Assembly (NCBI GenBank): GCA_942492935.1 | Contig: OW818654.1 | Coordinates: 3,301,113-3,365,112 of the forward strand | DNA length: 64,000 bases | Direction: 5' to 3' | DNA from: an uncultured bacterium | GTDB taxonomy: Bacteria; Bacteroidota; Ignavibacteria; Kapaibacteriales; UBA2268 | Part shown: piece after piece, positions 1 through 64,000 of the stretch | Layout of the letters: each line of letters starts with the position of its first letter | How positions within the stretch are numbered: the first letter of the stretch is position 1 | Translations under genes and position numbers: made by a program | The notes under the pieces: model-generated | Databases searched by the model: none | What the model was told of the DNA's origin: nothing | What the model saw: only the letters and a program-made list of their open reading frames with translations

Positions 1-10422: not shown

Positions 10423-10461
10423 AATTAGTCAGACACCACAATTAAGTGGGTCTGGCTAATT
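10423..10461. terminator. hairpin terminator candidate after the redoxin gene
   Basis: AATTAGTCAGAC / GTCTGGCTAATT stem with one G-U pair. Confidence 0.5.
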
Positions 10462-10504
10462 ATGATTTACATCTGCTATTATGATTTTAATGCAAGAATC
10501 GCAC

Positions 10505-10568
10505 ATCATCACCCGCAACACCGTAGGTGTTGAATGCGTATTTGAACTATTCAATTCCGATAGGATTG
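10505..10568. repeat. 64-bp inverted copy of 1923-1986
   Basis: Reverse complement matches 1923-1986 at 63/64 positions; contains the CAACACCGTAGGTGTTG palindrome. Confidence 0.9.
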
Positions 10569-11026
10569 TTTGTATTAATTCTAAGATATTGTTTTATATA
10601 GGTTTACATTATTTGTGAAGTATGTTCAAATACATATCCCAAAATTTTCTGTTTTTGGTTCTTTATTTTTTTTGGTGTTAATATAAACAATTATAGTTGT
10701 AATTTGATATTAAAGTTAAAAATGCATCATTAACTTGCATAACAAATTACTTTCAAGTATTTCTTTCTATCAATTTGCAAAAGTTTAATGAAAATTTTTT
10801 GATGAAAATTGCTGTCTTAAAAAATAAAATTTAAATTTTTTTCCCTACCCTTAAACGACAAAATACCTTCAATCAGACCTTAATTTTGTACTTTGTTATT
10901 TGACAATATAAATTTTTAGTAAAAAGTGAATTGGGGTATTGAAAAAGTGATGTTGCAACCACACGCCCAAATACCCTATTTACACTGTAAAATACCCTGT
11001 TCATGTAATAGTGGATTTGTATATAA

Positions 11027-12659
11027 CCTAAAAGTCTAAAATAGAACATGGATTAAGTCGTCTAAGTAATTGATTTTACAAGAATTAATTAACAAAAACG
11101 TAAACCCAAAAAGGTACTTAATCCATGCAAAACAAAAATACGAAAAAACCTGCAAATATCAAAACAAGTTTTGATTCAAAATCTTTGACCAACTTTAGTG
11201 GCATTAAAGTTATTTCTAAATTTATGCGTAAGATTGGCATAGAATCAATGTTCGATATGATTGATTTGAATTTGCATCACAATATTAAATTTACAAATTT
11301 CCAAATTTTATCAACAATAATTTTGGGAATATTTAGTGGTTTTAATCGTGTAAGCAAAATTGAATCATTTAGTCGCGACCCATTGATACAAAAATTGTTG
11401 TGCTTAGCTACAAATATTGATGCCGACACTATATTCAATAGAATCAAGCGTTTCGGAATGAATGAAAACAATCAAATCATGAACATAAATGGAAAATTAT
11501 CGTCAAAAGTTCATGATTTATTGAAGACAAACAGGGATATATTAGATTTAGATTCAACCGTTCATACACTTTATGGTCATCAAGAAGGTGTTGCCAAAGG
11601 ATTTAATTCAAGCAAAAAAGGAGCAAAAAGTTATCATCCAATTATGTGTTTCTTAAACAGCACTAAGGAATGTTTGTTGAGTTGGCTTCGTCCCGGCGAT
11701 ACTTATACAGCCAATAATTCGCACGGATTTATTGAGCAGGCATTTGGATTGCTCCCTTCCGGCATACAAGAATTATTAGTACGAGCCGACAGTGGATTTT
11801 TCAACGGTATACTATTGCAAGTACTTGAATCACGTAAAAATACGCTATATTTAATCAAAGTAAAATTGAAAAACTTGAACAGTCTCTTATCAAGTCAGGA
11901 TTGGGAAAGCATTCCCTTAATGCCAAATTGGCAAATGACAGAATTTATGTACAAGTGTGCCGACTGGGAAAAAGCAAGAAAGTTTGTTGCATTACGCAAG
12001 AAAGTGCTGGTTCATACTGAAGATGGATTATTTAAAACCGATTACTATTATGACTATTTTTGTTATGTAACTAATATATATGACAGTCCCTTAGAGATTC
12101 ATCGTTTGTATGGTGACAGAGGCGAGAGTGAAAATTGGATTGAACAAGTAAAACGACAAATGTTTGCCGGAAGCATGATAACGCAAGATTTTTGGGCGAA
12201 TGAAACATTATGGCAAATGAGTGTCTTGGCATACAATTTAAGTTTATGGATGCGAAAATTGAGCGATGAAAAATCTTGGCGTGAAGAGCCAAACACTTTT
12301 CGTGCATGGTTTGTGCAGGTGGCTGGCAAGATTGTAATTAATGGACGAAACCTTTGGTTAAAAATGTACGAAGCATATCATTATAAAGACAGGTGGTTGA
12401 AAATTGAAAAAGCGGTTGATAATTTGGTTTTTGCATAAAAAAACAAATTACAAACAAAAATCAGATGCAAATTTTGTTGTAGGAAAATCCGAAAGGGAAA
12501 TCTATGAACTAAACGTGCTTAAATATTAGAAATCATGAAATTTCAACAGTAAAATCTCCAGCAAAACTTGAAATTTCACCCCAATGCTAAAAAATTCCAA
12601 TTTTGATTAGCATAAAATGCTGTATTCTAAATTTATTTATCGTACTTTAGATTTTTAGG
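11027..12659 (+). mobile_element. IS1380-family insertion sequence (1633 bp)
   Basis: TIRs CCTAAAAGTCTAAAAT (11027-11042) and ACTTTAGATTTTTAGG (12644-12659), 14/16 match, CC ends; 5-bp target duplication TATAA (11022-11026 and 12660-12664); single transposase ORF. Confidence 0.92.
11125..12438 (+). CDS. IS1380-family DDE transposase
   Basis: LDLDST, YHP, VRADSGF, YxxRGESEN catalytic motifs; 437 aa. Confidence 0.92.
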   Translation: MQNKNTKKPANIKTSFDSKSLTNFSGIKVISKFMRKIGIESMFDMIDLNLHHNIKFTNFQILSTIILGIFSGFNRVSKIESFSRDPLIQKLLCLATNIDADTIFNRIKRFGMNENNQIMNINGKLSSKVHDLLKTNRDILDLDSTVHTLYGHQEGVAKGFNSSKKGAKSYHPIMCFLNSTKECLLSWLRPGDTYTANNSHGFIEQAFGLLPSGIQELLVRADSGFFNGILLQVLESRKNTLYLIKVKLKNLNSLLSSQDWESIPLMPNWQMTEFMYKCADWEKARKFVALRKKVLVHTEDGLFKTDYYYDYFCYVTNIYDSPLEIHRLYGDRGESENWIEQVKRQMFAGSMITQDFWANETLWQMSVLAYNLSLWMRKLSDEKSWREEPNTFRAWFVQVAGKIVINGRNLWLKMYEAYHYKDRWLKIEKAVDNLVFA

Positions 12660-12682
12660 TATAAATAAAACTCTTTAAATTG

Positions 12683-14053
12683 TTATCCTTTTTCTATCTC
12701 TTCTTCTACTTTTCTTTTTGCTTCTTCTAATAGGTCTTTGCTTTCTTTTCTAAGTTTATGGCTTTCTTTAAGTTTATTTACTATGATATTTTGTAAATCA
12801 ATAGATATAAATGGAATAATGAATTTATCAATATCTTTGGGGTATAATTCAACTTGAGCAGAACCTGCACATAATTTTTCGGTTTGAAGTTTTCCTATTA
12901 ATGAATTCATTACAAAACCAACATAGTAAGGATTTTCATCTATAATTCTTAAAATATTTACATGGTTGCTTGCCATTGCTTTTTCATTAGATGAATATAC
13001 TTGTGTTCTACCTATATTTGCTCCAGTAGTGTAAATCAAAATATCGCCTTCAAAAACACGAGCTTTTTTCTGTTTTTCCCAGAAATTCATATCTGTTTTC
13101 TCAAAATTATCATAATCTAATGTATTATCAAGAATGTGTTTACTATTAATCACATTTAACAATCCATCTTTGTTATAAATTGGCTGTAATCCACGATTAT
13201 TATAAGTTTTAATATTTTCAATTGTTTTGATATGTTTCGCATTTTTACTGATTATTTGCACCATCTCCGCATATTTGGGCTGGAAATATTCGCTGTCGTA
13301 TCTTTTTGCATTATCAATTTCTTTTTTAGTAGTAGAAAACCAAAGAGAGTGTTTAACTTCATAATTCAAAAGACCAAGTTCTTCTAAAAGCATTACTTCT
13401 GCTTCTTTGTAAAGTTGTTTAGATTGAGATTGTTTTTGTTTAGAAGTTAAAATTATTTTTTCAATATCTAATTGTATTGATTTCTCCAAAATAGGTACCG
13501 CAATAGTTCTTATTCTAGACATAGCGACAGTAGGTTGCCCTGATAGTGTTTTTTCTCTATCAAGTATTGTTTGTCCAATTTTGGAATTTAAAAAAGTGGA
13601 TAAATAGAAGGAATTTATTAAATTTGTTGTATTTCTTATAAGACAAATATTTGGACCAAGCTGATAACTATTATCCAAAATAGTTAGACATCTTCTATAT
13701 TCTCCAGTATAAGATAAAACAACATCCCCATAATATAACTTTGATCGAGTTAAAAATTCATTTGCGATTTTTCTGTCAATTTTTAACGCCCCTTCATCTA
13801 CCAAATTTTCATTTTGTATATTTAAACTTGTAAGTGCAATATAAAAATCATCAGATTCAATATTTTGTTTCGTAAAATATTTAGTATATTCAAAACCAGC
13901 TAATTTTGTAACATCAAACTCATTACCAATTCTAGAAAATTTGCCGCTTTCAATTTTTGAAATTAATTTTAAAATAAAGGGTCTAAAATACTCAGCATCA
14001 ATTCTGTTAGCTTCGAGTATATCTTTATATTTTATATGTGATATTTGTGGCAT
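12683..14053 (-). CDS. restriction-modification specificity (S) subunit, two TRDs
   Basis: Two similar halves opening RIDAEYF / RYDSEYF, each followed by GD(V/I)L motifs and coiled-coil spacers; ATG at 14053 (track TTG at 14062). Confidence 0.85.
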   Translation of the reverse strand: MPQISHIKYKDILEANRIDAEYFRPFILKLISKIESGKFSRIGNEFDVTKLAGFEYTKYFTKQNIESDDFYIALTSLNIQNENLVDEGALKIDRKIANEFLTRSKLYYGDVVLSYTGEYRRCLTILDNSYQLGPNICLIRNTTNLINSFYLSTFLNSKIGQTILDREKTLSGQPTVAMSRIRTIAVPILEKSIQLDIEKIILTSKQKQSQSKQLYKEAEVMLLEELGLLNYEVKHSLWFSTTKKEIDNAKRYDSEYFQPKYAEMVQIISKNAKHIKTIENIKTYNNRGLQPIYNKDGLLNVINSKHILDNTLDYDNFEKTDMNFWEKQKKARVFEGDILIYTTGANIGRTQVYSSNEKAMASNHVNILRIIDENPYYVGFVMNSLIGKLQTEKLCAGSAQVELYPKDIDKFIIPFISIDLQNIIVNKLKESHKLRKESKDLLEEAKRKVEEEIEKG

Positions 14054-14058
14054 GGGTT

Positions 14059-15036
14059 TCAATTTCCTAATTTATTAAATTCTTTTTTCCAATCATCCAT
14101 TTTCATAGGAATTTTATTTTCTGCTTTCTCCTGAGCAATTAAACAAATGTGTATAGCTTCTTCATTTATTTTATTCTTATCTAAAACGGAAAGATAATCA
14201 TATATTCCTTTTTTTACCAAACCATTTTCTTTCTTCAATTCAATTACGCTTTTACCAAACAATTTCTTGTATATTATATTGGATGTTCTAGCTAAGTCTA
14301 TTCCATCAACTCTAAAATCTATACTAGTTACATATATATCAATAATTTTTTTCATTGGTTTGTCTCCTGAATTAATTATATTTTTAATCCTAAATGTAAG
14401 TTCGTCAAAATAGCTACTACTAAAATATAATTTATTCTTATTTTCAATTTCTTGATTTATTAAAATTCTTTCAATTATAGGATATAAAATTTTATATGAA
14501 CATTCTACCAATTTCAAAAAATTTTGATTTTCAATATCAAAACTACCGTGAACAAGATTACATCTAATTTGATAAATGATTTCTAAAGTTTGTTCGTAAA
14601 ACTTTTCCTTATTTTCTTCTAAAATTTGGAATTTATTATGAACTGTTGAAAAGTAAGTAGGTTCTTTCTCTTCTCTTTTATTCACATATTCTGAAATTAA
14701 ATCAGTTTTATTACCTTTTTCATCTTTTATTTTAAAATTAACAGATTCAGTAGATCCATCACTTTTTTCTTTTTTCAAATCAAAGTTTTCTAAACATAAA
14801 ATTAAATCGTTTATTGCATTTTGAAATTCAAAATCTATTTCTGAATTTAGATTTAATAATCTTAAAAATTCAGTTTTTAATTGTCCACTTTTTTTGTATT
14901 CATTTATAGCATTTCTGTCTTTACGTAATGATGGTTTATCTTTTTTATACCAATTATTAAAAGCCATCCAAAGTTTTAAAAATGGTGTAATATATTCAAT
15001 TTCTGCATTATCAAATAATTTTTTGTACTGTGCCAT
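14059..15036 (-). CDS. HEPN-domain protein with an extra C-terminal domain
   Basis: FLKLWMAFNNWY helix and Rx4H motif IRCNLVHG; about 130 aa C-terminal extension. Confidence 0.65.
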   Translation of the reverse strand: MAQYKKLFDNAEIEYITPFLKLWMAFNNWYKKDKPSLRKDRNAINEYKKSGQLKTEFLRLLNLNSEIDFEFQNAINDLILCLENFDLKKEKSDGSTESVNFKIKDEKGNKTDLISEYVNKREEKEPTYFSTVHNKFQILEENKEKFYEQTLEIIYQIRCNLVHGSFDIENQNFLKLVECSYKILYPIIERILINQEIENKNKLYFSSSYFDELTFRIKNIINSGDKPMKKIIDIYVTSIDFRVDGIDLARTSNIIYKKLFGKSVIELKKENGLVKKGIYDYLSVLDKNKINEEAIHICLIAQEKAENKIPMKMDDWKKEFNKLGN

Positions 15037-15122
15037 GTAAAAACCTATTAATTATACTTTCCAAAAAATTTAAATTCTGTTATTTTGCCCAAGTTACAAT
15101 TTGGTTTGTTATAGTTTTCAAA

Positions 15123-16094
15123 TTACTTCTTTGCTATAGTTTTCAAACTTTCCAAATACTCTTTTTCTACTGGAGAAAGTGTTTTTACCTGATATTTTTT
15201 ATATTCTATTTCGGCTTTTTCCATTGCTTGCTCGTGACTAATTTTTCCAGCATTTTGCAAAGTACCTTTCCCATAATTTGCAGTAAATTTATCAAGTTCA
15301 TTTATCCAATCTTGCATTTTCATTTCTTCATGCTCCATTGCTTTCAGTTCTGCAAGGTCAAAAAAAGCAGATACCAAACGATTGAGTCTTTGTAGTTCTT
15401 CCTGCTCAAGATAATTTTTGGCAATAGAAATATCTTTTTTAACTGGAATTTCGCCAGAAAAAGTTTTTAGTCCCATAAATTCTCTTTCAGCATCAGCGCG
15501 TTCATAAATCAGCTCTGCGGCGGTTTGTTTATTAACAGCATAGTGAAGTTTATTTTGCACAGTGGCAAAAAATAGTTTTGATTCAGCACTTTTTGGTTCA
15601 TAATCAATACTCGTTGCATACAAATCTAACACCTGACGATACAAAACCTTTTCACTGCTTCTAATGTCACGAATTCTCTCGAGTAATTCTTTCCAATAAT
15701 TACCTCCACCCGTGCCTTTAAGCCTTTCATCGTCCATGGTAAAGCCCTTGATGATGTATTCTTTGAGTCGAGCCGTTGCCCATTTACGAAACTCGGTGCC
15801 ACGTAGCGATTTTACTCTATAACCAACAGATATAATGACATCCAAATTGTAGTAATTTGTTGCTTTTTGTTGAAATTCGGAAATTCCGAATTTGTGCATT
15901 GTCTCGCTTTCAATAAGCTCTTTATCATTATAAATATTTTGAATATGTTCATTAATAGTAGATTTTGCTTTTCCAAAAAGTTCAGCCATTTGCTCTTGAG
16001 ATAGCCATACGGTTTCATCTTCCATTACAACATTAACAGAAACTTTTTCATCTGCTGTTTTGAAAATGATTATTTCGCTGTTTTGATTTTTCAT
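15123..16094 (-). CDS. rhuM: RhuM-family (Virulence_RhuM) protein
   Basis: ETVWLSQEQMAELF, YNLDVIISVGYRV, FRKWAT, ERIRDIRSSEK, FFATVQNKLHYAV, KNYL. Confidence 0.9.
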   Translation of the reverse strand: MKNQNSEIIIFKTADEKVSVNVVMEDETVWLSQEQMAELFGKAKSTINEHIQNIYNDKELIESETMHKFGISEFQQKATNYYNLDVIISVGYRVKSLRGTEFRKWATARLKEYIIKGFTMDDERLKGTGGGNYWKELLERIRDIRSSEKVLYRQVLDLYATSIDYEPKSAESKLFFATVQNKLHYAVNKQTAAELIYERADAEREFMGLKTFSGEIPVKKDISIAKNYLEQEELQRLNRLVSAFFDLAELKAMEHEEMKMQDWINELDKFTANYGKGTLQNAGKISHEQAMEKAEIEYKKYQVKTLSPVEKEYLESLKTIAKK

Positions 16095-16112
16095 ATTAAA
16101 AAAACTTATAAA

Positions 16113-18155
16113 TTAAACATTCCAAAAACTTAAATTCTGTTCTTTAGCCCAAATTTCAAATGCTTCTGCAATTTCTTTGAGGTCATGCTTTTGAATTAAG
16201 TGATTATGCTCGTCAAGAATTCTTTCACCATTTTCATTTGTCAAGTATACTTCTTCACCAGAATTATCTTTACCACTATTTTCGCTTACTGCCATAAAAA
16301 CTTCATAATCATCAACTTTAGGATTTATTTCATTATCCCATTTCTGAACAAAAAGCACTGAAGTTTTTGTTCCGGTATGTGGTTTAAAAGTATTTCCATC
16401 AAGCCCTACTACAGCTATAAGCCGTGCTTTTTCCATTACAAAACTTCTTATTTTCTCATCACTTGTATTGTTGAATCTACCTTGTGGCAAAACGATTGCC
16501 ATTCTACCGCCGGGTTTCAGAAAATCCAAATTTCTCTCGATAAACAATACATCACGTGAAACTTTATTTGCTTTTTTTCCTTTGCCATCAAATGCAACTT
16601 CGTAATTTGAAATAAGCCGTGAATCTTTAATATCACCAGCAAATGGTGGATTTGCCATAACAATATCAAACTTAAACTCCTTAGGATTTTTAGCATCAAC
16701 AGCCAAATCAAGCAGTCTTTGATAGCCGTCATTATAAGTTTTAACCCAAGCTCTATCCTTTTGCTTTTCTTCCCACCTGCTATAATCCAAAGTGTTAAGA
16801 TGCAAAACATTGGTTTTACCATCACCTGCAATCATATTTAAAGTACGTGCCACACGGACAGACTTTTCATCAAAATCAATTCCAAAAACTTTGTTCACAT
16901 AGTTTTTTTGTTCTATTGAAAGTTTTTGATTTGAGAAATTTGCAAACTGAGCTTTCCCTTGATTCACAAGCTTTTGCCAAACATTAAAAAGTGTATGAAC
17001 GGTAAAGCCACAACTTCCGCAGGCAGTATCAATCATTAATTCATCCGCATTAGGATTCATCATGTAAACACACATATCAATTACATTTCTTGGAGTGAAA
17101 TATTGCCCTTTTTCACCTTTAGCAGATTTGTTTACAAGGTACTCGAAAGCTTCATCAATAACTTGAAGATTTGAATTGAAAAGTTTTACGTTTTGTAAAA
17201 AACCAATGCAAATTTGCAAATGGTTTTCATCAGTGATTCTTAATGGTTCACCAATTTCAAAAATACCACCCCATTTTTCTTTAGCTTTTCTATAAAGTTG
17301 GTTTATAACGTCTTTTGTATGGTGAGCATCACCACGACTTCTAAATTCAAGTTTTCTATAATCATCGGTTTCAATTTTTTCAAGAATCTGCTTTTCAATA
17401 AGTTCTGGATTCTGCTTTTTGAAAATTTTAAATTGTGTTTCAATATTAACCCTATCTTCAGCACTTTCCATTTCATCATAAAGTTTTGTAAAAATCAATT
17501 TAAACACTTCCTCGAAAACATCAACACCTGCATTTGCAAGAACTTCATCTTCCATTTCTTGAATCAAATCTTTTAGTGATTTCCTTTCTTCAGTAAGTCT
17601 ATCTTTTAGCATTAATTCAAGATAAGTAAATCTTTCATTTTTAACATCATCAATCGTTTCTGTAGCTTTTGGAATATCAGAAAGTGGTTCGAAATAATTT
17701 GGGTCTAATCTTTCATAATAGTTTATCTCAACACCATTTGTCCAAACTGCAAGAGGTGAACCAGTTGCATTTGTATAACTTTTTAATTGGTCTTTACCAT
17801 CTTTAGCTTTATGCTTTTTTATTTCTAAAACGCAAAATACACTTGTTTTGTCTTTTTTATTAAGAATAACAATGTCAGCAAGCTTTTTTTCTCTACCAAA
17901 ATTAACAGTATATTCAACTTCAATTAAATCAAGTGTGTATCCATATTCATTTATGAGTTTGTCTATCATTAATTGTCTGACAATTTCTTCGGGCTTAACT
18001 TGAATATCTTTATTTCTTTTTAAACATTTCAGAAAAAGTTTGTTGCTTTTTTCAAAAATGTTATTTTCAATTCTATCTATACTATCAGGTGAGAAAATTG
18101 TAAGGTCGTATTTGCCATCAGATTTAACAAGTTGTGAAAGTTGAATATTTATCAT
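16113..18155 (-). CDS. restriction endonuclease (HsdR-N-like PD-(D/E)xK) fused to N6-adenine methyltransferase; Type IIG/IIB-like
   Basis: PEEIVRQ...ADIV...EIK...QLKSY...TNG nuclease; GQYFTPR, DTACGSCGF, NPPF methylase motifs; no helicase motor. Confidence 0.88.
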   Translation of the reverse strand: MINIQLSQLVKSDGKYDLTIFSPDSIDRIENNIFEKSNKLFLKCLKRNKDIQVKPEEIVRQLMIDKLINEYGYTLDLIEVEYTVNFGREKKLADIVILNKKDKTSVFCVLEIKKHKAKDGKDQLKSYTNATGSPLAVWTNGVEINYYERLDPNYFEPLSDIPKATETIDDVKNERFTYLELMLKDRLTEERKSLKDLIQEMEDEVLANAGVDVFEEVFKLIFTKLYDEMESAEDRVNIETQFKIFKKQNPELIEKQILEKIETDDYRKLEFRSRGDAHHTKDVINQLYRKAKEKWGGIFEIGEPLRITDENHLQICIGFLQNVKLFNSNLQVIDEAFEYLVNKSAKGEKGQYFTPRNVIDMCVYMMNPNADELMIDTACGSCGFTVHTLFNVWQKLVNQGKAQFANFSNQKLSIEQKNYVNKVFGIDFDEKSVRVARTLNMIAGDGKTNVLHLNTLDYSRWEEKQKDRAWVKTYNDGYQRLLDLAVDAKNPKEFKFDIVMANPPFAGDIKDSRLISNYEVAFDGKGKKANKVSRDVLFIERNLDFLKPGGRMAIVLPQGRFNNTSDEKIRSFVMEKARLIAVVGLDGNTFKPHTGTKTSVLFVQKWDNEINPKVDDYEVFMAVSENSGKDNSGEEVYLTNENGERILDEHNHLIQKHDLKEIAEAFEIWAKEQNLSFWNV

Positions 18156-18466
18156 ATTATTTCCAATAAACTTTTTGCTTAATTTTTCTTTCTCTTTACA
18201 AATTTACTAAATTTTTTTCTTCAACAAAAGAATAGTTTTATCACTTTACAAATTTATTTAAAAATTCAAATCTTAAGGTTTTGATGGTATTCAGTGTTTT
18301 GACTTATAACAAAGATTTAATCCCTCTGGAATTTCTTTAAATTGATAAGTATAAACAAATATTATGTCATTTCTTTCATTTCCATATTCAGAAACTCTGA
18401 AGAATGATAAATTTTGAAAGAAATGTTCAAAATGAATCAACATATAAAATTATATTCAAATTTGCA

Positions 18467-18919
18467 TTATTCAATATCTGCAATCAAAGGTATGATGTTA
18501 ATTAATTCTTTATACCGTTCAAAATCCTTCACGTTATGCGTGAATAAATCTTTAATATTGTTTTCTAACATAGTTGCAACAATATTTGCATCATGGATTT
18601 GTTTGCCGCCAACGTCAAAAACTTTGATTAGTTCAAATAAAATTTCTGTCGTTGCCTTTGATTCATTAAAAACAATAAAGTTATTAACGATATTGTTTAT
18701 ATCGTTAATAATTGCAAATTTGTTAATATTTGGCTCAATTGTTTTTTGTTTTGTCATAGTTGACAGATATTCTCTAACAATTTGTCTGGATATGCAGAAC
18801 TTATTAAACCGCAGCAAATCTTTTAATTTATTACTAACAAGTTCATTTAACGGATTATTCTTTATTTTAGCATATATTAGGATATTTGTGTCAATAAAAA
18901 CAATGTTGTATTTAATCAT
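18467..18919 (-). CDS. PIN-domain (VapC-like) toxin
   Basis: FIDTNILIY, QIVREY, IHDANIVATM, THNVKDF; ATG at 18919 overlaps the upstream stop. Confidence 0.88.
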   Translation of the reverse strand: MIKYNIVFIDTNILIYAKIKNNPLNELVSNKLKDLLRFNKFCISRQIVREYLSTMTKQKTIEPNINKFAIINDINNIVNNFIVFNESKATTEILFELIKVFDVGGKQIHDANIVATMLENNIKDLFTHNVKDFERYKELINIIPLIADIE

Positions 18920-19133
18920 ACATATCCTCACGTCTAAATGTATCATTAGGATTTACCAATTCAACATCGAAAGGTTCCATGATTTTCATGAAATTCTGCA
19001 ATTCAGATTGTGTATCATTGAACATTTCACTTTCGTTTATGATTATCTCAATCTTTTTACCGACAAAATGCTGAGGAAGTGTAAGAGTGAGATTTATACT
19101 TTCCAAATCAATGTAATTCCTATATGCAATCAT
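18912..19133 (-). CDS. putative antitoxin of the PIN toxin
   Basis: Small ORF with an acidic C-terminus ending RREDMYD, 8-bp overlap with the PIN start. Confidence 0.7.
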   Translation of the reverse strand: MIAYRNYIDLESINLTLTLPQHFVGKKIEIIINESEMFNDTQSELQNFMKIMEPFDVELVNPNDTFRREDMYD

Positions 19134-19219
19134 ATTATACACCATTATAACATTAAAATTAACTTTTATGATAAACGATTTTTAAAATCTAATATTTTAT
19201 TAATTTCTATGGATAATAC

Positions 19220-19261
19220 ATGCCCATCGAACTAAATAAATGTGCCATCGCTTATTGCGAT
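19220..19261. repeat. CCATCG-pair motif, copy 1
   Basis: ATGCCCATCGAACTAAATAAATGTGCCATCGCTTATTGCGAT. Confidence 0.8.
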
Positions 19262-19290
19262 ACCATATTCAGAAACCATGAAGAAGGATA

Positions 19291-19566
19291 TTATGAGAAG
19301 GGAAATGACTTTTCTGGATGGGCTTTTAACCATAAAGCATCGGCACAAAAATCTATTTCGTTTGGAAAATCAAGAGTTCTTCCGGCATTTCCAATTTTTA
19401 CATTGTAAAAATTACTGTCATCAAGAAGACATTCGAATACATTTCCTTTTTTTATTAATGGCTTTAAATCAAAATCATAAATTGTATTATCTGCAAACTC
19501 CAATATTACAATTCGGTTATCAATCGGAACTACTTTTGAAATTATATGCCAATTACTTTTTTTCAT
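19291..19566 (-). CDS. DUF2442-family protein (putative antitoxin)
   Basis: V.P.DN....LEFAD....FDLKP...F..V.IG..G.TL.FPNEIDFCADAL. Confidence 0.85.
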   Translation of the reverse strand: MKKSNWHIISKVVPIDNRIVILEFADNTIYDFDLKPLIKKGNVFECLLDDSNFYNVKIGNAGRTLDFPNEIDFCADALWLKAHPEKSFPFS

Positions 19567-19570
19567 ACTA

Positions 19571-19831
19571 TTATTCTAAAGGACTTATTTTATTAATAGA
19601 TTTGTTAACTTTTGCATTTTCCCAATTATCAAGTAATTCTTTATGGTGTTCTGCAGTCCATTCAAAAACCAATGATTTTATTCTTTTTGGAAGCTCACCT
19701 TTTATTATTTCAATTGGCATTAATGAGATCACCGCTTCATTATCATTATATTTTGCATGGAAATGTGGTGGATTGTGTTCATCCCAATACATATATATCA
19801 TTATACCAAAAAAACTTGAAATTATAGGCAT
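19571..19831 (-). CDS. DUF4160-family protein (HicA-like putative toxin)
   Basis: MPIISSFFGIMIYMYWDEHNPPHFHAKY. Confidence 0.9.
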   Translation of the reverse strand: MPIISSFFGIMIYMYWDEHNPPHFHAKYNDNEAVISLMPIEIIKGELPKRIKSLVFEWTAEHHKELLDNWENAKVNKSINKISPLE

Positions 19832-19920
19832 ACAATACTCTTTAATGTCATTTAAACAAATTTATTAACGAAAATTACTTTTAAATATTATTAATTAATA
19901 TCGGAGATAATTAAAAATTT

Positions 19921-19965
19921 ATGCCCATCGAACTAAAAAATTTACCATCGCTGATTTGGTCGATT
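19921..19965. repeat. CCATCG-pair motif, copy 2
   Basis: ATGCCCATCGAACTAAAAAATTTACCATCGCTGATTTGGTCGATT. Confidence 0.8.
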
Positions 19966-20145
19966 AAATGAGATTTGAATTGAACTATTTTTTTTGAGAA
20001 AATTCTCGGAAACAAATTTACTTTATGCAACATACTGCACAAAATTATGCATTATTTTGTGCAGTTTATTGCTGATTATTAAGAATGCTCGTTAAATGGA
20101 ATTAATAAATTAAATCTAATTTAAAAATTTCAGAAGTGAAAAATA

Positions 20146-20191
20146 ATGCCCATCGAACTAAAAAATATGCCATCGCTGATTTTAGGCGATG
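20146..20191. repeat. CCATCG-pair motif, copy 3
   Basis: ATGCCCATCGAACTAAAAAATATGCCATCGCTGATTTTAGGCGATG; similarity to copy 2 continues about 60 bp further. Confidence 0.8.
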
Positions 20192-20576
20192 AAAATTATA
20201 ATTGAATTGAGCTAAGTTTATTGAGTTAATGAGAGATTCTCCAAAGAATAATATATTAGACAAAAGACGAGGTGGGATTTTCTACTAAACCATTATAATT
20301 CAAGTAGAACCGTTATCCTTGTCTGACTATAATTTCATATTAATACTTTTCGAACAAGCTTGAATGAGTATTTGAACAATACAATCTCGCCGAATTTGTC
20401 AAAGAATATATCAAAATATATTTTACAAATCCAAAGTTTTTTCACCTTATTACATTTTCTCAAGATTGGGGTTTAAACTAAATCAGAAAATTCATGTCTC
20501 ATATTTTTTTTAATTTTTATAATTCAAAAATATTTATTAATTTTACAATTGTATTTTTTGCTATCTTGAGGTTATT

Positions 20577-21764
20577 TTGCTCAATTATGACAAAATTCTT
20601 TTTGAATTCAGTTTAGAATCAATTGTAATCATTGATGTTTATGGTATTATTGTAGATGTAAATCCACAATGTGAAATACTTTTAAATAAGAAGAAAGCAA
20701 ATTTGAAAGGAGAGAATTTTTCAATATTTTTACAAAATAGAAACGAATTAGTAAATATATTATCCAAAATAACAGATGATGGCAATATTCGTGGTTTGAA
20801 AACAGTATTAAAAGGGAAGAACTTAAAAGAAAATCTTTTCATTTTAATCAATGCAACTCTATATCAAGTTCCTGAAACAAGCGAAACATATATTATTTTG
20901 TTTATTGAAGATATAACTCAGCAAAAAAAGTACGAAAGTGATTTAATTAACACAATTGACAGTCTGAAAATTTCTCGTGAAATAGCTGAAGAATATTCCC
21001 AAAATGTCATAACCTTAATGGAGCAAGTTGAGCAAAATCAATTAGAACTACAAGAGTTAAATGCAAGTAAAGATAAATTCTTTTCAATAATTGCACACGA
21101 CCTTAAAGGACCTCTTTCAGGAGCTACCGCTTTGCTTGACCTTGTTTTGAAAGACTTGGACCAATTAACTATTGATGAATTTAAAGAATATTTTATATTG
21201 GTACATGAATATATATCCGGAACTTATAAATTACTTGAAAACTTGTTGAGTTGGGCAAGGTTACAAAAAGGTTCAATGCCAAATAATCCAGATTTATTTT
21301 CATTACATTATGCTATAAATAATTCAATTGAATTATTGAAAGGAAATGCTGACCAAAAAGGCATTAATATAAAATTGGAAATGGACTCAGAATTAATGGT
21401 TTATGCAGATTCAAATATGATATTTACTGTTATAAGAAATTTACTCTCAAATGCTATTAAATTCACTCCCGAAAATGGTGAAATTTCTATTTTTGCTCAT
21501 ATTTTAGATGATAATCGAGTAATATGTGGTATTCAAGATAATGGTATTGGTATGACCGAAGAAGACAAGCAAAAACTATTCAAAATTGGAGTTCATCATA
21601 CTACGTTAGGAACGAAGAATGAAAAAGGAACTGGTTTAGGTTTGCTTTTATGTAAAGAATTAGTGGAAAAAAGTGGCGGTCAGATATGGGTAGATAGTGA
21701 AATCGGCGTTGGCACTTCATTTAATTTCACTATCCCAGCAAACCCACCATTTAAATTGGTTTAA
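20577..21764 (+). CDS. PAS-domain sensor histidine kinase (soluble)
   Basis: N-terminal PAS-like region; H-box IAHDLKGP; N-box NLLSNAIKF; DNGIG; GTGLGL; no transmembrane segment; TTG start. Confidence 0.9.
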   Translation: MLNYDKILFEFSLESIVIIDVYGIIVDVNPQCEILLNKKKANLKGENFSIFLQNRNELVNILSKITDDGNIRGLKTVLKGKNLKENLFILINATLYQVPETSETYIILFIEDITQQKKYESDLINTIDSLKISREIAEEYSQNVITLMEQVEQNQLELQELNASKDKFFSIIAHDLKGPLSGATALLDLVLKDLDQLTIDEFKEYFILVHEYISGTYKLLENLLSWARLQKGSMPNNPDLFSLHYAINNSIELLKGNADQKGINIKLEMDSELMVYADSNMIFTVIRNLLSNAIKFTPENGEISIFAHILDDNRVICGIQDNGIGMTEEDKQKLFKIGVHHTTLGTKNEKGTGLGLLLCKELVEKSGGQIWVDSEIGVGTSFNFTIPANPPFKLV

Positions 21765-22258
21765 TTTTTAATCAGTATCTCATACAAATCAACATCCCAA
21801 CTACTTATTGGAAATTCTATGATTTTGCCTATTTCTTGAGAATTTTTCAAGATTACCAATGTAGGAACTTTTAATATTGAATATGGAAGTTGAGTTCCAT
21901 TCGGTTCTTTTTTATCTCTATCAAGACCCCATATTTCAATTTTATCGTTCAAATTTGCTTTGTCAATCAATTTCATAATTTTGGGGACCTCACTTTCAGA
22001 ATCACCACACCAACTACCAGCAAAAAGTAAAAATGTAATATTATTAGCTTTGGAGAATTCTGATATTTCTGAAACTAAAAATTCATCTGGTATAAATTGT
22101 ACCGCTTCAAAATTTTTCCATTCAGATGCAACCTTCCAATTTTCCCAACTATATTTACCTGTAATTACTACTTTCTGTTTAACTGCAACTGTGCTTGAAC
22201 AAGAACTTAGAAAAAAGCCAATTATCAACACAATACTAAATAATCTAAATATCCCCAT
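21761..22258 (-). CDS. thioredoxin-like lipoprotein
   Basis: Lipobox LSSC; GSWCGDS (CxxS) and KVPT cis-Pro motif. Confidence 0.8.
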   Translation of the reverse strand: MGIFRLFSIVLIIGFFLSSCSSTVAVKQKVVITGKYSWENWKVASEWKNFEAVQFIPDEFLVSEISEFSKANNITFLLFAGSWCGDSESEVPKIMKLIDKANLNDKIEIWGLDRDKKEPNGTQLPYSILKVPTLVILKNSQEIGKIIEFPISSWDVDLYEILIKN

Positions 22259-22587
22259 TATATAATTCCATAAATGTTTAAAATTATCAATTCAAAAATA
22301 TTCAAAATTATTCAGAAAACAAATTAATATCATTTACTATTTAAATAATCGAGGATTTTACTAAACTAAATATTACATATTTTGCTTAATTCACCATTTA
22401 TAGTAAATTATAAAATTTATTGAAGTAATTATTTGAAATTTGAATGATTTGTTTTGCCATTTTGTTTACGATTGGCGGAATATATCTAATTTAAAAAATA
22501 AATTGTAACCACATTAAAATAATATGGAATTTTTGTTTTTTTTACAAATTCTGGAAATTACCATCGGGAATTCATGTTTGTAACAAG

Positions 22588-22662
22588 AAACCCCACCTAA
22601 CCTCCACAAGGAGAGGAATAATATGTAAAATCCTCCACTTTGGGAGGATTTAGGTGGGGTTT
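22588..22662. repeat. palindromic REP-like element (AAACCCCACCTAA arms)
   Basis: Perfect 13-bp IR with an internal CCTCC/GGAGG stem; relatives at 1844-1908 and 34927-34994. Confidence 0.75.
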
Positions 22663-22730
22663 ACAAATATTCAATCCAGCTGGAATTAAAAGAATATTAT
22701 AAAATATGTTTGAATGTATCTTGGTATAAG

Positions 22731-23405
22731 TTATTTAGATTGTTCTGTTTGAGTTATTCCAAAAATATCGTTTGGTTGAACACTAAATTTTTCTTTAAAT
22801 AAAAAAACAGTTGCAACAATAAATGCTACAAATCCCAAAAGAATCAAAGTTTGAGTTAAATTTGTTTTTTGAATGTCTTGTCTTGATTTTACATCGCAAA
22901 CTTCGCCTGGACAATATTGTGCTTTATCTTTATAAAATAATGAATATAATTTGCAACCAATACAAATTCCGAATACTGATTCAAAAAATAGAAATATTAG
23001 ACATATCAAACAAATTATTCCAGTTATTGGACTCATTGCGTTAAAAATAACCAAATGAAAAAACATAATTACAGCTAATACCAAGCCAATTATCCAAGCA
23101 AATTTTTTCTGTTTTGCTCCTACATATTCAGGTACTTGATTTCTTACAATTAAACGTCCTAATATTAATGAAGGAGCATATTTCGGATTTACTAAAACAC
23201 GAATTATAAAATCCACAAAAAATATAATTACAGCAAATTTCAATAATGTGAAATTGAATTGAGAACCTGCCTGATTGATGGCAATAAACATAAGTAAAAA
23301 AAACATACCTGCACCTGCTCGAACTTCTCTTTCATTAAGAACAGGAATAGAATATCCATTTACATCTTCACCGAATTGGAAAATTTTTTTCATTGGCATT
23401 ACCAA
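22731..23405 (-). CDS. DUF4395-family membrane protein
   Basis: LNEREVRAGAG, KKFAWIIG, ESVFGICIGCKLY. Confidence 0.8.
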   Translation of the reverse strand: MVMPMKKIFQFGEDVNGYSIPVLNEREVRAGAGMFFLLMFIAINQAGSQFNFTLLKFAVIIFFVDFIIRVLVNPKYAPSLILGRLIVRNQVPEYVGAKQKKFAWIIGLVLAVIMFFHLVIFNAMSPITGIICLICLIFLFFESVFGICIGCKLYSLFYKDKAQYCPGEVCDVKSRQDIQKTNLTQTLILLGFVAFIVATVFLFKEKFSVQPNDIFGITQTEQSK

Positions 23406-23814
23406 AAATAATTAAAAATTAAAAATTTATTTCACTAAATTATTTAAATACATAAAGAAATTTATATTACGCAAATGAATAATTTTTGTTTCAGTTCAGT
23501 ATTGAAATAATCAAAATTTTACCAGTTTTCAAAATGCATTCACTGTACATTTAATTTGAATCATACTGAGCAGTTGCTTTTAAATTTAAGCAGTTACAAT
23601 TCAATTAAAAAAATGCAATTAATAAATTTAATAAATTTTCATAATAAGTTTACATTATTTGTAACTTTTTTCAAAAAAAAGGTTTAATACAATGAGGGCA
23701 AATGCAATTTTTAAAATTGTTTTTGTTAATTTTATAATTTCAGTTTTTGCAAAGATTAAATAATAAATAAATATGATAAGTAATTGTTTTAATGATTAGT
23801 TTCAAGGTGATTTA

Positions 23815-26800
23815 ATGAAAAAAAACGGAATACTAAATTTCGTTATGGCATTTTTAATTCTGGCTGTAGCCGGATTTAATGCTAACGCACAGGATTTTTT
23901 CGGGCAATTAACACATCCATCAACAAGTGATGCAAAATTCCTAAAAATAATGCCTACTGGCAAGATGTATGTAGGTATTATGGGAGTTGGTATATTTTCA
24001 TCTACTGATGAAGGTGGTACATGGGTTTCAAATTCCAACGGTTTGACAAATAAATTCGTAACAGACCTTACTTTAAAAGGTTCTGATATGTTTATTTCAA
24101 CTTTGGGAGGCGGTATATTCAAAAGTACAAACTATGGTTCGGACTGGTTTGCAACTAACAACGGACTATCTGAATTAAGAGTAAATACAATTTTCACATA
24201 TCCAAACGGAACAATATTTGCAGGCACTTATGGTAATGGTGTTTTTCTATCTGTAGATAATGGATTGACTTGGAAAGAATCTAATAAGGGATTATTTTGG
24301 AAGGATATTACATCTTTTGCAATGTCTAAAGCTGGATTTCTAATTGCTGGTACTAATGGTGGAGGCATATATCGCACTCAAGATACTGGCAAAACTTGGA
24401 TAAGAAGTAGTTCAGGTTTAAAGAATATGTTTATTACTAAACTTAAATCCAACAATACAAATTCTTCAGTTTTTGCAGGAACAAATGGCAGAGGTGTATA
24501 TCAATCTGCAAATGATGGTATATCCTGGGCAGAGTTGGATACTACTTTTTTCTATTCTCATTCACCAGATACTGTTCCTTTACCTGATTTAAATGTTGCA
24601 TCTATCGCATTTAACAGTAAAAATGAACTTGTATTTAGCAGTCGTTATGGCGGTATTTTCTTTTGGGATAATGATACATATTATTCGTTTAGAGCATCGG
24701 ACTTTATGGGAAATCCTGCTGTAGCAATGGATAGACATTCAAATGGTACACTTTATGGGACTTATCCTTCAAATACAATAATGTATTCAACAAATAATGG
24801 TGAAATATGGAAGGAAAAAAATGGTCCTGTTGTAGTTTGGAAAAATCCTAAAATATTTGCTGCGAAACAGAGTACTTTATTTTTATTTGATTCTACTGGT
24901 GCAATATTTCGTTCATTAGACTCTGGAAAAACTTGGTCTTCAGTAAAAAATTCTACTAAAAGAATTAATCAAATGTGTCTTGACTCAATCGGCAATATTT
25001 TTGCTGCTGCTGATGATGGTTTATGGAAATCATCAACCGGAGGAGCAAGTTGGGATAAAGTATTTATGAGTAATGATACTACAATTATGCAAGTTCAAAC
25101 TGCTCCGAATGGCTATATTTGGACTTCAACAAGGTATTACAAAGTTATAGAAAATGGACCTCCTAATCCACCAACAATTATTGATATTAAAAGAATTTTT
25201 TACTCCTTAGATAATGGAATTAATTGGATTCAAGCTCCAAATCTTGTTATTTACAAAGATGACCCCGCTCCTAAAGTTCTTGGAATTAATAAAAATGGAG
25301 ATGTTTATGTTTCTCATGGGGATAAGTTCTGGCGGTCAAAAAATAACGGAGAATTTTGGACATTGTCGGCAAAAGCAACTTCAAATGAAATTACTGGTTT
25401 AGGTTTTACTTCATCTGGTGCAATTTTTGTAACTTGTACAGAAGGTGTGTTTAGGTCAACAAATCTTGGAAATACTTTCGATTCAATTCCAATTAAATCA
25501 TTCAATGCAAATAAAATCAATATCACAAAGAATGATGAAATTTACGTTCATTTTTCATATAATTTTATTGGCTCAAAAGAAGCATGGGCAGTAATGCGTT
25601 CTACTGATTTTGGAAATAAATGGCAAATGTTGAATAATTCATATAATGCCGAATTGGCTCAAGAAATATCTTCAAGTCCTGATGGTGATGTTTATGTTTC
25701 ACTCCAATCTGGTTCTTTGATGAAAAGAGTTAATCCAACTACTATTGCTGCACCTACCTTAGTAGATGTTCAAAAAGACCAAAAGAATGTAGTATTAAAT
25801 CCAACTTTCAAATGGCAATCTGTTTCAAAAGCTGAGCTTTACCAAATTGAAGTTTCTGAATATGATGATTTTGCTTATTCTTGGGAAACAATGACCCAGG
25901 CAGGAACTGAACATACTATCCAAAGAAATCTAATGTATAATACTAAGTATTATTGGAGAGTTAGAGGAAAATATCATGCATCAAACGGTGCTTGGTCCGA
26001 AACAAGAGCATTTACAACTATGCTTGAAGCACCATTCCTAAAATCTCCTGCTGATGATGCTATTGGCGTTCCTGTAAATGCAAAACTTGTTTGGTTTAAA
26101 ACAAATGGAGCTACCAAATATGATATACAAGTAGCTAAAGATTCTTCTTTTGCTTCGCCAGTATTTGTTAGTAATGGATTTGCTGATTCAACAATTATTA
26201 CAACACAATTAGAAGGTCTCACAAATTACTATTGGAGAGTAAAAGCTAAAAGTGATGACGCAGAAAGTTATTGGTCTGAAATTTGGTCATTCAAAACAGT
26301 TCTTGGTCCTCCAATTTTGATTGCTCCTTTAGATAGTGCTGTAGATTTAGATATTAATATAACCTTTAGTTGGCATCCAGCAAAGATGGCAAAACTTTAT
26401 TTAATACAATTTTCTGAATTTAATGATTTTGTAATAAATAATGAATATGTAGTAACTGATACTACATACAATTCTTCTGATTTTAATTACTTCAAATCTT
26501 ACTTCTGGAGAGTAAGGTCAACAAATGATGAAGGTGCGAGTGATTGGTCAGAAGTTCGTACTTTCACTACTGGTTTTGAACCACCATTGTTAATTACACC
26601 AGCAAATAATGCAACAAATATTGAAATAAATACAAAATATGTTTGGCAAAAACTAACAATAGCAGATAATTATCAAATTCAAGTTTCAAAAGATGAAAAT
26701 TTTGCTGATATGTTGCTTGATGAAAATACACAGAATGTGGACACACATAATGGAATTACACTTGATAATTATGAATATTATTGGTGGAGAATAAGAGCTA

Positions 26801-27699
26801 AAACTTCTTCAAATACAGGAGTATGGGCTAAAGCGAATAAATTTAAAACCATTGTTGGTGTAATTAGTTTACGAATTCCTGAAAACAATGCTTTAAATCA
26901 ACCGATTGACCTTGATTTTACTTGGTTTAATACCAAAGGTGCTGTTAAATATCACTTACAAGTAGCAAATGATTCGAAATTTGAAGATTTGATTTTCTCT
27001 CAGGATACCTTATCTGATATAAGTATGAATTTGAATATACTTCTACCTGGTAAAACTTACCATTGGAGAGTAAGAGCCAAAAGTAATGAAGGTTTTGGTG
27101 CTTGGTCAGAAGTAAGAACATTTACAACAGGAGCAAACATTGTAGTTCTTAAAGCACCTTTAAACAATATAACTATTGATAAAAAATCTGTAACTTTTGA
27201 ATGGGGAGCTATTCCAAATGCAACATTATATCATTTGGTTGTATCAGAGAATTCTGATTTAAGTAATCCAGTTTTGGATAAAAATGATATAGATTTGTTG
27301 TATTATACTTACAATGATTTAGAATGGGATAAAACATATTATTGGCACGTAAAAGGAATTATAACAGGTGAAGAAACGCAATGGTCTCAAACTTGGTCAT
27401 TCATTGCAAAAGAAGGCGGTTCGGTGTTTGATAGCAAGTTAATTTCTGATATGACAATTTCACCTAATCCAGCTATTGAATATTTGAATACAACATTTAA
27501 TTTGACAGAAAGTTCTAATGTTACATTGAAAATTACAGATATTAATGGCAGAGATTTGGTTGTATTGCCTCTCGGATTTATCAATTCAGGAATGAATAAA
27601 TATGAGCTTGATGTGAGAAATTTAAGCTCTGGTACTTTTTTCGTTCAGTTGGTAACTTCGCAAGGCATTGAAATTAAAGAAATTAAAATTGTTAAGTAA
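23815..27699 (+). CDS. T9SS-sorted surface protein: BNR/Asp-box beta-propellers + 6 FnIII-like repeats + CTD
   Basis: Many SxDxGxTW Asp-boxes; six Y(Y/F/W/H)W(R/H)(V/I) repeats; C-terminal ISPNPA...LSSGTFFVQL. Confidence 0.85.
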   Translation: MKKNGILNFVMAFLILAVAGFNANAQDFFGQLTHPSTSDAKFLKIMPTGKMYVGIMGVGIFSSTDEGGTWVSNSNGLTNKFVTDLTLKGSDMFISTLGGGIFKSTNYGSDWFATNNGLSELRVNTIFTYPNGTIFAGTYGNGVFLSVDNGLTWKESNKGLFWKDITSFAMSKAGFLIAGTNGGGIYRTQDTGKTWIRSSSGLKNMFITKLKSNNTNSSVFAGTNGRGVYQSANDGISWAELDTTFFYSHSPDTVPLPDLNVASIAFNSKNELVFSSRYGGIFFWDNDTYYSFRASDFMGNPAVAMDRHSNGTLYGTYPSNTIMYSTNNGEIWKEKNGPVVVWKNPKIFAAKQSTLFLFDSTGAIFRSLDSGKTWSSVKNSTKRINQMCLDSIGNIFAAADDGLWKSSTGGASWDKVFMSNDTTIMQVQTAPNGYIWTSTRYYKVIENGPPNPPTIIDIKRIFYSLDNGINWIQAPNLVIYKDDPAPKVLGINKNGDVYVSHGDKFWRSKNNGEFWTLSAKATSNEITGLGFTSSGAIFVTCTEGVFRSTNLGNTFDSIPIKSFNANKINITKNDEIYVHFSYNFIGSKEAWAVMRSTDFGNKWQMLNNSYNAELAQEISSSPDGDVYVSLQSGSLMKRVNPTTIAAPTLVDVQKDQKNVVLNPTFKWQSVSKAELYQIEVSEYDDFAYSWETMTQAGTEHTIQRNLMYNTKYYWRVRGKYHASNGAWSETRAFTTMLEAPFLKSPADDAIGVPVNAKLVWFKTNGATKYDIQVAKDSSFASPVFVSNGFADSTIITTQLEGLTNYYWRVKAKSDDAESYWSEIWSFKTVLGPPILIAPLDSAVDLDINITFSWHPAKMAKLYLIQFSEFNDFVINNEYVVTDTTYNSSDFNYFKSYFWRVRSTNDEGASDWSEVRTFTTGFEPPLLITPANNATNIEINTKYVWQKLTIADNYQIQVSKDENFADMLLDENTQNVDTHNGITLDNYEYYWWRIRAKTSSNTGVWAKANKFKTIVGVISLRIPENNALNQPIDLDFTWFNTKGAVKYHLQVANDSKFEDLIFSQDTLSDISMNLNILLPGKTYHWRVRAKSNEGFGAWSEVRTFTTGANIVVLKAPLNNITIDKKSVTFEWGAIPNATLYHLVVSENSDLSNPVLDKNDIDLLYYTYNDLEWDKTYYWHVKGIITGEETQWSQTWSFIAKEGGSVFDSKLISDMTISPNPAIEYLNTTFNLTESSNVTLKITDINGRDLVVLPLGFINSGMNKYELDVRNLSSGTFFVQLVTSQGIEIKEIKIVK

Positions 27700-27731
27700 C
27701 GTTTTTCGATTTCAAGTGTTATTATAGTTGC

Positions 27732-27839
27732 AGGGGATGCAATTTTGTTCTTTCTTTTTTGAAAATATTTAAATAGGCAGATTTTAAATCTGCTTATTTT
27801 CAAAAAAAATAAAAATTGTTCTTTGATGTTGCATCCCCT
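27732..27839. other. 108-nt nested inverted repeat (long hairpin)
   Basis: Three stacked perfect stems: AGGGGATGCAA/TTGCATCCCCT, TTTTTTGAAAATA/TATTTTCAAAAAA, GCAGATTT/AAATCTGC. Confidence 0.7.
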
Positions 27840-27917
27840 CATTATTTAAAAAATTTTCTTTGATTATATGATAAAAAACCGTTAATTTGGAACTTGATTA
27901 AAACTTAAAATGGATAT

Positions 27918-28682
27918 ATGAGTTTTATAAAAAATTATATATTGAAGATAGCTATTATTTCGGCTTTTATAGTCGGGTTCTATTCTTGTGAAAATATTTC
28001 AACTCCATTACCTGATTCTTCAGTTTTAAAATTAAAAACAGAAAAAAAATGGAAAGTTGACCCTCAAAATGATAATCGTCTTTATGTAGTAAAAGTAAAA
28101 CAATATGACATTATTGGTAATATGGTATTTTCTGAAGAATATAATTCTGATGGAAATGTTAATTCCCAATCAACCTACACTTACAATGATTTAACAGGTT
28201 CTAAAGAAGAGAAAATCATTTATAATGATGACGGTACTACAAAAAATAATCTAATAATTGAATATACTTATAACGAAAATAAAAAAGTAACTAAAAAAGT
28301 TGAGTATGATAGTGCGGGTAAAATTTCATCAGTTTTTGAATATAATTATGATTCAAATGGAAATTTAGTCCGTAAAGATGAAAAAAATTCTAATGGAAAT
28401 TTGCACACAGTCAATTATGATTATACTTATAATAACAACGGTGATTTAATTGAAAGAAAAATTATCAACAATGGTACATTAGTAAATCGCGATAGTCTAT
28501 ATTATAATTCATCACAAAACAGCTTTGATGTTATAAATTTAAACCATACTACTGGTCTAATAGAAAGTAAAACTTCTTATATTTATAATAATCAAGGATT
28601 AATTCTAACCGAAACTGAATTAAATTCAAATGGTGCAGTTTTGAATAAGTACATTTATGAGTATTTGTATTATTCTAAGTAG
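27918..28682 (+). CDS. lipoprotein with YD/RHS-like repeats
   Basis: Lipobox FYSC; recurring Y.YD/N..G.L motifs. Confidence 0.65.
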   Translation: MSFIKNYILKIAIISAFIVGFYSCENISTPLPDSSVLKLKTEKKWKVDPQNDNRLYVVKVKQYDIIGNMVFSEEYNSDGNVNSQSTYTYNDLTGSKEEKIIYNDDGTTKNNLIIEYTYNENKKVTKKVEYDSAGKISSVFEYNYDSNGNLVRKDEKNSNGNLHTVNYDYTYNNNGDLIERKIINNGTLVNRDSLYYNSSQNSFDVINLNHTTGLIESKTSYIYNNQGLILTETELNSNGAVLNKYIYEYLYYSK

Positions 28683-28687
28683 CATTT

Positions 28688-30016
28688 ATGATTGTTTTAA
28701 AATTTGGTGGCACTTCTGTAGCTAATTCCATTTCAATGACACAAACCGGCAAAGTTGTGTCCAATCAAATTAATTTAAAACCAATAGTCATTCTATCTGC
28801 TTGTTCAGGTATCACTAATAAATTAATTCAAGTTACCCAATTATCTGCAAACCATGGATTTGAACACGCTAAATACTTATATGATGAAATTTATTCTCAT
28901 CATATAAATTTAATTAATGAATTAATTATTGATAATTATCATAAAAACTCTGCATTAAATAAATCAAATTTACTTTTGAACAAACTTCAAGAAATTCTTA
29001 CTGGTATTGGCTTACTTAATGAAAATAGTCCTCAAATGGCTGACGAGGTTCTTTCTTTTGGAGAACTATTATCAAGTACAATTTTTAACATTTACTTAAA
29101 TTCCATAGGTATCAAATCAAAATTTATAGAATCAAGCTCAGTTATCAAAACAAATAGTAATTTTAATTCTGCAATTGTTGACTTTGATTTAACAAACAAA
29201 TTATTAAATGAAAGTATCTTGCACTTATTTAGTGAATATGATGTTATTGTATCTCAAGGTTTTATTGGTTCAAATAAGCAAAATAAAATAACTACACTTG
29301 GAAGAGGTGGTTCAGATTATTCTGCTTCTGTATTTGCTGCAGGTTTAAATGCCGATGAAATTCAAATCTGGACAGATGTATCTGGTGTAATGACTGCTGA
29401 CCCAAATCTATTAACAAACGTAAAAACAATACCATTTATGACAGCTGATGAGATAAGTAGTTTGTCATTTTTTGGAGCAAAGGTATTGCATCCTTTAACA
29501 ATAGTACCAGCAATGCAAAAAAATATTCCAGTTAAAGTACTAAACACATTTGCACCTGACAGCGAATTTACTACAATTTTGAATAAAATTTCTGAATCTT
29601 ACAAATTGAATTCGTTAATATTAAAAAAAGATTGTTTGCAATTTGAAATTGATTCTACTTTTCAACAATCTACAATCATCCAAAAGAGATTTGTTGATAC
29701 TAATTTTAATATTTTGAATACAGTTTATCAGAATGGGAAACTATATCTTTTAACTGATAAATCAGATAATATTGATTTGCTTCAAGACTTTGAATTTAAT
29801 GTAAAAAAAAGTGATTTGATAATTATTTGTGGTAATAATTTAAATAAAACTAAAATATTGGATATTCGACAATTTTTTGAATTTGATGCTATAAACGATG
29901 TACAAATTCAAATTTATAATCACAGCAACAATGCTATCATATTTGCCGTTGAAAGTAAATTTTCCATCATTTTAGCTCATCATTTTCATGATATTATTCT
30001 TGAATTTCAAAACTAA
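28688..30016 (+). CDS. lysC: aspartate kinase
   Basis: VLKFGGTSV, SFGELLS, TTLGRGGSDYSA, WTDVSGVMTADP, GAKVLHP. Confidence 0.9.
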   Translation: MIVLKFGGTSVANSISMTQTGKVVSNQINLKPIVILSACSGITNKLIQVTQLSANHGFEHAKYLYDEIYSHHINLINELIIDNYHKNSALNKSNLLLNKLQEILTGIGLLNENSPQMADEVLSFGELLSSTIFNIYLNSIGIKSKFIESSSVIKTNSNFNSAIVDFDLTNKLLNESILHLFSEYDVIVSQGFIGSNKQNKITTLGRGGSDYSASVFAAGLNADEIQIWTDVSGVMTADPNLLTNVKTIPFMTADEISSLSFFGAKVLHPLTIVPAMQKNIPVKVLNTFAPDSEFTTILNKISESYKLNSLILKKDCLQFEIDSTFQQSTIIQKRFVDTNFNILNTVYQNGKLYLLTDKSDNIDLLQDFEFNVKKSDLIIICGNNLNKTKILDIRQFFEFDAINDVQIQIYNHSNNAIIFAVESKFSIILAHHFHDIILEFQN

Positions 30017-30190
30017 AATTTGTTGTCGAAAATAAAAAAATATTAAATTCATAGAAAGAAAATACCAGCTATATTTTTGTAAGAAAATTCTAAAATTAAA
30101 AATAATTTTAAAATAAATTAATCTATTATTGGTTAATAATAAATTGATTTAGAAAATTTGTTTTTTTATTAATACTTACGGAGTAATTCC

Positions 30191-31384
30191 TTGTTAAATA
30201 TAGCATTATTTGGTCCACCGGGAGCTGGTAAAGGTACACAATCAGAATTTCTGGTTAATAAATATAATTTATTTTATATTTCTACAGGTGATTTATTAAG
30301 AAAAGAAATAAAAGAAGGAACAGCCATTGGAGAGGAAGCAAAAAATATAATTGCAAAAGGTGGTCTTGTTTCTGATGAAATAATTGTTCAAATAATTGAG
30401 AAATCAATTACAGATAATCCAGGTTATAATGGATTTTTATTTGATGGTTTTCCGAGAACTTATATTCAAGCATATATTCTTGAAGGTTTGATGTTCAAAT
30501 TCAATTCTTCTCTAAACTGCCTTATTAGTATTGAATTACCTGAGGAAGAAGCTGTTCAGAGATTATTAAATCGTGGCAAAACTTCTGGTAGAAGCGATGA
30601 TAATGAAATAGTAATCAGAAACAGATTAAAAGAATATCACGAAAAAACACTACCTGTTCTGCAGTTTTATAAGGATAAGGGTACATATTTTGCTGTTGAT
30701 GGTCGTAATCAAATAGATGTTGTAAAAGATGAAATTACAAAAATTGTGAAGCAAGAATTAAGTAAGAGTTTATTGAATATCATTCTTTTTGGCTATCCTG
30801 GATGTGGAAGAGGTTCACAAGGTAAAGCACTTGCAAAACAATTCGATTTAGAATTTATTGCTACAGGTGAAATTCTTGCTCAAGAAGCAATTTCTGGGTC
30901 TAAGTTAGGTAATAAGATTACTGACTTATATAATAAAGGGCAGTTGACTCAAGGTTTGGTTGGTCAAATGTTTCCCGATGAGATTGTTGTGGAGTTAATT
31001 GAACAAAAATTCCAAAACACTGATGGAGCTAAAGGATTCATATTTAAAGGATTCCCTCGCACACTCGTTCAATCATATATACTTGATGGCTTACTCAGAA
31101 AAAATTCATCTTCAATTACTAAAGTGATTGAAATTGAAGTGCCAATTCTTGAATTAATTAGCCGACTTGAACATAGAAGTAAAACCATTGATAAAATGCA
31201 CTATGATGAAAGTATGCCAACAATCATAAGAAGGTTACAGGACCACGAATATAGAACTGTACCAGTTGTCAAAAAATATGCTGAAATTCATGGTTCAACA
31301 AAAATTAATGGTGTAGGAACTTTTGAAGAAGTCAATAAGCGAATTGCTGATGAAATAGAATTTGGTTTCAAAAATCTAAGATAG
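30191..31384 (+). CDS. adk: adenylate kinase, tandem two-domain form
   Basis: Domain 1: GPPGAGKGT, ISTGDLLR, DGFPR, GRSDD. Domain 2: GYPGCGRGS, IATGEIL, KGFPR. TTG start. Confidence 0.85.
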   Translation: MLNIALFGPPGAGKGTQSEFLVNKYNLFYISTGDLLRKEIKEGTAIGEEAKNIIAKGGLVSDEIIVQIIEKSITDNPGYNGFLFDGFPRTYIQAYILEGLMFKFNSSLNCLISIELPEEEAVQRLLNRGKTSGRSDDNEIVIRNRLKEYHEKTLPVLQFYKDKGTYFAVDGRNQIDVVKDEITKIVKQELSKSLLNIILFGYPGCGRGSQGKALAKQFDLEFIATGEILAQEAISGSKLGNKITDLYNKGQLTQGLVGQMFPDEIVVELIEQKFQNTDGAKGFIFKGFPRTLVQSYILDGLLRKNSSSITKVIEIEVPILELISRLEHRSKTIDKMHYDESMPTIIRRLQDHEYRTVPVVKKYAEIHGSTKINGVGTFEEVNKRIADEIEFGFKNLR

Positions 31385-31477
31385 ATTCATTTAACAGTCT
31401 GTGGATAAAGTATAAAGTTATTTATCTTTCAATCGGCTAAAGCCACTTGTTGCAGTTTCAGTATAGATGACCCAATT

Positions 31478-31507
31478 GATGTCCTACATAACTAAATGTA
31501 GGACATC
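31478..31507. terminator. hairpin between convergent genes
   Basis: Perfect 12-bp stem GATGTCCTACAT/ATGTAGGACATC. Confidence 0.65.
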
Positions 31508-31538
31508 TTTGTAAAATAGATTATTGAATATTTCCATT

Positions 31539-32618
31539 TTATTCAATTATTGGTTTTCCATTTATCAATATTAAAGTAAATTCTGAATTAGTCCAATCGA
31601 TGTCATCTAACTCTTCTTTTGATTTAATCATTTTCACGCTAAAATCGAATGTTCTTTCTGGAGCCGTAATAGCAACTTTATTGGCAAAAGTTAGTTTCTT
31701 CTTTTCTAATTGAGAACGAATAAGTGAAGTATCCTTTACAACAATTTCGGGTATATATGTAGCAACTTCATTATAATAACTATCTCTAATGTCATCATTA
31801 TGAATATAAGTTTTTGCAAAATCGACAGGATTAATTGCTTGCTCTTCATTTGTAGTAAACTCTTGTTTCAAAACGGTTAGCATATCATTCTTTTCGTCAA
31901 AAACTGGCATATAATTATGAATGAAATTCTCTGTCTGTTTGAAAAATCTTAATGATTGTATTTTTGCATTTTTGTCTGCTGTAAATCCAAGAAAATCCTT
32001 ATAAAAATAATCTGCAGGTTTTGAATCAGGAGCAAATTGTGCATCGAATAAGTAACATCCAAATTCATTATTTGGATATGCTAAATCTTCTTCAGGAATA
32101 TTTCTTTCAAAAATCACTCCTACTTTGTAAAATTTAGCTGTGTTGCTAAGAAAAATATCATCAAGAAGTTGAATAGTGGATTTTTGTTCGTGGATTTCAT
32201 AGCGTAGTCCTGCTTGATATTCTGCTTTTATAGCAATATAAACTGCTTCTTCAGTTTTTGTATAAGCTTCAATTAAAACAAAAAAACCACCGGGCATTGT
32301 ATTTTTTGTCTGTGCTTCTGCGAGTAATTCAGCTGTTGCAATAGATGATTCAATAAAATCTTGATGTGATTGATGTTTCAATTTAAATACATAACTAAAG
32401 AAACTGCCACCTGCATAATTTTCAATTTCAAGTATGAAAGCTTTACTTACCTTATCTGTAGATTTTGCAAGTCGTTCTTTAATTACATTAATCACATCTT
32501 CAGTTAAATAAAAAAGATTTTTATCGGGTACAACCGATGCATGCTCCATTCCATCAGATTTTGCCACAATCTGATGCATAGCCACTCTTTTAAAATCCAA
32601 ATCATAAAAGTTAATCAT
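31539..32618 (-). CDS. nucleoid-associated protein (NdpA/YejK, NA-37 family)
   Basis: HQIVAK, PGGFFVL, AIKAEYQ, KFYKVG, YFYKDFLG pattern of Bacteroidota NA-37 homologs. Confidence 0.65.
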   Translation of the reverse strand: MINFYDLDFKRVAMHQIVAKSDGMEHASVVPDKNLFYLTEDVINVIKERLAKSTDKVSKAFILEIENYAGGSFFSYVFKLKHQSHQDFIESSIATAELLAEAQTKNTMPGGFFVLIEAYTKTEEAVYIAIKAEYQAGLRYEIHEQKSTIQLLDDIFLSNTAKFYKVGVIFERNIPEEDLAYPNNEFGCYLFDAQFAPDSKPADYFYKDFLGFTADKNAKIQSLRFFKQTENFIHNYMPVFDEKNDMLTVLKQEFTTNEEQAINPVDFAKTYIHNDDIRDSYYNEVATYIPEIVVKDTSLIRSQLEKKKLTFANKVAITAPERTFDFSVKMIKSKEELDDIDWTNSEFTLILINGKPIIE

Positions 32619-34362
32619 TTTTGTCCTTAGTTGATTTTAATATTCTATTTTTTTCATTTTCGTAATAATTTATTTTTTCAATCAGAAATTTTTCATTTGA
32701 TTCTTTGAATAGCTGAATATAGGTTTTCAATAGATAGTTCACTACTTGTAAATTATCTGGGTCAAAAACTAATACTCCCTTCATAATTTTAATCATTGTA
32801 ACATTGTCTTTGTTTCTAAAGTAATTCTTCGCCCAAATATCATAAATATTCAAAATTTTTACTTTCTCTTCTTCAGTACGAATCTGATTTTTCGCCAATT
32901 CATTTGCTGCATCTACTTTACCATTTTCAAGATAAATACTTACTAATTGATACACAGCTGTAAAATTATCAAATTCTTTTACAATATTTTGTAAAACTAA
33001 AATTGCATCATCAATTCTATTTTGATTTAAATAAAATTCACTCAATTTAAATCTTAATTCCATATCTTTTGGAGCAATTTTTATAGATTTTTGCAAATAC
33101 TTTTCAGCGTTCGAATAATCGCCTTCATTAATACTAATCTCTATTAATTTAGTATTTATTTTCAATTTATCAGGATTATGCTCTTTTGCTACAAGCCAGA
33201 ATTGCTTTTCATTCTTATAATTTTTAATATCATAATAACTTATAAAAGAATATGCTATTAAAATAGCTACAAAACCAATCGAAAACATTCTTTTTTCAAA
33301 AATTATTTCATCAATAAATTGAAGCAAAAAAATGGCAATTCCAACCGTGAAAAATATTCCCCATAAATTTATATAATCATATAAATTATATGAATTTGCG
33401 GGACTAATCAATATGAATGGTAATACTGAAAAAATTAACCAAATAATTGAAAACTTACTTATGAATGTATTTAAAACGTTCTTGAATTTTGCTATTACAA
33501 TTATCAAAATCAACAAGAATAAGCCAATTAAACTCCAAAAATTTTTAAATGAACTGATAACAGCCATATCAAAAGGCAAAAAAACGCTTGCAATTAATTC
33601 AGGAAATAATTGCAATTTAAGGATTAGATTCTCGAATCCAAATTTATATACTTCTTCTCCCATTGCAGAATTTGAGAGCATTAAATAATATATTACAAAA
33701 GCTATCAACCAGCTAAAGCCAATTTTAATTTTTTGTGATAAATTCAGTAATATTTTTTCATTTAAATATAAATATGCACCAAAAATAATTGGTAATACAA
33801 AAGCAAGTTCATTCGATAATACAGACAATAAAAAAGTTAGAAAATGCAAAATGATGAAGAAATTACTATTAATTTTATCGACAGTTTTCGAAAGAAATAT
33901 GAATGAAATTATTGCAAATAAGGAAGATAGCAATATTGATGATGAAGGTATCCAGCCAATTGATGAAAATACTAATGGATGAATAGCAAATAAAAATGCA
34001 ATCAAAGCAGATACTTTTCGATTATAACCAAATAGCTGAAAAAAAGAAACAAGTAAAATTGATAAAATAGACAATAGAATTAAATTAGCAGTTCGAAAAA
34101 ATGTTGGATTATTACTGCCTATTTGAGCAACCGACCAATAAAATAAATTTGTTAAAGGTATGTAACTATCTGTATCTAAATAGCTTCTGAATATTTCGAC
34201 TGATAATCTATCTTTTGTTGCTATTCTTGAAAAACTATTTTCCAATAAAGAATCATCTTCAAATCCTACTAAACCAAATTCTATTGTTTGAAAAAATATC
34301 ACGAACAAAAATAATGGTATAATGATAAAATAATACTTTTCTAAAAATTTTGTTAGTTTCAT
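32611..34362 (-). CDS. TMTC/DUF1736-like membrane glycosyltransferase with C-terminal TPRs
   Basis: GFEDD, YIPLT, LFAIHPL, SNEL motifs in the TM region; TPR-like helical C-terminus. Confidence 0.7.
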   Translation of the reverse strand: MKLTKFLEKYYFIIIPLFLFVIFFQTIEFGLVGFEDDSLLENSFSRIATKDRLSVEIFRSYLDTDSYIPLTNLFYWSVAQIGSNNPTFFRTANLILLSILSILLVSFFQLFGYNRKVSALIAFLFAIHPLVFSSIGWIPSSSILLSSLFAIISFIFLSKTVDKINSNFFIILHFLTFLLSVLSNELAFVLPIIFGAYLYLNEKILLNLSQKIKIGFSWLIAFVIYYLMLSNSAMGEEVYKFGFENLILKLQLFPELIASVFLPFDMAVISSFKNFWSLIGLFLLILIIVIAKFKNVLNTFISKFSIIWLIFSVLPFILISPANSYNLYDYINLWGIFFTVGIAIFLLQFIDEIIFEKRMFSIGFVAILIAYSFISYYDIKNYKNEKQFWLVAKEHNPDKLKINTKLIEISINEGDYSNAEKYLQKSIKIAPKDMELRFKLSEFYLNQNRIDDAILVLQNIVKEFDNFTAVYQLVSIYLENGKVDAANELAKNQIRTEEEKVKILNIYDIWAKNYFRNKDNVTMIKIMKGVLVFDPDNLQVVNYLLKTYIQLFKESNEKFLIEKINYYENEKNRILKSTKDKND

Positions 34363-34538
34363 AATTAACCTGTTACTTTTTTAAAACACTAAAATATCAA
34401 AAATCTATGAATTGAAATACTGAAATATTTTTTAATAGCAATTTTTATGTTTATTGAAACAACTTACTCGAAATCAAATAAGTAACTACTTCAAATGTAA
34501 CAAAAGAAATTCCCAGAGTCGATACTGTCTTAAAAGTA

Positions 34539-34736
34539 GTCATTCTGAACTTGTTTCAGAACCATTATCCTGTCATTCTGAACTTGTTTCAGAACCATTA
34601 TCCTGTCATTCTGAACTTGTTTCAGAACCATTATCCTGTCATTCTGAACTTGTTTCAGAACCATTATCCTGTCATTCTGAACTTGTTTCAGAACCATTAT
34701 CCTGTCATTCTGAACTTGTTTCAGAATCCATCTTTG
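34539..34736. repeat. tandem array of six 33-bp palindromic REP-like units
   Basis: GTCATTCTGAACTTGTTTCAGAA starts at 34539, 34572, 34605, 34638, 34671 and 34704; five identical CCATTATCCT linkers. Confidence 0.95.
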
Positions 34737-34740
34737 TTAT

Positions 34741-34883
34741 TAGCAACGTAGTTGCGAAATATTAATAGAAAACAACAATATAATAAATTTATAGCTGCGT
34801 AGCTGCGATATATGTCGCTCCTACGGAGCTTTAAAATAAAAAAATTCAATCTTTTCTACTAAGATACCGCAACTATGTTGCTA
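34741..34883. repeat. 143-bp MITE-like element with nested palindromes
   Basis: 32-bp TIRs match 27/32; central AGCTGCGTAGCTGCGATAT/ATGTCGCTCCTACGGAGCT IR matches 15/19. Confidence 0.75.
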
Positions 34884-34926
34884 AATACACATAAGAATAT
34901 TTTGTATTCTGAACTTGTTTAGCATA

Positions 34927-34994
34927 CCATCCTACATTCCCAAAAGGGAAGGAATATATGTAAAGTCCATCCCTTGATGAGGATTTAGGTGGAG
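34927..34994. repeat. degenerate copy of the 22588-22662 palindrome
   Basis: CCTAC.TTCCCAAAAGGGAAGGAAT.TATGTAAA...GAGGATTTAGGTGG shared with 22588-22662. Confidence 0.6.
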
Positions 34995-35376
34995 TCCATA
35001 TATAAATTATCATTCAATCCCTATTGGGAATTTATAGGAATTTCTTTGTTATTATTTTTTCAACTTGTTCTTATTTAAACTTTTTTCTATTTCTTAAACT
35101 TTTAATTAGTAAGAAATATTACAAAAATCATAATATTTTCTGAAGCTTGGATTGAATATTATTCTATTTTTTTGTGAATTATGGTAATTAATTAGTAGAA
35201 TAGTGTTAAAAAACCAACAAATATGATAAAATTTACTGATTTTGAAAACTATTTTCAAAAAATCAATTAAAGAATTTTAATATTAATGAAATATTAATTA
35301 ATTTTGTAGTTCAAATAATTTCAAATATATTTTGTTTAATAATTTATTTGTAATTATTTTTGTGATTGTTTAAAAT

Positions 35377-35458
35377 GCGGACGTGGCGGAATTGGCAGAC
35401 GCGCTAGACTTAGGATCTAGTAAGGAAACTTGTGAGAGTTCGAGTCTCTCCGTCCGTA
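35377..35458 (+). tRNA. tRNA-Leu(TAG)
   Basis: Acceptor GCGGACG/CGTCCGT plus A; anticodon stem CTAGA/TCTAG with loop CTTAGGA; T-arm GAGAGTTCGAGTCTCTC; directly upstream of tig. Confidence 0.96.
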
Positions 35459-35498
35459 CTTAATATTTTTACTTATTTTTGTTGCCGGAGATATTTTT

Positions 35499-36992
35499 TT
35501 GGAATATAATATTGTTCAAATCGAACCTACTATAAGGGAAGTTGAAGTTACTTTTACAAAAGAGGAATTGCAACCTAAATACGATGAAGCTTACAAAAAG
35601 GTACAGCCAAATGTAGAACTCAAAGGGTTTCGTAAAGGCAAAGTCCCGATGATGATGATAAAAAAGATGTATGGCGAAGCAATTGAAGCAGATGTACAAG
35701 AAGAGATGGTAAATAAATTTCTAAATGAAGAATTTCGTAAAGCAAAAATTGAATTGACCAATCAGCCAGAATTAACTAAATTGGAAAAAAATATTGATGG
35801 TACTGTAACAGCAGTTCTTAAAATCGAAGCGTTTGATGATTTAATTCTCAAAGAATATAAGGGAATTGAAATTGAAGAACCTGTTTATACTGTGAAAGAT
35901 GAGACTATTCAAAATGAAATTGATATGATTAGATATCAATTGGGTACAAAAACTGATGCAGAATCAATTGATGATTACAGTTTTGAAGTTGAATTTGAAT
36001 TTTCTCACGTAACAGAAGATGCGGAACCACATAAACATAAACAAACAGTTAATCTTTATCAATTGGGATTCAAAAATGAATTCAAGGAAGCTTTTTTAAA
36101 TAAAAAAGTGGGCGATACTTTTTCCGTAGAAGATAAAACTCCTGAAGGTGAGATTGCAAATCTTGAAATTACAATTTTATCAATAAAACATGTAGAAATG
36201 GCAGAGCTTACTGCTGAAAGAATTTCAGAAATAACCAATGGCAAATTTGAAACAGAAGAAGAGTTACACGAAGAATTAGGTTTCAAAATACAAGAGCATT
36301 ACGATGCCAAGTCCAGAGAGATGATGGGTTCTAATATTTTAAAAAAATTAGTTGAAATGCATCCTGAAATTGTGATTCCAAAAAATATATTGGATAGTGA
36401 AGTTAAAGCATATATCAAGCAAACTCTATCTAAGCATAATTTGCCAGTTGACGACAATTATTTAAGTCAATTAATTCCTAATCTACCACCTGAAATAATT
36501 GATGCAGCAGCTATGAGAATTAAAACAGACTTGATTTTGAGTGCAATTATTGAAAAAGAACAAATTACAATTGAGGACTATGAACTTGAACCTTTTATTC
36601 AAAATGAAATAGATAAAAATCCTTCATTAACTCCTGAATTTGTAAAAGAAAAATTATTAGAAAATGAAAAATTTGTTATATATTTTACAAGGAAAAAAGC
36701 AATGGATTTACTCTTAGACTTTGCTGTTACTCAAGAGATACCATTTGAAGAAGCATTCCCAGAATTATTAGACAGTCATTTAGTAGATGATGACTTTGAT
36801 GATGATGAATTTGATGACGATGAAGACTTTGACGATGATGAAGATTTTGATGATGATGAAGACTTTGATGATGATGAATTTGATGATGAATTTGATGAAG
36901 ATGAAGATTTTGATGATATAATTGACGATGAAGACATAATTGATGAAGAAATTGAAGATGATATCAGCATTGATGAAGATGATGAAGATTAA
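35499..36992 (+). CDS. tig: trigger factor with a long acidic tail
   Basis: Ribosome-binding signature GFRKGKVP; TTG start; tRNA-Leu-tig synteny. Confidence 0.9.
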   Translation: MEYNIVQIEPTIREVEVTFTKEELQPKYDEAYKKVQPNVELKGFRKGKVPMMMIKKMYGEAIEADVQEEMVNKFLNEEFRKAKIELTNQPELTKLEKNIDGTVTAVLKIEAFDDLILKEYKGIEIEEPVYTVKDETIQNEIDMIRYQLGTKTDAESIDDYSFEVEFEFSHVTEDAEPHKHKQTVNLYQLGFKNEFKEAFLNKKVGDTFSVEDKTPEGEIANLEITILSIKHVEMAELTAERISEITNGKFETEEELHEELGFKIQEHYDAKSREMMGSNILKKLVEMHPEIVIPKNILDSEVKAYIKQTLSKHNLPVDDNYLSQLIPNLPPEIIDAAAMRIKTDLILSAIIEKEQITIEDYELEPFIQNEIDKNPSLTPEFVKEKLLENEKFVIYFTRKKAMDLLLDFAVTQEIPFEEAFPELLDSHLVDDDFDDDEFDDDEDFDDDEDFDDDEDFDDDEFDDEFDEDEDFDDIIDDEDIIDEEIEDDISIDEDDED

Positions 36993-37020
36993 TTGACAAT
37001 AAAAATAGATTACGATAAAG

Positions 37021-37046
37021 AAGGGAGCATTTAGTTCCCTTTTTTT
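37021..37046 (+). terminator. intrinsic terminator after tig
   Basis: AAGGGAGC-ATTTA-GTTCCCTT followed by a T-run. Confidence 0.7.
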
Positions 37047-37159
37047 ATTATTGGCATAATAATTGATTAATCTAATATTGGTAATTAGTAATACATTGGA
37101 TAATAATTCGTTTATAATGCCGATGTATAAGATTGAATTTGAAAGTAAAATTAATTCAA

Positions 37160-38440
37160 ATGAAAAGTATTAAAAATATTTTTTACAATATTTGCTTTAT
37201 TGCATCATTTTATATCTTGATTTTTGCAGAAGATATATCTAATGATGCAACTAAGTATTACAAAGAAGGATTAGATAGTCTTATTTCGGGTAATAATCAG
37301 TCTGCAACTGAGTTTTTTTCTTTAGCTATAAAAGTTGATTCAAATTTCTCTGAAGCATATAACAAAAGAGGAGATGCCTATTTCAGATTAAAATTGTATG
37401 AGCCAGCTTTAGATGATTTTAATAAAGCAATAAGTCTTTCATTAAAGAACGCTTCGGCATTTAATAATCGTGCTAAAACTTATCTTCAACTCAAACAATA
37501 TGAGCTTGCCGCTAAGGATTTTAATACTGCTATTGAAATTGAACCCGCAAATTCAGGTTATTACTATAATCGAGCTATTTTTTATTCAGAAACTGGTAAC
37601 AAAGAATCTGCATTAAGTGATTTTAGCAAAGCAATTGCTACCAATCCTACAAGCCCTGTTGCCTATCTTGGTAGGGCTGAGCTATTATTTTCATTGAATG
37701 AACTTGAACTTTCAAAAAAAGACTTAGACCAAACAATTAGAATTAGTGCTGATTTCTTTGATGCTATTAAATTACGTGGAGTAGTTTATCAAAAGTTGGG
37801 AAAAACAAAAGAAGCACTTGCAGATTATAATAAAGTTATCAAGAAATTTCCAAACGATGAGCAAACATTATTCAATCGTGCTACTATTAATCAAGAAACT
37901 GGAGATATATCATCAGCACTAACTGATTTAAATAAAGTAATTCTTTTGAATCCCAAAAATAAATCTGCTTTATTTAATAGAGCTATTATTTTTTCTGAAA
38001 TGAATAATTTCGACAAGGCACTTGATGATTACAATCAAGTTGTAGCTATAGATTCTAATGATATAGATGCCTTAAATAATAGAGCTAATATTTATTACGA
38101 AACAGGTAAATTTGAAATCGCGATTATTGATTTGAGCAAAGTTATTAATAGTATTACAGATTCGCATCAGATTTATGCAACTCGTGGTAATGCTTATTTT
38201 AATATAGGAAAAAATGATTCAGCTATTGCTGATTATACAAAAGCACTAAAAATTAAACCAGATAATCCGCAAGTAATTTTCAACAGAGGAAAATCTTACA
38301 AGCGTCTTGGGAAGTTAGATTTAGCAAAAAATGATTACGAATCATTTGTTATATTTGCTGAAAAGGACACAACTGTAAGTCAATTTATACCTCTGGTCAA
38401 ACAAGAAATAAAGAACATTGAAAAGCAAATAAAAAAATAG
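37160..38440 (+). CDS. exported tetratricopeptide-repeat protein
   Basis: About 10 TPRs (AY.NRG...A..DF.KAI); N-terminal signal/TM; ATG at 37160 (track TTG at 37133). Confidence 0.85.
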   Translation: MKSIKNIFYNICFIASFYILIFAEDISNDATKYYKEGLDSLISGNNQSATEFFSLAIKVDSNFSEAYNKRGDAYFRLKLYEPALDDFNKAISLSLKNASAFNNRAKTYLQLKQYELAAKDFNTAIEIEPANSGYYYNRAIFYSETGNKESALSDFSKAIATNPTSPVAYLGRAELLFSLNELELSKKDLDQTIRISADFFDAIKLRGVVYQKLGKTKEALADYNKVIKKFPNDEQTLFNRATINQETGDISSALTDLNKVILLNPKNKSALFNRAIIFSEMNNFDKALDDYNQVVAIDSNDIDALNNRANIYYETGKFEIAIIDLSKVINSITDSHQIYATRGNAYFNIGKNDSAIADYTKALKIKPDNPQVIFNRGKSYKRLGKLDLAKNDYESFVIFAEKDTTVSQFIPLVKQEIKNIEKQIKK

Positions 38441-38610
38441 TTATTTGCAAAAATATCATAATCAAAAAATAAAAAACAAAAAATATAGTCAATACTCACG
38501 GTAAAGTAATTAATTTCAATATTTTACCCTATTAACATTTTATCAATTGAATTATTCAAAATTGAATTGATTTAAGCATTTAATCAGTAAATTATTATTT
38601 CAGGTGAATT

Positions 38611-39945
38611 ATGTCTTATAAGATTGCAGTTATTGGCACAGGATATGTTGGATTGGTATCAGGAACTTGCTTTGCGGCAACAGGTAATAATGTATTGTGT
38701 GTGGATATTGATGAAGCAAAAATTCAAAAAATGCAACAAGGAATCTCCCCTATTTATGAACCCGGGCTTGAGCATTTACTTAAACAAAATATTAAAGAAG
38801 AGCGTTTACATTTTACAAATAATTTGAAAGATGCTGTTGAATTTGCTTCAGTAATATTCTTATGTCTGCCAACACCGCCAAATGAGGACGGTTCTGCGGA
38901 TTTACATCACGTAAAACGAGTTGCAAATGATATTGCAAATATAATTAAAGACAATGGTTATAATGACAATAAAATTGTAGTCAATAAATCTACTGTTCCA
39001 GTTGGTACAGTTGATACCGTTAAAAGTATTTTTGATGAAGTTTTATCACAACACAATGTTACAGTTGTTAGTAATCCAGAATTTTTGAGAGAAGGTTTTG
39101 CTGTTGAAGATGCAATGAAGCCAGAAAGGGTAGTGATTGGCACAAGTAGCCCTTATGCTCAGGAAATTATGCAAGATTTGTATAAACCATTTGTTAGAAG
39201 TGGTAATCCAATTTTCTTTATGGATGAAAAAAGTGCCGAAATTACAAAATATGCCGCAAATGCTTTTCTGGCGACAAAGATTTCATTTATGAATGATTTA
39301 TCTGCATATTGCGAAAAAGTGGGTGCCGATATTGAAAATATCAGAATGGGTATTGGTTCTGATACAAGAATTGGCAAAAGATTTCTCTTTGCAGGTGTAG
39401 GATATGGTGGTTCTTGCTTCCCAAAAGATGTAAGAGCATTGATTTATTCCGCAGACAAACAAGACATTTCTCTCGATATAGTTAAAGCAGCATGGTCAAT
39501 TAATCAAAAGCAGATTGATAGATTTTATAATAGAATTTCTGAAAGATTTGGAAATAATTTAGTTGGGAAAAAAATTGGTGTTTGGGGGCTTGCATTCAAA
39601 CCAAATACCGATGACACAAGAGAAGCACCAGCTTTTGATTTGATTGAGAAATTTTTAAATGATGGTGCAGAAGTAATTGCTTATGACCCTGAAGCTGAAC
39701 ATAATACAAGATTGAAGTTTGGAGATTCTATTGCTTATGCTAAAAATATGTACAATTGCATTGAAAATATAGATGTTTTGGTAATTGCAACAGAATGGAC
39801 TACATTTAGGAACCCTGATTTTAAAAAGATGAAATCTCTAATGAAAAGTAATATTATTTTTGACGGTAGAAATTTATATACCGCTGAAGAAATGCAAGAT
39901 GCAGGATTTGAATATCATTGCATAGGCAGAAAATCTGTAATTTAA
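38611..39945 (+). CDS. ugd: UDP-glucose 6-dehydrogenase
   Basis: GTGYVG, KSTVP, NPEFLREG, KYAANAFLATKISF, GGSCFPKD, FKPNTDD. Confidence 0.95.
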   Translation: MSYKIAVIGTGYVGLVSGTCFAATGNNVLCVDIDEAKIQKMQQGISPIYEPGLEHLLKQNIKEERLHFTNNLKDAVEFASVIFLCLPTPPNEDGSADLHHVKRVANDIANIIKDNGYNDNKIVVNKSTVPVGTVDTVKSIFDEVLSQHNVTVVSNPEFLREGFAVEDAMKPERVVIGTSSPYAQEIMQDLYKPFVRSGNPIFFMDEKSAEITKYAANAFLATKISFMNDLSAYCEKVGADIENIRMGIGSDTRIGKRFLFAGVGYGGSCFPKDVRALIYSADKQDISLDIVKAAWSINQKQIDRFYNRISERFGNNLVGKKIGVWGLAFKPNTDDTREAPAFDLIEKFLNDGAEVIAYDPEAEHNTRLKFGDSIAYAKNMYNCIENIDVLVIATEWTTFRNPDFKKMKSLMKSNIIFDGRNLYTAEEMQDAGFEYHCIGRKSVI

Positions 39946-39970
39946 AAATTCAAAATAAATTGAGAAAATA

Positions 39971-41266
39971 ATGGTTGAACGTTATACATTACCTGAAATG
40001 GGTAAAATTTGGAGTGAAGAAAACAAATACTCCATTTGGCTCGAAATTGAAATTCTTGCTTGTGAAGCTCAAGCTAATCTTGGTTTAATACCCCAAGTTG
40101 ATGTTAAGATTATACGTGAAAAAGCAGGATTTGATGTTAAGAAAATCATGGAAATTGAAGAAACCACAAAGCACGATGTTATTGCTTTTTTGACAAATGT
40201 GGAAGAATATGTTGGTGAACCTGCACGATGGATTCATCTTGGTATGACCTCGAGTGATGTTCTTGATACTTGTCTTGCTGTTCAGATAAAGCAAGCTGGT
40301 GAAATTTTACTAAAAGATTTGAATAATTTGGCAAATGCTTTAAAGAAAAGAGCTTTGGAACATAAATATACAGTTTGTGTGGGTAGAAGCCATGGTATTC
40401 ACGCCGAAACAATGACTTTTGGATTGAAATTTGCTCTTTGGTATGATGAATGTCAACGCAATATCAAAAGATTGACTGCCGCTCTTGAAGACTGCTCTGT
40501 GGGTATGATTTCCGGTGCAGTTGGTACTTATGAACACTTATCTCCTAAAGTTGAAGAATATGTTTGTGAAAAATTGGGTTTGAAACCTGCAAATGTATCT
40601 ACCCAAGTGATACAAAGAGATAACCATGCTTATTTACATTCTGTATTTGCTATTATTGGTACTTTGTTGGAAAAAATTGGAATTGAAGTAAGGCACCTTC
40701 AAAGAACTGAAGTTCGTGAAGCCGAAGAATTTTTCTCAAAGGGGCAGAAAGGCAGTTCAGCAATGCCACATAAACGTAATCCAATTTCATCAGAGAATAT
40801 AACAGGTCAAGCAAGAATATTGAGAGCAAATGCAGTTGCCGCATTAGAGAATAATGCGTTATGGCACGAAAGAGATATTTCTCATAGTTCGGTAGAGAGA
40901 GTTATTTTCCCAGATTCAACTATTGCATTGAATTATGCACTAAATCGTACTGTAAGACTTATCGAAAATTTAGTTGTTTATCCTGAAAAAATGATGGAAA
41001 ACCTTAATCTTACATTTGGCTTGACACATTCACAGAAAATTTTGTTGTATCTTGCAAAAAAGGGTATGCAAAGACAAGCAGCTTACGTTTTGGTACAAAG
41101 AAATGCTATGCGTACTTGGGATGAAAAAATTCCATTTGAGCAATCATTACTTCAAGATGAGGAACTACTCACACATATTACTCCCGAAGAGATACATTCT
41201 CTGTTTAGCTACGATAAAATTTTTGCAAGTGTTGATTATATTTTCAAGAAAACAGGTTTGGAATAG
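39971..41266 (+). CDS. purB: adenylosuccinate lyase
   Basis: TKHDV, TSSDV, GRSHGIHAE, signature SSAMPHKRNP. Confidence 0.96.
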   Translation: MVERYTLPEMGKIWSEENKYSIWLEIEILACEAQANLGLIPQVDVKIIREKAGFDVKKIMEIEETTKHDVIAFLTNVEEYVGEPARWIHLGMTSSDVLDTCLAVQIKQAGEILLKDLNNLANALKKRALEHKYTVCVGRSHGIHAETMTFGLKFALWYDECQRNIKRLTAALEDCSVGMISGAVGTYEHLSPKVEEYVCEKLGLKPANVSTQVIQRDNHAYLHSVFAIIGTLLEKIGIEVRHLQRTEVREAEEFFSKGQKGSSAMPHKRNPISSENITGQARILRANAVAALENNALWHERDISHSSVERVIFPDSTIALNYALNRTVRLIENLVVYPEKMMENLNLTFGLTHSQKILLYLAKKGMQRQAAYVLVQRNAMRTWDEKIPFEQSLLQDEELLTHITPEEIHSLFSYDKIFASVDYIFKKTGLE

Positions 41267-41278
41267 ATAAATTTAAAT

Positions 41279-41350
41279 ATTTATGTCATTCTGGAATAAG
41301 TTCAGAATGACATAAATCAAAGATGGATTCTGAAACAAGTTCAGAATGAC
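41279..41350. repeat. paired GTCATTCTG REP-like palindromes
   Basis: Perfect 15-bp IR 41279-41293/41303-41317; 41318-41350 is the exact reverse complement of 34704-34736. Confidence 0.9.
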
Positions 41351-41370
41351 ATAATTTGGTTAATTGAGGG

Positions 41371-41401
41371 TTTGGCTACATTCATATAATTTGTATCTTT
41401 G
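41371..41401 (+). promoter_or_regulatory. Bacteroidota-type sigma-A promoter candidate
   Basis: TTTG-N19-TATCTTTG fits the TTTG/TAnnTTTG consensus, upstream of the ATPase gene. Confidence 0.5.
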
Positions 41402-41562
41402 TATGAAACTTGGTATAAAATAATACATTTCACAATATAAAAAATACTATTACGTACTTTACGTTACGTATTTTGCGTTACGTTTATTTTGCAATACAAA
41501 TGACGCATTAAACGTTACGTGTTATGCGTAATTTGTTTTTTGATTTATTTAGAAGGTTGTTT

Positions 41563-42681
41563 ATGTATATGAATCCATTTATTTTGAGTGCTTATCATAG
41601 CCCTGAGTATTTTTGCGATAGAAAAAATGAATTAAAGCAAATAATTTCTGCTATAGAAAATAATCGTAATGTTGTATTATCTTCATTAAGAAGAATGGGC
41701 AAGACTGGACTTATCAAGCACTTAGAGCATAATATGAAAATCAACTCTGATATAGTTTTTGTTTATTTTGATATTATGGCTACCTCATCGTTGAATGAAT
41801 TTATTAAACTGCTGGTTGATGCAGTTTTTAAAGTTCAAAATAAATCATTGGATTCAATTTACAAGAAATTTGTTAATCTTTTTGGTCTATTCAAGCCATC
41901 ATTTTCTGTAAATCCAATTAGTGGTGAAACTAAATTCAATATTGAACTTACAGGCGTAAAAGAAACAGAAAACTCACTTTCTGCAATGTTTGATTATATT
42001 TCGAGCCATAAAAAGAAATTTGTAATTGCAATTGATGAATTTCAACAAATTGCAAATTATTCTGAAAAAAATGCAGAAGAAATTTTGCGTTCAAAAATTC
42101 AATTGTTAAATAATGCAGTTTTTTTGTTTTCTGGCTCAAGCAGAGATTTATTGAAAAGTATGTTCTCAAATAAAGGACGACCTTTTTATCAAAGTAGTGA
42201 ATTTTTGTATCTTAAAAGTATAGATAAAAATGAATATTCTAAATTCATTATCCAAAAATTTTCGATTGCAGGTAAATCTATAAGTACAGAATCTGTGAAT
42301 CATATTCTTGAATTAACCAATACACATACTTATTATGTTCAAAATTTATGCAATAGATTATATGCTGAGAATTTTAAGGAAATATCAATTACAGAAATAA
42401 ATGAAATATTTGAAAGAATCATTAATGAAAACAGTTATTATTTTGAAAATATAAAGTATTTACTAACAGATTTCCAATGGAAATTATTAAAAGCAATTGC
42501 TATGGAAGGCAATGCTAAAGAAGTGAATTCAAATTCATTTATTACAAAATACAAACTTGGAGGAGCAAGTTCAGTCAATACTGCTATTAAATCACTTATA
42601 AAAAAAGAACTTATTTATAAAGAAAATGATACGTATTGCATATATGACTTGCTTTTTGCTAAATGGCTAAGTAGATTCTGA
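41563..42681 (+). CDS. AAA+ ATPase (archaeal-ATPase/ATPase_2-like) with C-terminal winged helix
   Basis: MNPF...FCDRKNE, Walker A RRMGKT, Walker B IAIDEFQ, SGS; start 41563 follows AGAAGG (track ATG at 41524). Confidence 0.85.
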   Translation: MYMNPFILSAYHSPEYFCDRKNELKQIISAIENNRNVVLSSLRRMGKTGLIKHLEHNMKINSDIVFVYFDIMATSSLNEFIKLLVDAVFKVQNKSLDSIYKKFVNLFGLFKPSFSVNPISGETKFNIELTGVKETENSLSAMFDYISSHKKKFVIAIDEFQQIANYSEKNAEEILRSKIQLLNNAVFLFSGSSRDLLKSMFSNKGRPFYQSSEFLYLKSIDKNEYSKFIIQKFSIAGKSISTESVNHILELTNTHTYYVQNLCNRLYAENFKEISITEINEIFERIINENSYYFENIKYLLTDFQWKLLKAIAMEGNAKEVNSNSFITKYKLGGASSVNTAIKSLIKKELIYKENDTYCIYDLLFAKWLSRF

Positions 42682-42758
42682 AACAAGTTTAGAATTGCAT
42701 AAACTAATATTGTATCAGCATCATAATAAATACTTGCAATTGAATTGACAAAAAAAAG

Positions 42759-42804
42759 AGAATCCATTATTTAATAGATATTTCTATTTATAATAATGGA
42801 TTCT
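42759..42804. terminator. bidirectional terminator candidate
   Basis: AGAATCCATTATT/AATAATGGATTCT IR between convergent genes. Confidence 0.6.
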
Positions 42805-42843
42805 AAATTATTAATTAATTAATGCAATATTGCTTTGCATCAA

Positions 42844-44022
42844 TTATTTTGTTCTGTAAAACTCAACTCTTCTGTTTTTCTGACGACTTGCTGCATCAGT
42901 ATTTGGTACGAGAGGTTCGTCTGGACCTGCTCCACGAGTTGTTAATCTTGATTCTTCGATTCCTCTACTTGTTAACCACAATTTAACAGCATTGGCTCTT
43001 TCAAGAGAAAGATTCATATTCATTTGTCTTTCACCAACATCATCAGTATGACCAGCAATTTCAATTTCCATACTTGTTGCTGCTTTTAATGCTTTTAATG
43101 CATTATTCAAAATTCTTTCAGATTTTGGTGTAATTGTTGATTTTGCAGTTTCAAATTCAATACCTCTAAGAATCATTTTCATTCCAACCGGAATACTTAA
43201 AATGTCATCATCAGCATCTAACGGGTCTGCACCATTCATTACTTCAACACCGTCTTTAATTCCACCACCATCAGTATCAGGATTTAAAGGGTCAGTCTTA
43301 TATTTTTCAACTTCTTCACCATCTTTCAAACCATCACCATCAGTGTCAGGATTATTTGGGTCAGTTCCAATTCTTCTTTCGTGAACATCTGATAAACCAT
43401 CACCATCAGTATCAAGTTCAAATTCCATTACTTTGTAATGAATACCAAGACGGGCAACATAAGCTGCATCCGTAATGTCATCCCATACTGGATTAATATC
43501 ATCAGTAGTGGAAAGATTAAGTCCAAAATTAAAATCCAAACCTAAATCTTTTCCTAATGGATAAATAAATCCAACTGCAACAGGTATATTTAAAGCTGTA
43601 CCTTCTAATTTTGCTTCAGTATTTTTATTATAAGGTGTTTCATCATTTTTAAACATTAAAGCACCAATACCTGCTAAAGCGTAAAAATCAAAAGTTTCTG
43701 TATTATAGAAACAATATCTCAAGCGAAGTTCAGGAGACATAATTGTAGTTTTATATTGAGAAAAACCAACGTACTCCGAAGTTCCGTTTGAATAATAAGA
43801 AAAGCTAAATTCAGGAGTGAAATTTTCTCCTAAACCATTCTGATATAAAGCATAAATTCCAAATAAAGGACCTAAAGTCCTCTCACCTTGGATAGCTTCA
43901 TTAATACCACGTGTAAGACCTACACCAATTCCAACATCAATACTTTTACCTTGAGCAAAAATAAGATTTGTTGAAACAAGAACTAAAGCAAAAACAACGA
44001 AAATGGTTATTGCTCTTTTCAT
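42844..44022 (-). CDS. OmpA-family protein: beta-barrel + TSP3-like Ca-binding repeats + OmpA C domain
   Basis: DTDGDGLxD repeats; GHTD, LSLERANAV, NRRVEF. Confidence 0.9.
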   Translation of the reverse strand: MKRAITIFVVFALVLVSTNLIFAQGKSIDVGIGVGLTRGINEAIQGERTLGPLFGIYALYQNGLGENFTPEFSFSYYSNGTSEYVGFSQYKTTIMSPELRLRYCFYNTETFDFYALAGIGALMFKNDETPYNKNTEAKLEGTALNIPVAVGFIYPLGKDLGLDFNFGLNLSTTDDINPVWDDITDAAYVARLGIHYKVMEFELDTDGDGLSDVHERRIGTDPNNPDTDGDGLKDGEEVEKYKTDPLNPDTDGGGIKDGVEVMNGADPLDADDDILSIPVGMKMILRGIEFETAKSTITPKSERILNNALKALKAATSMEIEIAGHTDDVGERQMNMNLSLERANAVKLWLTSRGIEESRLTTRGAGPDEPLVPNTDAASRQKNRRVEFYRTK

Positions 44023-44395
44023 AAATAATACCTCAAATAAATAAAAAAATTGTTAAAAATTAAATATCAAAAAACAAAAAATGATAATTGCAAATTGAAT
44101 CATTCGCATATAAAATTCAGCGTAATTACGATAAAAAATTTGAATTTTTCAAATAACAATGAAAAACACTTGTAAATTGACGTTTAACAAATATTAATTG
44201 TTGTATTTTTGTAAATAATTTTACAAAATTGTAAATAAACTACCTTCTTAACTAATCTAATTTTAAAGAATAAAGTAATTTTGTAAAATTCTTTTTAAAA
44301 CTCCTTCAACATTCTGAAGTGGTATTTATTGATAAAAGGAAAAAACAACTTCTACTTCACTAATCTGAATTGGAGTTCATCTATACACCAAAGTT

Positions 44396-44434
44396 TTCAG
44401 ATGTCCAACACTTTTAAAGTGTTGGACATCTGAA
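44396..44434. repeat. perfect 19-bp palindrome
   Basis: TTCAGATGTCCAACACTTT-T-AAAGTGTTGGACATCTGAA. Confidence 0.9.
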
Positions 44435-44492
44435 TTCATTTTTTTCCATTCATCAGATGGCCACAGTCTTCAGATGTATTATAGATAACATT

Positions 44493-47400
44493 CTACTTTA
44501 CCACCACTACTTTCTCAACTTCGCTCTTTCCACAACATTTCAATATTAAGTTGTAAGTGCCGGAACTGAGATTATCGGAGTTGATTGTGAGTTTGTATAT
44601 GCCTTCGTTTTGCTTACCGTTAGCAATGTCGAGTACTTTCATACCGACTAGATTGTAAAGTGATAGTTCTATTTCGCAATCATCAGCAAGAGTGTAAACA
44701 ACTTCAGTATTCTTTGAAAATGGATTTGGATTAACTTTTAAAGTTATGGGCTGTGTTAATGCTTTGCCAATCAAAACAGCATCTTTATTGTATGTTAGTT
44801 TGTTGAATTTTGTTCCAGAAATTATATCAGTCAAATCAAGATTATTGATTTCATAGTATTTATTTTTCTCTGAATCGTAATTCATAATTCGTAATTCGTA
44901 ATTTTCGATTGAGCCATCAATAGCAACTGTTGATTCATCATCTCCCCAGATGACAATTGCAGTTTTGCTATTAACTACTCTTCCAGCACCAACAATTTTA
45001 TTATCATTATTCATCACAGCAATTTCAGTATTATCAGGCAAATCAATATTCAATATCAATGATGCATTATTGCTTGTATTTTCATAATCTGTTTTGATAA
45101 TTCTTGCTTCAAAATCATCAATTTGGTTTGTAGAGGATGTTCTTCCTATTGCATTTGGAGGATAAATCAATGTATCTTTTGCATTTAAATATGCTTGATA
45201 ACCTTCGCCCGGTAATTGATTTCCAATTTGGTTAATACTTCCTGGTATATAGATTTTACCATCAGCACGTTTAACAATCACTAATCTACCAGCATCTGTA
45301 ATTGAAGCAAGTGCAGTTACAATGCTCATAGCAGAGTTTCGCAAATATGGAATTATTGACCAACCATTGTTTAAATAAACTGGTGTATTTTCTGGAACAA
45401 CTGCTGTACCTATTATAACAAGAGTATCTGCTTTTGTCAAATATGATTGATAGCCAAATTTTACATCCCAAATGCCAATTTGATTCAATCCACTCGGCAT
45501 AAAGATTTTGCCATCAGCACGCTTCATGATTACAAGATTTGGATTTAAATCTGCTGTTATATATTGGAGTGAGTCTGGGCTAAATGGAGTAATGTATGAT
45601 GAAACAAGATTCCAACCCTGTTTGTAGTAAAAAAGCATTTCATTAGGTTTTGTTGTAAAACCCCAAACATAAGACCAGTCAGATTCTACTGTATCAACGT
45701 TTGCCTTTACACGCCAAAAATATTTAGTATTATATTCGAGTTCTGGAACATTAAATTCATTTTCAGAAATTCCACTTTCATCAATAATTAAAGTTTCAAA
45801 ATTCAGATTTTTTGATAATTGGAATTTATATGTCGTTGCATTTGGAAATTCTTTCCATTTAAAAGTTAGATTTGTTTGAATATTGATTGAATCTTTTGCT
45901 GGAGTTTCTAAAATTGGAACTATATCAATTAATCCTAAACTATGTTCTGAACCGCAAGTAATATATCTCCATTTTACAGTTGTATCAATTTTCACTGGAT
46001 AATTTTTGTTAGTTGTTGTACCATCGCCGAGTTGACCATTATTATTAGCACCCCAACTCCATAATGAACCGTCAAATTTAATAGCTTTTGAATGATTGTA
46101 ACCACATGCAATATGAACCCAATTTGTATCTTGTCCTATTTGGATTGGTGAATATCTATCTAAGTAAGTACTATCTCCAATTTGTCCAATATAATTCCGC
46201 CCAAACCCCCATATAGTACCATCAGTTTTCAAGCAAATTGTATGAGCATAACCACAAGCGATGTATTTCCAGTTAGTATCAATACCTATTTTAACAGGTT
46301 TATTTACTATTATACTATCATAGGGGAATTGCCCAATAGTATTATCTCCCCATCCCCATAGAGTACCATCAGTTTTGATTCCTATTGTATAAAGTGGCGC
46401 TCCTACAACTTGAAGCCAATCATTATCACCTCCTATTCTTGTTGGTGATGTTTTATCAATTGTTGAACCATCACCAAGTTGCCCATAATCATTTGCACCC
46501 CAAGCCCATAGTGAGCCGTCTGATTTAATTGCAAATGTTTGATCTTGTGAGCATGAAATATATTTCCAATTAGTATCAATACCTATTTGAACAGGAGAAA
46601 TTTCTTCGTTGATAGAACCATAACCTATCTGTCCTCTTGAATTTCTGCCCCAAGCCCAAAGTTGTCCATTATTTTTAATCCCTACAGAATGCCAAAATCC
46701 GCAGGCAATTTTTTTCCAATCAAATTCTTTACCCACTTGAACCGGATAATTATATTGGGATACTTTATTGTTAAAACCTAATCTTTTATTGTAATTTGCT
46801 CCCCAGCCCCAAAGTGTACCATCTGGTTTAATAGCATGATTATGAAAATATCCTGCCGAAATTAAATTCCATTCATCTGTAAAAGAAATTTGTTTGGGAG
46901 TTAATATATCAACGATTGTACTATCTCCTACTTGACCGTAATAATTCCAGCCAAAACCAAAGAAATTAAAATGTGGTGTTTTAGGGTCTGTTATAGTATA
47001 AAAACGCCAAGTTTCAGACCATCTACTTGAAATGGAATTTGTTATTGCTTTCACTCTCCAATAATATGTTGACCAATAATTCAATGAATCGGGTAAAGAA
47101 AAAAAAGCAGTATTTATTGTATCATTAAAAACTAATGCGTTGAATTGTATATCTTCAGAAATTTGAATTAGATATTTTTGGGCAAAGGGAACTGCTTCCC
47201 AACTAAATTCAAATAATGGTTGTTTCTTTGAGTCAATTTCTGGTGAAATTAGTTTTGGCTTTGTAAGTCCAGTGTAGAATGCTGGTTCTAATTCTTGCGT
47301 TAAATACTCATCATCACTTCTTGCAATTGAAATTTTTACTGAATAATAATTAAATAATTCAGTACTATCAATTTTTGCAATATAAAACCCATCTGAATAA

Positions 47401-48746
47401 TTGTAATCTAATTGAATCCATTCAGAAGATTCTAATTCCTTATAGTAAAACTTAAGAGTATCACTTTCCTCAAGATTATTCAATTTGCATTTTATAGAAA
47501 TTGTATCATCCGGCTTATAAATTTCTTTAAGAACATCATTATTTGAAATAAACAGTAATTTACATTCAGGAAAATCTTTATTTGAAGTTTCACTATTAAA
47601 TCCACAAGATACTTTTACAAATCCTAATTTATCGTAAAACAGCAAACTATCATATTTGATTTCTACTTTATTAAATCCAGCAGGTAAGTTGAAATTTTCA
47701 TAAAAAATTTCATTATCAAAAGCATTGTAATTTGCATTTTTAATGAAATTATTAAGTAATGTATCAACTACAACCAAGTCTTGATTTATAATTTTCAAAT
47801 TTGTAGATTTCTGTAATGAAAACCCATAACTATTATTAAAAATGCCAGGTTTGTTATAAGGTTCTACCGATGTTGGTCTTGTTATTTTGATACCACTAAT
47901 ATTATCATTTCTGAGCATTATATCACCAGTAAAAAATTGATAACTATCAATATTTACAAAATGACTGCCATAATCAAATCTTTTGATTGTATCTAATTTA
48001 TCATGAGTTAGATAATTTAGTTTATTATCTTTTATATTAATTATTGGAGATAATTGAACAGATTTTGTACCGTAATCTTCATGATATTGAGATGTATGCG
48101 TAAAATTATCTGCATTAATAAAATTATAGTATTTTTGTTTAATATTTGGATTATCATTCCTTAGATTGAAGTTTATAGAATACTTTTCAAAGAGAAACAT
48201 TTCGGATAAATCTTGTTCAGTATATTGTAAATAAGTATTAAAAGCTGGCATCATATCAAAACCTTCAGTAGATATTTTCCTATTCAATGAATTAAAATCA
48301 TCATATTGATAATTTATTTTGAATGAATTATTGACAGAAATGTTATAAGTTTCAGATTGATTAATTCCATTCTTAGAAGCATACATAAGCATAAATTTGT
48401 CATAATAGTCTAAATCTGATTTAATATAACAAATCGTAGCAAATCCCAATTCAAATTGAGCTGATATATCATTCACATAAAATTCATTTACAACAATACC
48501 ACCGTTTAATAAAAGCATCCTATTACTAGTAAATTTGAAATACCAAGAACCATAATTTAAATAATTTGTTGGATTTTCATTTTTGTTTAAGTAGTTGAAA
48601 GTTATCTTATTTTTGAAATCATCTTTATTAATATTGACATAGTAATTTGTATCTCTATCAACAACTATCGAATCTTTAACAAAAAAATAGTAAGGAAGAA
48701 CAGGAATTATTGATTGAGGATCAGCTGTATCATTAAAATCATACAC
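44493..48746 (-). CDS. C-terminal part: FnIII, 7 RCC1/BLIP-II repeats, FnIII, T9SS CTD
   Basis: W.WG.N..GQ.G.G repeats; Y(Y/F)WRVKA; VNPNPF...LSSGTYNL; no signal peptide at its own start. Confidence 0.75.
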   Translation of the reverse strand: MYDFNDTADPQSIIPVLPYYFFVKDSIVVDRDTNYYVNINKDDFKNKITFNYLNKNENPTNYLNYGSWYFKFTSNRMLLLNGGIVVNEFYVNDISAQFELGFATICYIKSDLDYYDKFMLMYASKNGINQSETYNISVNNSFKINYQYDDFNSLNRKISTEGFDMMPAFNTYLQYTEQDLSEMFLFEKYSINFNLRNDNPNIKQKYYNFINADNFTHTSQYHEDYGTKSVQLSPIINIKDNKLNYLTHDKLDTIKRFDYGSHFVNIDSYQFFTGDIMLRNDNISGIKITRPTSVEPYNKPGIFNNSYGFSLQKSTNLKIINQDLVVVDTLLNNFIKNANYNAFDNEIFYENFNLPAGFNKVEIKYDSLLFYDKLGFVKVSCGFNSETSNKDFPECKLLFISNNDVLKEIYKPDDTISIKCKLNNLEESDTLKFYYKELESSEWIQLDYNYSDGFYIAKIDSTELFNYYSVKISIARSDDEYLTQELEPAFYTGLTKPKLISPEIDSKKQPLFEFSWEAVPFAQKYLIQISEDIQFNALVFNDTINTAFFSLPDSLNYWSTYYWRVKAITNSISSRWSETWRFYTITDPKTPHFNFFGFGWNYYGQVGDSTIVDILTPKQISFTDEWNLISAGYFHNHAIKPDGTLWGWGANYNKRLGFNNKVSQYNYPVQVGKEFDWKKIACGFWHSVGIKNNGQLWAWGRNSRGQIGYGSINEEISPVQIGIDTNWKYISCSQDQTFAIKSDGSLWAWGANDYGQLGDGSTIDKTSPTRIGGDNDWLQVVGAPLYTIGIKTDGTLWGWGDNTIGQFPYDSIIVNKPVKIGIDTNWKYIACGYAHTICLKTDGTIWGFGRNYIGQIGDSTYLDRYSPIQIGQDTNWVHIACGYNHSKAIKFDGSLWSWGANNNGQLGDGTTTNKNYPVKIDTTVKWRYITCGSEHSLGLIDIVPILETPAKDSINIQTNLTFKWKEFPNATTYKFQLSKNLNFETLIIDESGISENEFNVPELEYNTKYFWRVKANVDTVESDWSYVWGFTTKPNEMLFYYKQGWNLVSSYITPFSPDSLQYITADLNPNLVIMKRADGKIFMPSGLNQIGIWDVKFGYQSYLTKADTLVIIGTAVVPENTPVYLNNGWSIIPYLRNSAMSIVTALASITDAGRLVIVKRADGKIYIPGSINQIGNQLPGEGYQAYLNAKDTLIYPPNAIGRTSSTNQIDDFEARIIKTDYENTSNNASLILNIDLPDNTEIAVMNNDNKIVGAGRVVNSKTAIVIWGDDESTVAIDGSIENYELRIMNYDSEKNKYYEINNLDLTDIISGTKFNKLTYNKDAVLIGKALTQPITLKVNPNPFSKNTEVVYTLADDCEIELSLYNLVGMKVLDIANGKQNEGIYKLTINSDNLSSGTYNLILKCCGKSEVEKVVVVK

Positions 48747-50605
48747 ACTGACAAAAACATCATAGTACCAAGTGGTATTGGGATACTAACATTTTTCTTA
48801 CCAGAATACTTTGCATATTCAACATTCATATTTCTATCCGTCAAAATAATCCACTCGGCAGTTTCAAATACATCTATGTTTAAAAATCTGGCTTTTGAAA
48901 AAATAAAATCTGTTTTTATCTCATCATTTTCGCTTTTGGCTATTAACTTTCCCTTATAAGTGGGTGGATTAATATCAGGTATTGGAAAATTTATATCATT
49001 AACATATACTTTTAATATAGCTTTGGCACTTGAACCTGCATTTATTGAAACATTTTGTGGTTCGATTTCATAAGTAAATCCATCAGGAAAATCATAATCC
49101 AAGAACAGATTATAAGTTTGAGAATTTAAACTTTTGTTATACAAAGTTAATGTGTCCGATTTTGTCCATGATGAATCCGACAATTCGATATTTCCAAAAT
49201 TGATTGAAGAAGGCATTATAATTGATTTTGATTTGGCGGCAGAAAAAATGTCCATTCTTCCTCCACCTTGCTCCCAAATTGTTGCACCTACATCAATTGA
49301 TGTTCCCATTAATGCAGATTTAATCTCTTGTGGAGTCCAAGTTGGATTTATTTGTCTTAATAATGCCGCCGCTCCAGCAACATGTGGAGCGGACATTGAT
49401 GTTCCACTCTTTGTTGCAAATTGATTATAAGGTGCCGCCGAATAAATATCTACACCGGGTGCAGAAATATCTGGTTTGATAATATCCGAGCCCACAACTG
49501 GACCGCGAGAACTAAAATTAGCAACTTGGTCGTTGTTATCAGTTGCGGCAACTGTTAAAGCATCTTTTGCAATTCCAGGACTAAACAAAGTATATATAGA
49601 TTTTCCAGCATTTCCTGCTGATACCACACAAACTACTCCATTTTCAACTGCATTATTTACTGCAACACATTGTGGGTCTTCAGGATAACCACTGCCTCCC
49701 AAACTCAAATTGATTACATCCGCACCATCATCTGTATTTGGGTCACCATCTGGATCAATAGAATATTCAATACCTGCTATAATTGCATCTGAAGAACCTG
49801 AAGATTGAGCATTTAAAACTTTTACTCCAAGAAGTGATGCTTCTGGTGCAACACCCGTTAATCCATTTCCGTTTCCAGCCGCAATACCTGCACAATGCGT
49901 ACCATGACCATGGTCATCAAAAAAATTAGGAGAATTGGATACAAAACTATACCCGCCAACAACTTTACCGTTATTCAAAGATACATGATTGGAATCAATA
50001 CCAGTATCAATTATGGCAATTAAAATCCCTTTTCCTTTAACACCATAATTCGCCCAAACACTATCTGCACGAATTACCTTGTTACTTGCATCATCATTGG
50101 TTTTGACTTCCACAACATCATGCACAGATTTGATATAATCCAATTTTTTAATTTCATCTATTACCCAAGGTTTAGTCCTCAAAGAAATACCATTGAGAGC
50201 TATCTTGTAACGAAATTTTATCGTATAAACAGGTCTTATTCCATGAATTTTTATCAATTCTTCATCATTAATTATTCTTTCTAAGTCATTAAGAAATCTT
50301 TTTTGTTGAAGTTGTACCAATTCAAGGGAGCGATTTAAATTCGAAAAATTAAAATTTGTCTGACCTTTAAATGTTTTAACTGGCTCTTGAGAGAATTCAA
50401 CAATCACATCCTTATCTTCATTTGGATTAGATGATTTAGTATGAATTATTTTTCCATTTTCAATGAGTGAAGTTGTGGTACTAGCAATTTGATTCTTTAA
50501 TTCCAATGGTTCTTGATTTTTTGGAAATTTGATTTGCACTTGAGCAAATAACGAAATTGTATTAATTATAATGATAATTAAAACAAGAGTTAAATTTTTT
50601 TTCAT
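48707..50605 (-). CDS. N-terminal part: signal peptide, I9-like prodomain, S8 peptidase
   Basis: Catalytic triad IIDTGID, HGHGTHCAG, GTSMSAPHVAG. Confidence 0.88.
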   Translation of the reverse strand: MKKNLTLVLIIIIINTISLFAQVQIKFPKNQEPLELKNQIASTTTSLIENGKIIHTKSSNPNEDKDVIVEFSQEPVKTFKGQTNFNFSNLNRSLELVQLQQKRFLNDLERIINDEELIKIHGIRPVYTIKFRYKIALNGISLRTKPWVIDEIKKLDYIKSVHDVVEVKTNDDASNKVIRADSVWANYGVKGKGILIAIIDTGIDSNHVSLNNGKVVGGYSFVSNSPNFFDDHGHGTHCAGIAAGNGNGLTGVAPEASLLGVKVLNAQSSGSSDAIIAGIEYSIDPDGDPNTDDGADVINLSLGGSGYPEDPQCVAVNNAVENGVVCVVSAGNAGKSIYTLFSPGIAKDALTVAATDNNDQVANFSSRGPVVGSDIIKPDISAPGVDIYSAAPYNQFATKSGTSMSAPHVAGAAALLRQINPTWTPQEIKSALMGTSIDVGATIWEQGGGRMDIFSAAKSKSIIMPSSINFGNIELSDSSWTKSDTLTLYNKSLNSQTYNLFLDYDFPDGFTYEIEPQNVSINAGSSAKAILKVYVNDINFPIPDINPPTYKGKLIAKSENDEIKTDFIFSKARFLNIDVFETAEWIILTDRNMNVEYAKYSGKKNVSIPIPLGTMMFLSVCMILMIQLILNQ

Positions 50606-51256
50606 AATTATAAGAATTTTTTGTTATTAATTTAGTAAATTTATTCAATACTAATTTATTTATATTAACTCTAAATAATTGGGAATACTACCAAAAATAT
50701 GGAGTTGGACTTAAAGAAAAATTGTAATTTATTTTCAATTCGAAGACAAAGAACAAAAAAAATTTCAATACATTTTTTTTCCCAAAATTATATAATTTTA
50801 TTAAATAAAACAAAATTATTTATAGTTATTTTAGATTTTTTTTTCACTTAGAAAAGTTATATTTTTTAACACAAACGAAGTGGATTACGAAATACGATAA
50901 GCAAATTTCTCAGTAATTAAATTGGAAATCCAATAGTTTTTATCATTATTCATATTTGATAATTTATATTTGCCACCATCATACTTATTCTGTAAGTGTT
51001 TTGGATTGAGTTTCAAATAAATTCGTCCCTCTCCAAAAATCCGTTTTATAGTATTAACCTTTATTATTTTGCAATACTAATTACAGAAGATATAACTTTT
51101 TTACAATTTAAAATTAAAATTTTTTTTCGGAATATAATATACATTAGTGCTGATAAACACAATAAATAATGATGTGCTTTTTTTATAAAATTTAAAAATA
51201 TCAAAAAAAAAATTTAAAAATATTTAAAATAATAAAAAATTTATTTCGTGATTATG

Positions 51257-51283
51257 TTAGCACTCGTTACAAAAGAGTGCTAA
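51257..51283. promoter_or_regulatory. CIRCE element (HrcA operator)
   Basis: Perfect TTAGCACTC-N9-GAGTGCTAA, 53 bp upstream of groES. Confidence 0.97.
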
Positions 51284-51336
51284 TATTTTGAAATTTAAAT
51301 TTTTTTATTATTAATATAATTTTTTGAGAGGTTTAT

Positions 51337-51627
51337 ATGAATTTAACTCCTTTGCACGACAGAATTATCGTGAAAGCCGCAATGCCTGAAGAAGTAACTA
51401 AAGGCGGAATTATCATCCCTGATACAGCAAAAGAAAAACCAATGCAAGGCGAAGTGATTGCAGTTGGTAATGGCAAAGTTGCTGAAAACGGCAATGTAAC
51501 TCCATTGCAAGTTAAAGTTGGCGACAAAGTATTATATGGAAAATACTCAGGTACAGAAGTTGCAATCGAAGGCGATGAATATTTGATTATGCGCGAAAGC
51601 GATGTTTATGCAATAATTAACAAGTAA
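51337..51627 (+). CDS. groES: co-chaperonin GroES
   Basis: [37 protein letters not shown]. Confidence 0.98.
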
Positions 51628-51632
51628 TTTAA

Positions 51633-53297
<1,665 letters not shown>

Positions 53298-53342
53298 TCA
53301 ATTAAAAATTACGAATTTCAAATTACGTAATATGAAAATTAA

Positions 53343-53384
53343 TAATCCCTGCTATGAAAATGGCAGGGATTTTTTTAGTTTTAG
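53343..53384. terminator. AATCCCTGC hairpin, copy 1 (after groEL)
   Basis: TAATCCCTGCTAT-GAAA-ATGGCAGGGATT followed by TTTTTAGTTTTAG. Confidence 0.85.
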
Positions 53385-53473
53385 TACCTAAGTTCAAATA
53401 TAATTGATTACGTTTCGTTTGTAAATTCTGTTTGTGAAGTGAAAATTGTTGAATGATTATTATAAATCTAACT

Positions 53474-53782
53474 ATGCAAAATATAATCGAAGTAAATAAT
53501 GAAAAGATACAAGAATATTGCAAACTATTAGATATCAATAAGATGTATATTTTTGGTTCTGCAGTTTCTGATAAATTCAACAATAATAGTGATATTGATT
53601 TTTTGATTTCATTTAAAGATAGTATTAGTATTGAAGATTATACTGATAATTACTTCGATTTGCATTATAAATTGAGCGATTTATTTGGAAGGAAAATTGA
53701 TTTAATTACTGAAAATAGTTTATCCAATCCATATTTCATTGAAAGTATCAACGAAACTAAAGAGTTGATTTATGAATCGTGA
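53474..53782 (+). CDS. minimal nucleotidyltransferase (MNT) antitoxin-like
   Basis: IFGSAV, SDIDFL, RKIDL, NPYF motifs. Confidence 0.85.
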   Translation: MQNIIEVNNEKIQEYCKLLDINKMYIFGSAVSDKFNNNSDIDFLISFKDSISIEDYTDNYFDLHYKLSDLFGRKIDLITENSLSNPYFIESINETKELIYES

Positions 53783-54275
53783 CATTAAAAAAATGAATAG
53801 AAAACTACATATATTATTTTTAATAGGAACAATTATAATTACTCTTAATCCGACAAGAAGTTATGCCCATATGTCCGAGGAAATTGTTCCATTTGTGTTT
53901 AATGGATTTGTTGGTTATCAGTATGGCATTGGTACAAATGGTTACATATTGAGTGGTTTTGATGCAAACTTGGTTTTGATGGTTTTAAATGGCGGGTATT
54001 CAAATAAAATAGATTTTGGTTCAAATGCATATATTGGCATCGGCTATGCATCAATACTTCAAATACAATATGGTTTTGCATATTCACAAAAAAAAGACTT
54101 GTTGAGACTTAGGTCAGATTTACCCATGCACCTTTTGGGGACTAAAGGAATTTGGAGAACTTTGTCAATTGGACTATATTGGGAAAAACGGTTTAATGAT
54201 GCGGATTATTCCAATAATTTTGGATTTAGTTTATCTATAGGAATTATGAATCTTATTTGGAATCCAGAAAAGTAA
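53772..54275 (+). CDS. hypothetical exported beta-rich protein preceded by a 7-codon HEPN-like stub
   Basis: MNRDIKK followed by a second ATG (53793), a signal peptide and amphipathic beta strands. Confidence 0.55.
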   Translation: MNRDIKKMNRKLHILFLIGTIIITLNPTRSYAHMSEEIVPFVFNGFVGYQYGIGTNGYILSGFDANLVLMVLNGGYSNKIDFGSNAYIGIGYASILQIQYGFAYSQKKDLLRLRSDLPMHLLGTKGIWRTLSIGLYWEKRFNDADYSNNFGFSLSIGIMNLIWNPEK

Positions 54276-54340
54276 TAATAATAAATGTAATTTAATCATT
54301 TAATATTTGCAAAAATTAAAAATTAAAGGGCTTGAATAAT

Positions 54341-54586
54341 ATGCTACGTCCAACTGCTATAGAAGTTAAACCTTGTGATAACTATCAATTACTTATCAAA
54401 TTTGATAATAATGAAACTCGTTTATTTGATGTTGAAAAACTATTAGAAAAACCACCTTTTAAACCATTAAAATCAAAATCATTATTCGAAACTGTTCATA
54501 CTAATGGTATAACTATTGAATGGCAAAATGATATTGATATATGTCCAGATGAATTGTATTATAATAGCAAACTTGTTTCAAATTAA
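54341..54586 (+). CDS. DUF2442-family protein (orphan)
   Basis: VKPCDNYQLLIKFDN...FDV...F..V...G.TIEW.NDIDICPDELY. Confidence 0.85.
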   Translation: MLRPTAIEVKPCDNYQLLIKFDNNETRLFDVEKLLEKPPFKPLKSKSLFETVHTNGITIEWQNDIDICPDELYYNSKLVSN

Positions 54587-54624
54587 TCCCTGCTATGAAA
54601 ATGGTAGGGATTTTTTAGTTTTAG
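54584..54624. terminator. AATCCCTGC hairpin, copy 2
   Basis: Matches copy 1 except for one substitution and one fewer T; begins at the DUF2442 stop codon. Confidence 0.85.
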
Positions 54625-54686
54625 GAAATTTGAAAAAATAATTTTAAGTTTATATTGTCATTTATGTTTTAATTAAAGGAAAATCA

Positions 54687-54917
54687 ATGATTGCACTGCA
54701 AGGGATATATAGAAATGGGGAGATTGAACTCGAACAGAAAATAATAAGCAATTATCCAATTAAAGTTATAGTTACTTTTTTAGTTGATGAATCAAAAAGT
54801 GAAAATACAATATTGAATATTAATGATTTTTCTTTTCTTGAATCAAGAAGAAAAACACTTGAATTTAAGGGTAATATATCAGATGCAATCATAGAAGAAA
54901 GAAGAGATGAACAATGA
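54687..54917 (+). CDS. putative antitoxin (AF2212/DUF104-like)
   Basis: GIYRNGEIEL...V.VTF; C-terminal ISDAIIEERR; ATGA overlap with the PIN gene. Confidence 0.7.
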   Translation: MIALQGIYRNGEIELEQKIISNYPIKVIVTFLVDESKSENTILNINDFSFLESRRKTLEFKGNISDAIIEERRDEQ

Positions 54918-55342
54918 AAATATTTATTGATACATCATCTTTGATTAAATTATATCATTATGAAGTTGATACTGATAGAATTGATGCATTGCTTAGAGAA
55001 AATCCAATTTCAGAAATCTATTTATCTGAATTAGCAAAAGTTGAATTTTTTTCAGCAATTTGGAAAAAGGTTAGAACAAAAGATCTAAGCGAGATTCATG
55101 CAATTTATTTAATTAATGCCTTTAAAACAGACTTTTCAAAGTTTTCTTTTATTAAAGTACAAAAAGATTTAATTGAAAATGCAACAAAACTAATCGTTCA
55201 ATATGGAAAATTAGGTTTAAGAACTTTAGATTCAATTCAGTTAGCATCAATCCTTTCTGTTAAAGAACATGTATCTTTTGTATTAACTTCTGATATTTTA
55301 TTGAAAAATATAGTTGAAAGAGAAAATATTTATACAAAATAA
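54914..55342 (+). CDS. PIN-domain (VapC-like) toxin
   Basis: FIDTSSLIK, LAKVEF, LRTLDSIQLAS, TSD. Confidence 0.88.
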   Translation: MKIFIDTSSLIKLYHYEVDTDRIDALLRENPISEIYLSELAKVEFFSAIWKKVRTKDLSEIHAIYLINAFKTDFSKFSFIKVQKDLIENATKLIVQYGKLGLRTLDSIQLASILSVKEHVSFVLTSDILLKNIVERENIYTK

Positions 55343-55370
55343 TTAGGATAGTAATTTTTTGTCTTGTCAA

Positions 55371-55400
55371 AAATCCCTGCTATAAAAATGGCAGGGATTT
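55371..55400. terminator. AATCCCTGC hairpin, copy 3
   Basis: AAATCCCTGCTAT-AAAA-ATGGCAGGGATTT. Confidence 0.8.
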
Positions 55401-55497
55401 ATATTGTAATCAAAAAAAGGCAAAATCTAATAAAATTGACTTAATTTCGTTTTAGCTATTTAGTCAATGTAATTGTATTTTTATTTGGAATTGATTT

Positions 55498-56127
55498 ATG
55501 AAATGGTTAAAAGTTTTGATTTATATTTCTGCAATTGCAGTAATTTCCTTATCTCACCAAAGTTGTAATATTATCAAGCAAGTTTCACAAACAATTTCTA
55601 ATTTACAGAAATTAGAATACAAAATTGAAAATGTTACGAACTTTAGAGTTGCAAATATTAACGTTCAAAATATATCAAGTTTGAAAGATTTTTCTATTAC
55701 AGATGGTTTAAAACTTGCAAACGCTTATGCCACAAAAAGTTTTCCAGCTGATTTTGTATTAAATCTTAATGCAAAAAATCCAAATACAGGTTCAAACAAC
55801 ACTACAGCTACCTCCGCTACAATTGCTAAACTTGATTACAGATTGATTCTTGATGAAAAACCAACGATAAGTGGTGATATTTCTTCTCCAATAACAGTTC
55901 CCGGCACAGGTCAATCAATCAATATACCATTGAATATGAATCTTGATTTGTATAAATTTTTTGGTGATAGGGGTTACGAAAGTGTAATTAATTTGGCACT
56001 TTCGCTTGGTGGATTGAATGCTAATCCAACAAAGGTTAAATTAGATATTAAGCCGACTGTAAATACTTCTATTGGTCCAATTTCTTATCCAAACAGAATT
56101 ACTGTAATTGATAAAGAATGGAGATAA
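55498..56127 (+). CDS. LEA_2/WHy-like lipoprotein
   Basis: Lipobox HQSC; L.AKNPN, LDY.L.LD, VPG...IPL pattern. Confidence 0.6.
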   Translation: MKWLKVLIYISAIAVISLSHQSCNIIKQVSQTISNLQKLEYKIENVTNFRVANINVQNISSLKDFSITDGLKLANAYATKSFPADFVLNLNAKNPNTGSNNTTATSATIAKLDYRLILDEKPTISGDISSPITVPGTGQSINIPLNMNLDLYKFFGDRGYESVINLALSLGGLNANPTKVKLDIKPTVNTSIGPISYPNRITVIDKEWR

Positions 56128-56176
56128 ATTTAGATGGTTAATATGGGGTAAGTTTATTAATCTAAATTTTTAAACA

Positions 56177-56749
56177 ATGGAACAAAATTATTTCGAAAAT
56201 GACATTTTTGAAAATATTGATTTTAAAGAAAATTGTTTTCAAAAAGGGGAATATGAAAATTGCACTTTTGATAGGTGTGATGTTTCAAATGTTAATCTCT
56301 CAGAAATCAAATTTGTAGATTGTATTTTCAACAATTGCAATCTAAGTTTGGCAAATATTTATTTAGCCGTTTTTAATAATGTAATATTTAATAATTGTAA
56401 ATTATTTGGATTGGATTTTAGTAAAATAAATGAATTTGGTTTAACATTTACTTTTAATAATTGTGCATTAAATTTCTCTTCTTTTTATAGACTTAAGTTA
56501 AAAAATACTATGTTCTCAAACTCACAATTAAATGAAGTTGATTTTACTCAATGTGATTTAACAAATTCTGTATTCGATAATTGTAATTTTGATAGAGCAA
56601 CTTTCAATCAAACAATTTTATTAAAAGCTGATTTACGTAGTTCATCAAACTATACAATAGACCCCGAAAAAAATCAAATCAAAGGTGCAAAATTTTCAAT
56701 ATATGGAGCTGTTGGACTTCTATCAAAGTATGATATTAAAATTGAGTAA
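56177..56749 (+). CDS. pentapeptide-repeat protein (MfpA/Qnr-like fold)
   Basis: Continuous (C/A)(D/N)(L/F)xx pentapeptides. Confidence 0.9.
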   Translation: MEQNYFENDIFENIDFKENCFQKGEYENCTFDRCDVSNVNLSEIKFVDCIFNNCNLSLANIYLAVFNNVIFNNCKLFGLDFSKINEFGLTFTFNNCALNFSSFYRLKLKNTMFSNSQLNEVDFTQCDLTNSVFDNCNFDRATFNQTILLKADLRSSSNYTIDPEKNQIKGAKFSIYGAVGLLSKYDIKIE

Positions 56750-56830
56750 ATTTTAAAGTTGGTTATAATTAAGACTTTATATCAACTAAGCCGTTTAAAA
56801 TTAATTTAAATTTATAACTCTTATCATATT

Positions 56831-57097
56831 AATTCCTTGGATTCCGATAAGGAAGAAGTATTAGTAAAAAATTATTTCGACACTTCGACAAGCTCAGTGC
56901 AACGCAAGATTAAAGACCAGCTTGTTACGAACAATACTAGCGGGCTTACATATTTGTAACTTAGTGATTGCCGATAAGTCTAACAATCAAAGATTGATTG
57001 TATTGCTAAATTACATATTCAACACCTATGTTGTTGTTGGACTTTTGGGCGATTCTTGTGTTACATACAGTTAATCGCGCTGGGATTTTCAAGGATT
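56831..57097. repeat. composite MITE/REP-like element related to 1809-2036
   Basis: Ends AATTCCTTGG/TCAAGGATTT; contains the 32-nt CTTCGACAAGCTCAGTG unit and the ATTCAACACCTA...TGTTACA...TTCAAGGA module. Confidence 0.65.
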
Positions 57098-57257
57098 TTA
57101 TATTTATCTTTTGATACAATTTAGAATGAAGTTAATAAATATGCAAAAAACGTATTTGAAACCTTTGTATAAAAAAATGATTCCGAACTTCGTATTAGAA
57201 ATTTATTGTGTTTATTTTCCCTTATTTTTCAGTCATCTATGAATTTAATATAAAAAA

Positions 57258-57281
57258 AATCCTCTTGTAGTCAAGAGGATT
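57258..57281 (-). terminator. intrinsic terminator of the cytochrome gene
   Basis: AATCCTCTTG-TAGT-CAAGAGGATT with an A-run on the left, which is the U-tail on the minus strand. Confidence 0.75.
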
Positions 57282-57309
57282 AAGATTAGAATACTTGTTG
57301 AATAATCTT

Positions 57310-60129
57310 TTATTTGTACAAATACAACATTGAATAAATAATGAATACTACAACGCATAAACCAGTTGTCAATGCAGCCCAACCAAAAACTTTTACTAAT
57401 CTTTCATAAGATTTTGATGGAGGAGGTACAATCAATTTTTCTAATTTGCCACTTTCAACTAATTTTTGATATTCAACAGGTCTATCGTGTTTAAATTCTT
57501 CTAAAGAATAACTACCAGTGAATACTACTGTATCCATAGGGAATTTTTCAGGTCTAAAATGAGTATTAAAGAAATGTACAGTAAAGATAAAGCCAGCAGC
57601 AAGTAATGCTTCATCACTGTGAATAATAGTAGCGATATTCAAAAATTCACCTGGAATAATTTTGGTAAAGAATGATGGGAACCATAATGAAAATCCAGTT
57701 GAACCAATAATAAAAATACCCCAAAATACTGCAAAGTAGTCAAATTTTTCCCAGTATGTCCATCTACCATATTGCGGTTGAGGACCTTTCCCTATAAACC
57801 ATAAAATTGACGCTTTTGCATCTTGAGCATCTTTCAAATTTGGTACTAAAGAATCAGGACCAAACAACATATTCTTCCAAGAGCCAAACTCTTCTTTTTT
57901 TACTCTAAATAAATCAAAAATATGAACTATAAAAATTCCCATCAAAAATGCTGCAGCTATTCTGTGAAATATTCCAGCTCCTTCTGCTCCACCATAAATG
58001 ACAACGATTGTCTGTGCTATCTCAGTATATGAGAATTTCAATAACATTCCAGTAACCGCAAGTGTAAGGAAACTACAAATCATAATAATATGCAAAGCTC
58101 TGTTTAATGGAGTAAATCTCATAACACGTTTATCATTTGGATGATTTGCTTCAATCAATTTCATTGTTTTACGCATTTGAATTGAACGAGGTAACCAAAG
58201 CAATGTATGGAGCCAACTAATCAAAAATGTTCCAATTAACAATGAAGTCATACCCCAAAAAGCATAGAACAAAAATGGATACTTCTCAGGGTCGTGATGA
58301 GTGGCGTGTGTTAGATAACCTGCAAATCTTCTATTAGCATTTGGATGGCATTTTTGACAAGTTGCAACAACATTTTCACGAGAAAGGTGTGATTCTGGAT
58401 TATCAACTGGTAATATATCATGTGCACCATGGCAGTCATAACATTTAGCTGCCTTTTGAGAGCCAAGTTGCGAAACTTTTCCATGATAAGTGTCGAAGTA
58501 TGTTTTGGTAATTTTCTCATGACATTTGCCACAAGTCTTCATAATATCCATTCTGAAGTGATTATCACTTGCTCCTTTAATTGAATGGGCTGAGTGACAA
58601 TCTTTACAAGTAGGCAATCTTTCCTTTGAAGTAGAAACAAATTTCGAGTGAATTGATTTATCAAATTGCTTCTCAATACCGTAATGGCATTTACCGCAAG
58701 TGTGTGCGATATTATCTGGATTAGTACTTGAAGTTTTATCTTTATGATGTCTTTCACTATGTGCTGTATGGCAATCAGCACAAGTAGCTGTTACAGTTAA
58801 TCCGCTTTTAGTTAATCCCTTTCCATGAATACTTTCAGAATATTGACTAACGAGATTCTTAGGTGCATCTTTAATTCTCATTGCAATTTTTTTGCCATCC
58901 ATGTGGCAACTTGAACATAGCTTTGGTATATTAGATGGGAATATAGTGGATTCAGGATTCTTTTTTGCTAAAACTTCGTGTGAACCATGGCAGGTCTTAC
59001 AATCAGGTGCATCTTTATCCTTTAAAGCGTGAAGCTCACCGTGCATACTTTTGTCATAATTCTTCTTAACATTTTCATGACAAGAGCCACAATTAACTTT
59101 AGTTTGAATACTTTCGCATGGTCTTTTGCTTGAAGGCATCACATCAGTATGACATTGACTACAAGCTGTTTTTGAGTGAACAGAATGATTAATATTTCTT
59201 GTATCGACAAATAATGACCTGCCATCGCTACTTGCTTTTATATCTTGTCTTTGATGACATTTCAAACATTCATCATTTGCAAGTCCCATAGCATAATATA
59301 CTTTACGAATTTTGTGTGGTTGATGACAATCAACACAAGCAGGCAAAATGTGAGCTTCTTTTTCCCATTTCTGACCATTGATAACTTTTTGATGTACTTC
59401 TTCAATTCTTGCATGGCACTTTGTACATGTTTTTGCAATATTTCCTCTGGAAATTGATGAACGATTGTCGGTATGTGGAAGAATTAAATGTGCTGAGTGG
59501 CAAGAAGCACAAGTTGCAGTTACTACTAAACCTTTATGTAATAAACCATATCCGTGAATTGACTCAGTATAATTTTCTAATATATGTGTTTGTGGTATAT
59601 TTCTTTGCAATTGAACTGGAGAACCTTCCTGATGGCATCTTCCACATAAGTAAGGTATTTTTATTGGCGAAACAGGAGAATTAGGGTCGTTTACTTTTGT
59701 AATTTCGTGGCTTCCATGGCAACTCTGGCAACTTGGTGCTAATGGGTCGCCCTTTTTACTTGCTTGACCATGCAGCCCAATATCATAATTTTTTTGTGCT
59801 TCTTGATGACATTTACCGCACTTTGCTTTAGGTAAATCATCTTCGTGTGGAAGGTCGGCATCTTTTAAATCAACATGGCAATCAATACATGCTGCTCCAT
59901 AGTGGGTTGATGCTTTTAGTTTTTTTTCACTCACAAAGACTGATATTGTTTTTCCATTTTTTTTGCCTTTTAGTGATGTATCTTCGTGGCAAGCATAACA
60001 ATCACTATTATCGGGTTCCTTTTGTTGAGCAGCGATTGTAGTATTTAATATTATATAAGAAAACCCTGCAATAGCTAAAATAATTGTGGAATAAAATGCT
60101 ATCCGATTATTACCCTTAGCATTAATCAT
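57310..60129 (-). CDS. 19-heme c-type cytochrome fused to a membrane cytochrome b (CbcL/FdnI-like)
   Basis: 19 CxxCH counted; C-terminal TM helices with His (RALH, IFH, IIH, VH..TH) and RWTYWEKFDYFAVFWG; ATG at 60129 precedes the signal peptide (track start 60270). Confidence 0.88.
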   Translation of the reverse strand: MINAKGNNRIAFYSTIILAIAGFSYIILNTTIAAQQKEPDNSDCYACHEDTSLKGKKNGKTISVFVSEKKLKASTHYGAACIDCHVDLKDADLPHEDDLPKAKCGKCHQEAQKNYDIGLHGQASKKGDPLAPSCQSCHGSHEITKVNDPNSPVSPIKIPYLCGRCHQEGSPVQLQRNIPQTHILENYTESIHGYGLLHKGLVVTATCASCHSAHLILPHTDNRSSISRGNIAKTCTKCHARIEEVHQKVINGQKWEKEAHILPACVDCHQPHKIRKVYYAMGLANDECLKCHQRQDIKASSDGRSLFVDTRNINHSVHSKTACSQCHTDVMPSSKRPCESIQTKVNCGSCHENVKKNYDKSMHGELHALKDKDAPDCKTCHGSHEVLAKKNPESTIFPSNIPKLCSSCHMDGKKIAMRIKDAPKNLVSQYSESIHGKGLTKSGLTVTATCADCHTAHSERHHKDKTSSTNPDNIAHTCGKCHYGIEKQFDKSIHSKFVSTSKERLPTCKDCHSAHSIKGASDNHFRMDIMKTCGKCHEKITKTYFDTYHGKVSQLGSQKAAKCYDCHGAHDILPVDNPESHLSRENVVATCQKCHPNANRRFAGYLTHATHHDPEKYPFLFYAFWGMTSLLIGTFLISWLHTLLWLPRSIQMRKTMKLIEANHPNDKRVMRFTPLNRALHIIMICSFLTLAVTGMLLKFSYTEIAQTIVVIYGGAEGAGIFHRIAAAFLMGIFIVHIFDLFRVKKEEFGSWKNMLFGPDSLVPNLKDAQDAKASILWFIGKGPQPQYGRWTYWEKFDYFAVFWGIFIIGSTGFSLWFPSFFTKIIPGEFLNIATIIHSDEALLAAGFIFTVHFFNTHFRPEKFPMDTVVFTGSYSLEEFKHDRPVEYQKLVESGKLEKLIVPPPSKSYERLVKVFGWAALTTGLCVVVFIIYSMLYLYK

Positions 60130-60453
60130 AAATTCTTTGATTTTTAAATTCATCAGTTTTATTTTGTGAGAATTAAAATCAAATGACTTATTGATTTTTA
60201 GATAATCTAAAACATTTTGTAAATGGTTAAATATTTTCATCAAAAGCTCCATATTAAATACAACATTCAATCGTTTGAGTAATTCATAGTCAAAAAAAGA
60301 TTTAAAAATTAATCAAACATTTAAATACATTTCTTAACAATTATAAAATTAAGAAATTTTATAATTACAAACAATACTTTTTATAAAAATATTTTTTATT
60401 GCTATAAACTATAAATTATATGCTTGATACATCACATTATTAGAATAAATTTA

Positions 60454-61689
60454 CTAAATATCGTTACGTTTAAATGCAATAAGAATATGACTGATAGCAA
60501 TTAATTCAATCCATTCAATATCAAGTTTAAATCTGATGTTTGCAACTAAAGTAAGTGCATAAATCATTGTGAAATAGAGTAATATGGTAACAAAAATAAC
60601 TGCTATCTTTTTATCAATTTTAAATAATAGAATCAAACTAATTAAAAATAGGAGATTCAATATCAAAACAGGTAATTTTCTAACTATTAAAAATTTTAAA
60701 CTTGAATCTGAAAAATATCTTGGCGGTATCCACCAATAAAGGTATGCCTGATAGATAGTTTTTTCTAAATAAAGATATGGTTCATTATTTATTAATTTTA
60801 AAGCTATTGGTTTGAAGTATGGGTCGAGCAAAACATCATTTTTAATTGCTTTAAGTGAATCGATATAATTTTTGTCTTTATCACTAACAATGTCATATTT
60901 CGGGTTTTTGTGATGTTGGTATAGAAATCCTTCATAAATATTTCCATAATGTGATTTTGCTGGAATGAATTGATTAAAAGCTATATAATTTCTAATTATC
61001 CAAGGTGATAAAACAATTGAAAAACAAACAATAAATAAAATCATATCCTTATAATTGCTTTTATAAAATTTATATCCTAAATAAATATAAAATGATATAA
61101 TAACAGGCATTGCAACTGGTTGTGTTAAATATACTATTCCACTAATAATTCCATTAATAATAACAATTTTTGTTATATTCTTATTATTTATTAAAGCTGT
61201 TTTTAAATCCATATAAAAAATAAACCAAATAATTGCAATTGGAATAAAAATATTCGTAACTTCAATTACCATTGGATAATAAAAATATGATGGGTGAAAC
61301 AAGAAAAGCAAACCGGCAATTCTAAATTGTAATTTATACGCTCTATTACTTAATAAAAATAACAAAAGAGGTACTAATCCAATCAATATATGTTGAGTAA
61401 ATACTATCCAAAATTTTGCATCGCTACCAAATATCTTAAGGAAAGAAGCCAAAAATAATGGATATACTGGAACTTTCATAGCAGTTGGACCTAATTCAGG
61501 TATTATTGAATAGCCATTTCCAATAACTAAATTCTTCGCAATCTTAAAATCTTCTACTGAATTAAAATCCCCATTGTAATTGAAAAGAAAAATCAATCTA
61601 AACAAAATAAAAAACAGACAAATAATTGTCATTTTAAATAAATTTAGACTTTCAACCCAAAGTAAACATTTCTCAGTAAAAATTTTCAT
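60454..61689 (-). CDS. GT-C (ArnT/PMT-like) membrane glycosyltransferase
   Basis: A.NL..G.GY, P.YPLFLA, PW.IRNY motifs; multiple TM segments. Confidence 0.7.
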   Translation of the reverse strand: MKIFTEKCLLWVESLNLFKMTIICLFFILFRLIFLFNYNGDFNSVEDFKIAKNLVIGNGYSIIPELGPTAMKVPVYPLFLASFLKIFGSDAKFWIVFTQHILIGLVPLLLFLLSNRAYKLQFRIAGLLFLFHPSYFYYPMVIEVTNIFIPIAIIWFIFYMDLKTALINNKNITKIVIINGIISGIVYLTQPVAMPVIISFYIYLGYKFYKSNYKDMILFIVCFSIVLSPWIIRNYIAFNQFIPAKSHYGNIYEGFLYQHHKNPKYDIVSDKDKNYIDSLKAIKNDVLLDPYFKPIALKLINNEPYLYLEKTIYQAYLYWWIPPRYFSDSSLKFLIVRKLPVLILNLLFLISLILLFKIDKKIAVIFVTILLYFTMIYALTLVANIRFKLDIEWIELIAISHILIAFKRNDI

Positions 61690-61707
61690 ATATCAACTTG
61701 TATTTAA

Positions 61708-61745
61708 AATAGAAATATCCGATATTACTATCGGATATTTCTATT
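61708..61745 (-). terminator. hairpin after nuoN
   Basis: Perfect 17-bp IR AATAGAAATATCCGATA/TATCGGATATTTCTATT with a 4-nt loop. Confidence 0.7.
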
Positions 61746-61763
61746 AAATTATTCAATAATAAT

Positions 61764-63260
61764 TTAGAAAAAACTCTTAGCTAAATCAATCAAAAATGAT
61801 GGTAAAATACCAAGTAAAAATACACCTGCTAAACATATAGCCAAAGTAAAATGAGATGATTTAACATCAGCAACAAGTGCTTCCCCTTCTTTTTCTTTGA
61901 AATACATATTCAATACAAGTCCAATATAGAACCACATTGAAATTATCGAGGAAATAACAGCAATTATAGTTAGCCAAGTGTAACCTGAATGTATTGCTGC
62001 TGTAAATAACATATATTTACCCGGAAATCCAGCCATTGGTGGAATACCGGCTAATGAGAACATAAATACTGCCATTAAAGCAGCAAGATATGGATGTGAT
62101 TTGCGTAAACCAGCATAATCTGAAATTTGTTGGAATTTATCAGAATCACGCTCTAAAACTCCAACAATAACAAAAGCTCCAATTTGCATAAACATATATG
62201 CAGTTGAGTAAAAAATTATACCCGCAAAACCATTTTCATTATTTGCTACAATTCCCATCAATAAATAACCAGCATGTGCTACTGATGAGTAAGCTAACAT
62301 TCTTTTTACATTTTTTTGTGCTATAGCAGTTATATTACCAATAAGCATAGTTGCAGCAGAAATTATTGCAATAATAAAAGTAGCATTACTTGCATACTCT
62401 TTTATCAATAACATTTTTTCATCAATCAATTGAGCTGGAAAATTCGTAGGTATTAATGATTTTGCAATGATTATGAATGCAACAAGTGCAGCCGCTTTTC
62501 CAGCTGTACTCATAAATCCTGTTACAACAGTTGGCGAACCAGTATAAACGTCAGGTGCCCATTGATGAAAAGGAAATGCAGCAACTTTGAATGATAAGCC
62601 AATTATTAATAATGCCAAGCCAATTTGCAAATAAATATTCAACACATCACCAGAAGCAACTTTTGCAGCAATTTCATTCAATTGTAGTGAACCAGTAGCA
62701 CCGTAAATCAATGACATTCCGTAAAGTAAAAATCCGGTTGCAAATGAACCCAAAATAAAATACTTCAATGCTGCTTCAACAGAAATTAATCTTGTTCTGA
62801 TAAATCCCGCTAAAACATAAAAAGTAATAGACATTATTTCTATTCCGATGAATATAGTTACCATACTATTAGAGTGAGCTATAATCATCATTCCGCTTAT
62901 TGTAAATACAATTAATGAATAAAATTCTTTATATTCACCATACTCTCTTGTTAAAAATGGTCTTGAAGCTACAATTGTTAAAATTCCAGCTAAAGCAAAA
63001 AGAATATCAAAAAAAGCTGCATAGCCACCAAATGTTATCATACCCTTAGATATTGTACCTTCATAAGCTAATTTAACTAAATCACCAGTTGGTAATGTAA
63101 GAGTATATATTGCAGCTAATCCAACCAAAGTAAGACTAATTATAGAATAATAAAAAGTAACAATTTTATTTTTTCCTGAAAAAGCATCAACCAAAATTAC
63201 TGAAATAGCAAATATAAAAATCAGAGTTAATGGAAGACCGTATATTAATTCTTGTATCAT
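61764..63260 (-). CDS. nuoN: NADH-quinone oxidoreductase subunit N
   Basis: EAALKYFILGS, FKVAAFPFHQWAPDVYTG, KRMLAYSSVAHAGY, SLAGIPP. Confidence 0.95.
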   Translation of the reverse strand: MIQELIYGLPLTLIFIFAISVILVDAFSGKNKIVTFYYSIISLTLVGLAAIYTLTLPTGDLVKLAYEGTISKGMITFGGYAAFFDILFALAGILTIVASRPFLTREYGEYKEFYSLIVFTISGMMIIAHSNSMVTIFIGIEIMSITFYVLAGFIRTRLISVEAALKYFILGSFATGFLLYGMSLIYGATGSLQLNEIAAKVASGDVLNIYLQIGLALLIIGLSFKVAAFPFHQWAPDVYTGSPTVVTGFMSTAGKAAALVAFIIIAKSLIPTNFPAQLIDEKMLLIKEYASNATFIIAIISAATMLIGNITAIAQKNVKRMLAYSSVAHAGYLLMGIVANNENGFAGIIFYSTAYMFMQIGAFVIVGVLERDSDKFQQISDYAGLRKSHPYLAALMAVFMFSLAGIPPMAGFPGKYMLFTAAIHSGYTWLTIIAVISSIISMWFYIGLVLNMYFKEKEGEALVADVKSSHFTLAICLAGVFLLGILPSFLIDLAKSFF

Positions 63261-63277
63261 AATTTCCTTACCTTTTA

Positions 63278-64000
63278 TTATTTCTTAATTTGATTTTGTG
63301 AATTTGGAACTGTTTTAGTAGTCTGTTTAATTTCAGGTAACTGATATGTAGATTTTCCAAATTTCAATAATTCTAATTTATTAACTAATGCTCTTGTTGA
63401 ATTCTCTGAAATATTCAAGAATGTTTTAGGATAAACTCCAATCCAAACAATGAATATGACTATTGGCACCAACATAGACCATTCTGATTTGTTCATATCT
63501 GTTAAATGATGATTTTTAGGATTGTCATTTGTTCCATACATAACTCGCTGGAACATCCATAAAAGATAAACAGCAGCAAAAATCACACCTGAAGCACCAA
63601 CAATTGTAAACCAATATGAATTTAAAAATGGTGATTTGAATGCACCAAGTAAAGTTAAAAATTCACCAACAAATCCGTTCAAACCTGGTAATCCTACTGA
63701 AGCAAACATCGCAATAGCAAAAAATACAGTAAAATTAGGCATAATACGTGCTATGCCACCATATTCTGAAATTTCTCTTGTATGTCTTCTTTCATACAAA
63801 AATCCAACACAAAGGAATAACATACCTGTTGATAAACCGTGATTTACCATTTGAATGATTGCACCCTGAATACCTTCGGCAGTCATAGAAAAAATACCGA
63901 GAACTACGAACCCAAGATGGGAAACCGATGAATATGCAACAAGTCGTTTAATATCTGTTTGAACCATTGCTACTAATGCACCATAAATAATACCGATTAC
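63278..64000 (-). CDS. nuoM: NADH-quinone oxidoreductase subunit M (5' part lies outside the window)
   Basis: KRLVAYSSVSHLGF, HGLSTG, LYERRHTR, GLPGLNGFVGEF; frame stays open to the window edge. Confidence 0.93.
   Translation of the reverse strand, partial: VIGIIYGALVAMVQTDIKRLVAYSSVSHLGFVVLGIFSMTAEGIQGAIIQMVNHGLSTGMLFLCVGFLYERRHTREISEYGGIARIMPNFTVFFAIAMFASVGLPGLNGFVGEFLTLLGAFKSPFLNSYWFTIVGASGVIFAAVYLLWMFQRVMYGTNDNPKNHHLTDMNKSEWSMLVPIVIFIVWIGVYPKTFLNISENSTRALVNKLELLKFGKSTYQLPEIKQTTKTVPNSQNQIKK

Follow-up and report, generated by a model that had tools for sequence, protein, structure and literature searches.

The embedding of toxin genes within restriction-modification (R-M) operons is a known arrangement, and both HEPN toxins and RhuM have already been described in such positions (PMC3710099). 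In PrrC-EcoprrI, and likewise in RloC, an anticodon nuclease with an Rx4H motif lies inside a Type Ic R-M operon, where a back-up role upon defeat of restriction has been proposed. Both PrrC and RloC have an N-terminal ABC-type ATPase, and the enzyme that hosts PrrC is a Type I enzyme with HsdR. RhuM genes are associated with R-M operons, RhuM has been proposed to be a toxin, and some R-M loci contain both PrrC-like and RhuM-like genes (PMC3710099). ApeA is a HEPN defence protein of about 590 aa with a deoxydinucleotide ligand pocket; it assembles into large oligomers and cuts the anticodon loops of tRNAs. It is reported to be embedded in R-M operons of epsilonproteobacteria (PMC3710099) and brings about abortive infection via tRNA cleavage (bioRxiv 10.64898/2026.01.26.701840). 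Among restriction enzymes themselves, BsaXI and BcgI combine a nuclease-N6A methylase fusion with a separate two-TRD S subunit and have no translocase; inserted cargo in known Type IIB operons is not described in the literature found.

Four co-oriented genes occupy positions 12683-18155 on the minus strand of the 64-kb window, that is, the whole stretch of DNA analysed (Table 1). ORF calling bore out the order proposed in the earlier note, namely the RM subunit gene, rhuM, a gene referred to here as X and the S subunit gene, as well as the gaps of 18, 86 and 5 bp between them. The first two gaps lie at 16095-16112 and 15037-15122; the third, read from the sequence, separates the X stop codon (TGA, 14061-14059) from an ATG start of S at 14053, and an alternative TTG start at 14062 would instead make X and S overlap. 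No terminator-like sites were found between the four genes, and scanning this AT-rich DNA for promoters gave no usable signal (32 sites against 37.8 expected), so a single operon is proposed from the spacing and shared orientation of the genes. Ahead of the RM gene, TAAATTTGTAAAG occurs as two exact copies spaced 50 bp apart, with no further copies anywhere in the 64-kb window, and this pair is a possible promoter or operator. The neighbours of the locus comprise TA-like pairs and an IS element, an IS transposase being located 244 bp past the S gene.

Table 1. Features of the four-gene locus, with positions counted in the 64-kb window.
Feature	Position	Strand	Basis
RM subunit gene, 680 aa	16113-18155	minus	ORF calling
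RM nuclease domain, aa 55-162, E81/D94/E111/K113	17670-17993	minus	BsaXI alignment and conservation
RM methyltransferase domain, aa 332-676, NPPF at aa 502	16128-17162	minus	Pfam, BsaXI alignment, conservation
rhuM, 323 aa	15123-16094	minus	ORF calling and Pfam/PADLOC
Gene X, 325 aa	14059-15036	minus	ORF calling; HEPN-like N-domain and RhuM-C-like C-domain
X N-domain, aa 1-205	14422-15036	minus	Unnamed family; AlphaFold model
X Rx4H motif, R158-C-N-L-V-H163	14548-14565	minus	Conservation and models
X C-domain, aa 209-323	14068-14412	minus	Homologous to RhuM C-terminal half (BLASTP)
S subunit gene, two TRDs	12683-14062	minus	ORF calling and PADLOC; 459 aa from TTG start
Two exact TAAATTTGTAAAG copies, 50 bp apart	18194-18256	minus	39-101 bp upstream of RM start codon

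The RM protein consists of an N-terminal PD-(D/E)XK nuclease fused to a gamma-class N6-adenine methyltransferase, with Pfam matches to HSDR_N_2 (aa 55-162, 88 bits), N6_Mtase (aa 332-676, 129 bits) and Eco57I. Its closest solved relative is RM.BsaXI (PDB 8w0p, E 2.8e-28), to which both the nuclease and the methylase domains correspond. The nuclease domain was aligned with the BsaXI nuclease region 30-121 (E 7e-6), whose catalytic residues are E73, D90, E105 and K107 (PMC11997821), and the residues E81, D94, E111 and K113 of the RM protein are each at least 98% conserved among 73 distinct homologues of 56-88% identity. The NPPF502 motif of the methylase is conserved among homologues as well. 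With 680 aa against the 916 aa of BsaXI, the protein has no room for the C-terminal extra length that holds the BsaXI paddle (PMC11997821). As for the S protein, the PADLOC model Specificity_I (PDLC03095) spans aa 5-457, and several other specificity models match it twice, at about aa 58-217 and 271-450, which corresponds to the two TRDs that had been recognised previously.

Judged from these sequence features, RM and S most likely form a Type IIB-like (BcgI/BsaXI-type) R-M enzyme without an ATP-driven translocase. Nuclease and N6A methylase are joined in one polypeptide with intact catalytic residues, the two-TRD S subunit is separate, and no translocase or ATPase subunit accompanies them. 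Indeed, no HsdR-like gene was found among the six ORFs of at least 600 aa in the 64-kb window, nor beside related RM-S pairs across about 100 loci, the large genes around which encode DnaE, RpoB, RecG, GmrSD and similar proteins. A Type I R-M system, which requires HsdR (SF2 translocase plus nuclease), was rejected because of this absence, and the motor-less, BcgI-like enzyme suggested by the earlier note was upheld. It appears highly unlikely that the pair represents an incomplete or orphan Type I methylase, with HsdR encoded elsewhere or lost and the inserted genes unlinked to restriction. Among PADLOC models, the RM protein scores highest with MTase_I (PDLC03034, 863 bits), labelled 'Type I methyltransferase', specificity models of Type I systems match the S protein, and the IS transposase past S could in principle have displaced a gene; however, the four nuclease catalytic residues are conserved under selection in a domain homologous to the active BsaXI nuclease, and the about 100 related loci are without HsdR even though they are also without the IS. 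An incomplete or orphan Type I system is what current pipelines would call the RM-S pair. The RM and S proteins are also homologous to MAD2 and MAD5 of the MADS system, which was rejected as an assignment given scores of 305 bits against a cut-off of 720 for MAD2 and 93 against 400 for MAD5, with no other mad model matching the four proteins.

The product of gene X comprises two domains. The N-domain has no matching model in Pfam, NCBIfam, PADLOC or PHROGs, and was modelled by AlphaFold with a pLDDT of 86 and a pTM of 0.84; its family, whose members mostly consist of this domain alone (about 190 aa), includes 82 close relatives of X and, at E<=1e-3, 551 sequences each representing a 50%-identity cluster. 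The C-domain shares 27% identity with aa 133-270 of the neighbouring RhuM (E 2e-7, BLASTP), and PADLOC PDC-S05 matches within X at aa 198-244. The Pfam RhuM model remains below threshold (24.2 bits vs 33.7), so X is not a RhuM member, and the C-terminal half of the RhuM family doubles here as the tail of a different protein. The earlier note, which called the C-terminal domain of X a different one, missed this homology to RhuM. The predicted helical module may act in sensing, nucleic-acid binding or docking. In other members of the X family, the C-terminal domain is DUF4357 or is absent. DUF4357 is elsewhere fused to DNA-targeting enzymes, for example GmrSD, GIY-YIG and McrB, a partnership that would fit a DNA-directed role for X equally well. 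In agreement with the earlier note, no ABC-type or other ATPase domain was detected in the 325 aa of X using Pfam, PADLOC and NCBIfam.

Most likely, the N-domain is a metal-independent RNase of the HEPN type, in which R158 and H163 would form the active site. The motif lies in the context IRCNLVHG; Rx4H is invariant in 44 close relatives, and Y155, R158 and H163 are invariant in 80 distant relatives of 20-40% identity. In the AlphaFold models (pLDDT 88 and 86), a helix spanning residues 140-163 ends at H163 and is followed by a loop (164-170) and a second helix (171-204), and a beta-rich insert (aa 88-138), missing in compact relatives, is located ahead of the motif helix. In HEPN domains the motif closes a long helix, a loop and a second long helix follow, and a variable insert precedes it (PMC3710099), a description that the predicted motif placement in X matches. 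The residue after R158 is Cys in X, and C, S or N in relatives, instead of the polar N, D or H that is typical, not obligatory, after the HEPN Arg (PMC3710099). A search of all PDB sequences with one X-family profile (A3) placed the HEPN domain of Ec2ApeA (PDB 9hxb) on top at a marginal E of 0.07, with the Rx4H motifs aligned (IYRTRNLIVHTG against IYQIRCNLVHG of X) together with the 'LW' segment of helix 1; two further profiles (A2 and A5) recovered neither ApeA nor any other HEPN protein. Using hhalign, X profiles matched ApeA with probabilities of 47%, 20% and 1.4%, the motif region alone being aligned. No Pfam HEPN model matched X at E<=0.1, and the matches of a compact relative (P0161) to HEPN_RiboL-PSP (0.0024) and HEPN_Apea (0.041), and of another relative (P0205) to HEPN_Swt1 (0.15), were below cut-offs. 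Foldseek searches with the full-length and N-domain models against PDB and BFVD yielded nothing at E<=0.001, none of the weaker hits was a HEPN protein, and no four-helix up-down fold recognisably like that of solved HEPN domains was disclosed. The HEPN assignment of X made previously is thus partly supported: the invariant motif, its predicted position at a helix end and the marginal profile matches favour it, whereas the Foldseek results and an hhalign probability for ApeA of at most 47% speak against it.

That neither structure nor profile searches gave a significant match to a HEPN family would agree with a different role for X, as a regulator of the Type IIB-like enzyme or an accessory subunit of it (affecting, for instance, cleavage versus methylation) or as a DNA-directed factor, in which the conserved Arg and His would serve nucleic-acid binding or other chemistry. 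The strongest weak Foldseek match of the full-length model was the DNA-binding protein DdrC (E 0.06-0.14), DUF4357, the alternative C-domain, accompanies DNA nucleases as well as restriction enzymes of Type IV, and X shows tight specificity for a single RM family, as detailed below. Nevertheless, we regard a non-RNase role as improbable: a helix that ends in Y-x2-R-x4-H-G bears the HEPN signature, all the weak matches covering the motif point to HEPN families, and the presence of X in only 4 of 72 RM loci, 9 of which are free of cargo, indicates that it is not a core subunit.

These 72 informative loci, found using the RM protein as query, revealed that the gap between RM and S is a general slot collecting accessory defence and toxin genes in this RM family. 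It carries an insertion in 63 loci, RM abutting S in the remaining 9, and more than 25 unrelated cargo families were recorded. An AAA_15/AAA_21 ATPase of about 610 aa occurs in 19 loci, followed by Fic (7), Bro-N (5), RhuM (4) and X (4), with further cargo including AIPR, AAA_13, Schlafen/AlbA_2, DUF3800, DUF4145, DUF6119 and RelA_SpoT. The enzyme does not need X, given its occurrence in only 4 of the 72 loci. The X family, for its part, spans several phyla and hardly ever occurs away from this RM family: X adjoins an HSDR_N_2-N6_Mtase gene and/or its S gene in 18 of the 20 distinct contexts, and this holds for relatives with only about 20-28% identity. The linked genes come from Endomicrobiaceae, Saccharibacteria, Rhodobacteraceae, Gammaproteobacteria, a Bathymodiolus symbiont and Streptococcus, in the orders RM-X-S, RM-S-X and RM-S-S'-X, and two compact-clade relatives (155-170 aa) were found in other contexts. 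Recurrent linkage to R-M loci, the absence of which would have spoken against the R-M-guarding module of the earlier note, is hence established.

Many generalist toxins occupy this slot as well, so that linkage by itself is no proof of functional coupling. X and RhuM could be stand-alone toxins or abortive-infection genes that reside in a recombination-prone slot and are functionally unconnected with the enzyme; the conserved 3' end of RM and 5' end of S would then serve as homology arms for cassette exchange. This explanation, which we consider possible although rather unlikely, would account for the diversity of the cargo, whose more than 25 unrelated families include many that also occur elsewhere (such as Fic, AIPR, AAA_15, DUF3800 and RelA_SpoT), for the presence of X with or without RhuM in differing orders, and for the compact X relatives outside this RM family. 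However, unlike generalist cargo, X keeps to one RM family in those 18 of 20 contexts down to about 20-28% identity, the linkage persists even where X has moved to a position after S, and pure hitch-hiking predicts a wider spread of contexts than that seen for X.

The explanation to which we assign a probability of about 0.5 is a Type IIB-like enzyme with RhuM and X as slot cargo, in which X is a latent RNase back-up. The RM.S complex would methylate host DNA and cut unmodified incoming DNA; X, perhaps in physical contact with this complex, would remain latent until infection proceeds despite restriction, and its predicted RNA cleavage would then stop translation. The trigger could be inhibition of the RM complex, as in PrrC-EcoprrI, and RhuM would be a separate optional cargo with no required part in the mechanism. 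By analogy, X is probably a PrrC-type RNase back-up, the likeness to PrrC being one of motif and gene setting (an Rx4H toxin between R-M genes). The host of PrrC is a Type I enzyme with HsdR, whereas that of X is a motor-less Type IIB-like enzyme, and X has a RhuM-C-like tail in place of the ATPase. X itself was rejected as a PrrC/RloC anticodon nuclease, having no ATPase domain and only 325 aa. It is also far smaller than ApeA and has other flanking domains. With a predicted function of this kind, the locus adds a new member to a class already recognised, that of toxin genes carried inside R-M operons. Of the undescribed R-M-guarding module envisaged in the earlier note, the general idea of HEPN proteins and RhuM in R-M operons had already been published (PMC3710099).

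The rhuM product is a full-length RhuM, matching PF13310 with 349.8 bits (E 1e-104, against a gathering cut-off of 33.7) and, over aa 1-322, the PADLOC model PDC-S05 (PDLC04843, 490 bits), under which PADLOC lists the RhuM family as a defence candidate. Its location within an R-M operon agrees with the published association (PMC3710099). A role for RhuM as adaptor or regulator had been suggested, which the comparison of loci does not support: most loci bearing gene X are without rhuM, rhuM is also found alone elsewhere, and the gene order varies by locus. RhuM is therefore an optional separate cargo and not an obligatory adaptor or required partner of X, and the two look like independently stacked cargo. 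In one locus (L011), an N-terminal part of RhuM appears to be joined to a Fic/DOC-like region, in which an HPFxxGNxR motif was recognised by eye.

On the minus strand, the four ORFs claimed in the earlier note were found at their positions, separated by gaps of 18 bp (RM to rhuM) and 86 bp (rhuM to the gene here called X); the 5-bp spacing between X and S holds if S starts at the ATG at 14053, but not if it starts at the TTG at 14062, which overlaps the stop codon of X. The best solved relative of RM, the nuclease-methylase fusion, was RM.BsaXI (overall E 2.8e-28), a Type IIB enzyme whose S subunit is separate from its RM fusion. The nuclease part of RM (aa 40-126) aligned to BsaXI 30-121 (E 7e-6), the methylase part (aa 330-609) also aligned to RM.BsaXI, and an NPPF motif lies at aa 502. 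The Type IIB-conserved catalytic residues of BsaXI are E73, D90, E105, and K107 (PMC11997821); E81, D94, E111, and K113 of the window RM were each kept in at least 98% of 73 distinct homologues (56-88% identity). The top PADLOC model for RM was "Type I methyltransferase", and the PADLOC models assign RM and S of this family to Type I, as methylase and specificity subunit respectively, so that standard pipeline reports would probably list an incomplete Type I system. That the pair is an orphan Type I methylase system that has lost HsdR is nevertheless very improbable, given the conserved nuclease residues and the finding that no HsdR recurred beside the approximately 100 related RM-S pairs fetched, near which the large genes encoded DnaE, RpoB, RecG, GmrSD, and similar proteins; nor was any HsdR-like protein present among the six ORFs of at least 600 aa in the window. 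Thus, the motor-less, BcgI/BsaXI-like character proposed earlier was upheld, and the sequence favours a complete enzyme of this kind, with predicted cleavage activity. Members of the family labelled Type I by PADLOC, whose loci lack a restriction subunit, are probably complete Type IIB-like restriction enzymes. Membership of the methylation-associated defence system MADS was considered and ruled out on scores.

Features of the operon and its surroundings in the window, and of related loci (L, related locus; P, X relative; positions of L entries are those of each locus)
Feature	Position	Strand	Remarks
DDE transposase, intact-looking	11125-12438	+	PF13701 DDE_Tnp_1_4, 177 bits; 244 bp past the end of S
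AhpC/TSA and DsbD_N genes			Transposase side of the operon
S, two TRDs, 459 aa	12683-14062	-	Specificity subunit (Pfam/PADLOC/NCBIfam)
X, 325 aa	14059-15036	-	RhuM-like stretch aa 203-243, sub-threshold
RhuM, full-length, 323 aa	15123-16094	-	350 bits; PADLOC candidate PDC-S05, 490 bits
RM, 680 aa	16113-18155	-	HSDR_N_2 + N6_Mtase (Pfam/PADLOC/NCBIfam)
TAAATTTGTAAAG, two exact copies 50 bp apart	18194-18206, 18244-18256	-	A short distance 5' of the RM start codon
PIN-domain protein and overlapping 77-aa upstream ORF	18467-19145	-	TA-like pair directly upstream of RM
DUF4160/DUF2442	19291-19831	-	TA-like pair upstream of RM
Histidine kinase gene			Same side as the PIN and DUF4160/DUF2442 pairs
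1294-aa protein	23815-27699	+	Por_Secre_tail (T9SS sorting) domain
986-aa multihaem cytochrome	57310-60270	-	
L001			RM-X-RhuM-S
L003, Endomicrobiaceae MAG			RM-X-S
L007			RM-X(DUF4357)-S
L009			RM-HEPN_LA2681-BroN-X-small ORF-S
L010; L013 (Rhodobacteraceae); L014 (Gammaproteobacteria)			RM-X-S
L011, Bathymodiolus symbiont			RM-X-RhuM-like ORF
L012, Saccharibacteria MAG			RM-X
Distant X members			P0102, P0190 RM-X-S; P0114 RM-S-X; P0131 RM-X
Streptococcus cuniculipharyngis	L108 6315-6998; L109 3935-4558		RM-S-half S (one TRD)-X
DUF4268 protein, ~315 aa	L003 4997-5935; L100 748-1704		Immediately upstream of RM
AAA_15/AAA_21 ATPase, example	L027 6683-8542		Slot cargo
Unannotated slot cargo	L068 3939-5006; L088 3695-4435; L061 7034-8434; L016 4344-5303; L020 8995-10047; L084 6663-7481; L082 6762-7292		

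None of Pfam, NCBIfam, PADLOC, and PHROGs has a model matching amino acids 1-200 of X. A homologue search returned 82 proteins, in which the N-domain (~190 aa) is usually the whole protein (182-217 aa); it is followed by DUF4357 in some members (~290 aa) and by a RhuM-like tail in others (310-341 aa), including the protein of the window. The family is widespread and unannotated, with hundreds of sequence clusters: an exhaustive profile search gathered 551 representatives of 50%-identity clusters (E<=1e-3), and in a second one, run with the broad family profile A3 against 5.8 billion proteins, none of the best 120 matches had a Pfam domain or a source name other than hypothetical or uncharacterized protein. 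The matches listed were further unnamed proteins of ~190 aa, and none connected X to a HEPN family with annotation. Across 80 relatives with 20-40% identity to X, the sole invariant residues were Y155, R158, and H163, the last two forming an Rx4H motif, with F19, W23, N27, W29, D40, K48, and G164 nearly invariant. In the AlphaFold models (pLDDT 88 for full-length X; pLDDT 86 and pTM 0.84 for the N-domain), helix 140-163 ends C-terminally in R158-H163; it is preceded by a beta-rich insert (88-138) absent from compact relatives (155-170 aa) and followed by a loop and a long helix (171-204).

The earlier assignment of X to the HEPN RNases was partly sustained, namely by the Rx4H motif, by its position, and by the direction of weak matches, but not by any significant similarity in sequence or fold. 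Foldseek searches gave no significant match for the full-length and N-domain models against the PDB or for the N-domain against BFVD, and the X sequence searched directly against PDB sequences gave none. With the A3 profile, the top match among all PDB sequences was the HEPN domain of Ec2ApeA, a tRNA-cleaving defence protein, at an E-value of only 0.07; the alignment spans that domain and pairs IYQvRCnLfHG with IYRTRNLIVHTG. ApeA was not recovered with profiles A2 and A5. In hhalign comparisons with ApeA, the motif region alone was aligned, with probabilities of 47%, 20%, and 1.4%, and these tests are weak because the ApeA-HEPN alignment, started from a 173-aa fragment, comprised only 4 proteins. 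Weak, sub-threshold Pfam matches of X relatives were to HEPN_RiboL-PSP, HEPN_Apea, and HEPN_Swt1. From the motif, its position, and these motif-covering matches, we place the probability that the N-domain of X is a HEPN-type RNase at roughly two in three; that X is instead a non-RNase accessory or DNA-directed factor, a reading to which the missing fold match leaves room and which the invariant Rx4H speaks against, seems quite unlikely. MauJ matches were rejected as a bridge from X relatives to other families, since in P0205 (421 aa), an X relative, MauJ (PF17419, aa 123-235) is a separate N-terminal domain; the C-terminal region of this protein carries the X-type motif, which links the little-known MauJ family to it.

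The genomic contexts of X were compared using close relatives with readable contigs, distant members, and four loci from the RM-based survey described below; a contig scan with X itself gave 4 loci only, because the patterns derived from X were narrow. Each close relative with a readable contig directly follows an HSDR_N_2-N6_Mtase gene and precedes an S gene. X was tied to the HSDR_N_2-N6_Mtase RM family in 18 of 20 distinct contexts, confirming the recurrent R-M linkage that had been expected. Both exceptions belong to the compact clade: one is flanked by a NOV_C protein and a DUF1156 methylase, and the other, near an N6_N4 methylase, lies behind an unknown 560-aa protein whose end it overlaps. 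These compact relatives (L098/L099, L105-L107) sit in other two- or three-gene modules, which may be further uncharacterised defence modules. In Streptococcus cuniculipharyngis, the extra half-S gene suggests specificity shuffling. The DUF4268 protein was seen in two unrelated loci, and this domain is otherwise associated with GmrSD (PMC4619093).

The C-terminal domain of X (aa 209-323) aligned to residues 133-270 of the neighbouring RhuM (27% identity, E 2e-7), and X therefore couples a HEPN-like domain to a RhuM C-terminal half. To our knowledge, RhuM, although very common in R-M loci, has no known function, and the module common to both proteins hints at a modular build of RhuM. We infer that the RhuM-C-like and DUF4357 tails of X are interchangeable modules for sensing, nucleic-acid binding, or docking. 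Elsewhere, DUF4357 occurs in fusions with GmrSD, GIY-YIG, and McrB-type enzymes (PMC4619093, PMC11090510).

A metagenome search with the RM protein yielded 80 loci (55-89% identity), and in only 9 of the 72 informative ones does RM abut S. The intervening slot holds an AAA_15/AAA_21 ATPase (~610 aa) in 19 loci, Fic in 7, Bro-N in 5, and RhuM and X in 4 each, and further cargo includes AIPR, AAA_13, Schlafen/AlbA_2, DUF3800, DUF4145, DUF6119, RelA_SpoT, and unannotated proteins. The ATPase, the commonest cargo in close RM relatives (L015-L047), has a C-terminus that looks TOPRIM/OLD-like by eye. This variety identifies the RM-S gap as a cargo site open to abortive-infection-type genes in general. 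The presence of RhuM in the slot is independent of that of X and most X loci lack rhuM, so that RhuM, proposed earlier as an adaptor or regulator, is no obligatory adaptor. The slot is minable for new defence effectors because several of its cargo families are unannotated. No Pfam match was obtained for four of six slot-cargo proteins tested. Pfam-less cargo comprises a 351-aa family accompanying Fic, a 235-aa membrane-looking protein accompanying Bro-N, a 466-aa protein, and a 261-aa protein carrying YRNSIVH, another Rx4H; the 171-aa cargo of L082, also without a Pfam match, has an Rx6H-like RKLRNKIH, and a family of 320-333 aa in L016 and L020 begins MNQ(E/D)EQFIGYLK. Many stop-to-stop cargo ORFs begin with KIKFLEI, but the idea of a conserved junction element was discarded: judged by inspection, this string is the conserved 3' end of RM read in an alternative frame.

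R-M operons that contain HEPN toxins and RhuM have been on record since 2013 (PMC3710099), and the kind of arrangement is therefore already known; what is new is the X family itself, which has neither model nor name, the almost exclusive pairing of X with a single Type IIB-like RM family, the RhuM-C-like tail of X, and how large and varied the cargo slot is. In the proposed mechanism, the RM.S complex would methylate host DNA and cut foreign DNA without ATP, X would be a latent RNase that becomes active when infection proceeds, perhaps linked to what state the RM complex is in, by analogy with PrrC and EcoprrI, and RhuM would be a second, independent cargo. That X and RhuM are pure hitch-hiking cargo, as the mixed contents of the slot would allow and the specific partnership of X would not lead one to expect, appears unlikely. 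No less doubtful is the more far-reaching idea that X proteins are RNases without an ATPase whose dedicated task is to guard Type IIB-like RM enzymes: they would dock on or sense (RM)2S through exchangeable C-modules (RhuM-C-like, DUF4357, or no module) and be triggered by phage inhibition of restriction. On this view, the C-half of RhuM would likewise serve R-M docking or sensing, which, if true, would be the first mechanistic role for RhuM. The invariant Rx4H and the unusually specific genomic partner of X make the PrrC-style notion of a toxin guarding restriction testable in a simpler, two-subunit, ATP-independent R-M.

The operon sits in a small mobile or defence island, one edge of which is marked by the DDE transposase. 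The G+C content of the window is ~29%, which together with the T9SS sorting domain and the multihaem cytochrome suggests an organism of the Bacteroidota/Ignavibacteriota group. Scanning for promoters and terminators was uninformative in such AT-rich DNA, promoter sites numbering 32 against 37.8 expected. The TAAATTTGTAAAG repeat has only two copies in the window, each including TAnnTTTG, which resembles the Bacteroidota-type -7 promoter element, and the pair may represent tandem promoters or an operator.

What the first reader, a model, noticed from the sequence alone, without database searches (positions are those of the whole stretch)
57310..60129. 19-heme CbcL-like quinol oxidoreductase in an FCB-group bacterium
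A periplasmic chain of 19 CxxCH motifs is fused to a His-ligated membrane cytochrome b. Geobacter CbcL, needed for low-potential extracellular electron transfer, has this layout with about nine c-hemes. Here the wire is roughly doubled, the gene is monocistronic with its own terminator, and it lies two genes downstream of the nuo operon. This suggests unrecognised metal, humic or electrode respiration, or long periplasmic electron transfer, in this lineage.
Basis: partly seen in the sequence, partly recalled or inferred. Interest (0 to 1): 0.65.

Follow-up and report, generated by a model that had tools for sequence, protein, structure and literature searches.

The report
19-heme CbcL-family membrane cytochrome bc
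This gene really encodes a membrane cytochrome b fused to a chain of 19 c-type hemes, but it belongs to a widespread family listed in 2018 as relatives of Geobacter CbcL, whose function nobody has tested.

Summary
The ORF at 57310-60129(-) encodes 939 aa with 19 CxxCH motifs, against 0.11 expected by chance. The C-terminal part is a six-helix domain with the FdnI fold. It keeps all four FdnI heme-b histidines.

"CbcL-like" is right at the superfamily level. The protein aligns end to end at 33-38% identity with 9-heme, about 620-aa proteins that share the heme spacing of Geobacter CbcL. Its 59%-identical relative from Ignavibacteria GWF2_33_9 is already listed as a 19-heme CbcL/MtrH/MtoC homolog by Zhong and Shi (2018).

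The "doubling" is a tandem copy of an 8-heme module added to an 11-heme form.

It is not special to this lineage, which is a Kapabacteria relative. At least 594 species genomes carry a relative. Among the 80 best loci, which span many phyla, 19 hemes is the norm.

The terminator is real. The position near nuo is real but is not seen in any of the 81 related loci.

In relatives the gene often sits next to imcH homologs and a second, shorter c-b fusion. This fits a quinol-to-periplasm electron-transfer role.

Direction of electron flow, partners and any extracellular respiration remain untested. This is a new member of a known but uncharacterised kind, of moderate interest.

The parts
57310..60129 (-). 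Gene for the 939-aa c-b fusion cytochrome. The longest ORF extends upstream to TTG 60270, and one database gene call gives 976 aa.
   Evidence: Relatives are 910-957 aa and align from about residue 3-40 of the 939-aa form.
60025..60129 (-). N-terminal signal peptide or anchor (aa 1-35). The hydrophobic stretch spans about aa 10-34 and is followed by TIAA/QQ.
   Evidence: Hydropathy peaks at aa 10-34. Predicted helix at aa 9-32. Read directly from the sequence.
59305..60009 (-). 8-heme module, copy 1 (aa 41-275, hemes 1-8).
   Evidence: BLASTP of aa 41-275 against aa 285-518: 39% identity over 236 aa, E 4e-59. Heme spacing is 37, 23, 30, 28, 45, 28, 30.
58576..59277 (-). 8-heme module, copy 2 (aa 285-518, hemes 9-16).
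   Evidence: Heme spacing is 35, 24, 30, 28, 45, 28, 30.
58294..58554 (-). Partial third copy (aa 526-612, hemes 17-19), ending in the invariant HATHH motif just before the membrane.
   Evidence: It matches hemes 3-5 and 11-13 of the two modules at 37-40% identity. H608 and H611 are invariant.
57319..58278 (-). Six-helix membrane domain (aa 618-937). It is an FdnI/HydC-like di-heme cytochrome b core (helices B-E) with one extra helix on each side. Heme-ligand candidates are H680, H722, H837 and H852.
   Evidence: Pfam PF01292. Predicted helices at 618-662, 674-698, 715-748, 792-816, 827-857 and 906-937. Foldseek match to 1kqf_C with target TM-score 0.75. hhalign to E. coli FdnI at 95.9% probability, with the ligands aligned.
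57258..57281 (-). Intrinsic-terminator-like hairpin followed by a T-run, 29 nt after the stop codon.
60130..60453 (-). AT-rich intergenic gap of 324 nt upstream of the gene. It presumably holds the promoter, but this is not shown.
   Evidence: The sigma-70 scan was uninformative.

Best explanation
The gene encodes an inner-membrane bc-type cytochrome of the CbcL/MtrH/MtoC superfamily, in its 19-heme subfamily. It needs no other redox subunit.

Shown from sequence and fold:
- A Sec signal peptide exports the N-terminal domain.
- That domain carries 19 covalently bound hemes. Each has a conserved second histidine, so it is a pure electron-transfer chain with no catalytic heme.
- It is built from two copies of an 8-heme module plus a 3-heme remnant.
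- The chain is tethered by one helix to an FdnI-type four-helix di-heme cytochrome b, followed by a sixth helix.

Inferred by analogy with FdnI and CbcL:
- Menaquinol is oxidised at a site near the cytoplasmic-side heme b (H680/H852).
- Protons are released to the cytoplasm.
- Electrons pass from heme bC to heme bP, then along the 19 c hemes to periplasmic or outer-membrane acceptors.
- This route conserves little energy and is helped by the membrane potential. It would therefore suit low-potential acceptors.

The same device could run backwards, taking periplasmic electrons into the quinone pool as an energy-conserving redox loop. The direction is not determined here. The long chain may reach far across the periplasm. 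That is an estimate from about 8 nm for the 10-heme MtrA, not a measurement.
For: - There are 19 CxxCH motifs against 0.11 expected.
- All 19 motifs are invariant across 20 relatives from several phyla. So are exactly 19 further histidines in the c domain. This matches the nine His-His hemes reported for CbcL (PMC13591261).
- Pfam PF01292 scores above its cutoff.
- The only significant structural match in the PDB is E. coli FdnI (1kqf_C): probability 1.0, target TM-score 0.75.
- A profile of the domain aligns to FdnI at 95.9% probability. H680, H722, H837 and H852 fall on FdnI His18, His57, His155 and His169.
- The protein aligns over the whole length of 9-heme, 615-632-aa proteins at 33-38% identity (E 1e-98 to 1e-129). 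Their heme spacing (23, 25, 24, 24, 28, 31, 41, 28) copies that tabulated for GSU0274.
- It aligns with an 11-heme, 689-aa form at 45% identity.
- The relative in locus L010 (59% identical) is OGU58019.1. It is listed as a 952-aa, 19-heme, 6-TM CbcL/MtrH/MtoC homolog.
- Among 74 related loci, 21 have an imcH homolog within 10 kb and 15 of these are directly adjacent on the same strand. Another 22-27 have a second c-b fusion with 11-17 hemes, and 10 have Rieske plus cytochrome b genes.
- None of the six to seven recurring neighbour gene families I identified by sequence or Pfam is a molybdopterin, NiFe or flavin catalytic subunit. Other recurring clusters were not annotated.
Against: - No member of the 19-heme subfamily has been studied experimentally, to my knowledge and in the papers I searched.
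- I did not have the sequence of GSU0274 itself. The link runs through proteins that share its length and heme-spacing signature, and through the published table.
- In this genome the gene has no cytochrome, porin or imcH neighbour within the window. No partner is known.
- The AlphaFold model of the c domain is poor (mean pLDDT 66, several stretches below 50). The shape and reach of the heme chain are unknown.
- Three further histidines are invariant in the 19-heme family: H641, H736 and H857. H736 is also invariant in the shorter c-b fusions. This is more than two bis-His hemes need, and it is unexplained.
- An FdnI-type site on the cytoplasmic side is the layout of quinone-reducing enzymes, so inward electron flow is equally plausible.
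Confidence: 0.72

Rival explanations
1. It is an inward-running electron-input module, like MtoC. The 19-heme chain collects electrons from periplasmic or extracellular donors such as Fe(II), reduced humics, reduced soluble cytochromes or sulfide-derived carriers. It then reduces menaquinone at the cytoplasmic-side site, taking up cytoplasmic protons. This would be an energy-conserving redox half-loop, as in formate dehydrogenase-N.
For: The membrane domain has the FdnI fold and the FdnI ligands. In FdnI the physiological direction is quinone reduction. The same superfamily includes MtoC from Fe(II) oxidisers, and Zhong and Shi found no sequence feature that separates the two directions (PMC6295460). 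Many carriers belong to groups not known as metal reducers, such as Gemmatimonadota, Bryobacterales and Kapabacteria.
Against: The gene is frequently adjacent to imcH homologs (15 of 74 loci). Zhong and Shi found ImcH homologs only in Fe(III) reducers and regard them as quinol oxidases. The studied relative CbcL works outward. No donor-oxidising enzyme or mtoAB-type genes were seen next to the gene in the loci examined.
Confidence: 0.18
2. It is the membrane anchor and electron-transfer subunit of a periplasmic enzyme complex, in the way FdnI serves FdnGH, HyaC serves hydrogenase and PhsC serves thiosulfate reductase. The catalytic partner would be encoded elsewhere.
For: It belongs to PF01292 and has the FdnI fold. 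Some sources annotate relatives as 'cytochrome b subunit of formate dehydrogenase' or 'thiosulfate reductase cytochrome b subunit'.
Against: None of the six to seven recurring neighbour gene families I identified in 74 loci is a molybdopterin, NiFe or Fe-S catalytic subunit. They are cytochromes, Rieske/cytochrome b and sigma-54-type regulators. Other recurring clusters were not annotated. The FdnI equivalog model scores 31 bits against a cutoff of 115.85, and the hydrogenase cytochrome b model scores 13 against 121.5. The covalently fused 19-heme domain takes the place of the usual Fe-S subunit.
Confidence: 0.05
3. It is mainly a periplasmic electron store or buffer, not a dedicated pathway. 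The 21 hemes would act as a capacitor tied to the quinone pool and smooth redox swings in a facultative organism.
For: The heme count is large and no fixed partner gene exists. Overlapping redox windows and electron sharing are described for CbcL and PpcA, which are called 'dynamic redox reservoirs' (PMC13591261).
Against: Conservation is very high: 47-63% identity across the 80 best loci and 64% mean column identity in a 20-sequence alignment. Heme spacing is strictly kept. This points to specific geometry and partners, not bulk storage. A single-copy membrane protein stores little charge.
Confidence: 0.05

Closest known systems
Geobacter sulfurreducens CbcL (GSU0274), the inner-membrane bc-cytochrome needed for low-potential extracellular acceptors
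   Same: The order of parts matches: signal peptide, multiheme c domain with bis-His hemes, then six transmembrane helices holding a HydC/FdnI-type di-heme b. No Fe-S, flavin or molybdopterin subunit is involved. The window protein aligns at 33-38% identity over the full length of 9-heme proteins with the CbcL heme-spacing signature.
   Different: It has 19 hemes against 9, and 939 aa against 619. The extra hemes come from 8-heme modules that CbcL lacks, and the spacing of the hemes nearest the membrane differs. The host is a Kapabacteria relative, not a member of the Desulfuromonadia. Its function is untested.
The 19-heme entries among the CbcL/MtrH/MtoC homologs of Zhong and Shi 2018 (PMC6295460 Table S2), e.g. 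OGU58019.1, OGV21847.1, PKP08298.1, BAX79136.1 and MAF27600.1
   Same: The subfamily is the same: 913-952 aa, 19 CxxCH at matching spacing, and six TM helices. OGU58019.1 is my locus L010, at 59% identity to the window protein.
   Different: There is no difference in kind. This is one more member, from a Kapabacteria-like genome. The closest database relatives are 62-63% identical.
The 11-heme c-b fusions of about 690-730 aa (e.g. P0249; the Opitutus terrae and Lacunisphaera entries in Table S2)
   Same: P0249 is 45% identical over its whole length to aa 281-936 of the window protein. Its heme spacing (35, 23, 30, 29, 45, 28, 30, 25, 30, 28) is identical to hemes 9-19.
   Different: They lack the first 8-heme module. 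The 19-heme form is this architecture plus one tandem module copy.
E. coli FdnI, the gamma subunit of formate dehydrogenase-N (PDB 1kqf chain C)
   Same: It shares the four-helix di-heme b fold (target TM-score 0.75). All four heme ligands align.
   Different: Sequence identity is only 17%. The window protein has one extra helix on each side and a fused heme-c chain in place of the FdnGH partners. It falls below the NCBIfam equivalog cutoff.

Membership tests
CbcL/MtrH/MtoC superfamily of bc-type quinol oxidases / quinone reductases | An N-terminal exported domain with multiple CxxCH motifs (3-23 in the published survey). | tested here: met
   19 CxxCH motifs at aa 44-591 of the 939-aa form, preceded by a signal-peptide-like N-terminus. 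The range comes from PMC6295460.
CbcL/MtrH/MtoC superfamily of bc-type quinol oxidases / quinone reductases | A C-terminal half with about six transmembrane helices, similar to HydC/FdnI b-type cytochromes. | tested here: met
   Six predicted helices. PF01292 scores 36.2 bits against a 30.1 cutoff. Foldseek matches 1kqf_C with target TM-score 0.75. hhalign gives 95.9% probability.
CbcL/MtrH/MtoC superfamily of bc-type quinol oxidases / quinone reductases | Conserved histidines in the membrane helices that can ligate two b hemes. | tested here: met
   H680, H722, H837 and H852 align with FdnI His18, His57, His155 and His169. They are invariant in the 19-heme family and in the 13-17-heme fusions. 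Actual heme binding was not tested.
CbcL/MtrH/MtoC superfamily of bc-type quinol oxidases / quinone reductases | Detectable full-length sequence homology to CbcL-type proteins (the survey reports 28.6-100% identity within the family). | tested here: met
   33-38% identity over about 580-660 aligned residues to five 9-heme, 615-632-aa representatives with the GSU0274 heme-spacing signature. The relative L010 is itself listed in Table S2.
Geobacter CbcL proper (orthologs of GSU0274) | Nine c-type hemes, about 615-625 aa, with heme spacing 23, 25, 23, 24, 29, 28, 43, 28. | tested here: not met
   The window protein has 19 hemes and 939 aa, with a different spacing built from 8-heme modules. It is a paralogous subfamily, not an ortholog.
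Geobacter CbcL proper (orthologs of GSU0274) | Required for respiration of low-potential extracellular acceptors, and switched off at high potential. | not testable with these tools
   This is known only from genetics and electrochemistry in G. sulfurreducens.
FdnI / HydC cytochrome b subunits of periplasmic dehydrogenases | Encoded with, and serving, catalytic subunits such as FdnGH, NiFe hydrogenase or PhsAB. | tested here: not met
   No such gene lies in the window around the locus. None appears among the six to seven recurring neighbour families I identified in 74 loci. TIGR01583 scores 31.3 against 115.85, and TIGR02125 scores 13.1 against 121.5.
Complete extracellular electron-transfer pathway (inner-membrane oxidase, periplasmic carrier and outer-membrane porin-cytochrome conduit) | Presence of a porin-cytochrome or Mtr-type conduit, and of a cytochrome c maturation system, in the same genome. 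| not testable with these tools
   Only 64 kb of a 4.49-Mb genome is available. The window has no other CxxCH-bearing ORF. It does hold a DsbD_N protein and a weakly ResA-like thioredoxin-fold protein. In relatives, loci L002 and L004 carry a signal-peptide protein ending in an aromatic residue that may be a beta-barrel, flanked by multiheme cytochromes. I did not verify that it is a porin.

The most novel reading that the evidence does not exclude
The 19-heme subfamily may be a self-contained wire that spans the periplasm and links the menaquinone pool directly to the outer membrane, without soluble carriers. Together with the adjacent imcH and shorter cbcL-like genes seen in many relatives, it would form a set of inner-membrane quinol oxidases tuned to different potentials. 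That arrangement is known from Geobacter. Here it would be spread across hundreds of uncultured species in a dozen or more phyla, including Kapabacteria, Acidobacteriota, Gemmatimonadota, Eisenbacteria, Calditrichota and Planctomycetota, where extracellular respiration is largely unrecognised.
Probability: 0.2. Interest if true: 0.7.

Novelty: new member of a known kind. Interest (0 to 1): 0.35.

Why it matters
The family is large. At least 594 of about 185,000 species genomes carry a relative. The 80 best loci are 47-59% identical to the window protein and come from many phyla, nearly all of them labelled as metagenome-assembled or uncultured genomes. It is also one of the simplest imaginable links between the quinone pool and the periplasm.

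If the 19-heme form does carry respiratory electrons outward, or brings them in, then extracellular or long-range periplasmic electron transfer would be far more common in soils, sediments and groundwater than culture work suggests. Its frequent pairing with imcH homologs and a second c-b fusion would extend the Geobacter model of potential-specific quinol oxidases well beyond the Desulfuromonadia.

For this particular window the gain is modest. It adds one more member, in a Kapabacteria-like genome, with no local partners.

Tried and rejected
- Sequence searches of the PDB gave only weak c3, MtrC/MtrF and MtrA-like matches, plus an unnamed 278-aa 'Cytochrome c' (28pb). Its heme spacing (33, 23, 22, 24) is not that of CbcL, so I dropped the idea that it is the CbcL c domain.
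- The membrane domain alone found nothing in the PDB by phmmer. Fold and profile comparisons were needed.
- The AlphaFold model of the whole protein was too weak in the c domain to measure the length of the heme chain.
- The sigma-70 promoter scan was no better than shuffled sequence.
- I looked for conserved neighbours as a clue to function. No window neighbour (nuoN, the 411-aa membrane ORF, the pentapeptide-repeat protein) recurs in any of 81 related loci. I therefore rejected the nuo link.
- I rejected the 'enzyme anchor' reading for lack of any catalytic neighbour.
- I rejected a catalytic heme because each of the 19 hemes has a conserved distal histidine.
- Literature searches for '19 heme', 'CbcL-like', and Kapabacteria plus multiheme found nothing specific to this subfamily beyond PMC6295460.
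Full report

Yes. The minus-strand ORF ends at 57310. It reads 986 aa from the first possible start, TTG 60270. That length matches relatives of 910-957 aa. It also gives an N-terminus that reads as a signal peptide, and the 47 residues upstream have no counterpart in relatives.

The protein has exactly 19 CxxCH motifs, and 38 of its 41 cysteines lie in them. Its own composition predicts 0.11 motifs. In 2000 shuffles the maximum was 2. No other stop-free stretch of 60 aa or more in the 64-kb window carries a single CxxCH.

Pfam finds multiheme families (Cytochrome_C7, c3_2, the MtrC/MtrF domain, Paired_CXXCH_1). It also finds PF01292, the prokaryotic cytochrome b561/Ni_hydr_CYTB family, above its cutoff in the C-terminal part.

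A hairpin with a 10-bp stem and a T-run follows the stop codon by 29 nt. NuoN and NuoM lie upstream on the same strand, separated from the gene by one 411-aa membrane ORF with no family hit. A separate promoter in the 324-nt AT-rich gap is likely but not shown.

**2. Anatomy of the c-heme domain**

The heme spacing is 37, 23, 30, 28, 45, 28, 30, 23 | 35, 24, 30, 28, 45, 28, 30, 25 | 30, 28. Residues 41-275 and 285-518 are 39% identical over 236 aa (E 4e-59). The last three hemes match hemes 3-5 and 11-13 of the two modules. The chain is therefore two tandem copies of an 8-heme module plus a 3-heme remnant.

I aligned 20 relatives from Kapabacteria, Ignavibacteria, Bacteroidota, Acidobacteriota, Gemmatimonadota and Latescibacteria. 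All 19 motifs are invariant. So are exactly 19 further histidines in the c domain. Every heme can therefore be bis-His ligated. This is the signature of an electron-transfer chain with no catalytic centre, and nine His-His hemes are reported for CbcL (PMC13591261).

**3. Anatomy of the membrane domain**

Six helices are predicted. This part of the model has pLDDT 75-85, whereas the c domain is poor (overall mean 66).

The only significant structural match in the PDB is E. coli FdnI (1kqf_C): probability 1.0, target TM-score 0.75. A profile of the domain aligns to the E. coli FdnI sequence at 95.9% probability.

| Window residue | FdnI residue |
|---|---|
| H680 | His18 |
| H722 | His57 |
| H837 | His155 |
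| H852 | His169 |

To my knowledge of the Fdn-N structure, His57 and His155 bind the periplasmic heme, and His18 and His169 bind the cytoplasmic-side heme next to the menaquinone site.

One extra helix connects the periplasmic c domain to the cytoplasmic start of the FdnI-like core. A sixth helix follows the core.

Three further histidines are invariant in the 19-heme family: H641, H736 and H857. H736 is also invariant in the shorter c-b fusions. These are unexplained.

**4. What family is it?**

The database search gave 4439 hits. The best 120 are nearly all 878-998 aa and 56-63% identical to the window protein. Two longer tandem-fusion ORFs stand out (see section 8). The sources name these proteins only 'cytochrome b/b6 domain-containing', 'cytochrome c3 family' or 'cytochrome b subunit of formate dehydrogenase'.

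A scan of one genome per species found at least 594 genomes with a relative. The 80 best loci include Ignavibacteriales, Holophagales, Bryobacterales, Solibacter, Gemmatimonadota, Eisenbacteria, Zixibacteria, Krumholzibacteria, Calditrichota, KSB1, Hydrogenedentota, Phycisphaerae, Myxococcota and Omnitrophota. Nearly all are labelled as metagenome-assembled or uncultured genomes. Most of the 74 full-length copies have exactly 19 motifs. The others have 18, 20 or 21.

Zhong and Shi (2018, PMC6295460) surveyed CbcL/MtrH/MtoC homologs. They found them in 15 phyla, at 416-1034 aa and with 3-23 motifs, mostly with six TM helices. Their Table S2 lists about twenty entries of 907-951 aa with 19-20 motifs. 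One is Ignavibacteria GWF2_33_9 OGU58019.1 (952 aa). That protein is my locus L010, with the same length and motif positions, and it is 59% identical to the window protein.

I also tested homology directly. A profile search of 1.84 billion cluster representatives returned 9-heme proteins of 615-632 aa. Their heme spacing (23, 25, 24, 24-26, 28, 31, 40-43, 28) matches the published pattern for GSU0274 (23, 25, 23, 24, 29, 28, 43, 28). The window protein aligns over their whole length at 33-38% identity, with E values from 1e-98 to 1e-129. An 11-heme, 689-aa form aligns to residues 281-936 at 45% identity with identical spacing.

So the 19-heme protein is the 11-heme architecture plus one more copy of the 8-heme module. 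It is a paralogous subfamily of the CbcL superfamily, not an ortholog of Geobacter CbcL.

**5. Genomic context**

In this window the gene stands alone. None of its neighbours, nuo included, occurs within 10 kb of the gene in any of 81 related loci. The nuo position therefore carries no weight.

Across the 74 related loci with a full-length copy, the pattern is as follows.

| Neighbour within 10 kb | Loci (of 74) |
|---|---|
| imcH homolog | 21 (15 directly adjacent, same strand) |
| Second, shorter c-b fusion (11-17 hemes) | 22-27 |
| Rieske plus cytochrome b pair | 10 |
| No multiheme cytochrome neighbour | 29 (including the window) |

- **imcH homologs.** They have three N-terminal helices, one CxxxxCH and six CxxCH motifs at the published positions, and a NapC/NirT Pfam hit.
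- **Shorter c-b fusions.** Their b domain is only 26-30% identical to the window's, but it shares five of the histidines.
- **Possible outer-membrane proteins.** A few loci also carry further multiheme cytochromes and a possible outer-membrane beta-barrel.

None of the six to seven recurring neighbour families I identified is a catalytic dehydrogenase or reductase subunit, although other recurring clusters were not annotated. ImcH and CbcL are the potential-specific menaquinol oxidases of Geobacter extracellular respiration. This recurring pairing is the best indirect support for a respiratory quinol-to-periplasm role.

**6. Mechanism**

The parts list and the ligand set are shown. The rest is inferred from FdnI and CbcL.

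The proposed route starts with quinol oxidation near the cytoplasmic-side heme, with protons released inside. Electrons then pass through the two b hemes and along the 19 c hemes to a periplasmic or outer-membrane acceptor. This route does not build proton-motive force, and the membrane potential assists it. The same argument has been made for CbcL (10.1101/2022.08.31.506072).

The reverse direction would conserve energy, as in Fdn-N. The superfamily includes MtoC from iron oxidisers, so I give this rival 0.18.

Taking about 8 nm for the 10-heme MtrA (my knowledge of the MtrCAB structure), 19 hemes in a line could reach about 15 nm. That is much of the periplasm. I could not check this estimate because the model is poor and I had no coordinates.

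**7. Organism**

GroEL is 88-89% identical to Candidatus Kapaibacterium / Kapabacteria proteins. Two large window proteins carry T9SS sorting domains. 'FCB-group bacterium' is therefore correct. I found no paper linking Kapabacteria to this kind of cytochrome.

**8. Longer variants**

Two hits, P0017 (1566 aa) and P0030 (1636 aa), are single ORFs. Each joins a roughly 13-heme c-b fusion to a 19-heme c-b fusion, giving two b domains in one reading frame. They mirror the tandem gene pair seen in L002 and L004.

**9. Verdict**

The feature is real and was described correctly. The family assignment is right at the superfamily level. The claims of rarity and of lineage-specific novelty are not right. 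The 19-heme form is the family norm, it is widespread, and it was already catalogued in FCB-group genomes.

The function is untested anywhere. The partners in this genome are unknown.

This is a new member of a known but uncharacterised kind. I score interest at 0.35.

Noticed in passing
window 11125-18155: A mobile or defence patch: a DDE transposase (11125-12438), a RhuM-family protein (15123-16094) and a 680-aa fusion of an HsdR N-terminal domain with an N6 DNA methylase of the Eco57I type (16113-18155).
   Followed up: no
window 53453-55342: A cluster of small toxin-antitoxin-like genes between groEL and the cytochrome: a Pol-beta-type nucleotidyltransferase (53453-53782), DUF2442 (54332-54586) and a PIN domain protein (54914-55342).
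   Followed up: no
window 23815-27699 and 44493-48746: Two very large secreted proteins with T9SS C-terminal sorting domains. One (1294 aa) has fn3 and Ig-like repeats. The other (1417 aa) has seven RCC1 repeats and is followed by a subtilase (48707-50605).
   Followed up: partly
window 30191-31384: A 397-aa ORF with two separate adenylate-kinase stretches. It looks like a doubled or fused ADK, which is unusual for bacteria.
   Followed up: no
window 5003-6937: A 644-aa membrane protein combining PEMT-like, PAP2 and prolipoprotein diacylglyceryl transferase (LGT) domains in one ORF.
   Followed up: no
window 8915-10359: A DsbD_N-domain protein next to a thioredoxin-fold protein with a weak ResA/DsbE resemblance. 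It may form part of the thiol-reduction arm used in cytochrome c maturation. All scores are below the curated cutoffs.
   Followed up: partly
window 57319-58278 (aa 641, 736, 857; also aa 338 at about 59116-59118): The membrane domain has three invariant histidines (H641, H736, H857) beyond the four that match the FdnI heme ligands. H736 is also invariant in the 13-17-heme fusions. One non-motif cysteine (C338, in 'RPCE') is invariant in the c domain. None of these is explained.
   Followed up: partly
proteins P0017 and P0030 (metagenomic relatives): Single ORFs of 1566 and 1636 aa that join a roughly 13-heme c-b fusion to a 19-heme c-b fusion, giving two cytochrome b domains in one reading frame. 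They could be real fusions or merged gene calls of the tandem pair seen in L002 and L004.
   Followed up: partly
L002 about 7900-21500 and L004 (same layout): The nearest GTDB relatives carry a roughly 14-kb respiratory island. In order: a 13-heme c-b fusion, the 19-heme c-b fusion, an imcH homolog, Rieske, cytochrome b, an 11-heme cytochrome, a 3-heme cytochrome, a 425-aa signal-peptide protein ending in ...INYWF (a possible outer-membrane beta-barrel with no Pfam hit), then 14-heme and 6-8-heme cytochromes. It looks like a complete inner-to-outer-membrane pathway.
   Followed up: partly
L056 10001-14066 (uncultured Melioribacter sp.): The homologous region is split into three ORFs of 330, 665 and 284 aa, not one. 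It is either a disrupted gene or a version in separate pieces.
   Followed up: no
window 60454-61689: A 411-aa polytopic membrane ORF lies between nuoN and the cytochrome gene. It has no Pfam or NCBIfam hit and no counterpart near the cytochrome gene in any related locus.
   Followed up: partly
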